Of a DNA stretch of 64,000 nt, positions 1 to 64,000 are shown piece by piece; position 1 is the first letter of the stretch; every line of letters starts with the position of its first letter. Origin of the DNA: an uncultured Gemmatimonadaceae bacterium (GTDB taxonomy: Bacteria; Gemmatimonadota; Gemmatimonadetes; Gemmatimonadales; Gemmatimonadaceae); assembly GCA_963740355.1 (NCBI GenBank), contig CAVUDW010000002.1:160001-224000 (forward strand). The letters run 5' to 3'. The position numbers and the translations under genes were made by a program. The notes beneath the pieces were generated by a model that was not told the origin of the DNA, searched no databases, and saw only the letters and a list, made by a program, of their open reading frames with translations.

Positions 1-1
1 T

Positions 2-1096
2 GACTGGCGACTCGACCTCGTGCGCGATGCAGCTCCCGACATCCATCACGCTCACGCGGTGGTACCCTCGACGGCGGTCCCGTCGTACATCGATTGGCTG
101 ATCACGTCGCGCGCGATCGATGTCGTGCTGCTCAGTCACAGCTATCTCGGCTTCCACGCTCTGCCATATCTCCGAGCACGTCACCCGACGGTTGCGTTCG
201 TGGACTATGTGCACACCGATTGGTTCGAGAGCGCGATGTATGGCAGCTATGCTACGATGGCATCGCGGTTCGAGGGGCAACTGGATGCACAGCTGGCCAC
301 CAGCGTCGCGCTGGCGTCGCAGCTGATCGACGCCGGTTGCGATGCGGCTGCCGTGCGTACCGCACATATCGGCATCGATACAGCGGCGTGGCGACATGCG
401 GGGCCGCGACTCGAGGCGGTGCGCACGTCGCTGGGTGCCTCGAAGGACACGGTCGTGTTGCTGTTTTCTGGTCGCATCTCGCCGGAGAAACGGCCGGAGC
501 TGGCGGTCGACGCGCTGGTGCAGTTGCGTGCCGAAGGGACGGATGCGCTGCTGGTATTCGCCGGGAGTGGCCAACTCCTGCAGGCCACTCACGAGCGCTC
601 GGTTGCGCTCGGCGTGGAGTCGTCCTGCAAGTTCCTTGGTGAACTGGACGAGGCCACACTCCGTCACGTCTATGCGGCTGCGGACCTCTTCATCGCGCCA
701 TCGGCGATAGAAGGGATTGCACGCTCGCTGTATGAAGCGATGGCGATGGGGTGCGTGCCGGTGGTCTCAGACGTCGGTGGCCAGCGCGAGCTGGTGATCG
801 ATGGCACGGGCAGCCTGGTGAATGCGGCCTGTGCGACTGCCTCGCCGTATGTGGACGGTATTCGTCCCTGGCTCGCCCGCGACGCGAGAAGCCGCGCGAG
901 CGCCGCAGCACGCGCACACATCGTGGCACACTTCGACAGTCACCGCACGGTTCAGAAGGTCTGCGACGCGCTGCGCCTTGGCATCACGCGGCGAGTCATT
1001 CGGCAGGAGACGCTGCCGGCGGCGATGGCTGAGGAGCTGGCGGTGATGGCGATCGAAGTGATGCGGCGCCACGTGCTCAAGATCGTGTCGCGGTAG
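2..1096 (+). CDS. Glycosyltransferase family 4 (GT-B), 5' end runs off the window
   Basis: Frame is open from position 2. Motifs FSGRISPEKRP, ADLFIAPSAIEG and LYEAMAMG..VVSDVGG are typical of the Glycos_transf_1 domain. Confidence 0.88.
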   Translation, partial: DWRLDLVRDAAPDIHHAHAVVPSTAVPSYIDWLITSRAIDVVLLSHSYLGFHALPYLRARHPTVAFVDYVHTDWFESAMYGSYATMASRFEGQLDAQLATSVALASQLIDAGCDAAAVRTAHIGIDTAAWRHAGPRLEAVRTSLGASKDTVVLLFSGRISPEKRPELAVDALVQLRAEGTDALLVFAGSGQLLQATHERSVALGVESSCKFLGELDEATLRHVYAAADLFIAPSAIEGIARSLYEAMAMGCVPVVSDVGGQRELVIDGTGSLVNAACATASPYVDGIRPWLARDARSRASAAARAHIVAHFDSHRTVQKVCDALRLGITRRVIRQETLPAAMAEELAVMAIEVMRRHVLKIVSR

Positions 1097-1108
1097 TTGC
1101 TGGCCCAT

Positions 1109-1154
1109 CGGCAGTCCATGCCGCCCGTTCGATCGCACTCGGCAGAGCATGCCG
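1109..1154. promoter_or_regulatory. Two perfect CGGCA-N5-TGCCG palindromes (candidate enhancer sites)
   Basis: CGGCAGTCCATGCCG at 1109-1123 and CGGCAGAGCATGCCG at 1140-1154, 31 bp apart, upstream of a sigma54 box. Confidence 0.6.
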
Positions 1155-1208
1155 TTCGAGGGTAACGAGCGGATTTCGTAAACGCATGTCGCAGAAGGCT
1201 TTAGCGAA

Positions 1209-1225
1209 CGGCATGGCCCGTGCTT
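1209..1225 (+). promoter_or_regulatory. Sigma54 -24/-12 promoter for the first asnB-like gene
   Basis: CGGCATGGCCCGTGCTT gives GG-N10-GC and matches TGGCAC-N5-TTGC. A 25-bp IHF-like dyad lies at 1179-1203. Confidence 0.7.
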
Positions 1226-1311
1226 TAGGGGGCATGTGGCGCCATGCGTTCCACAGGTGTGCCTTCAGCGTTTCGCTCGACCTTTCTCACTTCGCAACAC
1301 CCGACCATCCC

Positions 1312-3216
1312 ATGTGCGGCATCGCAGGCATCGTGAACGTGCAGGGCACGCCCGTTTCGCCGGGTGTGCTCCGTGCGATGACGGATATCGTGCGACATCG
1401 TGGTCCGGACGGCGAAGGCCAGTGGATCAGGAACGGGGTGGGCTTCGGGCATCGTCGCCTCGCGATCGTCGACCTGTCGCCTGCCGGCGCGCAACCGATG
1501 CAGAGCAGCGACGGCGCGTATGTGATCACCTTCAATGGCGAGATCTACAACTGGCGGGAGTTGCGAACGGAGCTCGGCAAGCGAGGCGCGGTGTTCCGCT
1601 CACACAGCGACACCGAGGTGTTGCTGGAAGCCTACCGAGTCTGGGGGCCGAAGTGCCTCGAGAAGCTGAATGGCATGTTTGCATTCGCGATCTGGGATTC
1701 GCGCAACTCACGTGTCTTCCTGGCGCGTGACCGCTACGGCATCAAGCCCCTCTACTATCGCTGGGATGGCCAGACGCTGCTGTTCGGCTCCGAGATCAAG
1801 TCGATCCTGCAGCATCCCTCGGTCAGTGTGCGCGTCGATCAGGCCGCACTGGGCGAATACTTCTCGTTCCAGAACGTGTTCAGTGACCGCACGTTGTTCG
1901 ACGGCATCAAGCTGCTGCCGCGTGCGTCATCGATCACGTTGGAGCTCGGCCGGCCAGAGTCCTTCGACATCACGCGCTGGTGGGACTACCAGTTCGTGGA
2001 GGAGAAGGGAGTCAGCGAGGGAGAGTATCTCGAGGAACTGGACCGACTGTTTCAGCAGGCTGTGGAGCGCCAGGTGCAGGCGGATGTCGAGGTCGGCACG
2101 TACCTCAGCGGTGGTATCGACTCAGGTGCAGTCACCTGCATCACGGCACGGCGATTCCAGAACGTGAAGAGTTTCACGGCTGGCTTCGACCTGTCGTCGG
2201 CCTCCGGGCTCGAGATGGCGTTCGACGAGCGCGCCAAGGCCGAGATTCTTTCTGCTGCCTATCGTACCGAGCACTATCAAGTGGTGCTGAAGGCGGGCGA
2301 CATGGAGCGCATCCTGCCGGACCTGGTCTGGCACCTGGAGGACCTGCGTGTCGGTCAGAGTTATCCGAACTATTACATCTCCCGGCTGGCGTCGCGCTTC
2401 GTAAAGGTGGTGCTGGCTGGCACCGGTGGCGACGAGATCTTCGCCGGCTATCCGTGGCGCTACTATCGCGCGGTGAAAAACGACGACGCGTCGCAGTATC
2501 TCGACAAGTACTACGCATACTGGCAGCGACTGGTCCCCGAGCAGCATCGTGGTTCGTTCTTCCGCCCGTCGGTGCAACGCGCGATGGTGACGCACACGCC
2601 GGAAGCGGCGTTCCGCAGTGTGCTACGCCGGCGGTCGTTCCTCGCGATGACGCCGGATGACTACGTCAACCACTCGCTCTATTTCGAGCTGTCCACCTTC
2701 CTCAGCGGGCTGCTGGTGGTGGAGGACAAACTCTCGATGGCGCACGGGCTGGAGACGCGCGTGCCGTTCCTCGACAACGACCTGGTTGACTTCGCGCTGC
2801 GTGTGCCGGTGAAGTACAAGCTGAAGAACGTGGACAAGATCGTGCGCATCGACGAGAACACCCCAGGCTTGAAGCGCCAGAAGTACTTCGATGAAACGGG
2901 TGACGGAAAGTTGATCCTGCGCAAGGCGCTCGCGCGCTATGTACCGGCCGGATACGCGAATGGCCGCAAGCAAGGCTTCTCTGCGCCCGATGGCAGCTGG
3001 TTCCGTGGGCAGAGCATCGACTACATCCGGAAGCTGCTGCACGCGAAGGATGCGCGGATCTACGAGTTCCTCGATCCCGAGACGGTGCACACCGTGCTTG
3101 ATGAACACGTGTCAGGAACGACGAATCACCGCTTGGTGATCTGGTCGATGCTCTGCTTCGAGTGGTGGCTGCGCCGGTTCCGCGACGGCGAAGCGGTCGC
3201 GGCGAACGCTGCCTGA
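1312..3216 (+). CDS. asnB: Asparagine synthase (glutamine-hydrolysing) family amidotransferase, probably amidating a glycan
   Basis: N-terminal MCGIAG (Ntn nucleophile Cys), HRGPD, FNGEIYN, LSGGIDS, GGDEIFAGY and RVPFLD. Start reassigned to the MCG ATG. Confidence 0.92.
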   Translation: MCGIAGIVNVQGTPVSPGVLRAMTDIVRHRGPDGEGQWIRNGVGFGHRRLAIVDLSPAGAQPMQSSDGAYVITFNGEIYNWRELRTELGKRGAVFRSHSDTEVLLEAYRVWGPKCLEKLNGMFAFAIWDSRNSRVFLARDRYGIKPLYYRWDGQTLLFGSEIKSILQHPSVSVRVDQAALGEYFSFQNVFSDRTLFDGIKLLPRASSITLELGRPESFDITRWWDYQFVEEKGVSEGEYLEELDRLFQQAVERQVQADVEVGTYLSGGIDSGAVTCITARRFQNVKSFTAGFDLSSASGLEMAFDERAKAEILSAAYRTEHYQVVLKAGDMERILPDLVWHLEDLRVGQSYPNYYISRLASRFVKVVLAGTGGDEIFAGYPWRYYRAVKNDDASQYLDKYYAYWQRLVPEQHRGSFFRPSVQRAMVTHTPEAAFRSVLRRRSFLAMTPDDYVNHSLYFELSTFLSGLLVVEDKLSMAHGLETRVPFLDNDLVDFALRVPVKYKLKNVDKIVRIDENTPGLKRQKYFDETGDGKLILRKALARYVPAGYANGRKQGFSAPDGSWFRGQSIDYIRKLLHAKDARIYEFLDPETVHTVLDEHVSGTTNHRLVIWSMLCFEWWLRRFRDGEAVAANAA

Positions 3217-3242
3217 CTTTGTGTACGCCGCGCCGCTCGCGA

Positions 3243-4880
3243 TCAGGCGCGGGCGGTGATGGCTGCGTCGAGGGTACTCACGAGGTCCTGGCGCCCGCAG
3301 GCGATGAACATCGCGTTCATCTCATCGAGCGCTTCGTGGAAGGTGCGCGTTCCGCGGGCGTGAATGCTGCGCCGCGGTGCCTCGAGGTCGTCGGCAAGGG
3401 CGAGCGCGGCCGAGGCCGCGTCGGTCAGTCCGGCGGCGGTGAACACCGCCCAGCGCGCCCATTCGAGCTCGGCACGATGCATGTCCGGGAAGGTGGCAGC
3501 ATGCGACACCGCCTCATCGACACGTCCGAGCGCGAGCAGCGTGATCAGCCACATCGCCCACTCGATCGGATCAGGCTCGCGGCCACCGTGGGTGAGGATC
3601 ATCTCGATCGACGCCTTGAGGAAGAAGAGCGCGTCATTCGGCTTGCCGGTGTGCAGCAGGCAGGTGGCGAAGCCAAGTCGTGGCTCCGCCATGTACGGCG
3701 TGTAGGCCACACACTGTGCGAACTGTTCCATCGCCGAGGCAAACTCGCCACGATCAACCGCGTGCCATGCCGTGCGCAGCAGCGCTCGATCGGTCGAGGC
3801 GCTGTCGATGTGCACCTGCTGGTCGGGCGCGTGCTCCGCCACGATACGGAGATCGCCACACATCGTCGACTGCACGATACGCTGGCCAGGCTGCATTTGC
3901 TTGTGAAGCTGGTACCACTGCAGGATCTGCGGGCGTTGTTGGATGGTATGATGCGAGTGGACGAGATCGAAGCCGTTGCGCGTGATGCGCTGCATCTCGT
4001 CGGGATGCCTGAAGAGGTGGTCGACCACGTCACGCACATCACCTTCGTCGGCGAAGACACAGTTTTCCATGTGCCGGAACCCGAACTCGCGGAGGATCGG
4101 CGTCTCCTCAGTGAGCAGCAGGCTGGCCGACGCCGGGATCTCGAGGTGCTTATTGACCAGTGCCTTCACCATGCCGCCGCAGGTCGGCGTGATGTACGCC
4201 GAGTTGATCAAGCGACTATACGGCTCGTCGAAGAGTGCCTGTGATGAATACTTCGGCGAATAGCCGACATGCGGCACCACGACGGTCTGAAAGTGCTCCG
4301 ACACGGCGGCGCGGATTCGCTTGCGCCAGGCGTACTGTGCGATGTCGGTGTTCCCCATGAACAGGATGGGCAGCAGCTTCTGCTGGCCGTAGTCACGATA
4401 GATCGTGGCGTCGACGGCGAAGGGCCAGTAGAACAAATTGTCGGCGATTTCCGGCAGGTAGTCGCCGGCGTTCGACACGTACGTGAACCAGGTGTCGATA
4501 CCCCACCGCTCCATCTCGGCGTAGAACGTGGTGCGGGATGGACACATCGGGTCGGCCCGCATGAAGCCCAGTTTCGGGATTGCGGGGTGCGACGAGGTGT
4601 TGCTGATGCTGGTGTAGGGGCCGGCGTAGTTGTTGTTGCCACTTTCGAAGAGAGTCAGGTCCGGCTGGTGCAGGTCGCAGATCTCGCCGTAGTCGCAGTC
4701 GTTCTCGACGATGACGAGGTCGAACCATTCCGAGAGCCCAGTGACGAACAATCGCTCGAAGAGCCGCTGGTTGAACGGCGGGTACGAGGTCAGTGGCCAA
4801 CGGAAATACACCATCCGCGGCTTCGCGGATGGTGTATCGAGCGTCTGTGGATGCACGCAGTGCCGAATGGTGCTGATCAT
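3243..4880 (-). CDS. Glycosyltransferase (CgeB/Glyco_trans_1_2-like) with C-terminal TPR-like helices
   Basis: PFAVD..IY, ILFMG, KHLEIPASASLLLT and MQRITRNG..HHT segments, then a helical TPR-like region. ATGA overlap with the upstream gene. Confidence 0.7.
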   Translation of the reverse strand: MISTIRHCVHPQTLDTPSAKPRMVYFRWPLTSYPPFNQRLFERLFVTGLSEWFDLVIVENDCDYGEICDLHQPDLTLFESGNNNYAGPYTSISNTSSHPAIPKLGFMRADPMCPSRTTFYAEMERWGIDTWFTYVSNAGDYLPEIADNLFYWPFAVDATIYRDYGQQKLLPILFMGNTDIAQYAWRKRIRAAVSEHFQTVVVPHVGYSPKYSSQALFDEPYSRLINSAYITPTCGGMVKALVNKHLEIPASASLLLTEETPILREFGFRHMENCVFADEGDVRDVVDHLFRHPDEMQRITRNGFDLVHSHHTIQQRPQILQWYQLHKQMQPGQRIVQSTMCGDLRIVAEHAPDQQVHIDSASTDRALLRTAWHAVDRGEFASAMEQFAQCVAYTPYMAEPRLGFATCLLHTGKPNDALFFLKASIEMILTHGGREPDPIEWAMWLITLLALGRVDEAVSHAATFPDMHRAELEWARWAVFTAAGLTDAASAALALADDLEAPRRSIHARGTRTFHEALDEMNAMFIACGRQDLVSTLDAAITARA

Positions 4881-5893
4881 TTCACCAGCTGACCATCACG
4901 CGCCTGGTTCCAGCTGTAGGTCTGGATCGTGTCCTCGACAACCGGCTTCTCTTCCGAGAAGAGGTCGCGCAGGGCCTTGGTGTAGTCAGCGCCCCAGCGG
5001 ATCACTTTCCAGTCGGTGCAGCTGGCGCAGGTCGGATGCTTGAAGGTGCGATCGAGGTGGCTCTGGCGCAGCGCCTTGAAGGTCTCGGATTGCCAGATGG
5101 CCTGCAGCGAGCCCCCTTCGTCGAGTGTGGTGAGGGTCGTGTCCTTCATCCAGTCGTCGGGGCAGAAGCGCACGCGGCCGTCCCACGTGACCACCAGTCG
5201 CGTGAACACGACGAGGCAGGGCCAGCGGTTTTCGACTTCGCGCTCCTCGATGTTCTTCTTCGGCGTCAGGCCCTTCGTGTCGACGTAGTTGCGGATGATG
5301 ACCTTGTCCACAATCTGCGACCAGAAGGTGTTGAAAACTTCCAGCTCCTCGTTGCTCACTTCCGGCTGTTGCACGATGCTGACCATCACCTTCACGTTGT
5401 CGCGCTTCAGCTTGTCGCGCTGGAGCACGAACTCCATGATGTTGCGCATGATGCGGCGGTAGTCGCCACGGACGCGGATCTTCTCGTAGGTCTCGCGATA
5501 GAAGCCATCGAGGCTGATCTCAACCGAGACTTTCGTTTCCGACTCTCGCAGCAAGACCTCGGCGCGATCCCCTTCGAGGAACATGCCGTTGGTATTGAAG
5601 GCGAAGGTGTCGATGCCCTTGTCCTGCACGTACTCCACCTGCTCGACCCACGACTTGAGCAGCATCGGCTCGCCATCCGGCGTGATGCGGAGCGCAGCGT
5701 TGTGTTGTGCGACTTCGTCCACGACACGCTTCCAGAGCGCCATGTCGATGGTCTTCGCTTTGTAGCCGGGAATGGCCGCATGCACATCCGAGTGCGGGCA
5801 GTGAATGCACCGCAGGTTGCAGATGTTCGTCGTCTCGACGTGAACGATCGGCGGAAAGGATTCGTCTGCGGGCTTCAGGAAACCGAATGTCAT
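4877..5893 (-). CDS. Radical SAM protein with SPASM/twitch domain
   Basis: CNLRCIHC (CxxxCxxC), GEP, NTNG and ISLDG motifs; C-terminal WPC..DGRVRFC..CASC. ATGA overlap at the start. Confidence 0.88.
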   Translation of the reverse strand: MTFGFLKPADESFPPIVHVETTNICNLRCIHCPHSDVHAAIPGYKAKTIDMALWKRVVDEVAQHNAALRITPDGEPMLLKSWVEQVEYVQDKGIDTFAFNTNGMFLEGDRAEVLLRESETKVSVEISLDGFYRETYEKIRVRGDYRRIMRNIMEFVLQRDKLKRDNVKVMVSIVQQPEVSNEELEVFNTFWSQIVDKVIIRNYVDTKGLTPKKNIEEREVENRWPCLVVFTRLVVTWDGRVRFCPDDWMKDTTLTTLDEGGSLQAIWQSETFKALRQSHLDRTFKHPTCASCTDWKVIRWGADYTKALRDLFSEEKPVVEDTIQTYSWNQARDGQLVK

Positions 5894-7005
5894 TCGCCGG
5901 CGCTCGTGGGAGTGGGACTGGATGGGGTAGTGAACTGCTCGAACGGCATCACGTAGTGCCAGGGATAGCTGGCGCGGATCGTGTCCATCGGCACCTGCCG
6001 CAGGGTGGTGATGTCGCCAGTGATGCGGGTCAGATAGTGGTGCTGGCCTTCGAGCGAGCCCCACTTCTGCTTGAACTGGTAGACGCCCGAAGTGCGGGAG
6101 CTACTCGACTGCCAATTGAAGTATCGGTAGCCCGCGTCGCGGGCCCAGTCGAGCGCATCGACGATCAGCACGCTGGTCGCGAGCGTCTTGGTGGCGGCGG
6201 AACTGCCGCTGAGCATGAAACAGTCGAGCACATCGTGCTGGCCAACGAACATGCAGCCGGCGACGACGGTGTCGCCGTCGAGCACGTAACACATGGTGCC
6301 CTTGCCGGCACCGATGACCTGGGTGCGGATGGCATCGAGGAATGCGCGTGGCAGTCGTGCAGCACTGAGTTCGGTCATGCGCGAAGCGTGAATCGCATCC
6401 CAGGCGTCGAAGTGCTGGTCGCTGTCGGTGAAGACAGTCGTGAGCCCGAACTTCGCCTTCGCCTGCGCGGCCCGTTTCACGTACTTCGCGACGTCGAAGG
6501 GCTGCAGCGCGGCGTCCTGCGCCACGTCAGCAGCGAGATCGATGTACTGGTAGAAGTTCTCGCGCACGAAGTCAGGCGCGAAGTACTCCAGATAGAGCGG
6601 CAGGTCGGCGTAGAACGGCGGCGTCGCGATGGTCGCCAGAAGGCAGCCGCGACTCCTCGCCTCGTTCGTGAACGCATCGAGCAGTGCCTGGTAAATCTCG
6701 CTGCGCTGCGGATGCGCCGGATCGACCACCACGCCACCGTATCCGCCAGGCTGGGGTACCGATAGCAGCAGTGCACCGTGTGGGCCGCTGAACTCGTACG
6801 CCGGCAGGGCGCCGAGAACTCGACCGTCGTCGTCGCGCGCGAGGAAATAGACCGGGATGTCGCGCTGGTCGAAGGCGAGTGCTTCGCGCCATTCCCACGA
6901 ATGCTGCACCAGTGCCCCAGGGCATGACGCAATGAACCGCCGATATTCGGCGGCGCTGACGTCGGCGCTGACGTCGGTGCTGACGCGGATGCAGGCGCCG
7001 ATCAT
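5890..7005 (-). CDS. FemAB/GNAT-family acyl- or aminoacyl-transferase
   Basis: QHSWEW, PGGYGG, ALDWARDAGYRYFNW and GVYQFKQKWG resemble FemABX/Acetyltransf_6 proteins. Confidence 0.75.
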   Translation of the reverse strand: MIGACIRVSTDVSADVSAAEYRRFIASCPGALVQHSWEWREALAFDQRDIPVYFLARDDDGRVLGALPAYEFSGPHGALLLSVPQPGGYGGVVVDPAHPQRSEIYQALLDAFTNEARSRGCLLATIATPPFYADLPLYLEYFAPDFVRENFYQYIDLAADVAQDAALQPFDVAKYVKRAAQAKAKFGLTTVFTDSDQHFDAWDAIHASRMTELSAARLPRAFLDAIRTQVIGAGKGTMCYVLDGDTVVAGCMFVGQHDVLDCFMLSGSSAATKTLATSVLIVDALDWARDAGYRYFNWQSSSSRTSGVYQFKQKWGSLEGQHHYLTRITGDITTLRQVPMDTIRASYPWHYVMPFEQFTTPSSPTPTSAGE

Positions 7006-7006
7006 C

Positions 7007-8170
7007 TCAGGCCCCGACCGTGGCGTAAACGTCGTGCAGCGCACCCGCCACCTCGCGCACATCGTCGTCCGGCATACCGGCATAGAGCGGAATCGCGATC
7101 GACAGCGACTCGGCCAGCAGTGACTGCGGACAGGTGCTTGCGTCGAGGGCGTAGCGGCCAGCGTAGTAGGTCGTGTGCGGCACGGAGTGCGTGCCCTGAC
7201 GCGTGCCGATGCCACGCTGCTCGAGCGCGGTCATGATCGCATTGCGCTGCTCGTGCAGGCCGAGGCGATTGGCTTCGGTGGGCGCTTCGGGCGCAAAGAG
7301 GCAGACGTAAGACTGATAGCTGTGACCGACGCCGTCCCGCTGTGCAGGCAGACGCAACCAGTCACAGTCGGCCAGCAGCGTATCGTAGAGCGCAGCGCAG
7401 TGCCGACGGCTGGCGAGAATGGTCTCTGCCTTGGCCATCTGCGTGCAGCCGAGCGCACCCTGAATGTCGGTGAGGCGATAGTTGAAGCCGCCGATCGGGA
7501 AATCGGGGAGCATGAAGGGTGCTGATGGACCACTGGCGCGCACGGCACCGTGATCGCGCAGTGATCGGCAGCGACTGTCGATTGCCGCGCTGGCGGTGGT
7601 GATCATTCCCCCTTCGCCGGTCGTGATCGCCTTCCGCGGATGGAAGGAGAAGCAGCCGGCATCGCCGAAGCCCCCGACGTGTGTGCCATGCAGCGTGGTG
7701 CCGAACCCGCAGGCCGCGTCCTCGATCACGCGCAGGTCGTGCTTGCGGGCGATCGCCATGATGCGATCCATGTCGGCCGCGAAGCCGAACTGGTGCACCG
7801 GGAGAATGGCACGTGTGCGCGAGGTGATGCTGGCTTCGATCAGCTCGGGGTCGATCGTGAAGGTGTCGAGATCGATGTCCACGAAGACCGGCACGGCACC
7901 GGCCTGTTCGACGCTGTTGGCGGTCGCGATCCAGGTGAACGCAGGCACCAGCACTTCGTCACCAGCACCGATGCCGACCGCCTTCAATGCCATGTGCAGC
8001 GCCGTGGTGCAGGAGCTGGTGGCAACGCTGAATGGCTGACCCGTGAAGGTCGAGAAGCGCGACTCGAACTGTCGCACGTACTCGCCCTGCACGACCCAGC
8101 CCTTCTTCAACGGTTCAACGACGGCAGCGAAGTCGCTGTCGTCGAAGAACGTCTTCGAGATCGGAATCAC
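7007..8170 (-). CDS. DegT/DnrJ/EryC1/StrS PLP-dependent sugar aminotransferase
   Basis: [28 protein letters not shown] (PLP lysine) and GFNYRL. Confidence 0.93.
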
Positions 8171-9132
8171 GCCGCGATGGCGCGTTGCAGCGCGTAGTAC
8201 TCGGCGGTGCGAAGGATGCCTTCCTCAAGGTCGACTTCAGCGGTGAAGCCAAGTACGTCGGTGGCCTTCTGGGCGGCAGGGATGCGCAGTTCGATGTCGG
8301 CGTAGTCGCGGCGAATGAACTTGATCTTCGACTTCGAGTTCAGCACCCGGACGACGGCGTTGGCGAGGCCGTAGATCGTGGTGACCGCAATCGCATTGCC
8401 GATATTGAACGATTCGCCAATGGCTTCCGGCTGCTCGAGGCACATCATGAGGGCGCGCGTCATGTCATCGACGTAGCACCAGGCGCGAATCTGCGTGCCG
8501 TTGCCGTGAATCTCGATGTCCTCGTTGCGGATCGCCTTCTGGATGAACTTCATGATCGCGCCCTCGCCGACCTGACCTGGGCCGTAGACATTGAACGGCC
8601 GCACGGTGACGGTGGGGACGCCGAACTCCTTGTGATAGGAGTGCGTGAGATGTTCCGCGGCCAGCTTGCCGACCGCATACACCCAGCGCGCCTCGCCCAC
8701 GGCGCCGATCTCGCACTTGTCGCCTTCGCCGGAGTTGTAGGCACGGGAACCGAACACTTCCGAGGTCGAGAAGTCGAGGAAGCGACGACAATCCTTCAGC
8801 GTGCGACAGGCCTCGAGCACGTTGGCCGTGCCGATGAGGTTGACGCGGAGCGTCTTGGTCGGGCTGATGATGACGGTGTCGATGCCCGCGATGGCGGCAG
8901 CGTGCACCACGTAGTTCGCGCCTTCGATGGCCTTCTCGACGGCGGCTGCGTCCATCACGTCGCCGCGGATGCGCTTCAGGTTCCGGTGGCCTGCGAACGG
9001 CTTATGCTGCAGCGAGTCGCGCGAGAAGTTGTCGAAGATCGTGACTTCGTTCTTCTCGACGTAGTGGCCAGCCAGCGTTGAGCCGATGAATCCGGCTCCG
9101 CCCGTGATGAAGATCCTGGCGCCTTCGATCAT
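8167..9132 (-). CDS. NAD-dependent nucleotide-sugar epimerase/dehydratase (extended SDR)
   Basis: [21 protein letters not shown] (YxxxK) and RPFNVYGP. Start reassigned to MIEGAR. Confidence 0.92.
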
Positions 9133-9272
9133 GTGGTGCTCCACCCGGTGTTGAAAGAGTTGGTGCACCCGCCCCGCTCGGGATCCCCACACATCTGGTG
9201 GTAGAGCCGAGGCGGGACGGATGCAGCACAACGGGCGTCGCGAGGACACCTGCGCTGCACAGAGCATCGGAA

Positions 9273-9289
9273 AAGCAGCAACCGTGCCG
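9273..9289 (-). promoter_or_regulatory. Sigma54 -24/-12 promoter of the epimerase-aminotransferase operon
   Basis: Minus strand CGGCACGGTTGCTGCTT (GG-N10-GC). Dyad at 9295-9319; CGGCAGAGTTGGCCG at 9398-9412. Confidence 0.72.
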
Positions 9290-9575
9290 AACCGTAAAGC
9301 GTTGCCTCGCAATAGTTTAGCAAAATGGGCGGTGGTGCCGGCAGAGAAATATTTGCCGCTCGCGACCCGAATCGGCCGTTTGATGCCGACGGACACCCGG
9401 CAGAGTTGGCCGACCTGGGACTGCCTCTGCACACCCATCGCACACCCACTCAGCAGCCGGAAAAGACATCTGTTTAGTCGTGGCCAGTCGCGCCCGACAC
9501 TGGAGCCATGAACAGGTGTTCCGTCGCGGCCGTGACGGGCTGCCGTGGGTGGATCCAGTGTGGGGGAAAACGTCG

Positions 9576-10829
9576 ATGCGACTCGACCAGAAGTACCGTG
9601 TAGTGAGTCTCTGCGAGGATGATCGCGTGGATCGGCGCATCCTCGATGGCGCACGCATGTTGAGCGAAGAAGGCTGGCCTACGCTGGTGATTGCGGCGCC
9701 ACCACTGATCGACTTGCGCGACGAGGAGAGTTATCCCGACGTACCCATCTTTCGCATGCCGTCACAGTACGTGCCTGGCGGCGAGGTGCCGACTGGTACG
9801 CTGCCACACGAGGAGTTGATCAATTCACTGTTTCGGTGGAGTCGGCGGGTGACGGCGGCGGCCCTCGCCTTTCCCGCTGAGGTCTACATCGCAAACGATC
9901 TTCCGCAATTGGCGGCTGGAATCATCGCGGCGCGCACCTACGGCAGCACGTTGATCTACGACGCACACGAGTTCTTTCCCGCGCAGCCGTTTGTCAAGGA
10001 TCGCAGTGAGAAGCTCGAGACCATCGAACGCGACCTGATCCAGTACGCCCACGGCATCGTGACGGTCAACGACAGCATCGCCGACGTCATGACCATGCAC
10101 TACAAGTGCATGCGGCCGCACATCGTGCTCAATTGCCCGACGCGACGACACCAGAAGACGGCGATGGTCGATGACGGCCGGATGCGAAAGTTCCTCGGTA
10201 TCGCACCAAGCCAGCGCATCCTGCTCTATCAGGGCAATCTGACGGCCTTTCGCAATCTCGAGGAGATGATCGAGGGCATGACGATGGTGCAGTCCGATGA
10301 TGTGGTGCTTGCACTGATGGGCCGAGCCTCCGAATTCTCGGAAGGACTGCAGCGTCGTGCGTCGGAGCTTGGAGTGCTTGGACGTCGCGTGTTCTTCATT
10401 CCCGAGAAGTCGGCCGGCGAGTTGCTGGCGTGGACGGCGGGTGCCGATGCCGGGATCATTCCCTATCCGCACACCGACCTGAATACGCTCATGTGCACGC
10501 CGAACAAGCTCTACGAGTTCCTCGCGTCCGGACTGCCGATCCTTGCCTCGCATGGGACGGAACTGCGCCGCTTCGTCGGCGATCTGGGTGTCGGGCGGAA
10601 TGCGCATCTCCAGACGCCGCGCGACTTTGCGACAGCCATCGACGCCTTCATGGCCGGGCCACTGGACGTGTGGCGCGCACGCTCGATGGAGCTGTCGGCA
10701 CGATACACGTGGGAGACGGAAGGGCGCCTCTGGTTCGACATCATTCGGCAGGCGCAGGAAGTACACCGCGCCAAGCCGTGGCCGGCGCAGCAGGTTGCCG
10801 CTTCTACACTCGAGTTGGTGTCGGTCTGA
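9576..10829 (+). CDS. Glycosyltransferase family 4
   Basis: [21 protein letters not shown] and [15 protein letters not shown]. Confidence 0.88.
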
Positions 10830-12118
10830 TGCACACCACGATCACACCGGAGCGCACGATGAAGAACGGCGCGACAGGCTCCACGCCAGCCACCGCTCGA
10901 GCAGATGCCACCTCCGCACCGTCGACGGTGCCCATCGCACTCGACTGGCAAATTGGGATCGGCACGAGCGCGGAGTTGATGGCACTGCACCTCACCACAC
11001 AGCTTCAGGGAACGCCGGGTGCCCAGGTCGTCCCGTTCATCGGTCCGACGCTGCACCCGGACAAGCTGGCGCCGACGCTACGAGCCCGGGTGATCCGTGC
11101 GTTCGACATCGCCGCGGCAGAAGGACCACGGCTGGTGCGCGAATCACGGGGACAGTCGCTGCCGATGATCGCGTTGCACCTGCTCGGCCGTGGGCTGGGT
11201 GGTTTGCCGACACCGCTTCCGCTGCCGCCGCGTCGCAGCATCGGCATCGTGCAGACGTGCGACACCGCGTTCGATGACGCGTCACGCACGCGCGCGAGTG
11301 TGTGCGACGCGGTCCTGGCCGGATCCACCTGGATGCGCGAGCGCCTGGTGGATGCTGGCATCGCGAAGGTCGGCGTGTATCCGGTTGGCGTCGACACGAC
11401 GCTGTTCACGCCGGCGCCGAAGGCAGGCCACCTGTCACAGCGCTTCGTAATCTTCTCCGGCGGTCGGCTGCATCACCACAAGGGACAGGACATCGTGTTG
11501 GCGGCGGTGCGAACCTTCCGGAAGCGCCACCCGGAAACGTTGCTCCTTACCACCTGGCAGACGCCTTGGCCGGAGGCGATTGGTGACCTGACGTCGGCTG
11601 GACATGCCAAGAGTTCTCTCGACTACTACGGTGGCAAACTCGATGTGGTGAAGTGGTGTGCCGACAATGGATTACCCGCAGGTTCGGTGGTGGACCTCGG
11701 TGCACTCGATCAGGCGGCGCTGGCGGTCGTGTTGCGCGAGGCGGATGTGGCCCTGTTCCCGAATCGCGCCGAGACCGATGCCAATCCGATGCTGCTGGAG
11801 TGTTTCGCAAGCGGGGTGCCGGTGATCGCGTCCGCCAATACGGGTCATCTGGACGTTGTCTCGGCAGAGTACTGCTATCCGTTGACGGAGCAGAACGCGG
11901 TCCGAAGTGCAGCCGGCGGCGCGAGCACAATTGGTTGGGGTGAGTCGTCGGTAGATGAGATCGTGGCGCACCTGGAGGCGGTGTACACACGAACCAGCGA
12001 GGCCCGCGCGCGTGCGACTGCTGCGGCCACCTTTGCGAAGTCCTTCGGCTGGCAGGTGCACGCACCGCGGCTGTTGGAGCTTGTCGCACCGCTGATCCGC
12101 GACATCCAGGCGAACTGA
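10829..12118 (+). CDS. Glycosyltransferase family 4
   Basis: GVDTTLF, SGGRLHHHKGQD, ADVALFPNRAE and LECFASGVPVIAS. TGATG overlap with the previous gene. Confidence 0.85.
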   Translation: MHTTITPERTMKNGATGSTPATARADATSAPSTVPIALDWQIGIGTSAELMALHLTTQLQGTPGAQVVPFIGPTLHPDKLAPTLRARVIRAFDIAAAEGPRLVRESRGQSLPMIALHLLGRGLGGLPTPLPLPPRRSIGIVQTCDTAFDDASRTRASVCDAVLAGSTWMRERLVDAGIAKVGVYPVGVDTTLFTPAPKAGHLSQRFVIFSGGRLHHHKGQDIVLAAVRTFRKRHPETLLLTTWQTPWPEAIGDLTSAGHAKSSLDYYGGKLDVVKWCADNGLPAGSVVDLGALDQAALAVVLREADVALFPNRAETDANPMLLECFASGVPVIASANTGHLDVVSAEYCYPLTEQNAVRSAAGGASTIGWGESSVDEIVAHLEAVYTRTSEARARATAAATFAKSFGWQVHAPRLLELVAPLIRDIQAN

Positions 12119-12164
12119 CCTCCGTTGGCGTCAATCGGCGCCGCGGGGCCGCGCATGGTCCCGC

Positions 12165-13607
12165 TCAGGTGATGCTGCTGTTGACCTTCAGCGCCAGCGT
12201 GCGTGCCATTTCTGCGGCCTGCTTTCCGAGGCCGAGCGTCACGGCTAGCTGCGCGAAGCGATGTGCATCAGCCCACGCCTCCTCCCGGCCGAGCCGTTCC
12301 GCCATCAGGAGCGCCGAGATGGCATCGTGCTGGTGCGCCGGCAGGGAGTTCCACGGCACCTGTGGGAAGAGCAGCCGCTTGTCATAGCGCGCCCACATCT
12401 CGAGCACGATCCGGCGATGCGCGTCGGCGTAGGGATTGGTGCCACCGCCGAGTCCCATGTTGGCGCCGTGCCAGCGCCAGATGTAGCCGAGCCCGGGGTC
12501 GTGCTTGAACTTCGCACGCAACGCCAGGCGTGACCAGAGGTGGTAGTCATGCCCGCGCGGGAATCCCGCGTCATACCAGCCAGCACGTGCGTAGGCTCGC
12601 ATGCTGATGAGTGTACCGCCGTCCGTCATCACGTTGCGCTGGAAGAGCGTCGCCAGGAGTGCCTCGGGGCGATCGTACCAGTCCTCGCCGATGTTCTGAC
12701 TCACCGGATTGAGCGCGGCATCGCAGAGCAGCATGTCGCCGTGAATGACATCGGCATCCGGCACGCGCTCGAGCATCGTGACGCGGCTCGTCACGACTGA
12801 CGGCACCAGCAGGTCGTCGTCGCCGATCCAGATCACGAAGGGCGTGTCGATGGTCGCGAGCGCCTGATTGCGGTTGGCCGGCGCGCCACCGTGCTGGTTG
12901 GCGATCAGCCGCACGCCGTTCGTCGCATATCCCTTCACCACATCAACGCTACCGTCGGTGGACCCATCGTCCGTCACGATCACTCGGCAGTGCGGATAGT
13001 CCTGCGCGAGACAACTGACGATCGTCTCACGCAGAAATCCGGCGCGGTTGAACGACGGGATAATGAGCGAGACAGGTGGCGGCTCGAACGTGACGCGCGC
13101 ATCGGTTGCCGCCTCTACGACGGGCCTCGGATTGCGCTGAATACTTCCCGGCACGGCGCGTGTCGGTGTTTCGTGGGCCTGCAGCGCGAAGACGGTGTCC
13201 ACGAGCGCCGCAGCGTCGCGTACGCACCAGTCAGAGGGTCCGACCAGTGACGCGTGGGCGCTTCGAATGACGGGCAGGCCTGACGCCCGCACCACCTCGA
13301 CACAATGCGCGACGGCGCCATCGATCGGTCCGAGCACCACCACCACGCGGACACTCACCGGCATCGCCCAGGCGTCGAGACGGTCTCGGTCCACCGCATA
13401 CATCGCCACGCCGCTGGGCAGTGCGTCGTCTGACGTATCAGGGCCGAGCAGGACCGGCGCAAACTCCTCGCCGAAGCGACTGCCCCAGCCCAGCGATCCG
13501 ATGCACAACTCCACCAGCCAGGCGCGATCGTCGACACTCAGGCGCGGCCAGTCGGCGATGACGGCGACAGTGATTGCATCTGGCGCGGCCGACACATCAT
13601 GCAGCAT
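12165..13607 (-). CDS. Glycosyltransferase family 2 with an N-terminal extension
   Basis: VSLIIPSFNR, VTDDGSTD, ANRNQAL, IGDDD and GHDYHLW (GT-A fold). Confidence 0.85.
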   Translation of the reverse strand: MLHDVSAAPDAITVAVIADWPRLSVDDRAWLVELCIGSLGWGSRFGEEFAPVLLGPDTSDDALPSGVAMYAVDRDRLDAWAMPVSVRVVVVLGPIDGAVAHCVEVVRASGLPVIRSAHASLVGPSDWCVRDAAALVDTVFALQAHETPTRAVPGSIQRNPRPVVEAATDARVTFEPPPVSLIIPSFNRAGFLRETIVSCLAQDYPHCRVIVTDDGSTDGSVDVVKGYATNGVRLIANQHGGAPANRNQALATIDTPFVIWIGDDDLLVPSVVTSRVTMLERVPDADVIHGDMLLCDAALNPVSQNIGEDWYDRPEALLATLFQRNVMTDGGTLISMRAYARAGWYDAGFPRGHDYHLWSRLALRAKFKHDPGLGYIWRWHGANMGLGGGTNPYADAHRRIVLEMWARYDKRLLFPQVPWNSLPAHQHDAISALLMAERLGREEAWADAHRFAQLAVTLGLGKQAAEMARTLALKVNSSIT

Positions 13608-15318
13608 GCGCCCGTGCCTCCAGGTCGAGCGGGGCACGAGTGCCTTCGATGAACTGGCGGTGCCAGATCGTGAGGCTGACCAGCGCGCACAACTGCGAGA
13701 GCTGCGGCCATTCCTCGTAGCGCCAGGGGCCGGCGTTCATGCGTGCGCCAAACTCACGGGCGAGGCGCGGGCCATCGAAATACGGATTCTGTTGCCAGAA
13801 CGGGAGCATCATCGTGGCGCGGAGCAGCGGACCAAGCGAACCGTTTGCCCACTCGATCAGCGGCGCGTTGAAGCCGACCTTGCTGCGCCGGAGACGCACG
13901 CGTTCCGGCACCAGGTCGCGGATCGCATCGCGCAGGACACGCTTTGTGAATCCGCCACCGAGCTTGGCATCAGGAGGCAGTGCGCGCGCGAACGTCACCA
14001 GCCGCCAATCGAGCAGCGGCATCCGCGACTCGATCCCGTGCGCCATCGTGGCCCGATCAAAGTTGCGCAGGATGCCGGGCAGTACGTCACGCGTGATCTG
14101 CCCATCGAGGTACGCATTCAGTTCGCGACGCGGCACGCGCAGGTGCGGCGTGTACCCGCCGAGTACCTCGTCGCCGCCATGGCCGTCGAGCGTGACACGT
14201 ACACCAGTGCTGGAGATCGCACGATTGAGGAGCCAGACCGGTGTGGCCGCGATACCAGCCGCGGATTCCGATGACCAGATGCTCTCGAGTGCCGCATCGG
14301 TGGCCTGCGCCGCGTCGAAGGCGATGTAGTGCGCCTCTGCGCGGACATAGTCCGCCACGGCGCGTGCATGCGCTGTCTCGTCGAGTGCGCTCCCAGGTGC
14401 CGTGCTGACGAAGGCATGACGCCAGTCGCTGGCGGACCGCTGCAAGTCGCTGCTCGTGCCGGCGTGGAGTGAAGCCATCACGCCCGCGACGGCGCTGGAA
14501 TCGATACCGCCGCTGAGGCAGGTGCCGACAGGCACGTCGCTGCGCAAGCGGAGGCGCACCGCATCGAACAGCAGGTCGCGGAACTGTGCCACCTGATCGT
14601 CGTACCGCGCGGGTGCCGCGATCAGATGTGCATCAGGATTCCACCAGCGCGTGATGCCTCCCTTGCCGCCCGCATCCAGCTGTAGCAGATGGCCGACCGG
14701 GAGCTGTACGATGCCCGCGAGCAGCGTCTCCATCTCGGTGCCTTCGATGCGCCCCGCATCCTGCAGCGTGAGCCGGAAGATGCGTTCGTTGAGCGAAGGC
14801 GCAGCGTCAGCCAGCGTGAGGAATGCCTTCAGCTCGGACGCAAAGGCGAGGCGCTTTCCGGCTTGCAGGTAGAGTGGCTTCACGCCGAAGCGATCGCGGG
14901 CGAGGATGAACCGCCGCGCGGCAGGTTCCCAGGCAGCGATTGCGAACATGCCGTTGAACCGGTCCAGCGCCGACACCCCCCAGTGCAGCAATGCGGCCGC
15001 TACGACCTCGGTGTCACCAGTGCCGCGGAAGGCGTAGCCTGCCTGCTGCAGCTCGGCGCGCAGTTCGAGGAAGTTGTACACCTCGCCGTTGTAGGTGACG
15101 ACGATGGTGCGACCATCCGGTGCGCGCTGCGTGAGTGGGCAGCTGCCGGCATCCGAGGTATCGAGAATCGCAAGGCGGCGATGGCCAAGGCCGATTTCGC
15201 CGTCGACGAAACAGCCCGACCCATCGGGGCCGCGGTGGGTGAGCGCGTCGGTGAAGCGACGGAGTTCGTCGGGATCAACCGGCGCGCCACCGAAGGCGAA
15301 GCCTGCAATGCCACACAT
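13597..15318 (-). CDS. asnB: Second asparagine synthase (glutamine-hydrolysing) family amidotransferase
   Basis: MCGIAG, HRGPDG, YNGEVYN, LSGGIDSS, GGDEVLGGY and RMPLLD. Confidence 0.9.
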   Translation of the reverse strand: MCGIAGFAFGGAPVDPDELRRFTDALTHRGPDGSGCFVDGEIGLGHRRLAILDTSDAGSCPLTQRAPDGRTIVVTYNGEVYNFLELRAELQQAGYAFRGTGDTEVVAAALLHWGVSALDRFNGMFAIAAWEPAARRFILARDRFGVKPLYLQAGKRLAFASELKAFLTLADAAPSLNERIFRLTLQDAGRIEGTEMETLLAGIVQLPVGHLLQLDAGGKGGITRWWNPDAHLIAAPARYDDQVAQFRDLLFDAVRLRLRSDVPVGTCLSGGIDSSAVAGVMASLHAGTSSDLQRSASDWRHAFVSTAPGSALDETAHARAVADYVRAEAHYIAFDAAQATDAALESIWSSESAAGIAATPVWLLNRAISSTGVRVTLDGHGGDEVLGGYTPHLRVPRRELNAYLDGQITRDVLPGILRNFDRATMAHGIESRMPLLDWRLVTFARALPPDAKLGGGFTKRVLRDAIRDLVPERVRLRRSKVGFNAPLIEWANGSLGPLLRATMMLPFWQQNPYFDGPRLAREFGARMNAGPWRYEEWPQLSQLCALVSLTIWHRQFIEGTRAPLDLEARAHAA

Positions 15319-15358
15319 GTGCGATGTCGCTCGAAGTCAGGCGCGTGTCAGTCGCGAA

Positions 15359-15622
15359 TCAGGCGACGTCGGGCTTCGGCGCATGCCGTCGCGGCGCGAG
15401 GGCACCACCGGTCGCGACGAGCGCCGCGGGCACTTCGCTGGTCGCGCTGGCGCGACGGTTGTGCGCCGCGACCTGATCCAGCAACTCGGCGCGCAGGATC
15501 GTGGTGTCGGCTGGCGCTTCGATCCCGATGCGCACCCCGCCCCGATCACACTGCACGACGACGATCCGGATTCCACCATCGATGACGATCGCGTCACCGG
15601 CCTTCCTGCTCAGGATCAGCAT
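15359..15622 (-). CDS. csrA: Carbon storage regulator CsrA, long form
   Basis: MLILSRKAGDAIVI..VRIGIEAP..ILRAEL, plus the C-terminal helix typical of FliW-partnered CsrA. Confidence 0.92.
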   Translation of the reverse strand: MLILSRKAGDAIVIDGGIRIVVVQCDRGGVRIGIEAPADTTILRAELLDQVAAHNRRASATSEVPAALVATGGALAPRRHAPKPDVA

Positions 15623-15692
15623 CCTTGCTTCCCCATACGCCAAATTGTGAAGGGTGCGACTCCGCGCCACCCGTGAATCCTGCGACTACGAA

Positions 15693-17090
15693 CTACCGGC
15701 CGAGGTTGATCAGCGTCTGCGACATCTCGTCGATGACAGTGATCAGGCGTGCGGCCGCCTGGTACGACTGCTGGTACTTCATCAGGTTCACCATCTCCTC
15801 GTCGATCGAGACACCCTTGATGCTTTCGCGCCGACTGTCGGTCTGGGTGGCAAGGGTGCGTGCCGCGGTCGCCGTACCGGATGCGCCATTGACCATCGTG
15901 GCGATCGATGCGACGACGTTGCGGTAGCCTTCGCTGATGGACGAGGTCTGGCCGTTGACGCTGACCGGCGTGTCGCGCAGTTGCGACAGCTTGAGCGCGA
16001 CGGAGTTGTCACCGGCTTCGTTGGCAATGCCCGATGCCGCGACACGATTGACGTTGGCGACGATCGTGCTGTCGAGCTGGATCGTGCGCGCCGTGGTGCG
16101 GCTCGCATCGAAGAAGTTGCCGGCCGCTGCGCCACCGATGAAACCGGTGGTGTGTAGCGCGTTCGTGTTCGTGATGAGCGACGATGCAATGGCGTCGAGG
16201 CTCTTCAGTGCGTCGGGATAGACGGTGTTGTAGGAGTCGAGCATGCCGGCCACCTGACCGCCAATGGCATACATCGTCTCCGTCGGTGCACCACCGGCCG
16301 GCAGGTCGCCGAGGGCGATGGCCAGCTTGGTCGGATCGGCAATCGGCGCCTGCACCCGGACCGTCTTGAAGTTCGCGCCATCGACGAGCGAATCGCCGCC
16401 GATGTTGATGTTGACCGAACCATCGGCCTGGCGATACGCCGTAGCACCGATCAGCGAGGAGAGCTCGTCGATCTTGAGATCACGCTGGTCGCGCATGTCG
16501 GGCGACTGCTTGCCCGCCGCCTCGGCCGCAACGATGCGTGCGTTGATCTCGGCGACCTGCGCGGCGAGGGAATTGACCTTGTCGGTGGTTTCGAGCAACC
16601 GCGTGCGCGCGACGGTGCGTGCGTCCTCGATCTGGTTGCCGTAGGTGTTGAGCTGTGACGCCACCTGTGCACCGCGCTGGCGAACGACGCCCTTCGCGGC
16701 GCTGGACTCAGGATTGGTGGAGAGGTCACTCCACGCCGACCAGAGCTGCTCGAGGCTCGATGCGAGCCCCGTCTCCGATGGCTCGCCGAGTACACCCTCG
16801 ATCGCCTGCAAGGCGTCGCGACGTTCTTCGGTGTAGCCGGCATTCTGAGTGTCACGGCGGAAGCTCGCATCGAGCAGTTCGTCACGCATCCGCACCACGC
16901 CCTCGATCAGCACGCCGGTGCCGAAGGTGCCGTATGCCAGACGCTCCGGGTACCCAGGCGTGAGGGTGACGCGCTGACGCGAATACCCAGGTGTCTGCGC
17001 GTTGGTGACGTTCTGTGAACTGGTGCTGATCTGCGCCTGGCTGGCCATCAGGCCAGACCGCGCGATGCTCAACATGCCGCCGAAGTTCAT
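15693..17090 (-). CDS. flgK: Flagellar hook-associated protein 1
   Basis: NVTNAQTPGYSRQR; C-terminal GVSIDEEMVNLMKYQQSYQAAAR. Confidence 0.95.
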   Translation of the reverse strand: MNFGGMLSIARSGLMASQAQISTSSQNVTNAQTPGYSRQRVTLTPGYPERLAYGTFGTGVLIEGVVRMRDELLDASFRRDTQNAGYTEERRDALQAIEGVLGEPSETGLASSLEQLWSAWSDLSTNPESSAAKGVVRQRGAQVASQLNTYGNQIEDARTVARTRLLETTDKVNSLAAQVAEINARIVAAEAAGKQSPDMRDQRDLKIDELSSLIGATAYRQADGSVNINIGGDSLVDGANFKTVRVQAPIADPTKLAIALGDLPAGGAPTETMYAIGGQVAGMLDSYNTVYPDALKSLDAIASSLITNTNALHTTGFIGGAAAGNFFDASRTTARTIQLDSTIVANVNRVAASGIANEAGDNSVALKLSQLRDTPVSVNGQTSSISEGYRNVVASIATMVNGASGTATAARTLATQTDSRRESIKGVSIDEEMVNLMKYQQSYQAAARLITVIDEMSQTLINLGR

Positions 17091-17100
17091 CCTGGGCTCC

Positions 17101-17673
17101 TCAGACGGAACGATCGAGGAAGCGCGGTGCCGTGGGCACCATCGCTGGCGTCAGGCGCGCCGTCGTGGGTCGCAATGCCGGCGAGGTCTGCGCCAGTGGC
17201 GCGACATAGGTCGCGGTGGGCTGCGGAGCGCCAAAGAGCTTCTGCACATAGTCGTTGCCGTTGTCCATCGCACTCTTCAGCACCTGCTTGTTGATGTCCA
17301 CTTCGCGGCTCAGCGAAACGGCGGCATCCTGCAAGGCATTGCGTGCGTCGATCACGGCGGGCGTGGCACGGTCGCCGAGGATGTCCTCGAGATCGTTCAC
17401 GTTCATGTCTTCTTCGCCACCCAGCAGGCGATTGACGCTCTTGCGACGGCGGCGGGCCTCACCCAGCGTGGCCAGCACACGGTAGGTCGCAAAGACGCTA
17501 TCGTCGAGGGCCTGCAAGTCGTCGTCAGCAACAGCAGCACGCTGCTTCTGCATCACGTGCATCAGCTCCTCGAGGAGCCTGCGCTCCGTGCCCAGCACAT
17601 CCGACAGCACCTCGACCGCGGTTTCGCGGCGGGCGGCGGTGGGGGCGTACTTCGGTGCGTAAGTCGGCAGCAT
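17101..17673 (-). CDS. flgN: Flagellar export chaperone FlgN-like
   Basis: Helical protein between flgJ and flgK, with the E..LLEEL..Q..A...DL..L pattern and a late N..L. Confidence 0.7.
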   Translation of the reverse strand: MLPTYAPKYAPTAARRETAVEVLSDVLGTERRLLEELMHVMQKQRAAVADDDLQALDDSVFATYRVLATLGEARRRRKSVNRLLGGEEDMNVNDLEDILGDRATPAVIDARNALQDAAVSLSREVDINKQVLKSAMDNGNDYVQKLFGAPQPTATYVAPLAQTSPALRPTTARLTPAMVPTAPRFLDRSV

Positions 17674-17680
17674 GTAAGTC

Positions 17681-18052
17681 TCAGGGGAACCGGACGGGTG
17701 ACGCGAGCGGCGTGGCGGAGAGGTCGGGTACTGCGGGGGTCGGCACAACCGTCGGCGTGTCCATTCCAGCTTTCTGTCGCAAGGCGCGGTAGATCGCGTC
17801 TCCCAGCCCGCGATGCCACCGCGTACCAGTATCGGCGGCCATGCGCTCATCCATGAGTCCGGAGAAGATTTCCTCCCCCTGGCTCTTGTCGACGATGGCG
17901 CCGTCGGTTGGGACGGTTTCGCGCATCGACTTGTAGAGCTGCTGGACGAAGAGGCCCTCGAGATCCTTGGCCGCCTTTCGCATCGCGGCTTCACGCGGAT
18001 CGACGCTCACAGGCGCCAGGCCTGCAACACCGGAAACAGATGGCGTCGTCAT
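17681..18052 (-). CDS. flgJ: Rod-binding protein FlgJ (rod-cap domain only, no muramidase)
   Basis: AAKDLEGLFVQQLYKSMR..IFSGLMDERMA..GLGDAIYRAL; only 123 aa. Confidence 0.85.
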   Translation of the reverse strand: MTTPSVSGVAGLAPVSVDPREAAMRKAAKDLEGLFVQQLYKSMRETVPTDGAIVDKSQGEEIFSGLMDERMAADTGTRWHRGLGDAIYRALRQKAGMDTPTVVPTPAVPDLSATPLASPVRFP

Positions 18053-19146
18053 CGGATCACGACCTCGGCCGAGATGGCGCCGACTTCGCGCAGGGCGCTG
18101 AAGATGGCGGCGATTTCCTGCGGCGATGACCGGACGCCATGGAGGGCACTGGCAATGCGTTGCACCGAGATGCCGGGTTGGAGGCGCACTTCACCGGCGC
18201 TGACGGCCGACGTATCAGCCCCGCCGCCGATCGAGAGGGTGATCTGTCCGTGTGTGACCACGGCCTCGCCGACGGTCACATCGCCACCAGCCACCACGGT
18301 CCCGTCGCGACCATCGATCACGACCTTGGCACCGCGAGCGATGCGGATCGGCAACTCGCGCAACTTGGAGATCGCTGCGCTGCGCGCCGAACCGGCGGAG
18401 TCCTTGAGGGTGAGCGTCACGGAGCCTGGATCATCGACTCGTGCAGTTCCGGCGCCCAGTGCGCTGTCGATCACGGCAGCGATTCGGCTTGCGACGGCAA
18501 TGTCGGGTTCGCGCAGCAAGAGGGCGCTGGTGGACGAGGCATAGGTGGCACGCGGCAAGTCGACTTCCACCACACCACCCGCTGGAACGCGGGCACTGGT
18601 CTCGACTCGAGTACCGTACGAACGTGCACCGCGATCCGAGCCTTCCGAGAGCAACACCCCGCCCTGCGCTGTGGCCATCGGTGCGCCGCCAACTTCCGCG
18701 ATCAGTGGAGTCATGTAGAGCACACCGCCACGCAATGACGGTGCGTCGCCGATGCTCGCGACCTGGACATCGAACCGACCACCGGGCCGCAGGTAGGCCG
18801 ACACTTCAGCCGTCACCAGCACCGCCGCCACGTTGCGCGTGCGGAGGACATTGGCCGGCACCGTGATGTCGAAGCGACGAAGCAGGTTGACGATGCTCTG
18901 CACCGTCTGGCCGCCCTGCGATCCACCCATTCCGCGATCACCAGTACCATCGAGGCCAGCCACCAAACCGTAGCCCACCATGCGCACCGGTGCCGCACCT
19001 TCCGCCAGCACCAGGTCGCGAATGCGCGACTGCGCGGACAAGACTGACGCCGTCATCATCAGCAGCATCGAGACGATGGCACACAGCGCCCCAACCTGGC
19101 GTGCACGCCGATCCGCACGTGCATCGGCAAACTCTTGCTCGATCAT
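18049..19146 (-). CDS. flgI: Flagellar P-ring protein
   Basis: RIRDL, GYGLVAGLDGTGD, NVAAVLVTA, SLRGGVL and VVIDGRDGTVV. Confidence 0.95.
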   Translation of the reverse strand: MIEQEFADARADRRARQVGALCAIVSMLLMMTASVLSAQSRIRDLVLAEGAAPVRMVGYGLVAGLDGTGDRGMGGSQGGQTVQSIVNLLRRFDITVPANVLRTRNVAAVLVTAEVSAYLRPGGRFDVQVASIGDAPSLRGGVLYMTPLIAEVGGAPMATAQGGVLLSEGSDRGARSYGTRVETSARVPAGGVVEVDLPRATYASSTSALLLREPDIAVASRIAAVIDSALGAGTARVDDPGSVTLTLKDSAGSARSAAISKLRELPIRIARGAKVVIDGRDGTVVAGGDVTVGEAVVTHGQITLSIGGGADTSAVSAGEVRLQPGISVQRIASALHGVRSSPQEIAAIFSALREVGAISAEVVIR

Positions 19147-19802
19147 GGCCAGAACGCGCTGAGGATCTTGCCGAACATGCCCTGCTTCGCCTTGCCCAGA
19201 CTGCCCTTGTTGGTGATGTCGAGCTTCGCATCGGCCACGCGCGAGGAGGCGATGGTGTTCATGCCGCCAAGGTCCTGCGGGCGGATGGCACCGCTGAAGC
19301 TGATCTGCTGCTGTTCCTTGTCGACGCCAACGCTCTTCGTGCCCTTGATCGTGAGCACGCCGCTGACGGGATCGATGCTCATGACGCGGGCTGTAATCTC
19401 ACCATCCAGTCGCAGCTGGCGTGAACGATCGCCGCGTTGCGCACTCTCGCCATTGTTGCTTGTGCCGAACGAGGCGCCAGGTGCCGTTGCTGCGGTGGCG
19501 CCGGGTGTGATGAGCTGGAAATCGGTGTTTCGCTTCCGTCGCTGCGTCGCGTTGTCGGACATGTTGGCCGAGGCGAGCGTGTATTCGTCGATGTGGACGA
19601 TGATCAGGTCACCGACCGTGAATGCGCGGCGGTCGGAGGTCCAGTTCAGTCGCGCCGGACGGGCGTTGAGGGCCGGTGTCGGGGCGGCGGGAGCCACCAC
19701 CACACTGTCGCGCCGGGCTTGTGCGTGCGCATGCTGCGCGACGAACATCGTGAGCCCGATGAGGGCGGTGGCGCGCATCAGGTCCTGTTGCGTGATCTTC
19801 AT
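19143..19802 (-). CDS. flgH: Flagellar L-ring protein
   Basis: DRRAFTVGDLIIVHIDE, SGAIRPQD and NTIASSRVADA. Confidence 0.92.
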   Translation of the reverse strand: MKITQQDLMRATALIGLTMFVAQHAHAQARRDSVVVAPAAPTPALNARPARLNWTSDRRAFTVGDLIIVHIDEYTLASANMSDNATQRRKRNTDFQLITPGATAATAPGASFGTSNNGESAQRGDRSRQLRLDGEITARVMSIDPVSGVLTIKGTKSVGVDKEQQQISFSGAIRPQDLGGMNTIASSRVADAKLDITNKGSLGKAKQGMFGKILSAFWP

Positions 19803-20467
19803 CAGTCCAGTCTCACGGTGTTGCGCCCAGTGGCGATGCCGGCAAAACGCCGGCCGCGATCGAGGCGAATGGCGACGCGTGCGCCAAGCGACGCGTTGTG
19901 TAGGGCGGTGCCGACGAGCGCCAGGCGTACGCCGCCACGAATCAGTTCCGCATGCACGGTGTCACCGGCAAAGACCACCGGGGCGCCGGCGAGATCGATC
20001 GTGCGAATCGGCTCGCCGTCGCGCAGCACACGCCGCGTTTCGGAGCCGATGATCGACGCCATGTCAGTCGTGTTGTCGACATCCGGCGCGCCCCACACGA
20101 GGGTGTGACGCACCAGCACATCCTGCTCGGTGAGGATTGCGCCGCGCGCGACTGCATGCGACGTCACGGGCTCCTCGCGCTCGTGACCGACACGCAGGCG
20201 GGCCACCAGCACCGGCGCGGCGAACCGCGCGGGACGTATGGTGATGGTGTAGATGCCGGACCGATCGCTGCCACTCACTTCCGCCGTGCTGGCGCGAAGC
20301 GCAGTGCTGTCGCCCCGCACGAAACTCCACTCGGCGCACCAGCCACCGCGTGGCGGCGTGCCCCAGGTGCGCGTGATCTGCGACACGATGGAATCGCGCG
20401 CCGATGGCGACTGGCCCGAGACGGGCGTCGACACGACGACTGCAGCGAGAAGTGCGAGCACGAACAT
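19802..20467 (-). CDS. flgA: P-ring formation chaperone
   Basis: Signal peptide plus SAF-like domain (VFAGDTV..G.AL..ASLGARV); lies between flgG and flgH. Confidence 0.82.
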   Translation of the reverse strand: MFVLALLAAVVVSTPVSGQSPSARDSIVSQITRTWGTPPRGGWCAEWSFVRGDSTALRASTAEVSGSDRSGIYTITIRPARFAAPVLVARLRVGHEREEPVTSHAVARGAILTEQDVLVRHTLVWGAPDVDNTTDMASIIGSETRRVLRDGEPIRTIDLAGAPVVFAGDTVHAELIRGGVRLALVGTALHNASLGARVAIRLDRGRRFAGIATGRNTVRLD

Positions 20468-21255
20468 CAGCGAACCAGCCCGTTGGCGATCTGCAGCATA
20501 TCGTCGCTGGTCTTGATCGACTTCGACGTCAGTTCGTAGGCGCGCATCGTCGTGATCATGTCCACCATCTCGGTCACGACTTCGACGTTCGACATTTCGA
20601 GTGCGCCCTGCATCAGGCGACCGGTCCCTTCGTCCTGCGGAAACGAGACCATCGGCTCACCGCTGGCTGGCGTGGCCGTGTACATGTTCTGGCCCATCGA
20701 GAGCAGGCCGGCCGGATTGGTGAAGCGGGCCAGTTCGATTCGGCCGAGTTCTTCCGGGATCGAGCTGCCCGCGCGCATTACGCTGACGATGCCCGATGGG
20801 CCAACACTGAGTGCCGACGATTGCGCGGGAATGCGAATGTTGGGCAGCACCGGATTGCCTTCCGAGGTCACAAGCACCCCCTGATCGGAGAGCTGGAGCT
20901 TGCCGTCGCGAGTGTACGCGATCTGGCCGCTCGGCAGCTGCACCTGCAGGAAGCCATCCCCTTCGATGGCGATGTCGGTCGGGTTTTGCGTGGTCTCGAT
21001 CGAGCCCTGTGCATGATCCTTCTGCACGCCGGCCAAGCGCACGCCACGGCCGATCTGCACGGCGGGCAGCGTGTTGGCAGCGGGGCCGCCGATCACCTGC
21101 GGGCCGCTCACCGTCTGGTACAGCAAGTCCTCGAAGTTGGCGCGGCTGCGCTTGTAGCCGGTGGTGTTCACGTTGGCCAGGTTGTTCGCGATCACTTCCT
21201 GGCGGGTCTGCTGTGCGCGCATGCCGGAGGCTGCGGCGCGGAGTGCTGGATCCAT
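20467..21255 (-). CDS. flgG: Distal rod protein
   Basis: AASGMRAQQ, ANNLANVNTTGYK, FEDLLYQ, YTRDG and LEMSNV. Confidence 0.96.
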   Translation of the reverse strand: MDPALRAAASGMRAQQTRQEVIANNLANVNTTGYKRSRANFEDLLYQTVSGPQVIGGPAANTLPAVQIGRGVRLAGVQKDHAQGSIETTQNPTDIAIEGDGFLQVQLPSGQIAYTRDGKLQLSDQGVLVTSEGNPVLPNIRIPAQSSALSVGPSGIVSVMRAGSSIPEELGRIELARFTNPAGLLSMGQNMYTATPASGEPMVSFPQDEGTGRLMQGALEMSNVEVVTEMVDMITTMRAYELTSKSIKTSDDMLQIANGLVR

Positions 21256-21274
21256 CAGAGATCTCCTGTGCGGC

Positions 21275-22027
21275 TTACGCCGGCTTTCCGATCTGGTTGG
21301 CGGCAATGCCGCGGATGTCATCCATCACTGAGATGGACTTCTGCACGTCCGCGTAAGCGCGCACGGTGTCGATCATTTCCGTCAGCGACTCGATGGCGTT
21401 CACGTTGCTGCCCTCGAGTGCCCCCTGCATCACGTTGCGATCGGCTTCGGCGGCGGGCTTGCGGGCGGCGTCGGGGAGAAAGAGTCCTCCACCTGCGTGC
21501 TGCAGGACGGCTGTCGGCGGAACACTCTCGATCCGAAGAACAGCGGCGTTCAAGCGCCCGGAGAGCCCCGCCTTGCCGTTACTGCCGTCGCCCGTTGCTG
21601 GTGGCTGCACGGTGATCACACCGTTGCGGCCGATGCCGACGTCGCCGCTGGGCAGCGTGATCGGTCCGTTCTCACCGAGGACCAGGTGTCCCTGCTGCGT
21701 CACCAGGCGGCGCTGATCGTCGAGGCGGAGTGCTCCCCCACGCGTGAGGCGTTCACCGTCCGGCGTCTGCACCACCAGGAAGGCATCGCTCTGCATCGCG
21801 ACATCGAGGGAGTTGCCGGTCGGCGTGACATCGCCTTGTGAGCGATCGGTCATCGAGTCGGCCGCGGCGACCGCGTCATCCACCATGCGACCGAAGACCC
21901 GTTCCTTCTTGAAGCCGGTGGTGTCGACGTTGGCGAGGTTGTTCGCGATCGACTGCTGGCGCCGCTCATAGAAGTGCAGGGCGGCGGCAGCGCTGGTCAG
22001 ACCGGAGTTCTTGAGGATCGGGGGCAT
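21275..22027 (-). CDS. flgF: Proximal rod protein
   Basis: ANNLANVDTTGFK, TGNSLDVA, LTRGG and GALEGSNVN. Confidence 0.9.
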   Translation of the reverse strand: MPPILKNSGLTSAAAALHFYERRQQSIANNLANVDTTGFKKERVFGRMVDDAVAAADSMTDRSQGDVTPTGNSLDVAMQSDAFLVVQTPDGERLTRGGALRLDDQRRLVTQQGHLVLGENGPITLPSGDVGIGRNGVITVQPPATGDGSNGKAGLSGRLNAAVLRIESVPPTAVLQHAGGGLFLPDAARKPAAEADRNVMQGALEGSNVNAIESLTEMIDTVRAYADVQKSISVMDDIRGIAANQIGKPA

Positions 22028-22057
22028 GGAGGCGGGGCAGGTGTCTGCCGAGTCCAT

Positions 22058-22074
22058 GTGCAAGGGGGGGGCCG
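22058..22074 (-). promoter_or_regulatory. Sigma54 -24/-12 promoter of the flgF operon
   Basis: Minus strand CGGCCCCCCCCTTGCAC (GG-N10-GC). Dyad at 22091-22115; palindrome-like sites at 22152-22166 and 22173-22187. Confidence 0.68.
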
Positions 22075-22231
22075 AAATGTCATGATCGGCTAATTCGTTT
22101 TAGGACAACGACTTATAAGAATTATCAGCTCTCGCTGTTGCGTTGGTGGCTGGGCAATTCATGCCGGTCTCGTGGAAGGGAGTGCCGACTACATCCCCGT
22201 TGGGGCTGTTTCAGGTCGCTTTGAAATTTTC

Positions 22232-22305
22232 TCCCAATTTCCATCGAGTTAGGATTCCTGCTGAAAGTGTGGAATTAATTCCTAATTTAGTAGAAATTAG
22301 GAGTT
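22232..22305. promoter_or_regulatory. AT-rich tandem inverted-repeat operators upstream of fic
   Basis: TCCTAATTT-N5-AAATTAGGA at 22280-22302 is perfect; TCCCAATTT-N5-GAGTTAGGA at 22232-22254 is degenerate. Confidence 0.55.
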
Positions 22306-22346
22306 GGCTGGGAGCAATCGTACCACGCATCGCATCACTGACGAAC

Positions 22347-23717
22347 ATGAAGCTGCCCGTCCCACCGCCGGATTTCAGGACATTGCTCCGCGCGGTGTTC
22401 ACGCGGACAACTGGCTCGGCGCAGTTCGACGATTTGATGAGTCTGCGCCTTTCGGCCGCGCCCGAAGGCAAATACCGGCACTGGGATACCTTCCGGCACA
22501 CAACAGACGTCGCGGGATTTCCGGCCGACGAGCGTTGGCTCGCGGTCAAGTTCGCGCGTCGCGCGATGTACCGGACGCTCCCACTGCACGATGTGAGTGG
22601 CCGACCATTCCAGTACGCCCTGGCTAACCCCGTCCTGGAGATGCTGCACCAGATCGACCGGAACGCCGGTGGCAACATTCAAGGCAGTGAGCAGGTCACG
22701 AATCCCTCCACCCGGGATACCTACCTGTTCAAGTCGGTTCTGGAGGAGGCGATCACTTCGAGCCAGCTCGAAGGCGCGTCCACGACACGCAAGGTCGCGA
22801 AAGCGATGATTCAGGAGGCACGGGCACCTCGTAGTCGCAGCGAGCGGATGATCCTGAACAACTATCATGGGATGTTGTTCATACGCGACTACATCACGCA
22901 GCCGCTGACACCGGCCATCGTGCTCGAATTGCAGCGCTGTCTGACGGATGGGACGCTTGATGAGCCTGACGCCGCAGGACGCTTCCGGCGACAGGACGAG
23001 CACATCGTTGTCGAGGACGACACAGGAACCCGTCTCCACACCCCGCCTGACGCGAGCGAGCTTGCGGATCGTCTGCAGGCGATGTGCGACTTTGCCAACG
23101 GATCGCCACAGGACGAGTTCACTCCTCCCGCAGTGCGGGCGATCCTGCTCCACTTCTGGCTGGCGTACGACCACCCATTCGTAGACGGCAATGGCCGCAC
23201 GGCGCGAGCACTCTTTTACTGGGCGATGGCGCGTTCGGGATACTGGCTCTGCGAATACGTCTCGATCTCACGGATCCTTCGGAAAGCACGAGCGCAGTAC
23301 GCGCGCTCATTCTTGTACACGGAAACAGATGACAATGACGTCACCTATTTCCTGCTCTACCAAATGCGCGTGCTGCTCCGGGCGATTGCTGACCTCCATG
23401 AGTTCCTTGCGCGGAAAGCGACTGAGATTCAGGAAGCCGAGGAGATCGTGAGGCGCGCGTCATCCGTGAACTCGGAGCTGAATCCGCGGCAGCTTGCCTT
23501 GATCAATCATGCTCTGAAAACATCGACTGCGCGGTACACGGTCGAGTCGCATAGAATCTCTCACGGCGTGAGTTACGAGACGGCGCGCAGCGACCTGCTC
23601 AAGCTCGTCGGGCTGCGTCTGCTGGTGAAGCGGAAGGCGGGAAAGGCATTTGTGTTCTCGCCGGCAGCGGAATTGCGCGAGCTGCTGCCGGACGAACGCG
23701 AGACTCGTCTCTCCTGA
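22347..23717 (+). CDS. Fic-domain protein with C-terminal HTH-like region
   Basis: Canonical HPFVDGNGRTAR motif, SSQLEG inhibitory-type helix, and C-terminal VSYETARSDLLKLV. Confidence 0.92.
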   Translation: MKLPVPPPDFRTLLRAVFTRTTGSAQFDDLMSLRLSAAPEGKYRHWDTFRHTTDVAGFPADERWLAVKFARRAMYRTLPLHDVSGRPFQYALANPVLEMLHQIDRNAGGNIQGSEQVTNPSTRDTYLFKSVLEEAITSSQLEGASTTRKVAKAMIQEARAPRSRSERMILNNYHGMLFIRDYITQPLTPAIVLELQRCLTDGTLDEPDAAGRFRRQDEHIVVEDDTGTRLHTPPDASELADRLQAMCDFANGSPQDEFTPPAVRAILLHFWLAYDHPFVDGNGRTARALFYWAMARSGYWLCEYVSISRILRKARAQYARSFLYTETDDNDVTYFLLYQMRVLLRAIADLHEFLARKATEIQEAEEIVRRASSVNSELNPRQLALINHALKTSTARYTVESHRISHGVSYETARSDLLKLVGLRLLVKRKAGKAFVFSPAAELRELLPDERETRLS

Positions 23718-23775
23718 TCGGAACGGCTGAAGCCGTATTGCCGCCGTCTGCTGCGCTGCACGCCTTGGGAAAGTG

Positions 23776-23819
23776 ACGAGCCCCGGGAGACGCGACCATC
23801 GCATCGCCCCGGGGCTCGT
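23776..23819. terminator. Hairpin between convergent genes
   Basis: ACGAGCCCCGGG / CCCGGGGCTCGT 12-bp stem; no long U-tract. Confidence 0.45.
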
Positions 23820-23885
23820 TCCTGCCAACTTGTATTACTGGTGTCCGCATAGATCACTCAGCCCTTGCTTCGGGCGCTTTGCTAG

Positions 23886-24503
23886 TCACCCCACCCGCGC
23901 ATTGAACTGCGTCCCAAGCGTCCGGCTCTTGGCAGCGGGCTGCGGGCGTGCCGCAGTGCCGTAGGCACCCGGCGCAGTCATCGCGCCCTCGGTGGCCGCG
24001 GTGCGCGCCGGCGCCTTGGGCGCCGTCGCGGCCTTCGCCGCCGCCGCACGACGTGCGTGCGCCTTCGGGTCGGCATTGGCCATCATCATCACCACGGCAT
24101 CACGGGCGAGCCCGGTGCGGCGCGCGATGTCGAGTGCATCAGCATTCGTTGCACGCAGCGCGCGCGTCGCAACCTTGGACACCGGCGTCGAGACCTTGAT
24201 GGTCTTGTTCGAGCCGGACTTGCGGCGCGGACGCACGACCACGGCCTGCTCGGCCGGAATCGACTTCATGCCCATCGGCGTCAGCCAGCGACGGAAGCCG
24301 CTGCCGTTCGACGGCGTGGCCAGCTGTACGGCGACTTCAGCGGCCGCCCTGCGGCGACCGCGCAAGATGGCAGCGATCGAGAGCAATAGCACCACAACCA
24401 ACAGCGAACCGACAATCATCACATCGAGCTGGTCACCGGCGATCACACGCTGCACGAACTCCGTGACCTGCGTGCGAACCTGGTCGAAATCGATCGTTGG
24501 CAT
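23886..24503 (-). CDS. Single-TM hypothetical protein after fliA, SwrB/DUF6115-like by position and HTH-like motif
   Basis: One TM segment (VMIVGSLLVVVLLLSIAAIL) and DALDIARRTGLARDAVVMM. Start overlaps the fliA stop. Confidence 0.6.
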   Translation of the reverse strand: MPTIDFDQVRTQVTEFVQRVIAGDQLDVMIVGSLLVVVLLLSIAAILRGRRRAAAEVAVQLATPSNGSGFRRWLTPMGMKSIPAEQAVVVRPRRKSGSNKTIKVSTPVSKVATRALRATNADALDIARRTGLARDAVVMMMANADPKAHARRAAAAKAATAPKAPARTAATEGAMTAPGAYGTAARPQPAAKSRTLGTQFNARVG

Positions 24504-25456
24504 CAGGCCACTTCCTCGCGCAGCGGGCGCAGTTCGGTCCGCAACTTCTGCAGGGCCTTGGATCGGATCTGTGACACGCGGCTTTCCGTCAGCTGCAGGA
24601 TGTCGGCGATCTCGTGAAGCTTCAGCTCCTCGAAGTAGTAGAGGCTGAGCACGGTGCGCTCCTGTTCCTTCAGGCGCAGGATCGCATCGCGCAGGTGATG
24701 CACTTCCTGCTCGCGGGTGATCAGGTCATCGACCGAGTCATTGCCTTCGTCAGCCAGCACTTCGATCGGCGTCGGGGCCATCGTTTCGGTCTCGCTCGGG
24801 CTGCGATCGAGCGGCACATGGTGCGCGCCTTCGACATCGGAGCGCCACTTCCAGAGCGTCGGCAGATCCACCCCAAGATGTTCTGCAACTTCGCGATCAT
24901 TCGGTGCACGACCCAGCACGCGACCAAGCGTTTCGCGGGCCTGGCCGATCTCTCGCGTCTTGCGGCGAATCGAGCGCGGCACATGATCCTGGCGACGGAG
25001 TTCGTCGAGGATGGCGCCACGAATGCGCGGGGCGGCGAAGGTGCTGAACGCGAGGCCGCGATCGACATCGAAGGCTTCGAGCGCAGACATCAAGCCGATT
25101 GAACCAGAGCTTACCAGCTCGTCGAAATCCGCCTTCACTGCCAACGTCTTCGACATCTGGCGTGCGACATGGTGCACCAGGCCCAGATGTTCCTTCAGCA
25201 GCTGTTCACGAGCATCAGGATCCCCGGCGGCCATCGCGCGCCAAAGCGAAATCTGCGGGTCCATCGTCGGCTCTTTGCGCTTGGGTGAAGGCGCAGCTCC
25301 GCTGCGCGTGGTGGTCGTCAGCGTCGCGCGTGGCGAGCGAACTGGAACCGGGCTATCGGACGGCGACACGAGTGGCAGGACGGCGTTGGCCGCGGCCTCG
25401 ATCACGGGCTGGGATGCGGTGATCACGGGGCGTCGGGTGCGAGTGGAATTCGTCAT
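24503..25456 (-). CDS. fliA: Flagellar sigma factor sigma-28
   Basis: FSTFAAPRIRGAILDELR..D.VPRS and YYFEELKLHEIA..LTESRVSQ. Start 25456 overlaps the flhF stop; alternative start is 25264. Confidence 0.95.
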   Translation of the reverse strand: MTNSTRTRRPVITASQPVIEAAANAVLPLVSPSDSPVPVRSPRATLTTTTRSGAAPSPKRKEPTMDPQISLWRAMAAGDPDAREQLLKEHLGLVHHVARQMSKTLAVKADFDELVSSGSIGLMSALEAFDVDRGLAFSTFAAPRIRGAILDELRRQDHVPRSIRRKTREIGQARETLGRVLGRAPNDREVAEHLGVDLPTLWKWRSDVEGAHHVPLDRSPSETETMAPTPIEVLADEGNDSVDDLITREQEVHHLRDAILRLKEQERTVLSLYYFEELKLHEIADILQLTESRVSQIRSKALQKLRTELRPLREEVA

Positions 25457-26271
25457 GCGGCCACCTGTCCGGCCACAAGGCCGAGTGATGCGAGGATGCG
25501 CTGTGGTGCGGGCTTCAGATCGCCGGGAACATCGAGTCCGTCGGTCAGCCAGCGCGTTGGGAGGGCGAGTAAGGCAGCGAGATCGGCAACGCCGGAATCG
25601 TCCGGCAGATCGTCGAGCTTCGTGAGCAGCAGGTGCGTTGGGCGCATCGCGAGGTGTGTGTTCCAGGCGGTGGACGCGACATCGAGGCGCACCCCGGCGG
25701 GAATCACGAAGTGGATCTCGTCCGGGCGCATCGCGCGCAGGATCGGCCACCACTCTTCATCACGTGCACCGGCCTTCGGACTGCGGCCAGGCGTGTCGAC
25801 GATCACGACGTCGACGTCGTTCAGCTGCCCGATGGCGCGCGTCGCGTCAGCGGCATCATACGCCACCTCGAGCGGACAACCAGTGATCTCGGCGTAGGTC
25901 GCGATCTGCTCGAGCCCTGCCACGCGGAAGGTGTCGAGCGTGACCATGCCGACGTTCCAGGTGCCGAAGGCGTGCACGTTGGCGGCCATCTTCGCGATCG
26001 TCGTCGTCTTGCCAGCGCCGGTGGGGCCGACCAGTGCGATGATGTAGGGACGATTGCCGCGGCGCGTCTGCGGTGCAGGCAGGTGCGTCGGCGTGATCTG
26101 GTCGCGGAAGTTGTCCACGTCCGTTGCGGACGCTGCGACGACTTCGACGGCCGACTCGCTGCCGTCGCGCACGGTGCGCGTCTGCAACACGACGGCATCA
26201 TCACCGAAGAGGGCTTCTGCGCTGCGAGCGACCGAGCTGAGGTCACGCGCACGGAATGTTTCAAGCCGCAT
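25453..26271 (-). CDS. flhF: SRP-family GTPase FlhF (short form)
   Basis: GPTGAGKTTT, DTFRVAG..Q, VDTPGRS and TKLDD. Confidence 0.92.
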   Translation of the reverse strand: MRLETFRARDLSSVARSAEALFGDDAVVLQTRTVRDGSESAVEVVAASATDVDNFRDQITPTHLPAPQTRRGNRPYIIALVGPTGAGKTTTIAKMAANVHAFGTWNVGMVTLDTFRVAGLEQIATYAEITGCPLEVAYDAADATRAIGQLNDVDVVIVDTPGRSPKAGARDEEWWPILRAMRPDEIHFVIPAGVRLDVASTAWNTHLAMRPTHLLLTKLDDLPDDSGVADLAALLALPTRWLTDGLDVPGDLKPAPQRILASLGLVAGQVAA

Positions 26272-28354
26272 GTGGCAACTCCCAGGTGGCAACGGACGTG
26301 AGATTGACCGACGCCGGCAATTCGGCGAGGCTGATGACCGGGACGTTGGGGAGTACCGGTTCGATGAGGCGGCGCACGCCGACACGCAGCGTGGGCGGGG
26401 TGATCAACGGCAGCGGACGACCTTCCACCGAGTACATGGTGGCAATGCCATTCAGTTCGCGCAGCAGCGTGGCGAGTGTGTCGGGATTGAGCAGCGACAT
26501 GCCCTGCTGCGTGCCACGCGGACTGAAGAGACCCATCAGCGACGCTTCGAGGCGCGGACCGATCGTGACACCGCGCACACTGCCGGTCATGTCGAGGAAC
26601 AAGCGGCTGATGGAATTGGCCAGTGCGCGACGGACGAACTCTGTCAGCTGCTCCGGATCCTTCGACTGCTCTGCCGCGTCGCCCAATGCTTCGAGAATCG
26701 AGACGAGGTCGCGGATCGGCACACGCTCGCGCAGCAGGCGCTGCAGCACGCGATGCAGCGTGCCCAGGTTAATGCGGCCGGGGATGATTTCCTCGACCAG
26801 CGCTGGATGACTCTTCTTCAGCGCGTCAACCATCTCCTGCACATCCTGGCGGCCGAGCAGATCGGCAGCATGCATCTTGAGCGTTTCCATCAGGTGCGTG
26901 GCGATCACCGTTGACGGCTCGACCACTACCCATCCAGCAGCTTCAGCTTCGACACGTGCCTGTGCGGTGATCCACTTCGCCGGCATGCCGAAACTGGGAT
27001 CGACGGTATCCATGCCGTCGATCTCCTGCATCACGCCACCGGTGTTGAGTGCGAGCAGGAAACGCGGCATGACTTCGGCGCGCGCCACTTCGGCACCGCG
27101 GATCTTGACGATGTATTCGTTCGCCGGGAGGCGGATGTCATCTCGGATGCGAATCGCCGGCACCAGGATGCCGAGTTCCTGCGCGCCCTGCTTGCGCAGC
27201 AAGGAGATGCGCTCGAGGAGGTCGCCGCCCTGCTTTTCGTCGATCAACGGGATGACGGCGTAGCCGACTTCCAGTTCGATCGGATCGATCTGCAGCAGGT
27301 CCTGCATCGGATCGGTGGTGGCGGGCAGCGCCGGCTTCGGTGTGTCGAGAATCAGCTGCGCGGCTTCGCTGCGTACTTCGATGGCGGTTGCACTGCGCGC
27401 CACGAATGCCATCGTGCCGGCCAGTGCGAAGAACGGGAACGCTGGCAGGCCAGGCATGAGTCCGAAGCTGGCCAGCACGCCGGCGGCAATCCACAATGCG
27501 CGTGGTTGACGGGCGAGCTGGCCGGTGATCACATCACCCATGCCTCGACCGTTGTTCGCCGAGTTGGTGACCATCAAGCCAGCGGCGACCGAGATGATCA
27601 ACGCTGGGATCTGACTCACCAGGCCTTCACCGACGGTCAGCATGACGTACTTGTTGGCGGCGGCGGCGAGCGGCAATCCCTTCTGCATCACGCCGATCAC
27701 GATGCCGCCAATGATGTTGATGCCGGTGATGAGCAGCGCGGCAACCGCGTCGCCCTTCACGAACTTCGATGCACCGTCCATCGAGCCGAAGAAGTCGGCC
27801 TGTTGCGACACACGTTCGCGACGGATGCGTGCGGCACCTTCGTCGATCAGGCCAGCGGCGAGATCGGCGTCGATCGCCATCTGCTTGCCGGGCATGGCAT
27901 CGAGGGTGAAGCGGGCGGCGACTTCGGCCACGCGTCCTGCACCCTTGGTGATGACGACGAAGTTGATCGCCAGCAGGATCAGGAAGACGACGATGCCGAC
28001 GACGTAGTTGCCGCGCAGGATGAATGTGCCGAACGCCTGGATGATGCTGCCAGCGTGGCCTTCACCGAGGATCAGCCGCGTCGAGCTGACGTTCAGGCCG
28101 AGGCGGAAGAGCGTGAGGATGAAGAGGACGGCGGGGAACGACGAGAACTCGAGCGGATCCTTGGTCGACAGCGCGACCAGCAGCACCACCAGTGCGCTGG
28201 CGATGCTGGAGGCCAGCAGCAGGTCGAGAATGACAGCAGGGAGCGGAACGACGAGCAGCGAGATGATCGCGACGACGCCGATGGCGAGGGCGATTTCTGC
28301 CGTGCGGGCAGGCTTTGCAGCGCCCGAAGGCAGCGCGGCCGCTGCACTGCTCAC
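26261..28354 (-). CDS. flhA: Flagellar export gate protein
   Basis: RVAEVAARFTLDAMPGKQMAIDADL and FFGSMDGASKFVKGDA. Confidence 0.97.
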   Translation of the reverse strand: MSSAAAALPSGAAKPARTAEIALAIGVVAIISLLVVPLPAVILDLLLASSIASALVVLLVALSTKDPLEFSSFPAVLFILTLFRLGLNVSSTRLILGEGHAGSIIQAFGTFILRGNYVVGIVVFLILLAINFVVITKGAGRVAEVAARFTLDAMPGKQMAIDADLAAGLIDEGAARIRRERVSQQADFFGSMDGASKFVKGDAVAALLITGINIIGGIVIGVMQKGLPLAAAANKYVMLTVGEGLVSQIPALIISVAAGLMVTNSANNGRGMGDVITGQLARQPRALWIAAGVLASFGLMPGLPAFPFFALAGTMAFVARSATAIEVRSEAAQLILDTPKPALPATTDPMQDLLQIDPIELEVGYAVIPLIDEKQGGDLLERISLLRKQGAQELGILVPAIRIRDDIRLPANEYIVKIRGAEVARAEVMPRFLLALNTGGVMQEIDGMDTVDPSFGMPAKWITAQARVEAEAAGWVVVEPSTVIATHLMETLKMHAADLLGRQDVQEMVDALKKSHPALVEEIIPGRINLGTLHRVLQRLLRERVPIRDLVSILEALGDAAEQSKDPEQLTEFVRRALANSISRLFLDMTGSVRGVTIGPRLEASLMGLFSPRGTQQGMSLLNPDTLATLLRELNGIATMYSVEGRPLPLITPPTLRVGVRRLIEPVLPNVPVISLAELPASVNLTSVATWELPHAA

Positions 28355-28593
28355 GCGATGGCTCCGGTGCGCGTGTGCGCGGTCGGTGCGTCATAGGTCG
28401 TGCCGAGGCGGGACGACGGGGCGCGGAATCGTGTGGTGCGAGCGGCCGGCACTTCGAGGCGACGGGTCGAGCCGTTCGACGGCGCGTCGTAGCGTGTGAT
28501 GGTGCGGGCAGCGGGTGCGTCGTAGCGGCGAGTATGTCCGTCGGCCGGCTGATAGCCGTAGCCGGAGCGGGACAGGGTGCGGGAGGCGGCCAT
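28351..28593 (-). CDS. 80-aa hypothetical protein with five ~11-aa (R/T)x(Y/F/L)xAP repeats
   Basis: GAGGA SD before the ATG; the stop overlaps the flhA GTG (GTGA). Repeats are RRYDAP, TRYDAP, RRLEVP, TRFRAP and TTYDAP. Confidence 0.55.
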   Translation of the reverse strand: MAASRTLSRSGYGYQPADGHTRRYDAPAARTITRYDAPSNGSTRRLEVPAARTTRFRAPSSRLGTTYDAPTAHTRTGAIA

Positions 28594-28604
28594 GGTGTCG
28601 TTCC

Positions 28605-28874
28605 TCAGGCCGCGAACTGGGGCAGACCGCGGAACAGCTCGGTCGTGAACTTCACGAGCAGCTGCACCATCCACGGCAGGGCCACGAGGAAGATCGCCGA
28701 GACACCGACGAGCTTCGGCAGGAAGACGAGGGTCTGTTCCTGGATCTGCGTGACGCTCTGGAAGATCGAGACGGCGAGTCCGATGCCGAGGGAGACGGCC
28801 AACATCGGGGCCGAGACCAGCAGCGAGAGCAGGATGGCGTTGCGAGCGAGGTCGACGATCTGTGCGTGTGACAT
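28605..28874 (-). CDS. fliQ: Flagellar export protein FliQ
   Basis: GLAVSIFQSVTQIQEQTLVFLPK; 89 aa. Confidence 0.95.
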   Translation of the reverse strand: MSHAQIVDLARNAILLSLLVSAPMLAVSLGIGLAVSIFQSVTQIQEQTLVFLPKLVGVSAIFLVALPWMVQLLVKFTTELFRGLPQFAA

Positions 28875-28908
28875 TGAGCCGTGTGGGGTCAGGGACGGTC
28901 TCAAGCAG

Positions 28909-28925
28909 AAGCACGGGCGGTGCCA
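28909..28925 (-). promoter_or_regulatory. Sigma54 -24/-12 promoter of the fliQ-flhA-flhF-fliA operon
   Basis: Minus strand TGGCACCGCCCGTGCTT. IHF consensus AATCAACGAGTTA (minus, 28953-28965). Palindromes at 28996-29010, 29023-29037 and 29048-29062. Confidence 0.8.
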
Positions 28926-29137
28926 TATCAGGACGGGCTGGGCCATTCGACCTAACTCGTTGATTGACAATGCTTTATACGTTGTAGCGTTGAGCCGGCT
29001 GAACCTGCCGAATCGACCAATCCGGCAGGTGTTGCCGAGTGTGGGGGCGGCGCGGATTGCCGCCAGAGGTGTCAGGGGATCGGACGGTCCGGTGCAATCG
29101 GCGAGTGGCGCTGGCGGTCGGGAATGCCGTGCGCGGC

Positions 29138-29178
29138 AAAAAAAGACAGTGCTCACGCCACTCGGCGCAAACACTGTC
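29138..29178 (-). terminator. Rho-independent terminator after flhB
   Basis: Minus strand GACAGTGTTTGCGCC-gagt-GGCGTGAGCACTGTC followed by T7. Confidence 0.8.
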
Positions 29179-29227
29179 GGTATGACTCCAGGCGACACTC
29201 GGTGCTCGAGTGTCAGACCGAGATCAG

Positions 29228-30325
29228 CTAGTCATCGATCGTATGGGTACCGGCCCACTGACGCCCGAACTTTTCCTTCTGCCGCATCACGAAGGCCAGC
29301 ACTTCGGCGACGGCCACATACAACTCGATCGGGATCTGCGTCCCTGGGCCAGCCTTGCTGGCGAGGAGCGCACGTGCCACCGGAATGTTCTCCACCACCG
29401 GCACCCCGTGCTCGAAGGCCAGCTTCTTGATCCGCTCGGCGATCTTGCGCTGGCCGATCGCGACGATGATCGGGGCCGGTGCCACCATCGGGTCGTACTT
29501 GATCGCGACCGCGATGTGGATCGGGTTCACGATCACGACGTCGGCGGTGGCGACGTTGGACATCATGCGCTTGCGGGTCAGCGCGCGCTGGGCGCTGCGG
29601 ATGCGCTGCTTGTTCATCGGATCGCCGTCGGCATCGCGCGCCTCGTCCTTCAGCTCCTGCTTCGACATCATCAGGCTCTTGTGCCAGCGCCACCACTGGA
29701 AGCCATAGTCGGCGGCACCGAGCGCGATGAAGGCGATGCCGGCGTGACGGAGCAGGTCGATCGCATGCTTCTGGAAAAGGACAGCGACCCCCATCGGACC
29801 ATGCTGTGCCAGTCCGAGCACATCGCGCCACATGTCATCCACTGCGCTATACACGACGCTGCCGATGATGATCAGCTTGACGATGCTCTTGACCAGGTTC
29901 GCGATGCCCTGCGACCCGAACATGCTCTTGAAGTTGTTGAGCGGATTGAGCTTCTGCCACGACGGCTCGAGCGGCTTGAGGCTGAGAATGCCGCGGGCCT
30001 GCAGGGCGTTGGCCACGAGACTGATGCCGGCGAACGCACCGATCAACAGTGACAGCTGGCCGAGGGTACGCCAGCCGAGTGCAATCGTGTCATACAACAG
30101 GTCCTGCGGTTCGCGCAGGTTGGCGCCGGCGTTGTAGAGGCCTGCGGTCATCGTCTGGACGAGATACCGCCCCATGGCTGGCGCCACATTTGCAAACACG
30201 ACCGCCGCACCGAACAACATCGCCGCCGTCGTGAACTCGGCGCTGCGCGGGATGTTGCCCTTCTCTCGTTCATCCGAGAGTCGTTTGCCAGATGGGTCTT
30301 CTGTCTTGTCGGTATCGTCGGCCAT
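29228..30325 (-). CDS. flhB: Flagellar export substrate-switch protein
   Basis: DKTEDPS..R..G..RS, MSKQELKDE..DGDP, the autocleavage motif NPIH, and LYVAVAEVLA. Confidence 0.96.
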   Translation of the reverse strand: MADDTDKTEDPSGKRLSDEREKGNIPRSAEFTTAAMLFGAAVVFANVAPAMGRYLVQTMTAGLYNAGANLREPQDLLYDTIALGWRTLGQLSLLIGAFAGISLVANALQARGILSLKPLEPSWQKLNPLNNFKSMFGSQGIANLVKSIVKLIIIGSVVYSAVDDMWRDVLGLAQHGPMGVAVLFQKHAIDLLRHAGIAFIALGAADYGFQWWRWHKSLMMSKQELKDEARDADGDPMNKQRIRSAQRALTRKRMMSNVATADVVIVNPIHIAVAIKYDPMVAPAPIIVAIGQRKIAERIKKLAFEHGVPVVENIPVARALLASKAGPGTQIPIELYVAVAEVLAFVMRQKEKFGRQWAGTHTIDD

Positions 30326-30332
30326 CGGTCTG

Positions 30333-31136
30333 CTACTTCACGCCTGACAGCATGGGACCGATGTACCGGTTCAGCATCTCGTCGTGATACGACGTCCAGC
30401 CGGTGAACCAGACGGCGGTGAGGCTGAGCGCGGCGGCGAGGGTGAAGAGACCGGCAACGATCTGCAGTGGGAAGGCGACGGTGATGATCTGCAGCTGCGG
30501 AGCCGCGCGCGTCAGGATTGCGAGCGAGACGTTGGTCAGCATCGTGGCCGCCATCACGGGCGCGGAGAACATCACGCCGAGTGAAATCAACTGGCCACCC
30601 ATCTTCGACATCGCCAGCATGCCGGCGCTGAGATCGGGCACGGTGCCGATCGGGATCACATCGAGCGAGGTGCCAAGGCTGTTGATCATGACCAGATGCC
30701 CGCCGCTGGAGAACAGCAGCAGGGTGACGAAGGCCGTCATGAACTGACCGAGCACCGGCACCTGGATGTTCGTCATCGGATCGAGCACACTGGCGCCGGC
30801 GAGGCCCATCTGCACCGACATCAGGTCGCCGGATGCCGATGCAGCGCCCAGCACCAGCGCCGTGCCGAGCCCAAGGCCGAAGCCGACGAGTGTCTCGCTG
30901 AACAGCGTCAACGGCGTCAGGATCGGTAGCGAGTGCGCGTGTGCACGTGCCACCGGAACCAGCACCACCGAAAACAACACCAGGATCGCGGTACGAAGCT
31001 TCATCGGCACCGACTTCGAGGTGAAGACCGGTGCGATCAGCAGCAGTCCACCGATGCGCGCGGCGAGCAGGATGAACGAGGCGGCGCCGGCGGAAGTCAG
31101 CAGGTCCGGAATGGCCGCCGTGACGGCGGAATTCAC
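30333..31136 (-). CDS. fliR: Flagellar export protein FliR
   Basis: ARIGG..APVF, QMGL..LDP, GGHL and RAAPQLQI..FPL. The GTG start overlaps the fliP stop. Confidence 0.93.
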   Translation of the reverse strand: MNSAVTAAIPDLLTSAGAASFILLAARIGGLLLIAPVFTSKSVPMKLRTAILVLFSVVLVPVARAHAHSLPILTPLTLFSETLVGFGLGLGTALVLGAASASGDLMSVQMGLAGASVLDPMTNIQVPVLGQFMTAFVTLLLFSSGGHLVMINSLGTSLDVIPIGTVPDLSAGMLAMSKMGGQLISLGVMFSAPVMAATMLTNVSLAILTRAAPQLQIITVAFPLQIVAGLFTLAAALSLTAVWFTGWTSYHDEMLNRYIGPMLSGVK

Positions 31137-32686
31137 CGGAAGCTCTGCACGAGGCCCGTGACGACCAGCCCCCACCCATCGACCAGCACGAACAACAGCA
31201 GCTTGAATGGCAGCGAGATCATGGCTGGCGGCAACATCACCATGCCCATGCTCATCAGCACCGAGCCGACGACGACGTCGATCACGATGAACGGCAGGAA
31301 GAGTGCGAAGCCGATCTGGAACGAGGTGCGCAGCTCGCTGGTGACGAAGGCGCTCATCAGGATCGTGAGCGGCACGGCTTCACGTGACTCGGGCTGCTTG
31401 ATATCCGCGAGGTCGACGAAGGTCTGCAGGTCCTGGTCGCGCACCTGTCGCAGCATGAATGCCTTGAACGGCACCACCGCGCGCGACATCATCTCGACCT
31501 GCTCGATCTTGCCATCCATCCACGGTTCGAGCGCGTTCGTGTTGACGTCCTTGAGCGTCGGGCCCATCACGAAGCCGCTCAGCAACAACGCCATCGCGGC
31601 CAGCAACTGCCCTGGTGGTGCGGACTGTGTGCCCAGTGCCTGCTTGAGGAAATGCAGCACGATGAGGATGCGCGTGAAGCCCGTCATCATCAGCAGCAAC
31701 ACGGGGAGCATCGAGAGCAGGCCCATCATGACCACGACACCAACTGTGCCGCTCATGCGGAGCCCTTCGCCTGCACCGCCGCCGCCGATCTTGAGGTCCA
31801 TCTGTGGCGCCAGCTTGGCGATCATGCTGTCAGCACGCCCTGCGATGCGCTGTGCTTCCTGTGTGGTGAGCGGGCCATTGCCTTCGGCGCGCTTCTGCAG
31901 TGCGGCGATGTCTCGCGCCTGCGGGGCCGGCATCAGCGGAGAAATCGTGGCTTCGCCACCGCTCTTCGATCCGGTGGCTGCTGGCTTCGACGGACTCGGC
32001 GCCTGCACCTGCGGATCGATGCGCTTGGGCAGATCGCGCGGGCCTGGCTGCGGTGCGGCCGGCGGCAGGGTGCGAATGCCGGGTTGTGTGTTCGCCTGTG
32101 TATTGGGAGCCGTCGTCGGCCCGGTGGTGCGCGCGGGCGTGGCAGTGGTTGGCGCCGGGCGTGCCGGTGCCTGTTGTGCGGACAGCGTGGTGGCACCGAT
32201 CGCGCCAAGCATCACGATCAGTGCGCGAAGCACCGAACCGCGAAGTGCATCGCCGAGCACCTTTCGGAAGCTGGAACCGATGGTCACGTCACTTGGCGTT
32301 TCGCGCGCGTCACCGAAGATGCTCGAGGCGGCGATGCCGGGGAATTGGAGCGAGCCGTTGGATGACACGCCGACCTGCTGCTCGTGCTGCGCATGCTCGA
32401 CATCGACTGCGTCGACGGTCGCGTCGGTTGACTGCGCGGGCATCGTGAACAAGGTGCGCACGCCACCATCACCGACACTGACGCCGATCAACAGGTCGCC
32501 GCGCTGTACGATGGCGATGCCCTGTCGTTGACCGAGCGGAATACGCTGCACCACGGAGAACGCCTCGTTGCCTGCTGCGCGCGTCGCGCCCGGCATGAAT
32601 CGCTTCGCGAGCTTGGCGACCAGCAGCACCAGGCCGAGCACGAAGGCCAGCGTGGCGAGCATGCCGAGGTACCCGGCAACCGTCAT
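31133..32686 (-). CDS. fliP: Fused FliO-FliP export protein
   Basis: N-terminal ~80 aa is FliO-like (TM, then VVQRIPLGQRQGIAIVQ). C-terminus is FliP (FTRILIVL..ALGTQSAPP, AFVTSELRTSFQIGF, PFKLLLFVLVDGW). Confidence 0.9.
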   Translation of the reverse strand: MTVAGYLGMLATLAFVLGLVLLVAKLAKRFMPGATRAAGNEAFSVVQRIPLGQRQGIAIVQRGDLLIGVSVGDGGVRTLFTMPAQSTDATVDAVDVEHAQHEQQVGVSSNGSLQFPGIAASSIFGDARETPSDVTIGSSFRKVLGDALRGSVLRALIVMLGAIGATTLSAQQAPARPAPTTATPARTTGPTTAPNTQANTQPGIRTLPPAAPQPGPRDLPKRIDPQVQAPSPSKPAATGSKSGGEATISPLMPAPQARDIAALQKRAEGNGPLTTQEAQRIAGRADSMIAKLAPQMDLKIGGGGAGEGLRMSGTVGVVVMMGLLSMLPVLLLMMTGFTRILIVLHFLKQALGTQSAPPGQLLAAMALLLSGFVMGPTLKDVNTNALEPWMDGKIEQVEMMSRAVVPFKAFMLRQVRDQDLQTFVDLADIKQPESREAVPLTILMSAFVTSELRTSFQIGFALFLPFIVIDVVVGSVLMSMGMVMLPPAMISLPFKLLLFVLVDGWGLVVTGLVQSFR

Positions 32687-33078
32687 CCGACCAACTCCGC
32701 ACCGGCGCCGCGGCTGATGATGCGCGTCACGCGCACGCCGAAGTTTTCACCCAGCACCACGACTTCACCCTCGGCGAAGCGACGATCACCGACATAGATG
32801 TCGATCGGCTCGCCGGCGAGGCGTTCCAGCTGCACCACTGATCCACGACCGAGCTGCAGGATTTCCTGCACCGACATCGTGGTGCGCCCGAGTTCGATCG
32901 CGACGGGCAGCGTGAGGTCCATCAACATGCTCATCGGCACTTCGCCGTTGGCACCGATGGCTGCATCGAGCTCGGAGTAGTCGGAGCCGAATTCCTCGGA
33001 CGCGGCTGCGCTGGCGTCCTGCAGCGGCAGGCCGGCGTTCTTGGCAGCGATCAGTGCTGCAATCTCGTCCTGATTCAT
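32683..33078 (-). CDS. fliN: Motor switch protein FliN
   Basis: DLTLPVAIELGRT, GSVVQLERLAGEP and GEVVV..NFGVRVT. Confidence 0.95.
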   Translation of the reverse strand: MNQDEIAALIAAKNAGLPLQDASAAASEEFGSDYSELDAAIGANGEVPMSMLMDLTLPVAIELGRTTMSVQEILQLGRGSVVQLERLAGEPIDIYVGDRRFAEGEVVVLGENFGVRVTRIISRGAGAELVG

Positions 33079-34115
33079 GGCGTTTCCTGGTCCGCGGTGG
33101 TGAGTGTGCCGATGATGCGATTTTCAGGGATGCGACCTTCCGTGATGCGTGCCGCGAGCTTGCCGCCGGTGCGTCCAGCCGTCGCCACCAATCGCGGCTG
33201 GCCCGAGACCGTGACGGAGAGCAGCGAGTTGGCACTGAGCCCGGTATTGATCACGGAGCCTGGCGCGAGTTGCGAGAGGTCCTTCATGCTGAGGCGGAAC
33301 TCCGGCAGGCGGGCGGCCACTGGGACATTCGTCACGCGCAGTGATGCTTCGGTCTGGCGACGTTGCGTGCGCAGTTCTGCCTCGCTGCGTGCGGTGCTCG
33401 AAACTCGACGGGTGTCGGCGCTGGTGAAGTATTCCTCGAGCGAGGCAAAGGGCAGGCAGATCATCATCAGCGACGAGATGTTCGTGGCTGAGATCTCCAC
33501 GTTCGCCACCAGCACGGGGTCTTCACGTGCGCAGACCTGCAGGATTTCCGGCGCGGCCTCGAAGCCGCTGATCTGCAACTCGATCGGCATCACTTCGTGC
33601 CACACGTCGCGCACGATAGACGATGCGCGGTCGGCGACGATGCGCACCGCGTCCTGCTCGAGCGCTGTCAGTGGACGATTCATGACGGTTGGCGCACTGC
33701 CACCGCCGAAGAGTCGATCGACGAGGAAGAAGGCGAAGTCGGTGCCAAAATCGATGACACCCTGGAGGCCGTTCTTGCCGTTGATGTCCATCACGTAGCT
33801 GCAGCAGGGCGTCGGCAGCGAGAGCGTGAACTCGCCGAAGCTGAATTGCTCGACACTCTGCAGGCGGACTTCCACCTGGCCGCGCACGCGTGACATCAGG
33901 TAGCTCTCGAGATTCTTCACCATCCGTTCGTACATCGCCTCGATGGTGCGCAGGCGCTCCTTCGAGATGCGATGTGGCCGGCGGAAGTCGTAGCGCTGCA
34001 CTTCATGCTGCACCGGTGCGGCCTTGCGACCGGTGGCGGCGAGGTCGAGGGCACTGCCGGCGGCGCCGCCAAGAAGGCGGTCGATCTCGCTCTGGTTGAG
34101 GGTATCGTTCGCCAT
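33075..34115 (-). CDS. fliM: Motor switch protein FliM
   Basis: LNQSEIDRLL (CheY-binding), YDFRRPHRISKE, and a C-terminal SpoA domain. Confidence 0.95.
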   Translation of the reverse strand: MANDTLNQSEIDRLLGGAAGSALDLAATGRKAAPVQHEVQRYDFRRPHRISKERLRTIEAMYERMVKNLESYLMSRVRGQVEVRLQSVEQFSFGEFTLSLPTPCCSYVMDINGKNGLQGVIDFGTDFAFFLVDRLFGGGSAPTVMNRPLTALEQDAVRIVADRASSIVRDVWHEVMPIELQISGFEAAPEILQVCAREDPVLVANVEISATNISSLMMICLPFASLEEYFTSADTRRVSSTARSEAELRTQRRQTEASLRVTNVPVAARLPEFRLSMKDLSQLAPGSVINTGLSANSLLSVTVSGQPRLVATAGRTGGKLAARITEGRIPENRIIGTLTTADQETP

Positions 34116-34125
34116 CGTCAGCGCA

Positions 34126-34722
34126 TCACTGGATCACGAACTGCGGGAAGCTCACTCGCTTGATGAGCTTCGGCTTCTTCGCGATCTTGCTGACGAGCGC
34201 CATGATCTCGACCTTGAGCGGCTCGCGCGCAGAGACTTCGGCGAGTTGCTCGACGGTCTTGGCGCCGACGAGTGCGAGGACTGCGTCCTTGATTTCGGCA
34301 TCACGCGCCTTCAGTGTCTCGACGCCGGCTGAGTCCTTCATGTCGAAGGCCACCGACAACATCAGGAATCGGGTGCCGCCGCTACCGGCTGGATTGAGAA
34401 CCAGGTCACTGATCGAATAGACCGGCGGTGGTGCAGCAGGCCCATGCTCCCCGCCGCCTGCCGGCGCTTCATGCTCGCCTTCGGCCGCCGCAGCGTCCTC
34501 GCCGGTGCTGTCGGCTGAATGCTTCGGCGTGTGGGCGGCGAGCTCAGCGGGGGTGAGATTGGCGATCAGTCCGGCAGTGAGCTTGGGGCCCACGACCTTG
34601 GCACCGACAAAGCCGCCGGCGCCCACGCCTACCAGGGCGAGAACGAGGGGCATCACGAAGGGTGGAAGTCCCTTCTTTTTCGGTTCGGTGCCTTCTTCGG
34701 TACCAGTCTCTTCTTCGGCCAT
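34126..34722 (-). CDS. fliL: Flagellar basal body-associated protein
   Basis: N-terminal TM, LVLNPAG..RFL, IKDAV, and C-terminal FPQFVIQ. Confidence 0.9.
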   Translation of the reverse strand: MAEEETGTEEGTEPKKKGLPPFVMPLVLALVGVGAGGFVGAKVVGPKLTAGLIANLTPAELAAHTPKHSADSTGEDAAAAEGEHEAPAGGGEHGPAAPPPVYSISDLVLNPAGSGGTRFLMLSVAFDMKDSAGVETLKARDAEIKDAVLALVGAKTVEQLAEVSAREPLKVEIMALVSKIAKKPKLIKRVSFPQFVIQ

Positions 34723-34770
34723 GGGGCGATCCTGATGAACGTGTGGACGGAGTGCGTCTGTCCTCGTTCA

Positions 34771-34787
34771 AAGCAGTGACCATGCCG
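34771..34787 (-). promoter_or_regulatory. Sigma54 -24/-12 promoter of the fliL operon
   Basis: Minus strand CGGCATGGTCACTGCTT. Dyad at 34815-34839; perfect CGGCAATCTGTGCCG at 34884-34898. Confidence 0.72.
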
Positions 34788-34994
34788 GACCAGCCTGAAG
34801 CGGCTGGATGTACCTAAGGCGTTGTTGTGTAGAGACTTAGCAAACTCTGGCCGTCAGCCGCTGAGGCGGCGGATCCGGCTGGGCGGCAATCTGTGCCGGG
34901 AAACGGATGCCCAATCTTGCCGAGTGGGGGCGGTTGGGGCGGCGGGGTGGCGCCGGTGAGGGTGGCGAGCTGCCCATGCAGCCCGCCGCCCTCG

Positions 34995-35276
34995 CGATCG
35001 AGATCTCTGACCCCTTGATCGGGCGCCAACCGCTTGGCTACCAACACGTTAGGCCAGAAACGCCGTGATCAAGATCTCTGACCCCTTGATCGGGAGCCAA
35101 GCATTTCGATCGAGATCTCTGACCCCTTGATCGGGGGCCAACCGCTTGGCCACCAACAGGTTAGGCCAGAAATGCCGCGTTCCAGATCTCTGACCCCTTG
35201 ATCGGGAGCCAACCACTTGGCCACCAACGAGTTAGGCCAGGAAAGATGCGTTCGAGATCTCCGACCCCTTGATCGG
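34995..35276. repeat. Intergenic tandem array with five AGATCTCYGACCCCTTGATCGG cores and a 71-bp unit
   Basis: Cores start at 35001, 35072, 35113, 35184 and 35255 (spacings 71, 41, 71, 71). Linkers are near-identical to each other. Confidence 0.92.
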
Positions 35277-35288
35277 CCTACCTAGCTA

Positions 35289-36704
35289 CTACCGCTTCAG
35301 GTTCACCAGCTCTTCCAGCATCGAGTCGCTGGTGGTGATCATGCGGCTGTTGGCCTGGAAGCCGCGCTGGGCGACGATCAGGTTGGTGAATTCCTGCGCC
35401 AGGTCGACGTTCGACATTTCGAGCGCGCCGCTGGTCATGAAGCTCTGGCTCCCCTGCAGGGCGTAGCCGAGCACCGCGCCGCCCGAGTTGCCGCTGGTGG
35501 CGTACATGTTGTCGCCCGTGCGGAGCAGGCCGGCCGGGTTGTTGAAGTCGGCGAGCACGATCTGGCCCAGCGTCTGGTTGACGCCGTTGGTGAAGGCGCC
35601 GCTGATCACGCCGGTGCGGTCGATGCTGAAGTTCTGCAGCTGGCCGCTGGTGTAGCCGTCCTGGTCGCGGAGCACCGCGGTGCCGTTGCCGGCGAACTGC
35701 GTGATGCCGCCGAGGGTGCCGGTCACGCCGGTGCCGCTGACTGACGCGCCGAGGTTCATCGAGACCGACATCTGCGCGCCGCCTGGGCCGTTGATCGTCA
35801 GCGTCGGGCTGGCGACTGCCGTGCCGGCCGACGGACCACCGACGATCTCCGACTGCACCAGCAGTGCGGTGGACGGATCGAAGGTGAACTGGCCGGTGAC
35901 GGTGCCACCGCCGGCGATCGCTGCACCGGGCGTGTCGGCGCCGAGCGTGTAGCCGGGCGGCAACGACGTTTCGTCCATCTGCCAATCCCACTGGTTGGCA
36001 CCGGTCTTCCACATCCACATCTTGGCGTCGATTTTGTTGCCAAGTGCGTCGAAAATGCCGATGGTCCCGTTGGTGAAGGTGCCCGAGTTGGCCGTGACCG
36101 AGCGCGTGTCGGGACCGAAGCCGCCGACCAGCGGTCCGGCGCCGTCCGGATCGGCGGCGTTGAAGATGCCAGCCGACGAATTCAGGTTGCCTGCGACCGT
36201 GACCTTGGTGGTGGCGTGTGCGGCAACCTTCTGGCCGAACGGCAACACGATGTCGGTGATGGTGTCGTTGAGGATTCCGTCTTCGGCCATGCGACCCTGC
36301 ACGATGAAGCCGTTCGTCGGCGACACCATGCGGCCTTCAGCGTCAGGCTGGAAGTTGCCGGAGCGCGTGTAGTACGTCTCGCTGCCCTTTCGCACGACGA
36401 AGAAGGCATCACCCTGCATGGCGAGGTCGGTGTTGACGCCGGTGGTCTCGACGTTGCCCTGCGTGAAGAGCTGGTCCACGGAACCGATCAGCGAGCCGAG
36501 GCCGATCTGCACCGGGTTCACACCGCCCTGGTCACCAGGCGGACGGCTGGCGCCGGAGAGCAGCTGCGCGAAGCCTTCCTTGAAGGTCACGCGGCCGCTC
36601 TTGAAGCCGACGGTGTTCACGTTTGCGATGTTGTTGCCGATGACGTCCATGCGAACCTGGTGGTTCCGAAGACCCGAGACGCCGGCGAAAAGAGAGCGAA
36701 GCAT
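35289..36704 (-). CDS. flgE: Flagellar hook protein
   Basis: MLRSLFAGVSGL, GNNIANVNTVGFK and LEMSNVDLAQEFTNLIVAQRGFQANS. Confidence 0.96.
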   Translation of the reverse strand: MLRSLFAGVSGLRNHQVRMDVIGNNIANVNTVGFKSGRVTFKEGFAQLLSGASRPPGDQGGVNPVQIGLGSLIGSVDQLFTQGNVETTGVNTDLAMQGDAFFVVRKGSETYYTRSGNFQPDAEGRMVSPTNGFIVQGRMAEDGILNDTITDIVLPFGQKVAAHATTKVTVAGNLNSSAGIFNAADPDGAGPLVGGFGPDTRSVTANSGTFTNGTIGIFDALGNKIDAKMWMWKTGANQWDWQMDETSLPPGYTLGADTPGAAIAGGGTVTGQFTFDPSTALLVQSEIVGGPSAGTAVASPTLTINGPGGAQMSVSMNLGASVSGTGVTGTLGGITQFAGNGTAVLRDQDGYTSGQLQNFSIDRTGVISGAFTNGVNQTLGQIVLADFNNPAGLLRTGDNMYATSGNSGGAVLGYALQGSQSFMTSGALEMSNVDLAQEFTNLIVAQRGFQANSRMITTSDSMLEELVNLKR

Positions 36705-36825
36705 GTGCGAGGAGGGATGGAGGTGGACTACAGCGTGCGAAAGTGTGTCAGTGGGAGCCAGAGCTCCACGGGAGCATCGATTGCGGCGGACACGTCGTGT
36801 GACGCGCGACCTGCGTTGCAGCCTG

Positions 36826-37497
36826 CTACTTGGTGCTGACTTCGGTGACGGACGTGAGCGGGATGTAGAGGCGGCCGACCACGTACTGCAAACCATCGGC
36901 GGTGGACTGCACACCGGTCACGGTGCCGCGCACGGAGGTGGTGTAGTCCACGGCCTTCGTCGCATCCGACGACACGACCGAGACGCGATACACACCCGGC
37001 GGCAGTTCCTTGAGCGCCTGGCCGACGACGATGTTGTTGTCACCGCTGGCAAGGGAACCCATGTTCTTCGATGCCACGATCGAGCCGGTCTTCGGGTCGT
37101 AGACATTGAGCGTGGCCGGTCCGCCAAGGCCGCTCACCGTCAGCGTTTCGTTGCCGCTGCCATCGAGTTGCAACAGGTCGCTCCTGGCCGTGACCACGCG
37201 ACCGATGTTGCTGCTCATCGCACCCGCGGCGACCTGTGAGATCAGTGCGGCCTGCGACGACGACTGCGCACTCAACGTCTCGTTGATGTTCGTGAGCTGT
37301 TCGACGCTCGAGAACTGCGCCAGCTGCGCGGCCATCTGGCTGCTGTCAGCCGGATTCTGGGGATCCTGGTTCTTCAGCTGCGCGACCAGCAGTTTGAGGA
37401 AGGCATCCTTGCCGAGTGAGTTCTTCGAGTTCATGGCCGACAGTACGCCGGCAGAATTCGACGCGGTGGTGCTGGTACTCGATCCGACGGTACTCAT
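36826..37497 (-). CDS. flgD: Hook capping protein
   Basis: [30 protein letters not shown]. Confidence 0.95.
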
Positions 37498-39698
37498 CGA
37501 CGATCCTCCGGCTGCTCGCGGCGCGAGCGTTGACGCGCGTCGTCGGTCGACGGGCGCGGTGTGTGACGTGAGTGATCACGCGCGAACGCTTCGCGCTGTG
37601 CCTGGTCACGTGATGACTGATCGCGCGTGTTGCCCTGGGACTGGGCGTCGGCAGCGGCGCGCATGGCGGCCAGCTCGAGGCTCGGTGCCGAGGCGCGCGA
37701 GAAGGTGGCGGTGTCGGTATTGCGGGTGGCGGTGGTGGCCTGCACGCGCACACCATCGGCGGTCAGTCCACGACGCTCGAGCGCTTCGCGCAATTCACCG
37801 AGTCGATCGGTGAGTGCGGCGGCCTGCTGTGCGTTGCCGAGTCCCAGGCGCGCGTCGACCGACGTGCCGCGGGTATCGATGCGGATCTGGTCCTCGATGC
37901 CGTTCGCGTTGTCCATGCGCAGCAACACGCTGCTGAGCGGCTTGGCGGCCTGCGTCGCCTGCAAGTCCATCAGCTGCGAGATCCGATCGGCCATGTTGAC
38001 CGCCGACGCTGGCGTGACTACGCGCATCGAGCCCGCGAGATCGGTGGCACCGGCCATCGGCGCCGGTCCGCTGACGGCCAGCGGCGAGATCGCGTCGTTG
38101 CCGGAGTTGCCAGCGCGTGCGGACTCGCCGGGTCGCGCGACGTCGGCAACCTTCGCGACGGACGACACCGTGGCGACGCGCGCGACCTGCGCTACGTTCG
38201 CCACCCGGGCCATCGCCGACGCGCGAGACTCGGCATCAGCACCAGCGTTCACATCGGCGCGCATCTGGCGCGCAGGATCGCCGGCTTCACCCTGCAGGTC
38301 ACTCAGCAGGTTGCCCAGTGTCTCACCTGACACGCCGCCTTCCACCGGCAATTCCACGTGGCCTGGATCGCGTGCACCCAGCGTGCGCAGGCCTTCCTGC
38401 TTTGCCAATTCGGCGAGACGTGCGTAGCCGGCTGGATTCTGCCACTGTCCATCGACCACCAGGTCAGCGGCCAGTCCCTTGCCATGCTTGGAATTCTTCG
38501 TCCAGGTCACCACTGGGCCGGGCGCCGTACGCCCCTGCGCAAAGAGCGCGTCCTGGCGTGCCTGTGAGCGCACCGTCTCGACGATCGCGACGGTGTGCCC
38601 GAACTCCTGGCGCATGCGATCCATCACGCGCTCGAGACGATCGCGGAACTCGGGGTCGAGCCTGGCGACATCGCGTTCCACGCTAGCGGCATCGGCGTTG
38701 CGCATGGTCGTGGTGGGCTTGGTCGGGGCGGAGCCGGTCGAGGCAGTGCTGGCCGGCGCTCCGCCTGCGGTCGTCGATGCACTTGGCGTGGCCGCCGCTG
38801 CATTCGACGTGGTCGAGTCGGTTGCAGGCTGCGCAGCTGCGCCGCTGACATCGGCCTGCGGTGCACCGGCTGCTGATGCCGGCGCGTCGAAGTGATCTTC
38901 GACCAGCGCGGTCGCATCGTTCGAAGCCACCGTAGCAGCTGAAGCAGATGCAGCCAGACCTGACGCGACAGAGGTGCGCGCTGCGGCATCCATGACATCG
39001 GCGCCCAAAGCAACATCCGCACTATTGCTCGTTGACACCGTCTTCGGCTCGGCGGCATTCTCGGGGGCGTCGGCCAGCTCAACCTGCGCTGCAACCAATG
39101 GCAGCGTCGCCACCAGCTGCATCGCCGCCGCAGTCGCGGCATTCGTCATCGCACTGTCGACCATCGGCACGACGTCGGTGGTCGCGGCCTGTTCCTCGAC
39201 TGAAGCACTCACCAGATCCGGCATCGACTGCGCAGCCGAAACATCCAGCGCGACGGCAACCGGCGGAGCACTCTCCGAAGTCTCGCCAGCGACCGGCGCG
39301 GTGGTCGAGGCAGCATTGAGCGTCGGCGCGACACATGCAGCCGTCACGGCCGGAACGTTGGCGTCTTCAACACTGGCGCCTGACAACTCTGAAGCAGGCT
39401 GCGACGCCACGACATCAGCCGGCACCTGCGTCACCGCAGGCGCATCGTTGCGTGTGGCTGCAAATCGCATCGCGCCGTTGAGGAGCGCTGATTGCACATG
39501 CGCACGCTGCTGCTGCGACGCGAGTCGGGCCTTGTTCGCTGCATACTCTGCCGACGACGCGCGGGTGTCATCAGCGCGTGCCGATGCCAGCGACGTAGCA
39601 AACGTTCCTGCGTTATCACTCGCCTGGCGATCTGGCGTGTTGTTCGAGACATCCGTGCGCGCACGCGGCGGCTGCACGGTGACGGGAAGCAGGCTCAT
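37494..39698 (-). CDS. fliK: Hook-length control protein FliK-like with an internal M15 peptidase domain
   Basis: Sits between the motE-like gene and flgD; long Ala/Pro/Ser/Thr-rich N-terminus; C-terminal FliK-type fold ([28 protein letters not shown]); internal RS..RQ..L..QGRT..SKH..GLAAD..DPGHVEL. Confidence 0.75.
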
Positions 39699-40333
39699 TC
39701 GGTGCCCCCGCCTCGACGCGGCTGCACGTTGCTCAGCGCCGCGGCGCGTGGCGCCGGCAAGCTGGTGAGAATCGCTGCCGCCTGGCGATCGCTGAGCAGG
39801 CCGAGGATGATGCTGACGTCGTGGTCGTTCATCTGGGTCAGCACGCGCGCCGCGTCCTTCGCACCCATGGTCGAGAAGATCTTTGCGAGGCGGCGCTGAT
39901 GGGCCGCCGTCTCGGCGGCGGTCGGAGCGCCATCGCTGCTTGTCGCTGCCGATGCTGCCGGTGCGGAAACGGCGACGGTCGGCGTCGCGGCGGGCTTCGC
40001 CGTCGCTGCGCCATGCGCGTCAGGTGTTGCGGCGTGTGCGGCGTCGGGGGCGCGGGCTCCTTCAGCCGCAGGCTTGGTTGCCGCAGCGACCGTCGCCGGC
40101 GCCGTCGTGTCATGCGCGGCATCGGCCACATGCTCGGGCGCGGCATGCGCACTGCTGTCGTTGGCGGCAGTGCTGTCGCCTTCGGCATGTGTGGAGTCTG
40201 GCTTCAAGCCATGCTTCTTCGCTTCCACCACGGCGGCTGCATGCACCTTGGAGGCCTGGTAGACGGAGAAGAACCCGCCGCCACTCAGCCCCATCAACAG
40301 GCCGATGATCAGTGGCACGATGAGCTTACCCAT
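39695..40333 (-). CDS. MotE/YlxF/FlbB-like flagellar membrane protein
   Basis: N-terminal TM and C-terminal LAKIFSTM.AKDAARVL..M...AAAIL..L...AA (MgtE_N-like); follows fliJ. Confidence 0.72.
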   Translation of the reverse strand: MGKLIVPLIIGLLMGLSGGGFFSVYQASKVHAAAVVEAKKHGLKPDSTHAEGDSTAANDSSAHAAPEHVADAAHDTTAPATVAAATKPAAEGARAPDAAHAATPDAHGAATAKPAATPTVAVSAPAASAATSSDGAPTAAETAAHQRRLAKIFSTMGAKDAARVLTQMNDHDVSIILGLLSDRQAAAILTSLPAPRAAALSNVQPRRGGGTE

Positions 40334-40805
40334 TGGTGGAGCGCTCCGAATCGGTGGAAGTATTGCCTGCGTTGTGGAAGCGCGTGAGCGCGATTTCGTC
40401 CATCAGGGCGCGGTCGGCACCCTGCTCGGCAGCGTGATGCGCCTCTGCCTGCTTTTCCCGCAGCGTGTCGAGCGCGTGGCGCGCCTTGAACGCTTCGTGC
40501 AACTCATCCTGTGCGCGACGCACCAGGCTCTCTGCGGTGATGACACTGCTGTTTGCGAACTGCAGCCGCACATCGAGGGCGCCCAGCACATACTGCAGCT
40601 GCTGCAGGGTGCCGACGGTGGTACCGGCATTGCTGGCGGTGGTCAGCGACTCGTGACCGGCCGCGCGCACCTCTTCGATCGCATCGCGCGTCTCGCGTGC
40701 AGCGCTGGCCTGCCCCTGCGCGTCGGCCAGTGCCACCGAGCGCACACGCTCGGCTTCCTCGCGCAACTCGAGCACGCGCTGCAGGCGGAACTTGAAGCGG
40801 CTCAT
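40326..40805 (-). CDS. fliJ: Flagellar export protein FliJ
   Basis: FKFRLQRVLELR..EQ..MDEIA; follows fliI. Confidence 0.9.
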   Translation of the reverse strand: MSRFKFRLQRVLELREEAERVRSVALADAQGQASAARETRDAIEEVRAAGHESLTTASNAGTTVGTLQQLQYVLGALDVRLQFANSSVITAESLVRRAQDELHEAFKARHALDTLREKQAEAHHAAEQGADRALMDEIALTRFHNAGNTSTDSERSTNG

Positions 40806-42154
40806 GCCGCCACTCGCTGCATCATCAGGTGGTCATACCGCGCCTGCAACTGGCGCAACCGTGCCACCGAATCATCCATGCCGGTGCTTTCGCTGGGCGG
40901 CTGCCGAAGGAATGCCAGCAGCTGGTCGCGCAACGCCACGGCGGCATCCACCAACGGATCACTGCCCTTCTGGTAGGCGCCGACGAGGATCAGGTCTTCC
41001 TTCTCGCGCCACGATGCCTCGAGGCGCAGCAACAGGTTGGCGGCGTTGCGATGGGTATCGGTGATCAGCAGGTCGCGCACACGACTCTTCGAGTCGAGTA
41101 CGTCGATCGCGGGGAAGTGTCCCGATGCGGCCAGCTTGCGGGTCAGCACGATGTGCCCGTCGAGAATCGAGCGCGCGGCGTCAGCGATCGGCTCGTTGAA
41201 GTCGTCGCCGTCCACCAGCACGGTGTACACGCCGGTGATGCCTCCGACGCGCGCATTGCCGGCGCGTTCCAGCAGGCGCGGGAGCGCGGCGAACACTGAC
41301 GGCGGATAGCCCTTGGTTGTCGGCGGCTCACCAACGGCGAGGCCGATTTCGCGCCATGCCATCGCGACGCGCGTGATCGAGTCCACCATCAGCAGCACCT
41401 GCTTGCCCTGATCGCGGAAGTACTCGGCGATGGCAGTCGCCACGAGGGCACCGCGCGCGCGCACCAGCGCCGCCTGGTCGCCAGTGGCGACGATGATCAC
41501 GCTGCGCTTGAGCCCTTCCTCACCGAGCGAGTTCTCGATGAACTCGCGCACTTCACGACCACGCTCGCCGAGCAGCGCGATCACGTTCACGTCGGCCTGT
41601 GCCTGACGCGCCACCATGCCGAGCAGCGTGCTCTTGCCCACGCCGCTGCCGGAGAAGATGCCGATACGCTGACCGTGTCCGATGGTCAGCAGGCCGTCGA
41701 TCGCACGGACACCTGTGGCCATCGTGCTGCCGATCACTTCACGATGCAACGGATTGGGCGGCTCTGCCTGCAGCGGTGCGCGCTCTTCGACATCCAGCTT
41801 GCCCTTGTCGTCGATCGGATGACCGAGGCCATTGAGGATGCGACCGAGCAAGCCAGGACCGACGTCCACACCGAACGACCGGCCCAGTGCCACCACGCTG
41901 GCGCCTGGGGCAATGCCGTCCAGCTCACCGAGCGGCATCAGCAAGCAGCCGTTCTGGTGAAAGCCGACCACTTCGGCCAGCACGGAGCGCGCATCGTGAT
42001 TGTTGGTGATGCGCGCCAGCTCGCCGAGGCCCATCTCGAGGCCACTGACCTCGATGGCCAGTCCGACGATGCGTGCAACGCGACCAAACGTCTGCAGCCG
42101 CGGCATCTCGGAGATCCGGCGCGTCATTTCGCGCGCAACCATGGTCTCAGGCAT
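40802..42154 (-). CDS. fliI: Flagellum-specific ATPase
   Basis: GIFSGSGVGKS, GERGREVREF and GEPPTTKGYPPS. Confidence 0.97.
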   Translation of the reverse strand: MPETMVAREMTRRISEMPRLQTFGRVARIVGLAIEVSGLEMGLGELARITNNHDARSVLAEVVGFHQNGCLLMPLGELDGIAPGASVVALGRSFGVDVGPGLLGRILNGLGHPIDDKGKLDVEERAPLQAEPPNPLHREVIGSTMATGVRAIDGLLTIGHGQRIGIFSGSGVGKSTLLGMVARQAQADVNVIALLGERGREVREFIENSLGEEGLKRSVIIVATGDQAALVRARGALVATAIAEYFRDQGKQVLLMVDSITRVAMAWREIGLAVGEPPTTKGYPPSVFAALPRLLERAGNARVGGITGVYTVLVDGDDFNEPIADAARSILDGHIVLTRKLAASGHFPAIDVLDSKSRVRDLLITDTHRNAANLLLRLEASWREKEDLILVGAYQKGSDPLVDAAVALRDQLLAFLRQPPSESTGMDDSVARLRQLQARYDHLMMQRVAA

Positions 42155-42878
42155 TGGTGTGGGTCAGTCGGCGGTAGAGGCGCTCGAGCGCCGTATCCAC
42201 ACGCCCGTCCACGATCCGCTCGCGCCCTTCCACCACGCAGCCACCCTTCTCGATGCGGGCATCGCTCGTCCAGCGCACTTCGCGACCCTTGGTGATCGCG
42301 GTCGGCTCGTCGCCCGAGACACGCTCGGCCGACATGAGCGACTCGAGGTCACCTGGGTTCACTCGGATCGAGAGCGCCTGATCGAGCCCGAACTCCTGCA
42401 CGGCGCGGGACACGACATCCACCACGACGTCGGAGGAGATTGAGACTTCGCGGGTCAGCACCTGCTGCGCCACGCCGACGGAGATCGCCGCAATGTTCTC
42501 CTCGATGTTTGCCAACCAGCGCGCTTCGCCAGCGCGCAGGTCATCGAGTGCACTTTCGGCCGCCATCATCGCGCCGCGCAGGCGGGCGCGCTCGGCCTGC
42601 TCGCCCTGGTCGCGACCTTCCTGCACACCGCGCAGGTACGCGGCATCGAGTTCGGCCTGACGGGCCTGGATCAGCGCCGCTTCGGCCGCGACACGTGCGG
42701 CGGCTTCTGCGACTTCCTGTGGATCTTCGACTTCTTCCTCGAAGATCGACGCCACGCGTGGCGCGCTGGTTTCGACCAGCCGCGGCATCCAGGCGCGCGA
42801 GGCAGCGATCGGGGTGACGACACGCGGTGTGATGCGCGTGGCGCCAACCACTCCGAACAGCGGCTCAAATGAGGACAT
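42147..42878 (-). CDS. fliH: Flagellar assembly protein FliH
   Basis: AxxxGxxxG repeats, IRVNPGD and GGCVVE. Confidence 0.88.
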   Translation of the reverse strand: MSSFEPLFGVVGATRITPRVVTPIAASRAWMPRLVETSAPRVASIFEEEVEDPQEVAEAAARVAAEAALIQARQAELDAAYLRGVQEGRDQGEQAERARLRGAMMAAESALDDLRAGEARWLANIEENIAAISVGVAQQVLTREVSISSDVVVDVVSRAVQEFGLDQALSIRVNPGDLESLMSAERVSGDEPTAITKGREVRWTSDARIEKGGCVVEGRERIVDGRVDTALERLYRRLTHTNA

Positions 42879-43905
42879 CGTCGCCTCCCTTGCCACCGAT
42901 CACGATCTCGCCCAACTCCTCGAGGCGACGGACCTGTGCCACGAATGCCGTCTGTGCCGCTTCGACATCCTTCATGCGCGCCGGGCCCATCATCTCCATC
43001 TCTTCCTGCAGCGCGGCCACCGCACGCTGCGACATGCAGCCGAGGATCTTCGCCTTGAGTTCCGGGCTGGCCGCCTTGAGGGCCAGTGCGAGACTCTTCG
43101 CTTCCACTTCACGCAGTACGCGCTGGATTGCCTTGTCGTCGAGCGAGGAGAGATCCTCGAACACGAACATGAGGTTCTTGATGACTTCGCAGAGCTCGGG
43201 ATCGCGCTCCTCGACGCCTTCCAGCAGCTCCTTCTCGAGTGCGCCGGAGATGAAGTTCATCACCTCGGCCACTGCCTTCGGACCACCGGATACCGTGCCT
43301 TCGGCCATGATCGACGAGGCTTCGGAGCCGATGTGCTTCTCGATCAGCATCAGCATCTCGGGCTGCACCTTCTCCATGCCCGCCATGCGATAGACCACTT
43401 CACCGCCCTTCGCCGCCGGAATCTCCTTCAGGATTGCTGCCGTGTGCTGCGGATCCAGGTGTGCGAGCACCAGCGCGATCGTCTGCGGATGTTCGTTGCG
43501 CAGCGTGTTGCCCAGCTGCTGCGGGTCGGCGCGGCGCAGGCGCGTGAGGCCAGCGGTGTCCGCCAGCTGCCCCTGCACACGACGCAGGATGCTGGAGGCC
43601 TTGGCCGGACCGAAGGCCTTTTCGAGCACTTCGCGGGCGTATTCCACGCCACCGTTCGACAACGAGCCGATCCCGATCGCCGACTCGATCCACTCCTCGA
43701 GCACCTGGTCGATGACGGGGCCAGCCACTTCATCCATGCGCGCGATCTCGAACGAGAGCATGTCCACCTCGTCGGTGGACAGTTTCTGCGTCACCTTCGC
43801 GGCGGCATCGGTGCCAAGTGCAAGGCACAACAACGCCGCCTTCTGGCGTCCGTTGAGCGACTCGAACGTGACTTCACGTGGCATACGTGCGACTGCGCTA
43901 GGCAT
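42865..43905 (-). CDS. fliG: Motor switch protein FliG
   Basis: QKAALL, GGVEYAR, EHPQTIA and MFVFED. Confidence 0.96.
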   Translation of the reverse strand: MPSAVARMPREVTFESLNGRQKAALLCLALGTDAAAKVTQKLSTDEVDMLSFEIARMDEVAGPVIDQVLEEWIESAIGIGSLSNGGVEYAREVLEKAFGPAKASSILRRVQGQLADTAGLTRLRRADPQQLGNTLRNEHPQTIALVLAHLDPQHTAAILKEIPAAKGGEVVYRMAGMEKVQPEMLMLIEKHIGSEASSIMAEGTVSGGPKAVAEVMNFISGALEKELLEGVEERDPELCEVIKNLMFVFEDLSSLDDKAIQRVLREVEAKSLALALKAASPELKAKILGCMSQRAVAALQEEMEMMGPARMKDVEAAQTAFVAQVRRLEELGEIVIGGKGGDDVLI

Positions 43906-45418
43906 TCCGCATCCAGTTGCGAAGGATCTTGGCTGACACGTCGGGATAGGCTTCGGCCGTCGCCACGACACGTTCCTTGAGCGGATTCACCGGCATCTGA
44001 AGCGCCTGATAGACGACCGGCGAATTCGCGTCTTCATCGCTGTTCGCTGAGAGCTGTCCCGCGGGCTGGCCAGCGGAGTTGAGAGCCGGCTGGCGTGCGG
44101 CGGCCAGTGCCATCGCGCGTGCATCAGCCGACTGCGCCTTCAGTGACTTCATCATGATCATCGCGATCAGCACGGCGAGGGCGAGGCCCACCAGGCCAAG
44201 CGCCGGGCGCTGGATCTGCTGAATCGTGCGCATCGCCTTCTCACCTGTGGTCTCGGCGGGGATGGCGGTGATGCCTTCGAACGGCGTGCTGACGACCTTC
44301 ACCAGGTCGCCGCGCGTCGAGTCGAAGCCGACCGCGTTGCGAACGAGCGCATTGATCTGGTCGAGTTCTGCCTGTGGACGCGTCGTGTTGACGCCCTTGG
44401 CATCGACGCGGTCCTTCACCAGCACCGCGACCGTAAGGCGCTTCACGACGCCGGTGGCCGACTTGACCGTTTCCACGGTGCGCGAGTTGTCGTAGCTGCT
44501 GGCGACGTTGGTCGAGCCTGCGCCACCGTCGGTGCCGGGCGTGATCTCGGCCTTCTGTTCGGTGCTCAGTGCCTGCTTCTCCGGATCGACGAGCTGTGAC
44601 ATGCGCTCGACCTGGTCGAAGCTGAGGTCAGCGGCCACAGTCACCGTTGCATTGCCGTTGCCCACGATCTGGTTCACCATCGCATTCGCCTTCTCGGCGA
44701 GATGGTCTTCCACGGCGCGCTGCTGCTCGAGCTGCGCACTGCTCAGTGATGCCGGGTCGTTTGCATCGAGCATGCGGGACAACAGGCGACCACCATCATC
44801 GAGCACGGCGACGCGCTGCGCTTCGAGGTTGTCGATGCTGCTGGCGACGAGCTGCGAGATGCCGCGCACCACATCGGCTTCCGGACGCTGCCCATTCCGC
44901 AGCTTGACGACGACGCTCGCCTCGGCGGGAGTATCACCCGAGCGGCGGAAGGCCTGCGTTTCCTTGATCGCGAGGTGCACCTGTGCACGCTCGATGCCCT
45001 TCATGGTGCTGATCGTGCGCTCCAGTTCACCCTCGAGTGCGCGACGATAGTTGATCTTCTGTGCGAAGTCGGTCATGCCCCAGCTGGGCTGATCGAACAG
45101 CTCCATGCCTGGGCGACCCTGTGACGGCAGGCCTGACGATGCGAGCACGACGCGGGCACGCGCGAGATCGGTGGTCGAGACCATGATGTCGGTACCGCCA
45201 CGCTCCAGCTTGTACACGACGCCAGCGGCATCGAGGGCATCGGTCATCTTGCCGACATTTTCCAGCGGCACGCCGGTGAACGCCGGCACCATGTCGGGCT
45301 GGGTGGCCCAGCGCGACACACCGAGGATCGCGACGAGGGCGACGACACCGACGCCCAGCATCGCGACGCGACGGGCGCCGCCAATCCGTTCGAACAACTG
45401 CTCGATTGCGGGAGGCAT
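43898..45418 (-). CDS. fliF: MS-ring protein
   Basis: GMELFD..GMTDF..RALEGELERTI, AQVHLA, ASVVV and GFDSTRGD; two TM segments. Confidence 0.96.
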   Translation of the reverse strand: MPPAIEQLFERIGGARRVAMLGVGVVALVAILGVSRWATQPDMVPAFTGVPLENVGKMTDALDAAGVVYKLERGGTDIMVSTTDLARARVVLASSGLPSQGRPGMELFDQPSWGMTDFAQKINYRRALEGELERTISTMKGIERAQVHLAIKETQAFRRSGDTPAEASVVVKLRNGQRPEADVVRGISQLVASSIDNLEAQRVAVLDDGGRLLSRMLDANDPASLSSAQLEQQRAVEDHLAEKANAMVNQIVGNGNATVTVAADLSFDQVERMSQLVDPEKQALSTEQKAEITPGTDGGAGSTNVASSYDNSRTVETVKSATGVVKRLTVAVLVKDRVDAKGVNTTRPQAELDQINALVRNAVGFDSTRGDLVKVVSTPFEGITAIPAETTGEKAMRTIQQIQRPALGLVGLALAVLIAMIMMKSLKAQSADARAMALAAARQPALNSAGQPAGQLSANSDEDANSPVVYQALQMPVNPLKERVVATAEAYPDVSAKILRNWMRNA

Positions 45419-45423
45419 CGTGA

Positions 45424-45747
45424 TCAGTTCTGCATGGACATCACTGTCCGGTAGGCGTCAACGACCTTGTTGCGGAGCTCGATCATCGTGTCGAGCGCGA
45501 TGCCGGCTTCGCTGGCGGCAGCCATCACCTGGTGCAGCTCGACCTGTTCACCATTGAGGAAGCGACGCGTCGTCTCGCCGCTGACATCCTGCGCGGCACT
45601 GACTTCGTTCACGGCCTTGGTGAGCACATCGCCGAAGCCACCGCCTGGCTGTCCTTCCGGCAGCACGGGAACGGAGCGGCCACCTTCACCCGGCAAGCCG
45701 AAGTCGGCGACGCGTTGTGCAAAGGCACCGAATCGATCAATCGTCAT
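45424..45747 (-). CDS. fliE: Hook-basal body protein FliE
   Basis: LHQVM..RNKVVDAY..M.MQ. Confidence 0.94.
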   Translation of the reverse strand: MTIDRFGAFAQRVADFGLPGEGGRSVPVLPEGQPGGGFGDVLTKAVNEVSAAQDVSGETTRRFLNGEQVELHQVMAAASEAGIALDTMIELRNKVVDAYRTVMSMQN

Positions 45748-45752
45748 GTGAA

Positions 45753-46061
45753 TCAGCCTCGAACATCGAGATGAGCACCGCGCATGCCGATCGGTGCGGC
45801 AGCGGGAGCATCGGCCGTCATCATGCGACGGCCGTACGTCAGCGGACCGAGTGCGGCGCGACGCGCCAGCAACCGGGTCGTGTCTTCGGAGGTGCGGGCA
45901 GACAGGGCACGCTGCTCGTCGTTGGTGGACGCATCGGCCGCCGTGTTGGGCTGCTGCGCGGGCTCATCACCACGAACCGTTGCGCCATCGTTGCGGCGGA
46001 ACAGGTCGGGGAGAGCACCGGCGAGTGCCGGCAACTGTGCGGTGAGCGGCGAGACAGACAT
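45753..46061 (-). CDS. Hypothetical 102-aa protein within the flgBC-fliE operon
   Basis: Fills the gap between flgC and fliE with 2-5 nt spacing; contains LTYGR and ends in GAHLDVRG. Confidence 0.6.
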   Translation of the reverse strand: MSVSPLTAQLPALAGALPDLFRRNDGATVRGDEPAQQPNTAADASTNDEQRALSARTSEDTTRLLARRAALGPLTYGRRMMTADAPAAAPIGMRGAHLDVRG

Positions 46062-46063
46062 GA

Positions 46064-46624
46064 TCAGAGCTCCAGCGACTTGCGGAGGAGCGCTTTCGCC
46101 GACTGGAAGACGGTGGCGTTGGCTTCGAACACGCGGCGCGCATCGAGCAGGTCGACGAGTTCGTCGGTGCGGCTGACGTTCGACAGCGTCACGTAACCTT
46201 CGGCATCCGCATCGGGATGCCCGGGCATGTGGACGCGTGCGCCAGGCGTGGTGTCTTCCTGGATGCTTTCGACCGTGACGCCGTAGCTCGGGTCGTCGAC
46301 CTGCTTCGGCGATGATGACGCAGCGCCAGCGGGCACATCGAACTGCGAGGTGCCGAACGGCGCCGAGGTGAACGGCAGCTGGTTCGGGAAGCGGAAGCTG
46401 GCTTCTTGTTCACCCTTCGTGGCGGTGCCCAACTGCACGATGCGACGGTTGTATGCCTTGCCGTCAGCGCCACGCGTGACATCGGCATTGGCGAGGTTGC
46501 TGGCGGCGACTTCGATGCGCGTGCGCTGCGCCGACATGCCGCTGGCGGCGATGCCCAGCGCGCGGAACATCGGGCGAATCGCTGGTCCGCCGACGAAGGG
46601 CAGAAGTCCGGGAAGCTTTGGCAT
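46064..46624 (-). CDS. flgC: Basal-body rod protein FlgC
   Basis: ASGMSAQRTR..NLAN, PGHPDADAEGYV..NV and FEANA. Confidence 0.94.
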   Translation of the reverse strand: MPKLPGLLPFVGGPAIRPMFRALGIAASGMSAQRTRIEVAASNLANADVTRGADGKAYNRRIVQLGTATKGEQEASFRFPNQLPFTSAPFGTSQFDVPAGAASSSPKQVDDPSYGVTVESIQEDTTPGARVHMPGHPDADAEGYVTLSNVSRTDELVDLLDARRVFEANATVFQSAKALLRKSLEL

Positions 46625-46629
46625 CGGCT

Positions 46630-46935
46630 TCAGCGATCCTGCAGCGCGCGGCGGATCGAGTCGTAGGTGCCCTTGAGGCGCGTGGCCGCGGTCTCGAAGT
46701 ACATCTGCTCGTTGGCTAGGGCGGCCATTTCCTGTTCGGTGTCAACCGGTCCGCGCTCACCCGAGACAGCGCTGGCGGCGGTCTTGCCGGCCGGCAGGGC
46801 AAAGCCGTCCTTGTTCACCATTGTGGCGTTCGCCACGCGATCGGCGATCTGACGATGCCGAATCGCACTCTGGTCGAGAGCGTCTCGCAGTGAGCCGGCC
46901 GACGAGACCCGATTGATGAAGTTGAAGAGCGCCAT
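46630..46935 (-). CDS. flgB: Basal-body rod protein FlgB (short)
   Basis: ALD..RH..IA..VANA and VDTEQEMAALA..Q..F; first gene of the operon. Confidence 0.82.
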   Translation of the reverse strand: MALFNFINRVSSAGSLRDALDQSAIRHRQIADRVANATMVNKDGFALPAGKTAASAVSGERGPVDTEQEMAALANEQMYFETAATRLKGTYDSIRRALQDR

Positions 46936-46978
46936 GATCCGGAACCGAGGTGAGAGGACACGCGTCGGGGTCATGGAA

Positions 46979-46995
46979 AAGCACGGCCGGTGCCA
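46979..46995 (-). promoter_or_regulatory. Sigma54 -24/-12 promoter of the flgB operon
   Basis: Minus strand TGGCACCGGCCGTGCTT. Dyad at 47035-47059; perfect CGGCAAGTTGTGCCG at 47128-47142 with weaker flanking copies. Confidence 0.8.
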
Positions 46996-47372
46996 GCTGA
47001 GGACGGAGCGTAGATTTTGTCACGCTGATCCGTGCAACTCGTTGTTTCGTATTGGTTTACGTTATTTTATGAGGTCGTTCGCTCCGACCGCCCGGCACTC
47101 CATCAGGTGCGGCAGAGCTGGCTGGTGCGGCAAGTTGTGCCGCTGTCGGTGTGGCGACTCTTGCCGCCTGCCGGTCGTCATGGGACCGTCGTGGGAATGG
47201 AACGTGTCCCTGACGTTGTGGTTGTAGATGTGGTTGTACGTCAGCGATGCACAGGCGGTAGTTTCGCCGGTGCGTGACGGGGCGCAGCGGCGAGAGTCCT
47301 TCGCAGTGCAGTGCGACCCGCGCCGCTTCAGCAGTCTCCACCCACTCGTGAAACGCCTGCTCGCGCGCAGGA

Positions 47373-48749
47373 ATGCAGAACATGGCTACTGAGATTTTGT
47401 CGCAGACCGACCTGTTGACGCCGATGGATCCCCGCGTCGCTGCCGTGGTCGCCCAGCTGAGTGACCGTCCTGAACTGGCAAGCGTGGTCGAGCAGCTGCT
47501 GAAGATGGACGGGCCTGCCCTGGCCCGAGCGAAACGATCGATTGCCAAGGCGAAGGTGGCGGCCCCGGCCGCACCTGAGATCGACATCGACTTCCTGCAC
47601 CTGCTGAAAGACCTGCCGCGCGATGTGGAGTCGGCCAGGTTGCGGGCGCGCGAGTTCATGGAGCGCGAAGTCGAGCCGATCGCGAACGCCTACTGGGAGC
47701 GGGCGGAGTTCCCGCACCACCTGATTCCGGAATTCGCCGCGCTCGACCTGTTGGCCTCGATCTTCCCCGAAGCACCCGATGGATCAGTCCGCCACGACTC
47801 GGTGGCGGAAGGGATCCTGACGATGGAGCTGGCGCGGGTAGACTGCTCGTTCGCGACCTTCCTTGGCGTGCACGCGGGACTGGCCTTTGGGTCAATCCTG
47901 CTCTGCGGCTCGAAGGAGCAGCAGGAGGAGTGGCTGCCTCGGATGCGGAAGTGGGAGATCCTGGGAGCTTTCGGGCTCACTGAGCCCGATGTGGGATCAG
48001 GGGTTGCTGGCGGTATAACGACAACTTGCCGGCGCGATGGTGATACATGGATCATCGACGGCGAGAAGCGTTGGATCGGAAATTCGACGTTCGGCGACAT
48101 CGTCGTGGTCTGGGCGCGCGACGTGGCTGACCAACAGGTCAAGGGCTTCATCGTCGAAACGTCCCTGCCTGGCTACTCGGCCAGAAAGATGGAAGGCAAG
48201 ATCGCCCAGCGGACTCTGCAGAACGGGCACATTACGCTCGACCATGTGCGGGTCAGTGAGCGCAATCGCCTCCAACGCGCCCACGGCTTCAAGGACGTGG
48301 CACGGGTGCTGGGCATGACGCGCGTCGGGGTGGCATGGATCGCCGTGGGCTGCGCGGCCGGCGCTTACGAGCGCGCCCTCGCCTACACGCAGCGCCGGAC
48401 GCAGTTCGGCCGCCCGCTGGGCAGCTTCCAGCTGATCCAGTCGATGCTGGCCAAGATGGTGAGCAAGCTGGCCTCGATGCAGGCGCTGGCCCTGCAGGTC
48501 AGCCGGCTCCAGAACGCCGGCACCTGCGAAGAGCACCACTCCGCCCTCGCCAAGCAGTTCTGTGCTGCCCAGTGTCGCGAGGTCGTCGCGCTGGCCCGCG
48601 AATCGATGGGAGGCAATGGCATCCTCCTCGACCACTCCGTCGCCCGCTTCTTCGCGGATGCTGAAGCCATTTACTCCTACGAAGGCTCGAACGAGATCAA
48701 CACCCTGATCATCGGCCGAGCCCTGACCGGCCACGGGGCGTTCGTCTAA
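47373..48749 (+). CDS. Acyl-CoA dehydrogenase (glutaryl-CoA dehydrogenase-like)
   Basis: FGLTEPDVGS, GEKRWIGN, RTQFGRPL..FQ, GGNGI and YEG. Exact start uncertain. Confidence 0.9.
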   Translation: MQNMATEILSQTDLLTPMDPRVAAVVAQLSDRPELASVVEQLLKMDGPALARAKRSIAKAKVAAPAAPEIDIDFLHLLKDLPRDVESARLRAREFMEREVEPIANAYWERAEFPHHLIPEFAALDLLASIFPEAPDGSVRHDSVAEGILTMELARVDCSFATFLGVHAGLAFGSILLCGSKEQQEEWLPRMRKWEILGAFGLTEPDVGSGVAGGITTTCRRDGDTWIIDGEKRWIGNSTFGDIVVVWARDVADQQVKGFIVETSLPGYSARKMEGKIAQRTLQNGHITLDHVRVSERNRLQRAHGFKDVARVLGMTRVGVAWIAVGCAAGAYERALAYTQRRTQFGRPLGSFQLIQSMLAKMVSKLASMQALALQVSRLQNAGTCEEHHSALAKQFCAAQCREVVALARESMGGNGILLDHSVARFFADAEAIYSYEGSNEINTLIIGRALTGHGAFV

Positions 48750-49002
48750 CCTGAGAACGTGGTGCCGGATTTCTGCTGCATGCCGTTCCGGCTCCTCGAT
48801 CCATACGGTTGAACACGCGGAGCTGCGTGAGGAAGTGTGGACGGTCAGGCGACGGACACTGCCGAACGGGGCTCCCTGGCGGTCCCGACGGCCCGGAAGC
48901 TGCTACAGATTGGAGGACGCGGCGCGCGTCCCGACGAGGGGAGGCGCGCACTGCCTCGAGTTAAGCCCTGCCATGCTGCTGCCGACCATCCGTTTCCGCC
49001 TG

Positions 49003-51324
49003 ATGCCTGCGCGATCCACCGCGCTGCTCGGCTTTGCACTCCTTGCCTGTCGCCCGCAGGGCGGTGGGACCGTCGAAGGCTCCGAAGGCGCACGCATTCG
49101 GTCCACGCCTGCCACCTTGCCCGTGGCCATGGCTGAACCGGCGCCGCCAGTCGATGCGCCGCCATCCACGGGCGACACCGTCGAATATTCGGTGATGATG
49201 TCCGGACGAACCGCGGGCCGACTGCGGCAGTGGCCCGACAGTGGTGGCACCGTCACCACGAACTACAGCTATAACGATCGCGGACGCGGCCCCTCGCTGA
49301 CCCAGACGTTGAAGGTCGACAAGGCCGGTTTGCCCGTCGGCATGATGCTCGCCGGAACCACCTACCTGAAGGCCCTCATCCGCGAGCAGGTCGCCATCGC
49401 TGGGCCGCTGCTCACCTGGCGCAACGAAAACGCCGCCGGACGCACCATTCCGGGGAGCGGCTACTACCTGCCGCTCGAGACCCTGCCGTCCGACATCGCG
49501 GCGCTCACCAGGGCGCTGCTGCTCACCAAGACCAAGTCGCTCAGCATCCTGCCCGAAGGCACGGTGACGCTTTCGACCGGCGAGACGCGCACCGTCACCG
49601 CCGGCGGTCGCACCATGCGGGTGACACAGTACCAGATCCACGGCCTCGGCCTGACGCCTGAACCAGTCTGGCTCGATAGCGATGGTCGCCTCTTCGCGAG
49701 CGGCAATTCGTGGATGATGGTCATCCGCCGAGGCTTCGAGTCTGCGCAGCCGGAGATCGTGAATGGGCAGCTCGTCGCATCGCGTGCGCGCGACTCCGTC
49801 TCGGCACGTCGGTTGTCGCGAAAGCCAACGCGAGCGGTGGCCATCATTCACGCCAATCTGTTCGACGCCGCCAGCAAGCAGATGAAGCCGTCGCAAACGG
49901 TGATCGTGCGCGGCGAGCGCATCGAGGCCGTCGGTGACGATGGCTCGGTGTCGTTGCCGGCGGATGTGGAGATCATCGATGCCGGAGGCAAGGCGCTGCT
50001 CCCCGGCTTGTGGGACATGCATGTGCATGTGCAGGATGACGATGGCTTGCTGCATCTCGCCGCCGGTGTGACCACGGTGCGCGACCTGGCCAACGACACC
50101 GATGAACTCACGGCACGCAAGGCACGCTTCAATGGCGGCACCTTGCTTGGTCCGCGTGTGATCACGGCCGGCTTCATCGATGGTCCCGGCCCGTTTGCTG
50201 GTCCGTCGAAAGTGCTCGTCTCGACGCGTGATGCCGCACGCGCGGCAGTCGAAGCCTACGCCAATCAGGGCTACGAGCAGGTGAAGGTCTACTCGTCTCT
50301 CGATCCGCAGCTCTTCCCGACCATCGTGCGCACGGCGCACGCGCGTGGTTTACGCGTGAGTGGTCATGTGCCGTACGGCATGACGGCGGAGCAGATGGTG
50401 CGAGCCGGCGCCGACGAATTACAGCACGCGAACTTCCTCTTCCTCAATTTCCTCGCCGACTCCAACATCGACACGCGCACACCGGCGCGTTTCACGTCAG
50501 TTGCGAAGCTGGCCGGTTCGGTCGACTTGCGCGGCGACAAGGTCGCGCGATTCATCGCACTGTTGAAGGAACGCGACATCGTCGTCGACCCGACGCTGAA
50601 CGTCTTCGAGCAGATGTTCACGGCCAAGTCGGGCACACTCGACATGGGTTCACTGCCGGTCGCGACGCGCCTGCCACCGATTGCACGTCGTGGATTGCTG
50701 GCGGGTGGCCTGCCGTTCACTGCCGCGCAGGAGCCGGTCTATCGCACCAGCTTCATCGCGATGGAGCGCATGGTGAAGAAGTTGAACGAGGCGGGTGTTC
50801 GCCTCGTGGCAGGCACCGACGCTGCCGCCGGTTTCTCCTTGCATCGTGAACTCGAGCTCTACTCGGAAGCCGGCCTGCCGAATACCGACATCCTTTACAT
50901 CGCCACACTCGGCGCCGCCCGCGTGATGAAGCACGATGCCGATTGGGGCAGCATCGAGGCCGGCAAGCTGGCCGACCTGGTGCTGGTGGATGGCGATCCG
51001 TCACGTCGCATGCGCGACATTCGCCGCGCCGAACTGGTGATGAAGGGCGGTGTGATGTACGTGCCCGATTCGCTCTACGCGTCAGTCGGCGTGAAGCCAG
51101 CGCCAAGGAAGGGCGCGATCCCGACGCGCGAAGTGCGCGCCGAGGATGTGGTGTGTCGCGGGCCGGCCGTTGCGGTGAAGAAAGGCAGCACGGGGCCGGT
51201 GCCGCTCAATTGTGCGGTGGTCGATTCGAGCACGGCAGCGGGGCGGAATCGTCGGCCAGCCGCGCGATCGACCACGCGTACACGCCGCGCGACCACACCA
51301 GCGAAACCGAAACCAAAGCCCTGA
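49003..51324 (+). CDS. Secreted (lipoprotein) amidohydrolase family protein
   Basis: Lipobox-like LLAC, PGLWDMHVH, GVTTVRD, AGTD and GSIEAGKLADLVLV. Alternative start at 48973. Confidence 0.85.
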   Translation: MPARSTALLGFALLACRPQGGGTVEGSEGARIRSTPATLPVAMAEPAPPVDAPPSTGDTVEYSVMMSGRTAGRLRQWPDSGGTVTTNYSYNDRGRGPSLTQTLKVDKAGLPVGMMLAGTTYLKALIREQVAIAGPLLTWRNENAAGRTIPGSGYYLPLETLPSDIAALTRALLLTKTKSLSILPEGTVTLSTGETRTVTAGGRTMRVTQYQIHGLGLTPEPVWLDSDGRLFASGNSWMMVIRRGFESAQPEIVNGQLVASRARDSVSARRLSRKPTRAVAIIHANLFDAASKQMKPSQTVIVRGERIEAVGDDGSVSLPADVEIIDAGGKALLPGLWDMHVHVQDDDGLLHLAAGVTTVRDLANDTDELTARKARFNGGTLLGPRVITAGFIDGPGPFAGPSKVLVSTRDAARAAVEAYANQGYEQVKVYSSLDPQLFPTIVRTAHARGLRVSGHVPYGMTAEQMVRAGADELQHANFLFLNFLADSNIDTRTPARFTSVAKLAGSVDLRGDKVARFIALLKERDIVVDPTLNVFEQMFTAKSGTLDMGSLPVATRLPPIARRGLLAGGLPFTAAQEPVYRTSFIAMERMVKKLNEAGVRLVAGTDAAAGFSLHRELELYSEAGLPNTDILYIATLGAARVMKHDADWGSIEAGKLADLVLVDGDPSRRMRDIRRAELVMKGGVMYVPDSLYASVGVKPAPRKGAIPTREVRAEDVVCRGPAVAVKKGSTGPVPLNCAVVDSSTAAGRNRRPAARSTTRTRRATTPAKPKPKP

Positions 51325-51342
51325 TCGCCGAACGACGAGGAG

Positions 51343-52815
<1,473 letters not shown>

Positions 52816-52894
52816 GCAGGTCAGCTTCGAGAAGGTAGGCGACGAGCCGTGCCGAGCCTCGTGGGGCAGGCGCTTCGGGCACCAGATCGCCGGG

Positions 52895-52950
52895 CCAATG
52901 CACACCCAGTGCACCACCCAGTGCAGCAGCCACTGCACTAGCCAGTGCAC
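52895..52950. repeat. Five CCANTGCA direct repeats with an 11-12 bp period
   Basis: Copies at 52895, 52906, 52918, 52930 and 52942. Confidence 0.75.
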
Positions 52951-53095
52951 AAATGTTCACGCCGGCGTTCAAGCGGCAAAACGTTCCGTCCGATACCTCA
53001 CAAGAGTAGAACCGCGATTCGCGGGTGCAAGGCACGGTGGGCAGGAGATTTCCCGCCGGCCGTTGGAAAGTTCTCATCCTCAGGGGGCGAGGTAG

Positions 53096-53989
53096 ATGCG
53101 GGTCACCACCTCACAGGCGCAGCGATCGCAGCTGGACTACATCCAGGGCAATCTCCAGCGCCTGGTGAAGGCGCAGGATCAGGCGGCCACGGGCAAGCGG
53201 TTCCAGCGCGGCTCGGAGGATCCGGCCGCGACGGCTGACGTGCTCCGGGCGGACGGGACACTGGCCGCCTACACGCAGTATGCCCGTAATGGCGACCTCG
53301 CGATCTCGCGGGCCAGCGAGGAGGACCGTGTCCTCGGCAACCTGCAGTTGATCACCGAGCGGGCCCGCGAACTGGCCTCGGCGCAGATCGGCTCCAACTC
53401 GGATGCCAGCACGCGCCTCATCGCGAAGGCCGAAATCGACCAGCTGATCGAGTCGGCGGTCGGGTTGGGCAACACGCGGTTCAACAACGGCTACCTCTTT
53501 GGCGCCTCGCGCTCCACCGAGGAGCCGATGGCGAATACGCCAAACTCCACGCCGCCCTACGCGACGAATGCGGCGGCACTGACCAATCCCTCGTTCGAGA
53601 TCCAGTCCGGTGTGGTCACCACGCCGAACCACAACGCGCACGAAATCTTCATCGACAGCAACACCATGGTGGCGCTGCGCGATCTCTCGACTGCCCTCGG
53701 CGCCAACAACGTGGCTGGCATCCAGGCCGCCATGCCGGCGCTCGCCACCGCCAGCGACAATCTGGGACAGTTGCTCGGCGAGACGGGCGCCCGGGTGAAC
53801 CAGTACGAAACCATCAAGTCGCAGATGCTCTCGGCGACGGTCGACACCAAGTCGCGCCGGTCGATGCTCTACGACATCGACCTGACCGACGCCGCCGCGA
53901 ACTTCGCGCAGGCGCAATCCGCCTATCAGGCCGCCCTCTCGGCGGCCAACAAGGTGCTCAACCTCAACGTGCTGGATTACCTGCGATGA
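53096..53989 (+). CDS. flgL: Flagellar hook-associated protein 3
   Basis: MRVT, ATGKR..SEDP, YLFG, GARVN, and YQAAL..LNVLDYLR. Confidence 0.92.
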   Translation: MRVTTSQAQRSQLDYIQGNLQRLVKAQDQAATGKRFQRGSEDPAATADVLRADGTLAAYTQYARNGDLAISRASEEDRVLGNLQLITERARELASAQIGSNSDASTRLIAKAEIDQLIESAVGLGNTRFNNGYLFGASRSTEEPMANTPNSTPPYATNAAALTNPSFEIQSGVVTTPNHNAHEIFIDSNTMVALRDLSTALGANNVAGIQAAMPALATASDNLGQLLGETGARVNQYETIKSQMLSATVDTKSRRSMLYDIDLTDAAANFAQAQSAYQAALSAANKVLNLNVLDYLR

Positions 53990-54438
53990 GCACTGTGCTG
54001 GCTCCCGTCGACCTGGTGCACCTGTCGTCGGTGCTGCTGGGCCCTCTCGAAATTCGTCCCGAGACGATCATCACGTTCCCCGCAGGAATCCCGGGCTTCG
54101 TTACGCTGCGCAACTTCGCGCTGGTGGATACGGAGCGCGACGACCTGGTCTGGATGCAGAGCGTCGACGATCCCGAGCTGACGTTCCTGCTCGCCGATCC
54201 GTTCACCATCGTCCCTGGCTTCGAAGTGGACATTCCATCGCCTGACCTGGCGGCGATCGGTGCCACGGGCGCCCAGGATGCGCTGCTGGTACTGGCCGTG
54301 GTACAACTCGAAGGCGGATTCCCGGTCGCCGCCAACCTGCAGAGCCCGATCATCATCGACCGCGAGCGACGTCAGGGGCGGCAGATCGTGCTGCCGGATT
54401 CACGCTACGGCATGCACCACCCGATTTCGATCAGCTGA
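53986..54438 (+). CDS. fliW: Flagellar assembly factor FliW
   Basis: FPAGIPGF, WMQS.DDPELTF..DPF and ANLQSPIII..GRQIVL. Confidence 0.93.
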   Translation: MSTVLAPVDLVHLSSVLLGPLEIRPETIITFPAGIPGFVTLRNFALVDTERDDLVWMQSVDDPELTFLLADPFTIVPGFEVDIPSPDLAAIGATGAQDALLVLAVVQLEGGFPVAANLQSPIIIDRERRQGRQIVLPDSRYGMHHPISIS

Positions 54439-54466
54439 GCGACACGGCAAAGAAGGAAGACGACAA

Positions 54467-54510
54467 GAAAATGGCCCGCACCTGAGATCAGGGTGCGGGC
54501 CATTTGTTTC
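54467..54510. terminator. Bidirectional terminator-like hairpin between convergent genes
   Basis: AAATGGCCCGCACC / GGTGCGGGCCATTT 14-bp stem, followed by GTTTC. Confidence 0.75.
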
Positions 54511-54580
54511 TGTGAGCCGTCGTGTCGCCGTGTCGTCGCCGTCGTCTCGAGGCCGACGACGACTCGCGTGATGGCAGCGC

Positions 54581-56005
54581 TCAGGCGACTTCAGCTGCGC
54601 TCAGCGCCGCGCTCACGTTCGTCACGACGCGCGCCCAGTCGCCGCGCGACGGCTGACGGAACAGTCGCGCTCGCGGATACCAGGGCGTGGTGTTGCCGGC
54701 GGTGCCCCAGCGCCAGTCGGGCACATGTGGAATGAGAATCCAGACCGGCACACCAAGGGCGCCAGCGAGATGCGCGATGCCGGTATCGACGGTGATCAAC
54801 AGGTCGAGCGTGCAGAGTTGTCGAGCCGTCGCCAGCCAATCGCCAGGCTCGGGTCGTTCCCACGTTGCCGATGGGATGTCCTGCTCGCTGGCGCCATGTT
54901 GCAGGCAGACGAATTGCAGGTTGGGATGTGTGTGTCGCAGTCCTTGAAGCACCGTGGCCGGAATCGAACGCACCGCGTCATTCCGATGCGCGGGATTGCC
55001 TGCCCAGACCATTCCCACGCGACGCATCTGATGCGGGATTTGCGGCTTTGCGTCTGGTAGCCGGAGGTACGCATCCCCGCCACCACGCCACTCGGCGCCG
55101 ACGCCAAGCACCACCGGCAGGGAGAGCAGTGGCACATAGAAATCAGTGTCGACGATGGTCTCACGATCGACCGCGTCGAAACCCGCGGCGCGCAACAGCC
55201 CAACGGCGTCCGCCTGGCACGCCACAACGACTCGCTCCGCCGCCTGTACGAGCGGATGCAACACGAATCGCAGGAACTGGAACTGATCACCAACACCCTG
55301 TTCACCGATCACCACCAGTGACCGACCGCGCAACGGTTCGCCGCGCCAGATTCGCGCCGATGTCCCCGGTTCCGGGAGCGCACGCGCCTCGAAGTCACGC
55401 CACCCCGCACGCGTGTCGCCAAGCAGGTGCCGCAGGTAGCCTCGAGTGACACGAGCGCCTGACGAGTCCGGCCGCACCTTCAGGCTCCGCTCGCACCAGG
55501 CGAGCGCGCCGGTGTAGTCGGACAGGTCGTGTCGAATGAGCGACGCCGTGAGCAGGAGCACTGGATCGTCCGGGGCCAGCTCCAGCGCCGCCTCGATCTC
55601 GGTCCACGCCGCATCGGGCTGTTGCGCATCGCGCAGCGCGGCGGCCAGTGCGCCTGCCGCTGCCGCATCGTTCGGTGATTCGGCGCGCACGCGTCGAAAG
55701 CAGGGCACGGCGTCCGCTCCAGCCCCGGCATCCACCAGTGCCTTGCCGAGCATGAACTCGGCGGCCACGTCGGGGCGATAGGCCAGTCGTACGGCGCGCC
55801 GCAGCGCCGCGCGGGCGCCGATGATGTCGCCGCTCAGATGCAATGCGTTCGACAGAATGACATGCAGCGCCAGCAATGACGGTGCGAGTTCAACCGCGCG
55901 GCGGTAGTACTCGATTGCGCCGGCGCTGTCGCCGGCATCCGCCAGCACGGCCCCTTCCGCGCAGAGCGTGATGGCGGCCGTCTCGCCCGAGAAGGTGGTG
56001 GTCAT
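54581..56005 (-). CDS. TPR + GT-B (GT9-like) glycosyltransferase, paralog 3
   Basis: TPR helices, EQGVGDQFQFLRF, WAGNPAHRND..RS, ITVDTGIAHLAGALG and DWRW. Confidence 0.85.
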   Translation of the reverse strand: MTTTFSGETAAITLCAEGAVLADAGDSAGAIEYYRRAVELAPSLLALHVILSNALHLSGDIIGARAALRRAVRLAYRPDVAAEFMLGKALVDAGAGADAVPCFRRVRAESPNDAAAAGALAAALRDAQQPDAAWTEIEAALELAPDDPVLLLTASLIRHDLSDYTGALAWCERSLKVRPDSSGARVTRGYLRHLLGDTRAGWRDFEARALPEPGTSARIWRGEPLRGRSLVVIGEQGVGDQFQFLRFVLHPLVQAAERVVVACQADAVGLLRAAGFDAVDRETIVDTDFYVPLLSLPVVLGVGAEWRGGGDAYLRLPDAKPQIPHQMRRVGMVWAGNPAHRNDAVRSIPATVLQGLRHTHPNLQFVCLQHGASEQDIPSATWERPEPGDWLATARQLCTLDLLITVDTGIAHLAGALGVPVWILIPHVPDWRWGTAGNTTPWYPRARLFRQPSRGDWARVVTNVSAALSAAEVA

Positions 56006-57303
56006 GTCGACGCCCGGCTGCGTGACTCGATGCGTGTTGCCACCTGCTGCATCACGGACTCCCACTCGAAGAGCGTGGATTGGCGGATCAGTTGCACCGA
56101 GGTGTACCACGGTGTGTCGGTGCGGTTGGTCATCCAGCGCCAGTCCGGCACGAATGGCACCAGCAGCAACGTCGGCACACCCAACGCGCCTGCCAGGTGC
56201 GCCACCGCCGTGTCGACGGTCACGAGGAGGTCGAGCTGCGTCAGCGCGTGCGCCGTGTCGTTGAACGTGTGGAGTGCGGTGCCGAGGTCACCTACCTGAT
56301 CGCGCAGTGGCTCCGCAACCAACTGCTTCGTTTCGCGACGTTGCAGTGACACGAAATCGACATCTGCGTCGCGTACGATCGGTACCAGCAACGTTGGCGG
56401 CAGCGAGCGGCGAGCATCATTGCGGTGTTGCGGATTCCCAGCCCACACGAGTCCTACGCGCGGTCGCGTGGAGAAAGCGTCGCGGTGCAGTGCCGCAGGA
56501 CATTCCCCCACCGGATGCAGGTATGGAGCACCGCTCACGTCCCCGGGCGATGAGAGGTGCAGCAACGCTGGCAGCGACATCAGGCTCGCGTGAACATCGT
56601 GTGGCGGTACCTCGGTCCCCTCGACGCTGATCGACTCGACTCCCTCGAGCGACGAGAACAGGATCTCGAGCGCGGGGCTGCAGCGAATGGTGACCCGACC
56701 GCCACGGCGTGCAACATCGGCCGCGAAACGAGCGAACATGATCTGGTCGCCGAGCCCCTGTTCATGATCGAGCAGGATACGACGGCCTTCGAGCGGCGAG
56801 CCGTCCCAGACCGGCGAGTGCAGTGGCGTGCGGCGCAGCGGCAGGTCGGCCACCAGCGCGCGCTGTTCGTGCTCCTGCCAGCCCTCGGCCCATTGGCCGA
56901 GCATCAGCAGGTGGAGTGCGCGCGCAAAGCGAATCGCCGAGGAATCAGGCGATAGCGCGAGTGCCGCATCGTACGTGGCGGACACGGTCTGCCAGTCGCC
57001 GAAATCCTTGAGGATTTCCGCCGAGTTGAGCAACGCTGACACATTGGCTGGATCGAGCTCGATCGCTCGTGACGCCGCTTGCAAGGCCGGCATCGGATGG
57101 CCGGTAGCCTGCAGCATGGCAGCGAGGTTGCTGAATGCATCGCTGCGTTGCGGATACTGCAGCGTCAGTGCATGAAAGGCGTGCAGCGCCTCGGTGTATG
57201 CGCCGCGTCGGCGCAAGGCGTCGGCGCGCGACACCGCCAGATCATAGGTGACGGTGGCCGGTGAGCCGATACGGCGTGCGGGGATCACGTGTGTCGTGCT
57301 CAC
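56002..57303 (-). CDS. TPR + GT-B (GT9-like) glycosyltransferase, paralog 2
   Basis: EQGLGDQIMFARF, WAGNPQHRND, VTVDTAVAHLAGALG and DWRW. GTG start overlaps the previous stop. Confidence 0.85.
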   Translation of the reverse strand: MSTTHVIPARRIGSPATVTYDLAVSRADALRRRGAYTEALHAFHALTLQYPQRSDAFSNLAAMLQATGHPMPALQAASRAIELDPANVSALLNSAEILKDFGDWQTVSATYDAALALSPDSSAIRFARALHLLMLGQWAEGWQEHEQRALVADLPLRRTPLHSPVWDGSPLEGRRILLDHEQGLGDQIMFARFAADVARRGGRVTIRCSPALEILFSSLEGVESISVEGTEVPPHDVHASLMSLPALLHLSSPGDVSGAPYLHPVGECPAALHRDAFSTRPRVGLVWAGNPQHRNDARRSLPPTLLVPIVRDADVDFVSLQRRETKQLVAEPLRDQVGDLGTALHTFNDTAHALTQLDLLVTVDTAVAHLAGALGVPTLLLVPFVPDWRWMTNRTDTPWYTSVQLIRQSTLFEWESVMQQVATRIESRSRAST

Positions 57304-58832
57304 GAGAGCCGGTGCTCGAGCATGCGCTCGATCGCGTGCTCGACAGCGTCCGTCACGCTGCTCCAGTCGCCAGCCTCGCGCTGCCGGAACACCCGTGCGG
57401 TGGGATAGAAGATGCTGTCGCTGCGAGTCCGACCCCAGCGCCATTCCGCCGGTTCAGCGACCATCACCCACACGGGAATGCCCAGTGCGCCCGCGACATG
57501 TGCAACGGCGGTATCCACACTCAGTACCACGTCGCAGCGGGCGATCACGTGTGCCGTGTCACCCATCTCGGCGCACTGCGGCGCGACATCCAGCAATCGT
57601 GCCCGGAGCGCTGGCTCGAGCTGGTCGAGCTGGGCGCGCGCCGGTCCCTGTTGCAACACGACCATCTGCACGTCGTCGCGTGCGATCAGGTGGCGCAATG
57701 CGGCGAGCGGCATGGAACGCGATGCATCATCCGCGTGATGCGGCGTTCCGGCCCAGGCCAGTCCAATGCGCAGCGCAAACGCAGGCTTTGCAGGCAGCCC
57801 CTGCGCCACATCGGGCGCAATCCCTGGTGGGGCGAGGTACGGTACGAGGCCGGTGTGCATGTCGTTGCCACTCCGCAGCAGGTGCGGAAGCGACATCAGG
57901 TCGACGTGCACGTGGTGTGGTGGGGCGGGGAGGTCGGACGCGACGATGGCATCGATGTGTGGTGTCGTCTTCAGCAGGCGCACCAGCGGCGGCGCGGCCT
58001 GCACGATGATGCGAGCGGCACCGTGGGCACGTAGCAGGCACGCCCAGCGGACGAACTGCACCTGATCGCCCAGGCCCTGTTCGGCGCGCACGAGGATGTT
58101 GCGCCCGGCCAGTGAATTCCCATTCCAGCGCGGTGTCGACGGCGGGTGCGGGCGCTGCAGCAGGTCAGGGAGCTCGAGACGTCGCTCATAGAGGGCCCAC
58201 CCATCGTCGTACCGCTCGAAGGTGCGCAGCAGCATGGCGTGTGTGAGTGCGAGGTGCACATCGTGCGGCGCCAGGGCGCGCGCGCGTTGGCAGAGCGCGA
58301 GTGCGTCGTCCACGTGTCCGGCACGAAACAGCAGCAGTGCCTTGGTGTTGGCGATCGAGGGATCGGCCGGATCGAGCTCCGTGCCATGCCGTGCGGCCTC
58401 GAGGCCTTCGTCGAGGCGACCGGCCAGGCGCAGCGATTCCGCTGCATCACGCCAGGCGATGGAATCCCTCGGTCGCAGCAGCGCTGCAGCGAGAAAGGCC
58501 TGTGCCGCCTGCGCGCGATCCCCTGCCATGCGATACGTCTGCGCCAGCTGCGTGAAGCTGTCGGCGCGGGTCTGATCGAGACCGATCGCGCGAATCAGTT
58601 CACGTTGTGCGTCGCCGAGTCGGGCCACGCTGCGCAGTGCGACGCCATGCAGCGCGGCCACATCGGCGTCATTTGGTGCCAATGCGACACCAGCGGCGTA
58701 TCGCTTGAGCGCGATCTCCGTCTTCCCCATCTGGAGCGCGTGTGCGCCGGCGACGCACTCGGCCAGGGCACGATCGCGGCGCGTCGACGGAGTCGGGCGC
58801 AGAGGGGATAGGAGAGGGGGGCGCGGCGGCAT
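57300..58832 (-). CDS. TPR + GT-B (GT9-like) glycosyltransferase, paralog 1
   Basis: Multiple TPRs, EQGLGDQVQFVRW, WAGTPHHADD..RS, SVDTAVAHVAGALG and EWRW. Confidence 0.85.
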   Translation of the reverse strand: MPPRPPLLSPLRPTPSTRRDRALAECVAGAHALQMGKTEIALKRYAAGVALAPNDADVAALHGVALRSVARLGDAQRELIRAIGLDQTRADSFTQLAQTYRMAGDRAQAAQAFLAAALLRPRDSIAWRDAAESLRLAGRLDEGLEAARHGTELDPADPSIANTKALLLFRAGHVDDALALCQRARALAPHDVHLALTHAMLLRTFERYDDGWALYERRLELPDLLQRPHPPSTPRWNGNSLAGRNILVRAEQGLGDQVQFVRWACLLRAHGAARIIVQAAPPLVRLLKTTPHIDAIVASDLPAPPHHVHVDLMSLPHLLRSGNDMHTGLVPYLAPPGIAPDVAQGLPAKPAFALRIGLAWAGTPHHADDASRSMPLAALRHLIARDDVQMVVLQQGPARAQLDQLEPALRARLLDVAPQCAEMGDTAHVIARCDVVLSVDTAVAHVAGALGIPVWVMVAEPAEWRWGRTRSDSIFYPTARVFRQREAGDWSSVTDAVEHAIERMLEHRLS

Positions 58833-58842
58833 GTCCCCCTGA

Positions 58843-58870
58843 GGATCGGCAGGGAAACAGATGCCGCTGA
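58843..58870 (-). promoter_or_regulatory. Possible sigma28 promoter for the TPR-GT operon
   Basis: Minus strand TCAG-N16-GCCGATCC, about 11 nt before the ATG. Confidence 0.4.
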
Positions 58871-58889
58871 AGCAGGCCCGGCCATTAGC

Positions 58890-58916
58890 TCAAGTTCAGC
58901 GGGCTCGTGACGAGAC
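58890..58916 (+). promoter_or_regulatory. Sigma28 promoter of fliC
   Basis: TCAA-N15-GACGAGAC (TCAAGTT -35), compared with consensus TAAA-N15-GCCGATAA. Confidence 0.6.
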
Positions 58917-58953
58917 TCGGGGGGGAGCCGGACACCGATTCGCGGTCCCGGGG

Positions 58954-58990
58954 GGAGCACGGAAGCTCCACTAGTCAATCACGGAGGATT
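58954..58990 (+). promoter_or_regulatory. Two CsrA-type ANGGA hairpins in the fliC 5' UTR
   Basis: GGAGC-ACGGAA-GCTCC at 58954-58969, and AATC-ACGGAG-GATT at 58977-58990 covering the SD. Confidence 0.7.
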
Positions 58991-58996
58991 TGTCCC

Positions 58997-59770
58997 ATGC
59001 GTATTAACACGAACGTTGGCGCGTTGAACTCGGCCAAGAACGCCTTCATCAACACGATGTCGACGGAAAGTTCAATGCGGAAGCTGTCATCTGGTCTTCG
59101 GATCAGCCGCGCAGCTGACGACGCCGCCGGTCTCTCCATCGCCAACAAGCTGCGCGCGCAGAGCCGCTCGCTGACGGTTGCGGCGGCGAACTCGGAGCAG
59201 GGCAACGCGATGCTGCAGATCGCGGAAGGTTCGGCCTCGACGATCCAGAAGATCCTCGAGCGTCAGAAGGAACTGATCATCCAGCGCGAATCGACGGGCA
59301 ACAACAGCTCGGTGACCTCGACGCTGAACACCGAAATCGGCACGTTGAGCGCAGAAGTGGACCGTATCATCTCGTCCACGAACTTCCAGGGCTCGACGGT
59401 CTTCACCAGCCTGGCCTTCCAGGTCTCGGATGGCACGACGGGTGGAACGGTGACGGTGGACGCAACGCTGGCTGCTTCGTCGGTGACGCTGGCCTCGACG
59501 GCCTCGATCTCGACGGTGGACACTGCGCTGACGGCAATCAACAGCGTGCTGGCCAACATCGGTGCCGGTCAGAACCGCCTCGACTACACGGTGCAGAACC
59601 TGAAGTCGGCAGTGGTGAACGTGAAGGCTGCGGAATCGACCATCCGCGATGTGGACATGGCTGAGGAAATGGCCAACTACACCAAGAACAACATCCTCAC
59701 CCAGGCGGCACAGGCCATGCTCGCCCAGGCGAACCAGAGCTCACAGAGCGTCTTGAGCCTCCTGCGCTAA
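58997..59770 (+). CDS. fliC: Flagellin (257 aa, minimal)
   Basis: MRINTN, LSSGLRI..AADDAAGLSI, GAGQNRL, IRDVDMAEE and AQANQ..VLSLLR. Confidence 0.97.
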   Translation: MRINTNVGALNSAKNAFINTMSTESSMRKLSSGLRISRAADDAAGLSIANKLRAQSRSLTVAAANSEQGNAMLQIAEGSASTIQKILERQKELIIQRESTGNNSSVTSTLNTEIGTLSAEVDRIISSTNFQGSTVFTSLAFQVSDGTTGGTVTVDATLAASSVTLASTASISTVDTALTAINSVLANIGAGQNRLDYTVQNLKSAVVNVKAAESTIRDVDMAEEMANYTKNNILTQAAQAMLAQANQSSQSVLSLLR

Positions 59771-59792
59771 TCCTGAGCGACACGTAGCATGA

Positions 59793-59835
59793 CGCTGTCC
59801 GGCCGTGGTGCAGGCATGACCACGGCCGGCCAGCG
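59793..59835 (+). other. Strong hairpin without a U-tract between fliC and fliD
   Basis: CCGGCCGTGGT / ACCACGGCCGG stem extended by CGCTG / CAGCG. Confidence 0.5.
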
Positions 59836-59853
59836 CACCTGGAGTAACCCAAC

Positions 59854-61944
59854 ATGACGACGAGCGCGACTTCAAGCACGACCGGCACGATCAACATCGG
59901 TGGCCTGGCCTCGGGAGTGCAGTGGCAGGACCTGGTGACGCAGCTGGCGGCGGCAGAAACCGCCAAGAGCGTGACACCGCTGCAGACACGAATCTCCGAC
60001 GCCGAGAAGGAGAAGACCGCGTGGACGACACTCGCGGGCCTCGTCGGGAAATTGCAGGACACAGGCAACGCCCTCAAACTCGGCAGCGCCTTCACGAGCT
60101 TCGCGGCCAATGTCTCGCCCAGCTCGCAGACCAATCGCACGCTGCTCTCGTCCAGCGCGACCGCCGCCGCCCAGCCGGGATCCTACCGGGTGGAAGTGGT
60201 CGACCTGGCACGAGCTGAAAAGCTCAGCGGATCGGTCGTCAGTGACTCCGCCGCCGCCCTTGGCGTCGCCGGCTCATTCACCATCGCCGGGCAGACCGTC
60301 ACGGTCGCCGCCACCGATGCACTGAACGACGTCCGAGACAAGATCAACGCGCTCAACGGCGGCGCGACACCGAGCAAGGTGTCGGCGTCGATCCTCACCA
60401 GTGCCACCGGCCAGCAGCGCCTCGTCCTCTCGGCGGATTCCGCCGGCAGCACCGGCACGGGCCTCGTGGATGGAGCGGAAGGGGTGCTGCGCGACCTCGG
60501 CTTCGTCGACACACAGTCGCGCGCCGTGCCGTCGTCGGGCCTCGCGATCGCAGCGGCGCTTGGCGTCACCATGCCGCCGCCGAGCAGCATCAAGGTCGGT
60601 GACCGCACGATCAACGTCGACCTTTCGGTCGACTCCATTGCCAGCATCGTGGCCAAGATCCGCGCCGCGGGTGGCCAGGCCGAAGTGCAGCAGCAGTTGG
60701 TTGGCGGTGTCGCGTCGTACCGGTTGAGCGTTGGCGGCAACGTCACGGCAACCGCAGATGCCGGCAGCGCCGACACGATCGCGGCCCTCGGCTTCGCTGC
60801 CGGTGCACAGTCGTCGGTGCAGCAGGTGCTGGCCTCAGGGCTCGCGTTCCAGGATGCATCGAACAACGTCGCCGATGGCAACACGCGCCTGACCGACCTT
60901 CGTGCGGGTGGTGTGTCACTCGGCGTGAATGTCGGCGACACGCTGACCTTCAGCGGCATGCGCGGCGATGGCACCACGGTCACGACGTCGTTCGTGGTCG
61001 GTGGCGCCGATACGCTGCAGACGCTGCTCTCGAAGCTGAACGACAGCACCAGCGGCTTCGGTGGTGGTACGCGACCGGCATCGGCGAGCATCGACCCCGA
61101 TGGCAAGCTGCGGCTGAACGATACCACCGGCGGCGATTCCCGCCTGCGGTTGTCGATGTCGTTGTCGCCTGCGGCCGGCGGCGCTCCCGCATCGCTGCTG
61201 GGCTCCTTCGGCACGGAAACCGTGGGGCGTTCACGCGCCATGGTGAAGGGCAGCGACGCACAGGTGAAGGTCGATGGCGTGCTGATCACGCGGTCATCCA
61301 ACACCATCAGCGATGCCCTGGCCGGTGTCACGCTCAACCTGCTGCAGTCGGAGCCAGGCAGCGAAGTCGATCTCACGGTGACGCGCGATACGGACGCGGC
61401 CGCGAAGGCGATCAAGGATTTCGCCACCGCCTACAACGACGTCGTCACGTTCAACGCCGGCCAGCAGCTCACGGGCCAGCCGCTGGCGTACAACAGCACG
61501 CTGCGTCGTGTGATGAGCTCCTTCACGCAGGCCTTGCGTGTGGAAGTGCCAGAGGGCGGCGACTACAGTCGCGGCGCGCTCGCTGGCTTCACGCTCACGC
61601 GTGGCGGCACGATCGAAGTCGACGATGCCAAGCTGCGGGCCGCCATGGGCGCGAACCTCTCCGGCGTCCGTGCGCTGTTCGGTAGCGCCGGCCTGGGCAA
61701 CGCCATGGTCACCGCCACCTCGTTCGCCTCGCGCGCCGTGGATGGCACGATCCCGCAGACCGTGACCACCATCACGCAAGCGAACATGCGCCTCACCAAG
61801 CGCATGAAGGACATGCAGGATCGCGTGGAAGCACGCCGCGTGGCGATGATGGCGCGCTTCACCTCGATGGAACTGGCGATCAGCCGGCTGCAGCAGCAGG
61901 GCACCGCGCTCACGAATGCGGTCGCCGGCATGTCGGGCAAGTAA
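59854..61944 (+). CDS. fliD: Flagellar filament cap protein
   Basis: GLASG..W..LV, GSYRVEVVDLA, VDG..RSSN.ISD..GVTLNL, and C-terminal F..ME.AIS.L..Q. Confidence 0.93.
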   Translation: MTTSATSSTTGTINIGGLASGVQWQDLVTQLAAAETAKSVTPLQTRISDAEKEKTAWTTLAGLVGKLQDTGNALKLGSAFTSFAANVSPSSQTNRTLLSSSATAAAQPGSYRVEVVDLARAEKLSGSVVSDSAAALGVAGSFTIAGQTVTVAATDALNDVRDKINALNGGATPSKVSASILTSATGQQRLVLSADSAGSTGTGLVDGAEGVLRDLGFVDTQSRAVPSSGLAIAAALGVTMPPPSSIKVGDRTINVDLSVDSIASIVAKIRAAGGQAEVQQQLVGGVASYRLSVGGNVTATADAGSADTIAALGFAAGAQSSVQQVLASGLAFQDASNNVADGNTRLTDLRAGGVSLGVNVGDTLTFSGMRGDGTTVTTSFVVGGADTLQTLLSKLNDSTSGFGGGTRPASASIDPDGKLRLNDTTGGDSRLRLSMSLSPAAGGAPASLLGSFGTETVGRSRAMVKGSDAQVKVDGVLITRSSNTISDALAGVTLNLLQSEPGSEVDLTVTRDTDAAAKAIKDFATAYNDVVTFNAGQQLTGQPLAYNSTLRRVMSSFTQALRVEVPEGGDYSRGALAGFTLTRGGTIEVDDAKLRAAMGANLSGVRALFGSAGLGNAMVTATSFASRAVDGTIPQTVTTITQANMRLTKRMKDMQDRVEARRVAMMARFTSMELAISRLQQQGTALTNAVAGMSGK

Positions 61945-62059
61945 GTCATCGCGTCGGCACAGTCGCGGCGCGCTTGAACGCGCCGCTGATGCCGATACTG
62001 AACACGCAGTGAACGACGCACGAGTCTCACCCCACTTCACTCCCAGCATCCACGTACAC

Positions 62060-62473
62060 GTGACCTACCCATCACGCGCCACGCAGTACCGCGAACTGCA
62101 GGTCCTGTCGGCCTCGCCGGCGCGCCTCACGGTTCTCCTCTACGAGCACCTCGAAGTGGTGTTGCGTCGCGCCCAGACCGCGATGAAGAACAACCAGATC
62201 GAGCAGCGCGTGGAGAACCTCGGGAAGGCGCGGGAGATCGTCAGTGAGCTGCTCGGAACCCTCGACATCGAGCGTGGCGGAGAAATCGCCCTCGAACTGT
62301 CGATGCTGCACGGCTACATGCTGTCGGAGCTGGTCGATGTCGGCATGCGTCGCGACGTGGCGCATCTCGGTCGCCTGATCGGTATCGTGCACACGCTCAG
62401 CACGGCATTCGCCGAGGCCTCGAAGCAGCTCGACGAGTCGGCAGGCGCCCGTCCACTGGCCGCCTCGGCCTGA
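62060..62473 (+). CDS. fliS: Flagellin chaperone
   Basis: Y..QVLSASP.RL..LLYE, KA.EIV.EL..LD..GGEIA..L; GTG start. GCCGATAC (sigma28 -10 like) at 61991-61998. Confidence 0.93.
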   Translation: MTYPSRATQYRELQVLSASPARLTVLLYEHLEVVLRRAQTAMKNNQIEQRVENLGKAREIVSELLGTLDIERGGEIALELSMLHGYMLSELVDVGMRRDVAHLGRLIGIVHTLSTAFAEASKQLDESAGARPLAASA

Positions 62474-62480
62474 GCCTGCG

Positions 62481-62864
62481 ATGCGTCCGGATGCCCCGTC
62501 ACCTTCGCTCGCTGTCCTCGACCTGCTCGCTCGCGCCGACGCACTCGCATTGACGGCCTCGGCGGCCATCGGAGCCGGTGATGACGAGGCCCTGTCCGCC
62601 GTGCTCGAGGATCGGGGCGTGATCGTCGAAGCGGCGCTGGCTGCCTGGGGGGATGTGCTGCCGGCCGACCGAACGCCGTCGCTGGTCGCACGCGTCCGGG
62701 CTGCCGCCCAAACCGCGGTTCAGAGTGGTGCCGAGGCTCGCTTGGTGGCCGTTCGCGCGCGCGACTTGGTGGTGGCGGAGTTGTCCGTGCTGGATGCCCG
62801 ACAGCAGGCCTCGCATGGCTATCAATCGGGCTCAGCATTGGGCTCGATCAACGTCGTGCTCTAG
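62481..62864 (+). CDS. FliT-like helical protein
   Basis: Follows fliS; GD..AL..VLEDR..I pattern; size fits FliT. Confidence 0.5.
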   Translation: MRPDAPSPSLAVLDLLARADALALTASAAIGAGDDEALSAVLEDRGVIVEAALAAWGDVLPADRTPSLVARVRAAAQTAVQSGAEARLVAVRARDLVVAELSVLDARQQASHGYQSGSALGSINVVL

Positions 62865-62948
62865 GCAGCGACTCGCTGGACGGGCTGCGCGACTGGCGAG
62901 CCCATCCGGTCAATGTTGCTCCCAGCGCCGTCACGCGTCGACACAACG

Positions 62949-63272
62949 ATGTCACAGACTTCTCAGATCTCCAGCCATGTGCTGACGCCGCGCTGGACCC
63001 ACGCGATCGATGTGCGCGCGGAGTCCCGGCGTGAGGATACCGTCTCGCTGGTCACCGTCGGCCTCTCCCTGCTCGCCGTGTTGCGTGATCAGGCAGTGCC
63101 GCTGGCGCCTGTGCCGCGCGCCGACCTGCCGCGCCGCCTGACCCCGCGACCCCAGAAGTCCGTGCCCCTCAAGGGCCCGACGCCCCTCAATGTGCCGCAG
63201 GAAATCGAGTCGATTCCCGAGCAGCAGGATGCGTCGCCGCTCCCATCCGGCGCTTCGGCGTCAGATTACTAA
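62949..63272 (+). CDS. Hypothetical Pro-rich protein
   Basis: Same-strand ORF filling the gap before flgM; no recognisable motif; start uncertain (62913 or 62949). Confidence 0.35.
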   Translation: MSQTSQISSHVLTPRWTHAIDVRAESRREDTVSLVTVGLSLLAVLRDQAVPLAPVPRADLPRRLTPRPQKSVPLKGPTPLNVPQEIESIPEQQDASPLPSGASASDY

Positions 63273-63296
63273 AGTTTCATACGTTTCCGCCGATAC
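63270..63296 (+). promoter_or_regulatory. Sigma28 promoter of flgM
   Basis: TAAAGTTT-N11-GCCGATAC, near-perfect consensus. Confidence 0.88.
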
Positions 63297-63319
63297 CCTC
63301 CCTACGGAGGTAGACAACT

Positions 63320-63625
63320 ATGCAGATCAATGGAAAGGGCAGGATCGATCCGAACGCGTTGAACGGCGTCAAGCCAGGTGCAGCCGACCGCACCGCGCCG
63401 ACGCGCCGCACCGAGGCTGCGTCATCGGCACCGGAGCGCGTGAAGCAAGACACGGTCACGTTCAGCGACGAAGCTCGCGCCCTCGCGAGTGGCACGTCGA
63501 CCAAGGCCGCGGCCAGCTCGGAGCGCGTCGAGGACGTGAAGAAGCGGATCATGATGGGCGCGTACAACACCGCAGAAATGGCGGGCGAAGTCGCGAAGCG
63601 CATCCTGCAGCGCGGCGAACTCTGA
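63320..63625 (+). CDS. flgM: Anti-sigma28 factor
   Basis: DTVTFSDEAR..ERVEDVKKRI..GAY..VAKRIL; GGAG SD. Confidence 0.88.
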   Translation: MQINGKGRIDPNALNGVKPGAADRTAPTRRTEAASSAPERVKQDTVTFSDEARALASGTSTKAAASSERVEDVKKRIMMGAYNTAEMAGEVAKRILQRGEL

Positions 63626-63671
63626 TCGATCGCAGGCACAGCTCGAACAATTGAACGTGCTCTGACAACCT

Positions 63672-63711
63672 GACGAACGGTCGTGCGGCTCTTCCCGCAC
63701 GACCGTTCGTC
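63672..63711 (+). terminator. 17-bp perfect hairpin after flgM
   Basis: GACGAACGGTCGTGCGG-ctcttc-CCGCACGACCGTTCGTC; weak U-tract. Confidence 0.65.
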
Positions 63712-63909
63712 GTTGTGGCGTATAGGCGACGTGCGATGCTTGCAATATCACATCGCCGTCGTGCACTCAAGCCGCGCGCGCACCGGACGACACTTGTACG
63801 CGGGAAGACTCCTCCCCCGCATACCGAACGGCACTGCTGCCGTTCCCTTCGACCGGGATGTGCGCGCCACCGTGCACATCCTCCACTCGCCAACGGCAGA
63901 GACGCGACA

Positions 63910-64000
63910 ATGAAGTTCCTGGTTGTGGATGATTCAGCAACGATGCGCCGGATTGTGGTGAACTCCCTCCAGCGCATCGGGTTCACGAACTGTGTCGAGG
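63910..64000 (+). CDS. cheY: Chemotaxis response regulator CheY (5' part, truncated by the window)
   Basis: MKFLVVDDSATMRRIVVNSLQRIGF. Confidence 0.85.
   Translation, partial: MKFLVVDDSATMRRIVVNSLQRIGFTNCVE

Follow-up and report, generated by a model that had tools for sequence, protein, structure and literature searches.

The locus described here raises the question why a predicted zinc peptidase should lie inside the protein that occupies the place of the flagellar hook-length ruler FliK, and whether it has a part in the passage of the flagellar rod through peptidoglycan, a question that is itself under re-examination. We analysed a stretch of 64,000 nt (the window) from an uncultured Gemmatimonadaceae bacterium (GCA_963740355.1, contig CAVUDW010000002.1, forward-strand positions 160,001-224,000). 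To our knowledge, canonical FliK has no enzyme domain. We consider it probable that the encoded protein, called FliK-M15 here, is the only FliK of the cell and that its M15 peptidase helps the rod to cross the wall, without being indispensable for it.

The fliK-M15 gene lies in a minus-strand cluster with the order fliE, fliF, fliG, fliH, fliI, fliJ, MgtE_N-like gene, fliK-M15, followed by flgD, flgE, fliL, fliM, fliN, fliO/P, fliR, flhB and flhA (Table 1). Relatives share the order fliJ, MgtE_N-like gene, fliK-M15, flgD and flgE, and homologs of the MgtE_N-like gene were found at the same position in other genomes; its position is that of ylxF in the Bacillus fla/che operon. An earlier note, made from the letters alone, had placed the 734-aa gene in the fliK position, and this was borne out by synteny, by the T3S4 fold of the C terminus and by the absence of any other Flg_hook candidate in the genome, where fliK-M15 is present as a single copy and no separate canonical fliK was found. 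A second, diverged fliK was considered and rejected, the other Flg_hook signal of the genome reaching only E 0.89. Public names for such proteins switch between 'M15 family metallopeptidase' and 'FliK'.

Table 1. Positions of the analysed features in the 64,000-nt window.
Feature	Position	Strand	Basis and remarks
flgJ, 123 aa	17681..18052	(-)	Pfam Rod-binding E 3.8e-10, residues 41-89; rod-binding (rod cap) domain only
flgD (hook cap)	36826..37497	(-)	Pfam FlgD E 1.1e-22; directly downstream of fliK-M15, 4-nt overlap
fliK-M15 gene, 734 aa	37494..39698	(-)	ATG start; ORF and translation; fliK slot
C-terminal tail, residues 658-734 and stop codon	37494..37727	(-)	basic, disordered, low pLDDT
FliK C-terminal (T3S4, substrate-specificity switch) domain, residues 568-657	37728..37997	(-)	Pfam, Foldseek, VIA
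Linker, residues 453-567	37998..38342	(-)	low pLDDT except predicted helix 475-502
M15C-type zinc peptidase domain (predicted), residues ~345-452	38343..38666	(-)	phmmer, Foldseek, VIA, motifs
Codon H447	38358-38360	(-)	checked in sequence
Codon D444	38367-38369	(-)	checked in sequence
Codon D412	38463-38465	(-)	checked in sequence
Codon H405	38484-38486	(-)	checked in sequence
Codon R377	38568-38570	(-)	checked in sequence
N-terminal region, residues 1-335	38694..39698	(-)	mostly disordered, Ala/Thr/Ser-rich, low-complexity; presumed export signal and ruler
MgtE_N-like gene, 212 aa	39695..40333	(-)	Pfam MgtE_N E 2e-5; directly upstream of fliK-M15

Direct reading of the central domain gave an intact zinc motif, S403-K-H405-G-K-G-L-A-A-D412 (S-x-H-x-x-G-x-A-x-D), and an intact distal motif, D444-P-G-H447 (D-x-x-H). 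We take the M15 motif to be a zinc triad H-x6-D ... H set in S-x-H-x-x-G-x-A-x-D, plus a distal D/E-x-x-H. When the domain was compared with the PDB by phmmer, it matched the L-Ala-D-Glu peptidase Ply500 (2vo9, E 2.4e-7) and LysB4 (6akv, E 7.4e-7), and the best six Foldseek matches of its model were all L-Ala-D-Glu peptidases (best 6e-7, probability 1.00). Comparison by VIA recovered the LAS fold over 101-106 residues, with Z 9.8 (2vo9), 9.7 (6akv), 9.1 (5opz) and 9.1 (8q2g), in agreement with the compact M15 domain that had been proposed between the ruler and the FliK C-terminal domain. The LD-/DD-carboxypeptidases LdcB, DacB and VanY gave Z 7.5-8.4, about 1.4-2.3 under the top endopeptidase. 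Peptidase_M15_4 or VanY had been expected from the Pfam and fold comparisons; the AF2 and Foldseek fold was indeed that of the L-Ala-D-Glu peptidases, but the Pfam models VanY (E 0.02, 15.1 bits, cut-off 25), M15_3 (E 0.038, 14.6 bits, cut-off 23.2) and M15_4 (E 0.2, 12.7 bits, cut-off 25) all scored below their cut-offs (PF13539, PF02557 and PF08291 tried at gathering score). An NCBIfam search with the 734-aa protein gave no match.

The closest stand-alone relatives of the domain were L-Ala-D-Glu endopeptidases of the CwlK/PF13539 type, with lengths of 115-190 aa and E-values of 3.5e-11 and weaker, and in one relative, 54% identical, the domain is joined to Peptidase_M23 and a membrane anchor, a wall-hydrolase setting. 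The loop that precedes the last histidine is shorter than in the stand-alone relatives, and the W-G-G-x-W loop found there is absent from FliK-M15; P0165 reads '...GLVWGGRWKTPDEPH' at this place. This shortening, like the absence of Pfam and NCBIfam calls at curated thresholds, counts against FliK-M15 as an active wall peptidase in rod passage. Motifs and predicted structure together identify the central domain as a zinc domain of the M15C (L-Ala-D-Glu peptidase-like) type, with its catalytic residues intact. The predicted bond specificity is most likely that of an L-Ala-D-Glu endopeptidase, which would strip peptide stems and so remove cross-links.

The remaining parts of the protein resemble a ruler and a switch. 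Residues 1-335, which the earlier note had called low-complexity and ruler-like, are low-complexity and presumably ruler-like, with AF2 pLDDT below 50 for most of the region and 78-86 for a helix at 49-83; F33 is invariant in the alignment of 32 homologs. In the same alignment the linker ranges from 107 to 317 aa and contains a conserved (V-A-x)n repeat (approximately residues 493-524, nt 38127-38222) that ends in ARPG, and the C-terminal tail ends with a conserved R-x-R-S-R-R-E-Q motif. The claim of a FliK-type C terminus held for the fold: the AF2 model of residues 589-655 matched FliK-C (2rrl, Foldseek E 4.9e-3) and the PscP switch domain (5cuk, VIA Z 6.7, rmsd 2.6, 64 residues), with pLDDT 87-92 for the domain. 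It held less well for the profile, since Pfam Flg_hook (PF02120) matched residues 604-657 of the window copy with E 1.2e-4 and 22.3 bits, below the cut-off of 29.8 bits; 25 of the 32 aligned homologs were matched at E<=0.01, the best at E 9e-11. The coordinates previously given for the M15 and FliK-C domains were correct to within about 10-60 nt.

The fusion is common across Gemmatimonadota, as had been suggested for checking. Of 80 related species loci, 77 had the two domains together in a single open frame and the other three were cut by contig ends; an assembly chimera was rejected on this count of independent loci. At E<=1e-30 the M15 domain was matched by 365 clusters (50% identity), mostly 430-860 aa long; P0189 (7287 aa, 36 stretches), a translated tandem repeat without the peptidase motif, was dropped from these matches. 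M15 was placed between ruler and switch domain in every homolog, and the linker before FliK-C was always at least 107 aa long. Mean pairwise identity in the 32 homologs was 68% for the M15 segment, the highest of any region, 49% for FliK-C and 22% for the N-terminal region. The zinc ligands, whose conservation had been left as a point to check, were retained almost throughout: R377, S403, H405, D412, D444, H447 and E449 were invariant in 32/32 homologs, and 79 of the 80 species loci had the series HDDH at H405/D412/D444/H447, the remaining one having Q at H405. The identity of the M15 segment, together with the conserved ligands, indicates that the peptidase is under purifying selection.

Rod-binding matched a single protein of the genome, the flgJ product. 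It proved to be what had been read from its 123 aa, a rod cap, and no glucosaminidase, SLT or M23 domain was found in it with Pfam. Searches for SLT, SLT_2, glucosaminidase and M23 across the window gave no match inside the 64 kb, in line with the earlier note, in which no lytic transglycosylase had been seen there. The glucosaminidase family had no match genome-wide, and no second copy of the M15 type was found in the genome. Three SLT genes, one SLT_2 gene and four M23 genes were detected, all outside the window and the nearest about 280 kb away.

We sampled 201 genomes of the phylum, 54 of which were FlhA-positive, and built an FlhA tree with 52 of these; G186, whose FlhA runs off the end of its contig, and G032, whose FlhA is split in three and contains stops, were left out. 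FlgJ-SLT fusions were called by domain content, as open-frame length overstates FlgJ; in G027 a 464-aa frame overlaps flgI and the FlgJ ORF is at most ~110 aa. Three flagellar clades were distinguished on the tree, one with FliK-M15, one with FlgJ-SLT instead and one with neither. FliK-M15 was present in 19 genomes and FlgJ-SLT in 13 (family f10), in separate clades, and none of the 54 FlhA-positive genomes had both; the FlgJ-SLT genomes belong to another class of the same phylum. Some of the fusion-bearing genomes are complete single-contig assemblies. In the third flagellated clade, f2, no M15 match was found in 21/21 genomes sampled, FliK was without M15 in 3/3 inspected, and in the one cluster inspected FlgJ was short and Pfam detected no wall hydrolase in 20 ORFs. 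The supposed co-occurrence of the fusion with a short FlgJ was therefore supported in part, in that FliK-M15 and FlgJ-SLT never occurred together, but f2 has a short FlgJ without M15.

One genome of the M15 clade, G089, encodes a FliK without M15; in another, G140, M15 has decayed, with other residues in place of H405 and D412 and with loss of the D-x-x-H part. Decay of this kind was seen in 1/20 of the clade. A single origin of the M15 insert would fit the FlhA tree (2 changes). As the f2 clade is without an M15 match, rod passage through the wall does not depend on the domain in close relatives, and the clade with neither enzyme, the loss in G089 and the decay in G140 make the enzyme look helpful but dispensable.

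The mutually exclusive distributions of FliK-M15 and FlgJ-SLT are a pointer to the same job for both. A cap-only FlgJ, no glucosaminidase match and the distant SLT, SLT_2 and M23 genes would leave room for an enzyme of this kind. We propose that FliK-M15 would be an early (rod/hook-class) substrate, exported unfolded and N-terminus first into the periplasm by the flagellar type III system as long as the rod has not grown beyond that compartment. The peptidase domain would reach the rod tip, refold, take up zinc and cut peptidoglycan locally, and through the enlarged mesh the rod with its enzyme-less FlgJ cap would pass more efficiently. Once the outer membrane has been crossed, FliK would go to the medium and would have its ruler role only. 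The peptidase would thus be an efficiency gain for flagellar assembly rather than a strict requirement.

Among the alternatives, an active peptidase with a job other than rod passage survives best, unlikely as we hold it to be. Such an enzyme could remodel peptidoglycan around completed basal bodies, perhaps to anchor the P ring or the stator; it could be a stem-trimming carboxypeptidase; or, once FliK has been released, it could act extracellularly on neighbours' walls or wall fragments. Conserved catalytic residues (32/32; 79/80) would suit it, and the LAS fold matches carboxypeptidases also, but the top sequence and fold matches were all L-Ala-D-Glu endopeptidases and none of them a carboxypeptidase. 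Salmonella FliK is produced in small amounts and only during hook-basal-body assembly, and so scarce a protein would hardly serve for extracellular lysis on a large scale. The persistence of flagellar clusters without M15 (G089, f2) agrees with another job, as does the observation that, with the hook through the outer membrane, most Salmonella FliK is located outside the cell (PMC13344023). The mutual exclusion with FlgJ-SLT, however, points to the job of the FlgJ enzyme.

Quite improbable, in our opinion, is that unlinked lytic transglycosylases or no enzyme at all serve wall passage, with M15 as an almost neutral insert that domain shuffling brought in a single time. A dedicated enzyme for rod passage need not exist, and the unlinked SLT genes could be the source of wall cutting: the genome has three of them besides the SLT_2 gene, G089 and the f2 clade get by without M15, the FlhA tree fits a single origin, and the Salmonella and Bacillus results summarised in PMC13584718 go in the same direction. 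Yet a neutral insert would not hold a mean identity of 68% and intact ligands over 365 clusters, and decay as in G140 would be the rule instead of one case in 20. Very unlikely, finally, is that something other than catalysis explains why the domain has been retained, as an export-slowing knot that would time the FliK-C/FlhB switch, for ruler length or as a peptidoglycan-binding anchor: its constant place before a linker of at least 107 aa, the decayed G140 copy that is still a recognisable module (E 3e-14 with the domain profile) and the higher switching chance with slower FliK secretion in Salmonella (PMC13344023) would agree with this, but a spacer or pause would not need the invariant D444 (catalytic acid), R377, Q382 and S403 beside the metal ligands, M15 is the best-conserved part of the protein, and the f2 FliKs switch without it.

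FliK-M15 as an aid to rod passage can be compared with several known systems. With FliK of Salmonella and E. coli and with YscP/PscP (T3S4; 2rrl, 5cuk) it shares the operon position, the disordered N-terminal region as a presumed ruler, the switch fold, the basic tail and the single copy; it differs from canonical FliK in the ~110-aa predicted zinc peptidase and ~115-aa linker inserted before the switch domain, and from the FliK/T3S4 family in its sub-threshold Flg_hook score. The dual-domain FlgJ of beta- and gamma-proteobacteria combines the rod cap with a C-terminal glucosaminidase and is exported by the flagellar T3SS. The shared idea is a wall-cutting enzyme carried to the rod tip on an early flagellar export substrate, and that FlgJ enzyme is helpful, not essential, for rod passage through peptidoglycan according to PMC13584718. 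In our case, however, the carrier would be the ruler, FlgJ being a cap only, and a predicted metallopeptidase of the peptide stem would replace a glycosidase acting on the glycan strand.

Transglycosylases of the SltF and BB0259 type have Sec-type export. In Rhodobacter sphaeroides (SltF) and Borrelia burgdorferi (LTase BB0259) FlgJ is likewise without an enzyme and the wall enzyme is another polypeptide, and single-domain FlgJ interacts with SLT-type enzymes (PMC8517470). Whereas those enzymes are transglycosylases of the SLT family, the candidate M15 peptidase is covalently part of a T3SS substrate. Serratia ChiX is a wall peptidase that lets proteins out of the cell. The M15C peptidases (the phage endolysins Ply500, LysB4, those of T5 and RB49, and LysECD7, and the bacterial CwlK and ChiX, the last name being taken from the title of PDB 5opz) have the same H/D/H zinc triad and D-x-x-H, but they are free-standing proteins of 115-190 aa or endolysin modules, whereas the FliK-M15 domain is built into a T3SS ruler, does not have the W-G-G-x-W loop and stays sub-threshold with the Pfam M15 models. 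The proposed export has a laboratory analogue in a Salmonella FliK-beta-lactamase, which PMC13344023 describes as exported to the periplasm during rod/hook assembly and active there; that reporter is artificial, end-fused rather than inserted, and not wall-directed.

A more specific form of the proposal, which we regard as rather doubtful, is that the peptidase acts while FliK is threaded through the nascent rod, tethered at the tip as a self-positioning cutter. The N-terminal part of the ruler and M15 would then already be outside and folded, at the tip of the rod, with FliK-C still at the export gate, and the linker, at least 107 aa in 32/32 homologs, would span the channel. If this were true, wall opening would be coupled to rod growth and FliK would be a two-stage assembly tool, not a pure ruler.

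No description of a FliK-M15 fusion was found in the literature searched, which covered sources other than subscription journals. With respect to annotation, the M15 domain is missed by curated HMM libraries (Pfam thresholds, NCBIfam). FliK-M15 would be the first natural example of a catalytic domain within a type III secretion ruler and would represent a peptidase, not a glycosidase, route to wall opening. It would also test whether a folded zinc enzyme fits in a ruler without disturbing length measurement. For the phylum, the near-identical clusters offer a natural three-way comparison between a ruler that bears the enzyme, a rod cap that does, and clusters with no dedicated enzyme, to which the natural loss (G089) and decay (G140) within the M15 clade add further cases.

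Pfam scans of the neighbouring ORFs placed the gene for FliK-M15, a FliK with an inserted M15C-type peptidase domain, in a single large flagellar cluster that lies entirely on the minus strand. The order is flgC, fliE, fliF, fliG, fliH, fliI, fliJ, a 212-aa MgtE_N-like gene and fliK-M15, followed by flgD, flgE, fliL, fliM, fliN, fliO/P, fliR, flhB, flhA, flhF and a sigma factor gene, and finally by flgF/G, flgA, flgH, flgI, flgJ, an FlgN-like gene, flgK and csrA. By this gene order, the 734-aa gene occupies the exact fliK slot of such operons. The FliO-FliP ORF may be a real fusion or have a mis-set start; the genome G165 has a 429-aa ORF at the matching position. A Fic/DOC ORF lies on the opposite strand between flgF and the sigma factor gene, and is overlapped by minus-strand ORFs without family matches. 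The block adjoining flgK and csrA resembles a glycosylation island for flagellin or the surface, with two asparagine-synthase-like amidotransferases, a radical SAM/SPASM protein, a DegT-type aminotransferase, an epimerase/dehydratase, a GNAT protein and several glycosyltransferases, one with TPR.

Coordinates of the features in the window and of the FlgJ and FliK genes compared with them
Feature	Position	Strand	Description
fliK-M15	37494-39698	-	ORF, 734 aa
flgJ	17681-18052	-	123 aa; Rod-binding domain only
FliO-FliP ORF	31133-32686	-	517 aa; FliO residues 26-97, FliP 320-512, no stop between
Fic/DOC ORF	22143-23717	+	524 aa; domain E 2.6e-16
Sugar-/amide-modifying gene block	20-15318		adjoins flgK and csrA
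FlgJ-SLT, G002 (family f10)	L089:784-1662	-	292-297 aa (both)
FlgJ-SLT, G008 (family f10)	L090:835-1728	+	292-297 aa (both)
M15-less fliK, G089	L092:420-2357	+	Ser/Asn/Thr-rich

An AlphaFold2 model based on 32 homologs contained three confident parts, a helix (residues 49-83) and two domains (~341-450 and ~570-655), with pLDDT below 50 for the remainder. The FliK-type C-terminus proposed in the earlier note was borne out: the modelled C-terminal domain resembled that of FliK (2rrl, Foldseek E 4.9e-3) and the substrate-switch domain of PscP (5cuk, Z 6.7, rmsd 2.6 over 64 residues), and Flg_hook matched 25 of the 32 homologs (best E 9e-11). The M15 domain proposed for the middle was likewise recovered, with sequence matches to the L-Ala-D-Glu peptidase of the Ply500 phage endolysin (2vo9, E 2.4e-7) and to LysB4 (6akv, E 7.4e-7). 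The best six Foldseek matches were all L-Ala-D-Glu peptidases (Ply500, LysECD7, LysB4, RB49, ChiX and T5), and VIA gave Z scores of 9.8, 9.7, 9.1 and 9.1 against four such enzymes, with lower values (7-8.4) for LAS-fold LD- and DD-carboxypeptidases and Hedgehog N-domains. The sequence carries S403-x-H405-x-x-G-x-A-x-D412 and D444-x-x-H447, which we take to be the zinc triad and catalytic acid from the LAS/M15 motif and from the alignment to 2vo9. The expected Pfam calls were obtained in part: the Flg_hook and M15 models did match, but all below their cut-offs (Flg_hook E 1.2e-4, 22.3 bits against 29.8), and NCBIfam gave no match for the protein. Its position and fold make the protein a FliK/T3S4 family member, and motif, fold and sequence similarity to PDB entries place its central domain in the M15/LAS clan. 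Between the peptidase and the FliK C-terminal domain (FliK-C) there is a (V-A-x)n repeat ending in A-R-P-G (window 38127-38222, residues ~493-524), kept in nearly all homologs and predicted, with low confidence, to be partly helical.

A word-indexed search with the M15 domain returned 512 proteins of 403-1285 aa; the named ones were all from Gemmatimonadota and labelled 'M15 family metallopeptidase' or 'FliK'. Searching 1.84 billion representatives exhaustively yielded 365 clusters at E<=1e-30, most of them 430-860 aa long; one repeat protein among the matches was spurious and was removed. Beneath the fusion fragments, scores in the M15-domain search fell from 95 to 61 bits, below which stood stand-alone PF13539 proteins of 115-190 aa, several named CwlK-type L-Ala-D-Glu endopeptidase. 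In one relative (P0154), a FliK-type M15 domain (54% identity) is combined with a membrane anchor and Peptidase_M23, and the module is therefore found outside FliK too. P0154 has 318 aa, comes from a 1989-bp metagenome contig and shares the shortened loop ahead of the last histidine.

In GTDB species genomes, relatives were encoded by 221 stretches. Among the best 80, 76 had Gemmatimonadota-type labels, one was a 3.5-kb contig in a Chloroflexales-labelled bin and three were labelled 'bacterium' only. M15 and FliK-C profiles shared one open frame in 77 of these loci, the remaining three being cut by contig ends. The putative zinc ligands and catalytic acid (H405, D412, D444, H447) were conserved in 79 of the 80, with Q at position 405 in the other (L055); positions 381-390 were invariant too, but the search pattern spanned them, so this result is in part circular. 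Across the 32 aligned sequences, conservation was highest in the M15 part, at 68% mean pairwise identity (minimum 56%); FliK-C reached 49%, the linker 33% and the N region 22%. FliK-M15 carries a strongly constrained and apparently catalytically competent M15C domain. That this domain serves as a non-catalytic spacer, pause or anchor is the least probable of the alternatives we considered.

All 5 contigs of the assembly, which is 94.5% complete, were searched. The fliK-M15 gene was the sole credible Flg_hook match (the other had E 0.89), and flgJ the sole Rod-binding match. The insert was the single copy of its M15 type, and the glucosaminidase family had no match in the assembly. The earlier note was right that FlgJ is cap-only and that the window holds no lytic transglycosylase: three SLT, one SLT_2 and four M23 genes were all located outside it.

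In an even sample of 201 Gemmatimonadota genomes (including four unpublished ones, all negative for every feature), FlhA was found in 54 and Rod-binding FlgJ in 55. The fusion, counted when M15 and FliK-C lay in one frame, was present in 19: G000 with 16 others of family f1, plus single genomes of f4 and f7. In three FlhA-less genomes the only matches were short M15-like frames. In f10, of another class, all 13 genomes were flagellated and none had the fusion; their FlgJ joins Rod-binding to an SLT lytic transglycosylase (confirmed by Pfam in both copies inspected), unlike the glucosaminidase of enterobacterial FlgJ. The full-length match lay in a single frame in 12 of the 13, a TGA interrupting the G032 copy. 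Among the best 150 of 372 matches, those outside f10 covered the SLT part alone, none being full-length. Every f10 FlgJ-SLT genome carries, in addition, a small SLT paralogue ~50-57% identical to the SLT part of FlgJ. The distribution of FliK-M15 among the sampled genomes is complementary to that of FlgJ-SLT.

None of the 21 flagellated genomes of f2, in the same order as the genome of the window, matched M15. In three f2 FliKs (548-625 aa), FliK-C was recognised clearly (E 1e-12 to 3e-15) and M15 was undetected even with all filters off. The flagellar cluster of G165 (f2) is syntenic with that of the window, encodes a 97-aa FlgJ and showed no Pfam wall hydrolase among 20 ORFs scanned. The expected co-occurrence of fusion and short FlgJ held in part: FliK-M15 and FlgJ-SLT never occurred together, but f2 has no M15 match and, in G165, a short FlgJ. 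Within f1, the query matched FliK-C alone in G089, whose 645-aa FliK has no M15, and the M15 copy of G140 was recognisable (E 3e-14) but decayed, with H405 and D412 replaced and the D-x-x-H part gone. The composition of G089 FliK looks unlike that of its relatives, although an M15-bearing genome has the sister FlhA; the central part of G089 fliK may be a replacement.

An FlhA tree of 52 of the 54 positive genomes, rooted on f10, separated f10 with FlgJ-SLT (support 100), f2 with neither feature (99) and f1+f4+f7 with FliK-M15 (91); G089 was nested in the last, as sister to an M15 carrier (95). Two changes suffice for the M15 state; f2 may have lost the domain or never had it. Families f4 and f7, of other orders, joined f1 apart from f2, which is of f1's own order; this disagreement with taxonomy may mean that the entire flagellar cluster, FliK-M15 included, moved horizontally.

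Following a precedent borrowed from Salmonella, we propose that FliK-M15 would be exported early and that its M15 domain would refold at the rod tip, within the periplasm, and cut stem peptides, widening the peptidoglycan mesh. The FlgJ enzyme domain is the classical precedent for a wall enzyme taking the same route (PMC8517470). The M15 enzyme is dispensable, since the f2 clade, G089 and G140 manage without an intact copy. This agrees with the recent work of PMC13584718, by which the Salmonella FlgJ hydrolase 'enhances, but is not required' and Bacillus needs no dedicated hydrolase. We therefore consider it fairly likely that the M15 domain is an efficiency factor. That it is an active enzyme but has a different target or acts at a different site seems unlikely to us, and a nearly neutral passenger, the wall work falling to unlinked transglycosylases, somewhat less likely again.

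FliK-M15 would resemble dual-domain FlgJ, in which a wall enzyme is also carried on an early type III substrate, whereas the carrier is the ruler instead of the cap and the chemistry that of a metallopeptidase instead of a glycosidase. A full-text literature search found no description of the fusion. The new contribution is the three-state phylogenetic pattern, together with natural cases of loss and decay.
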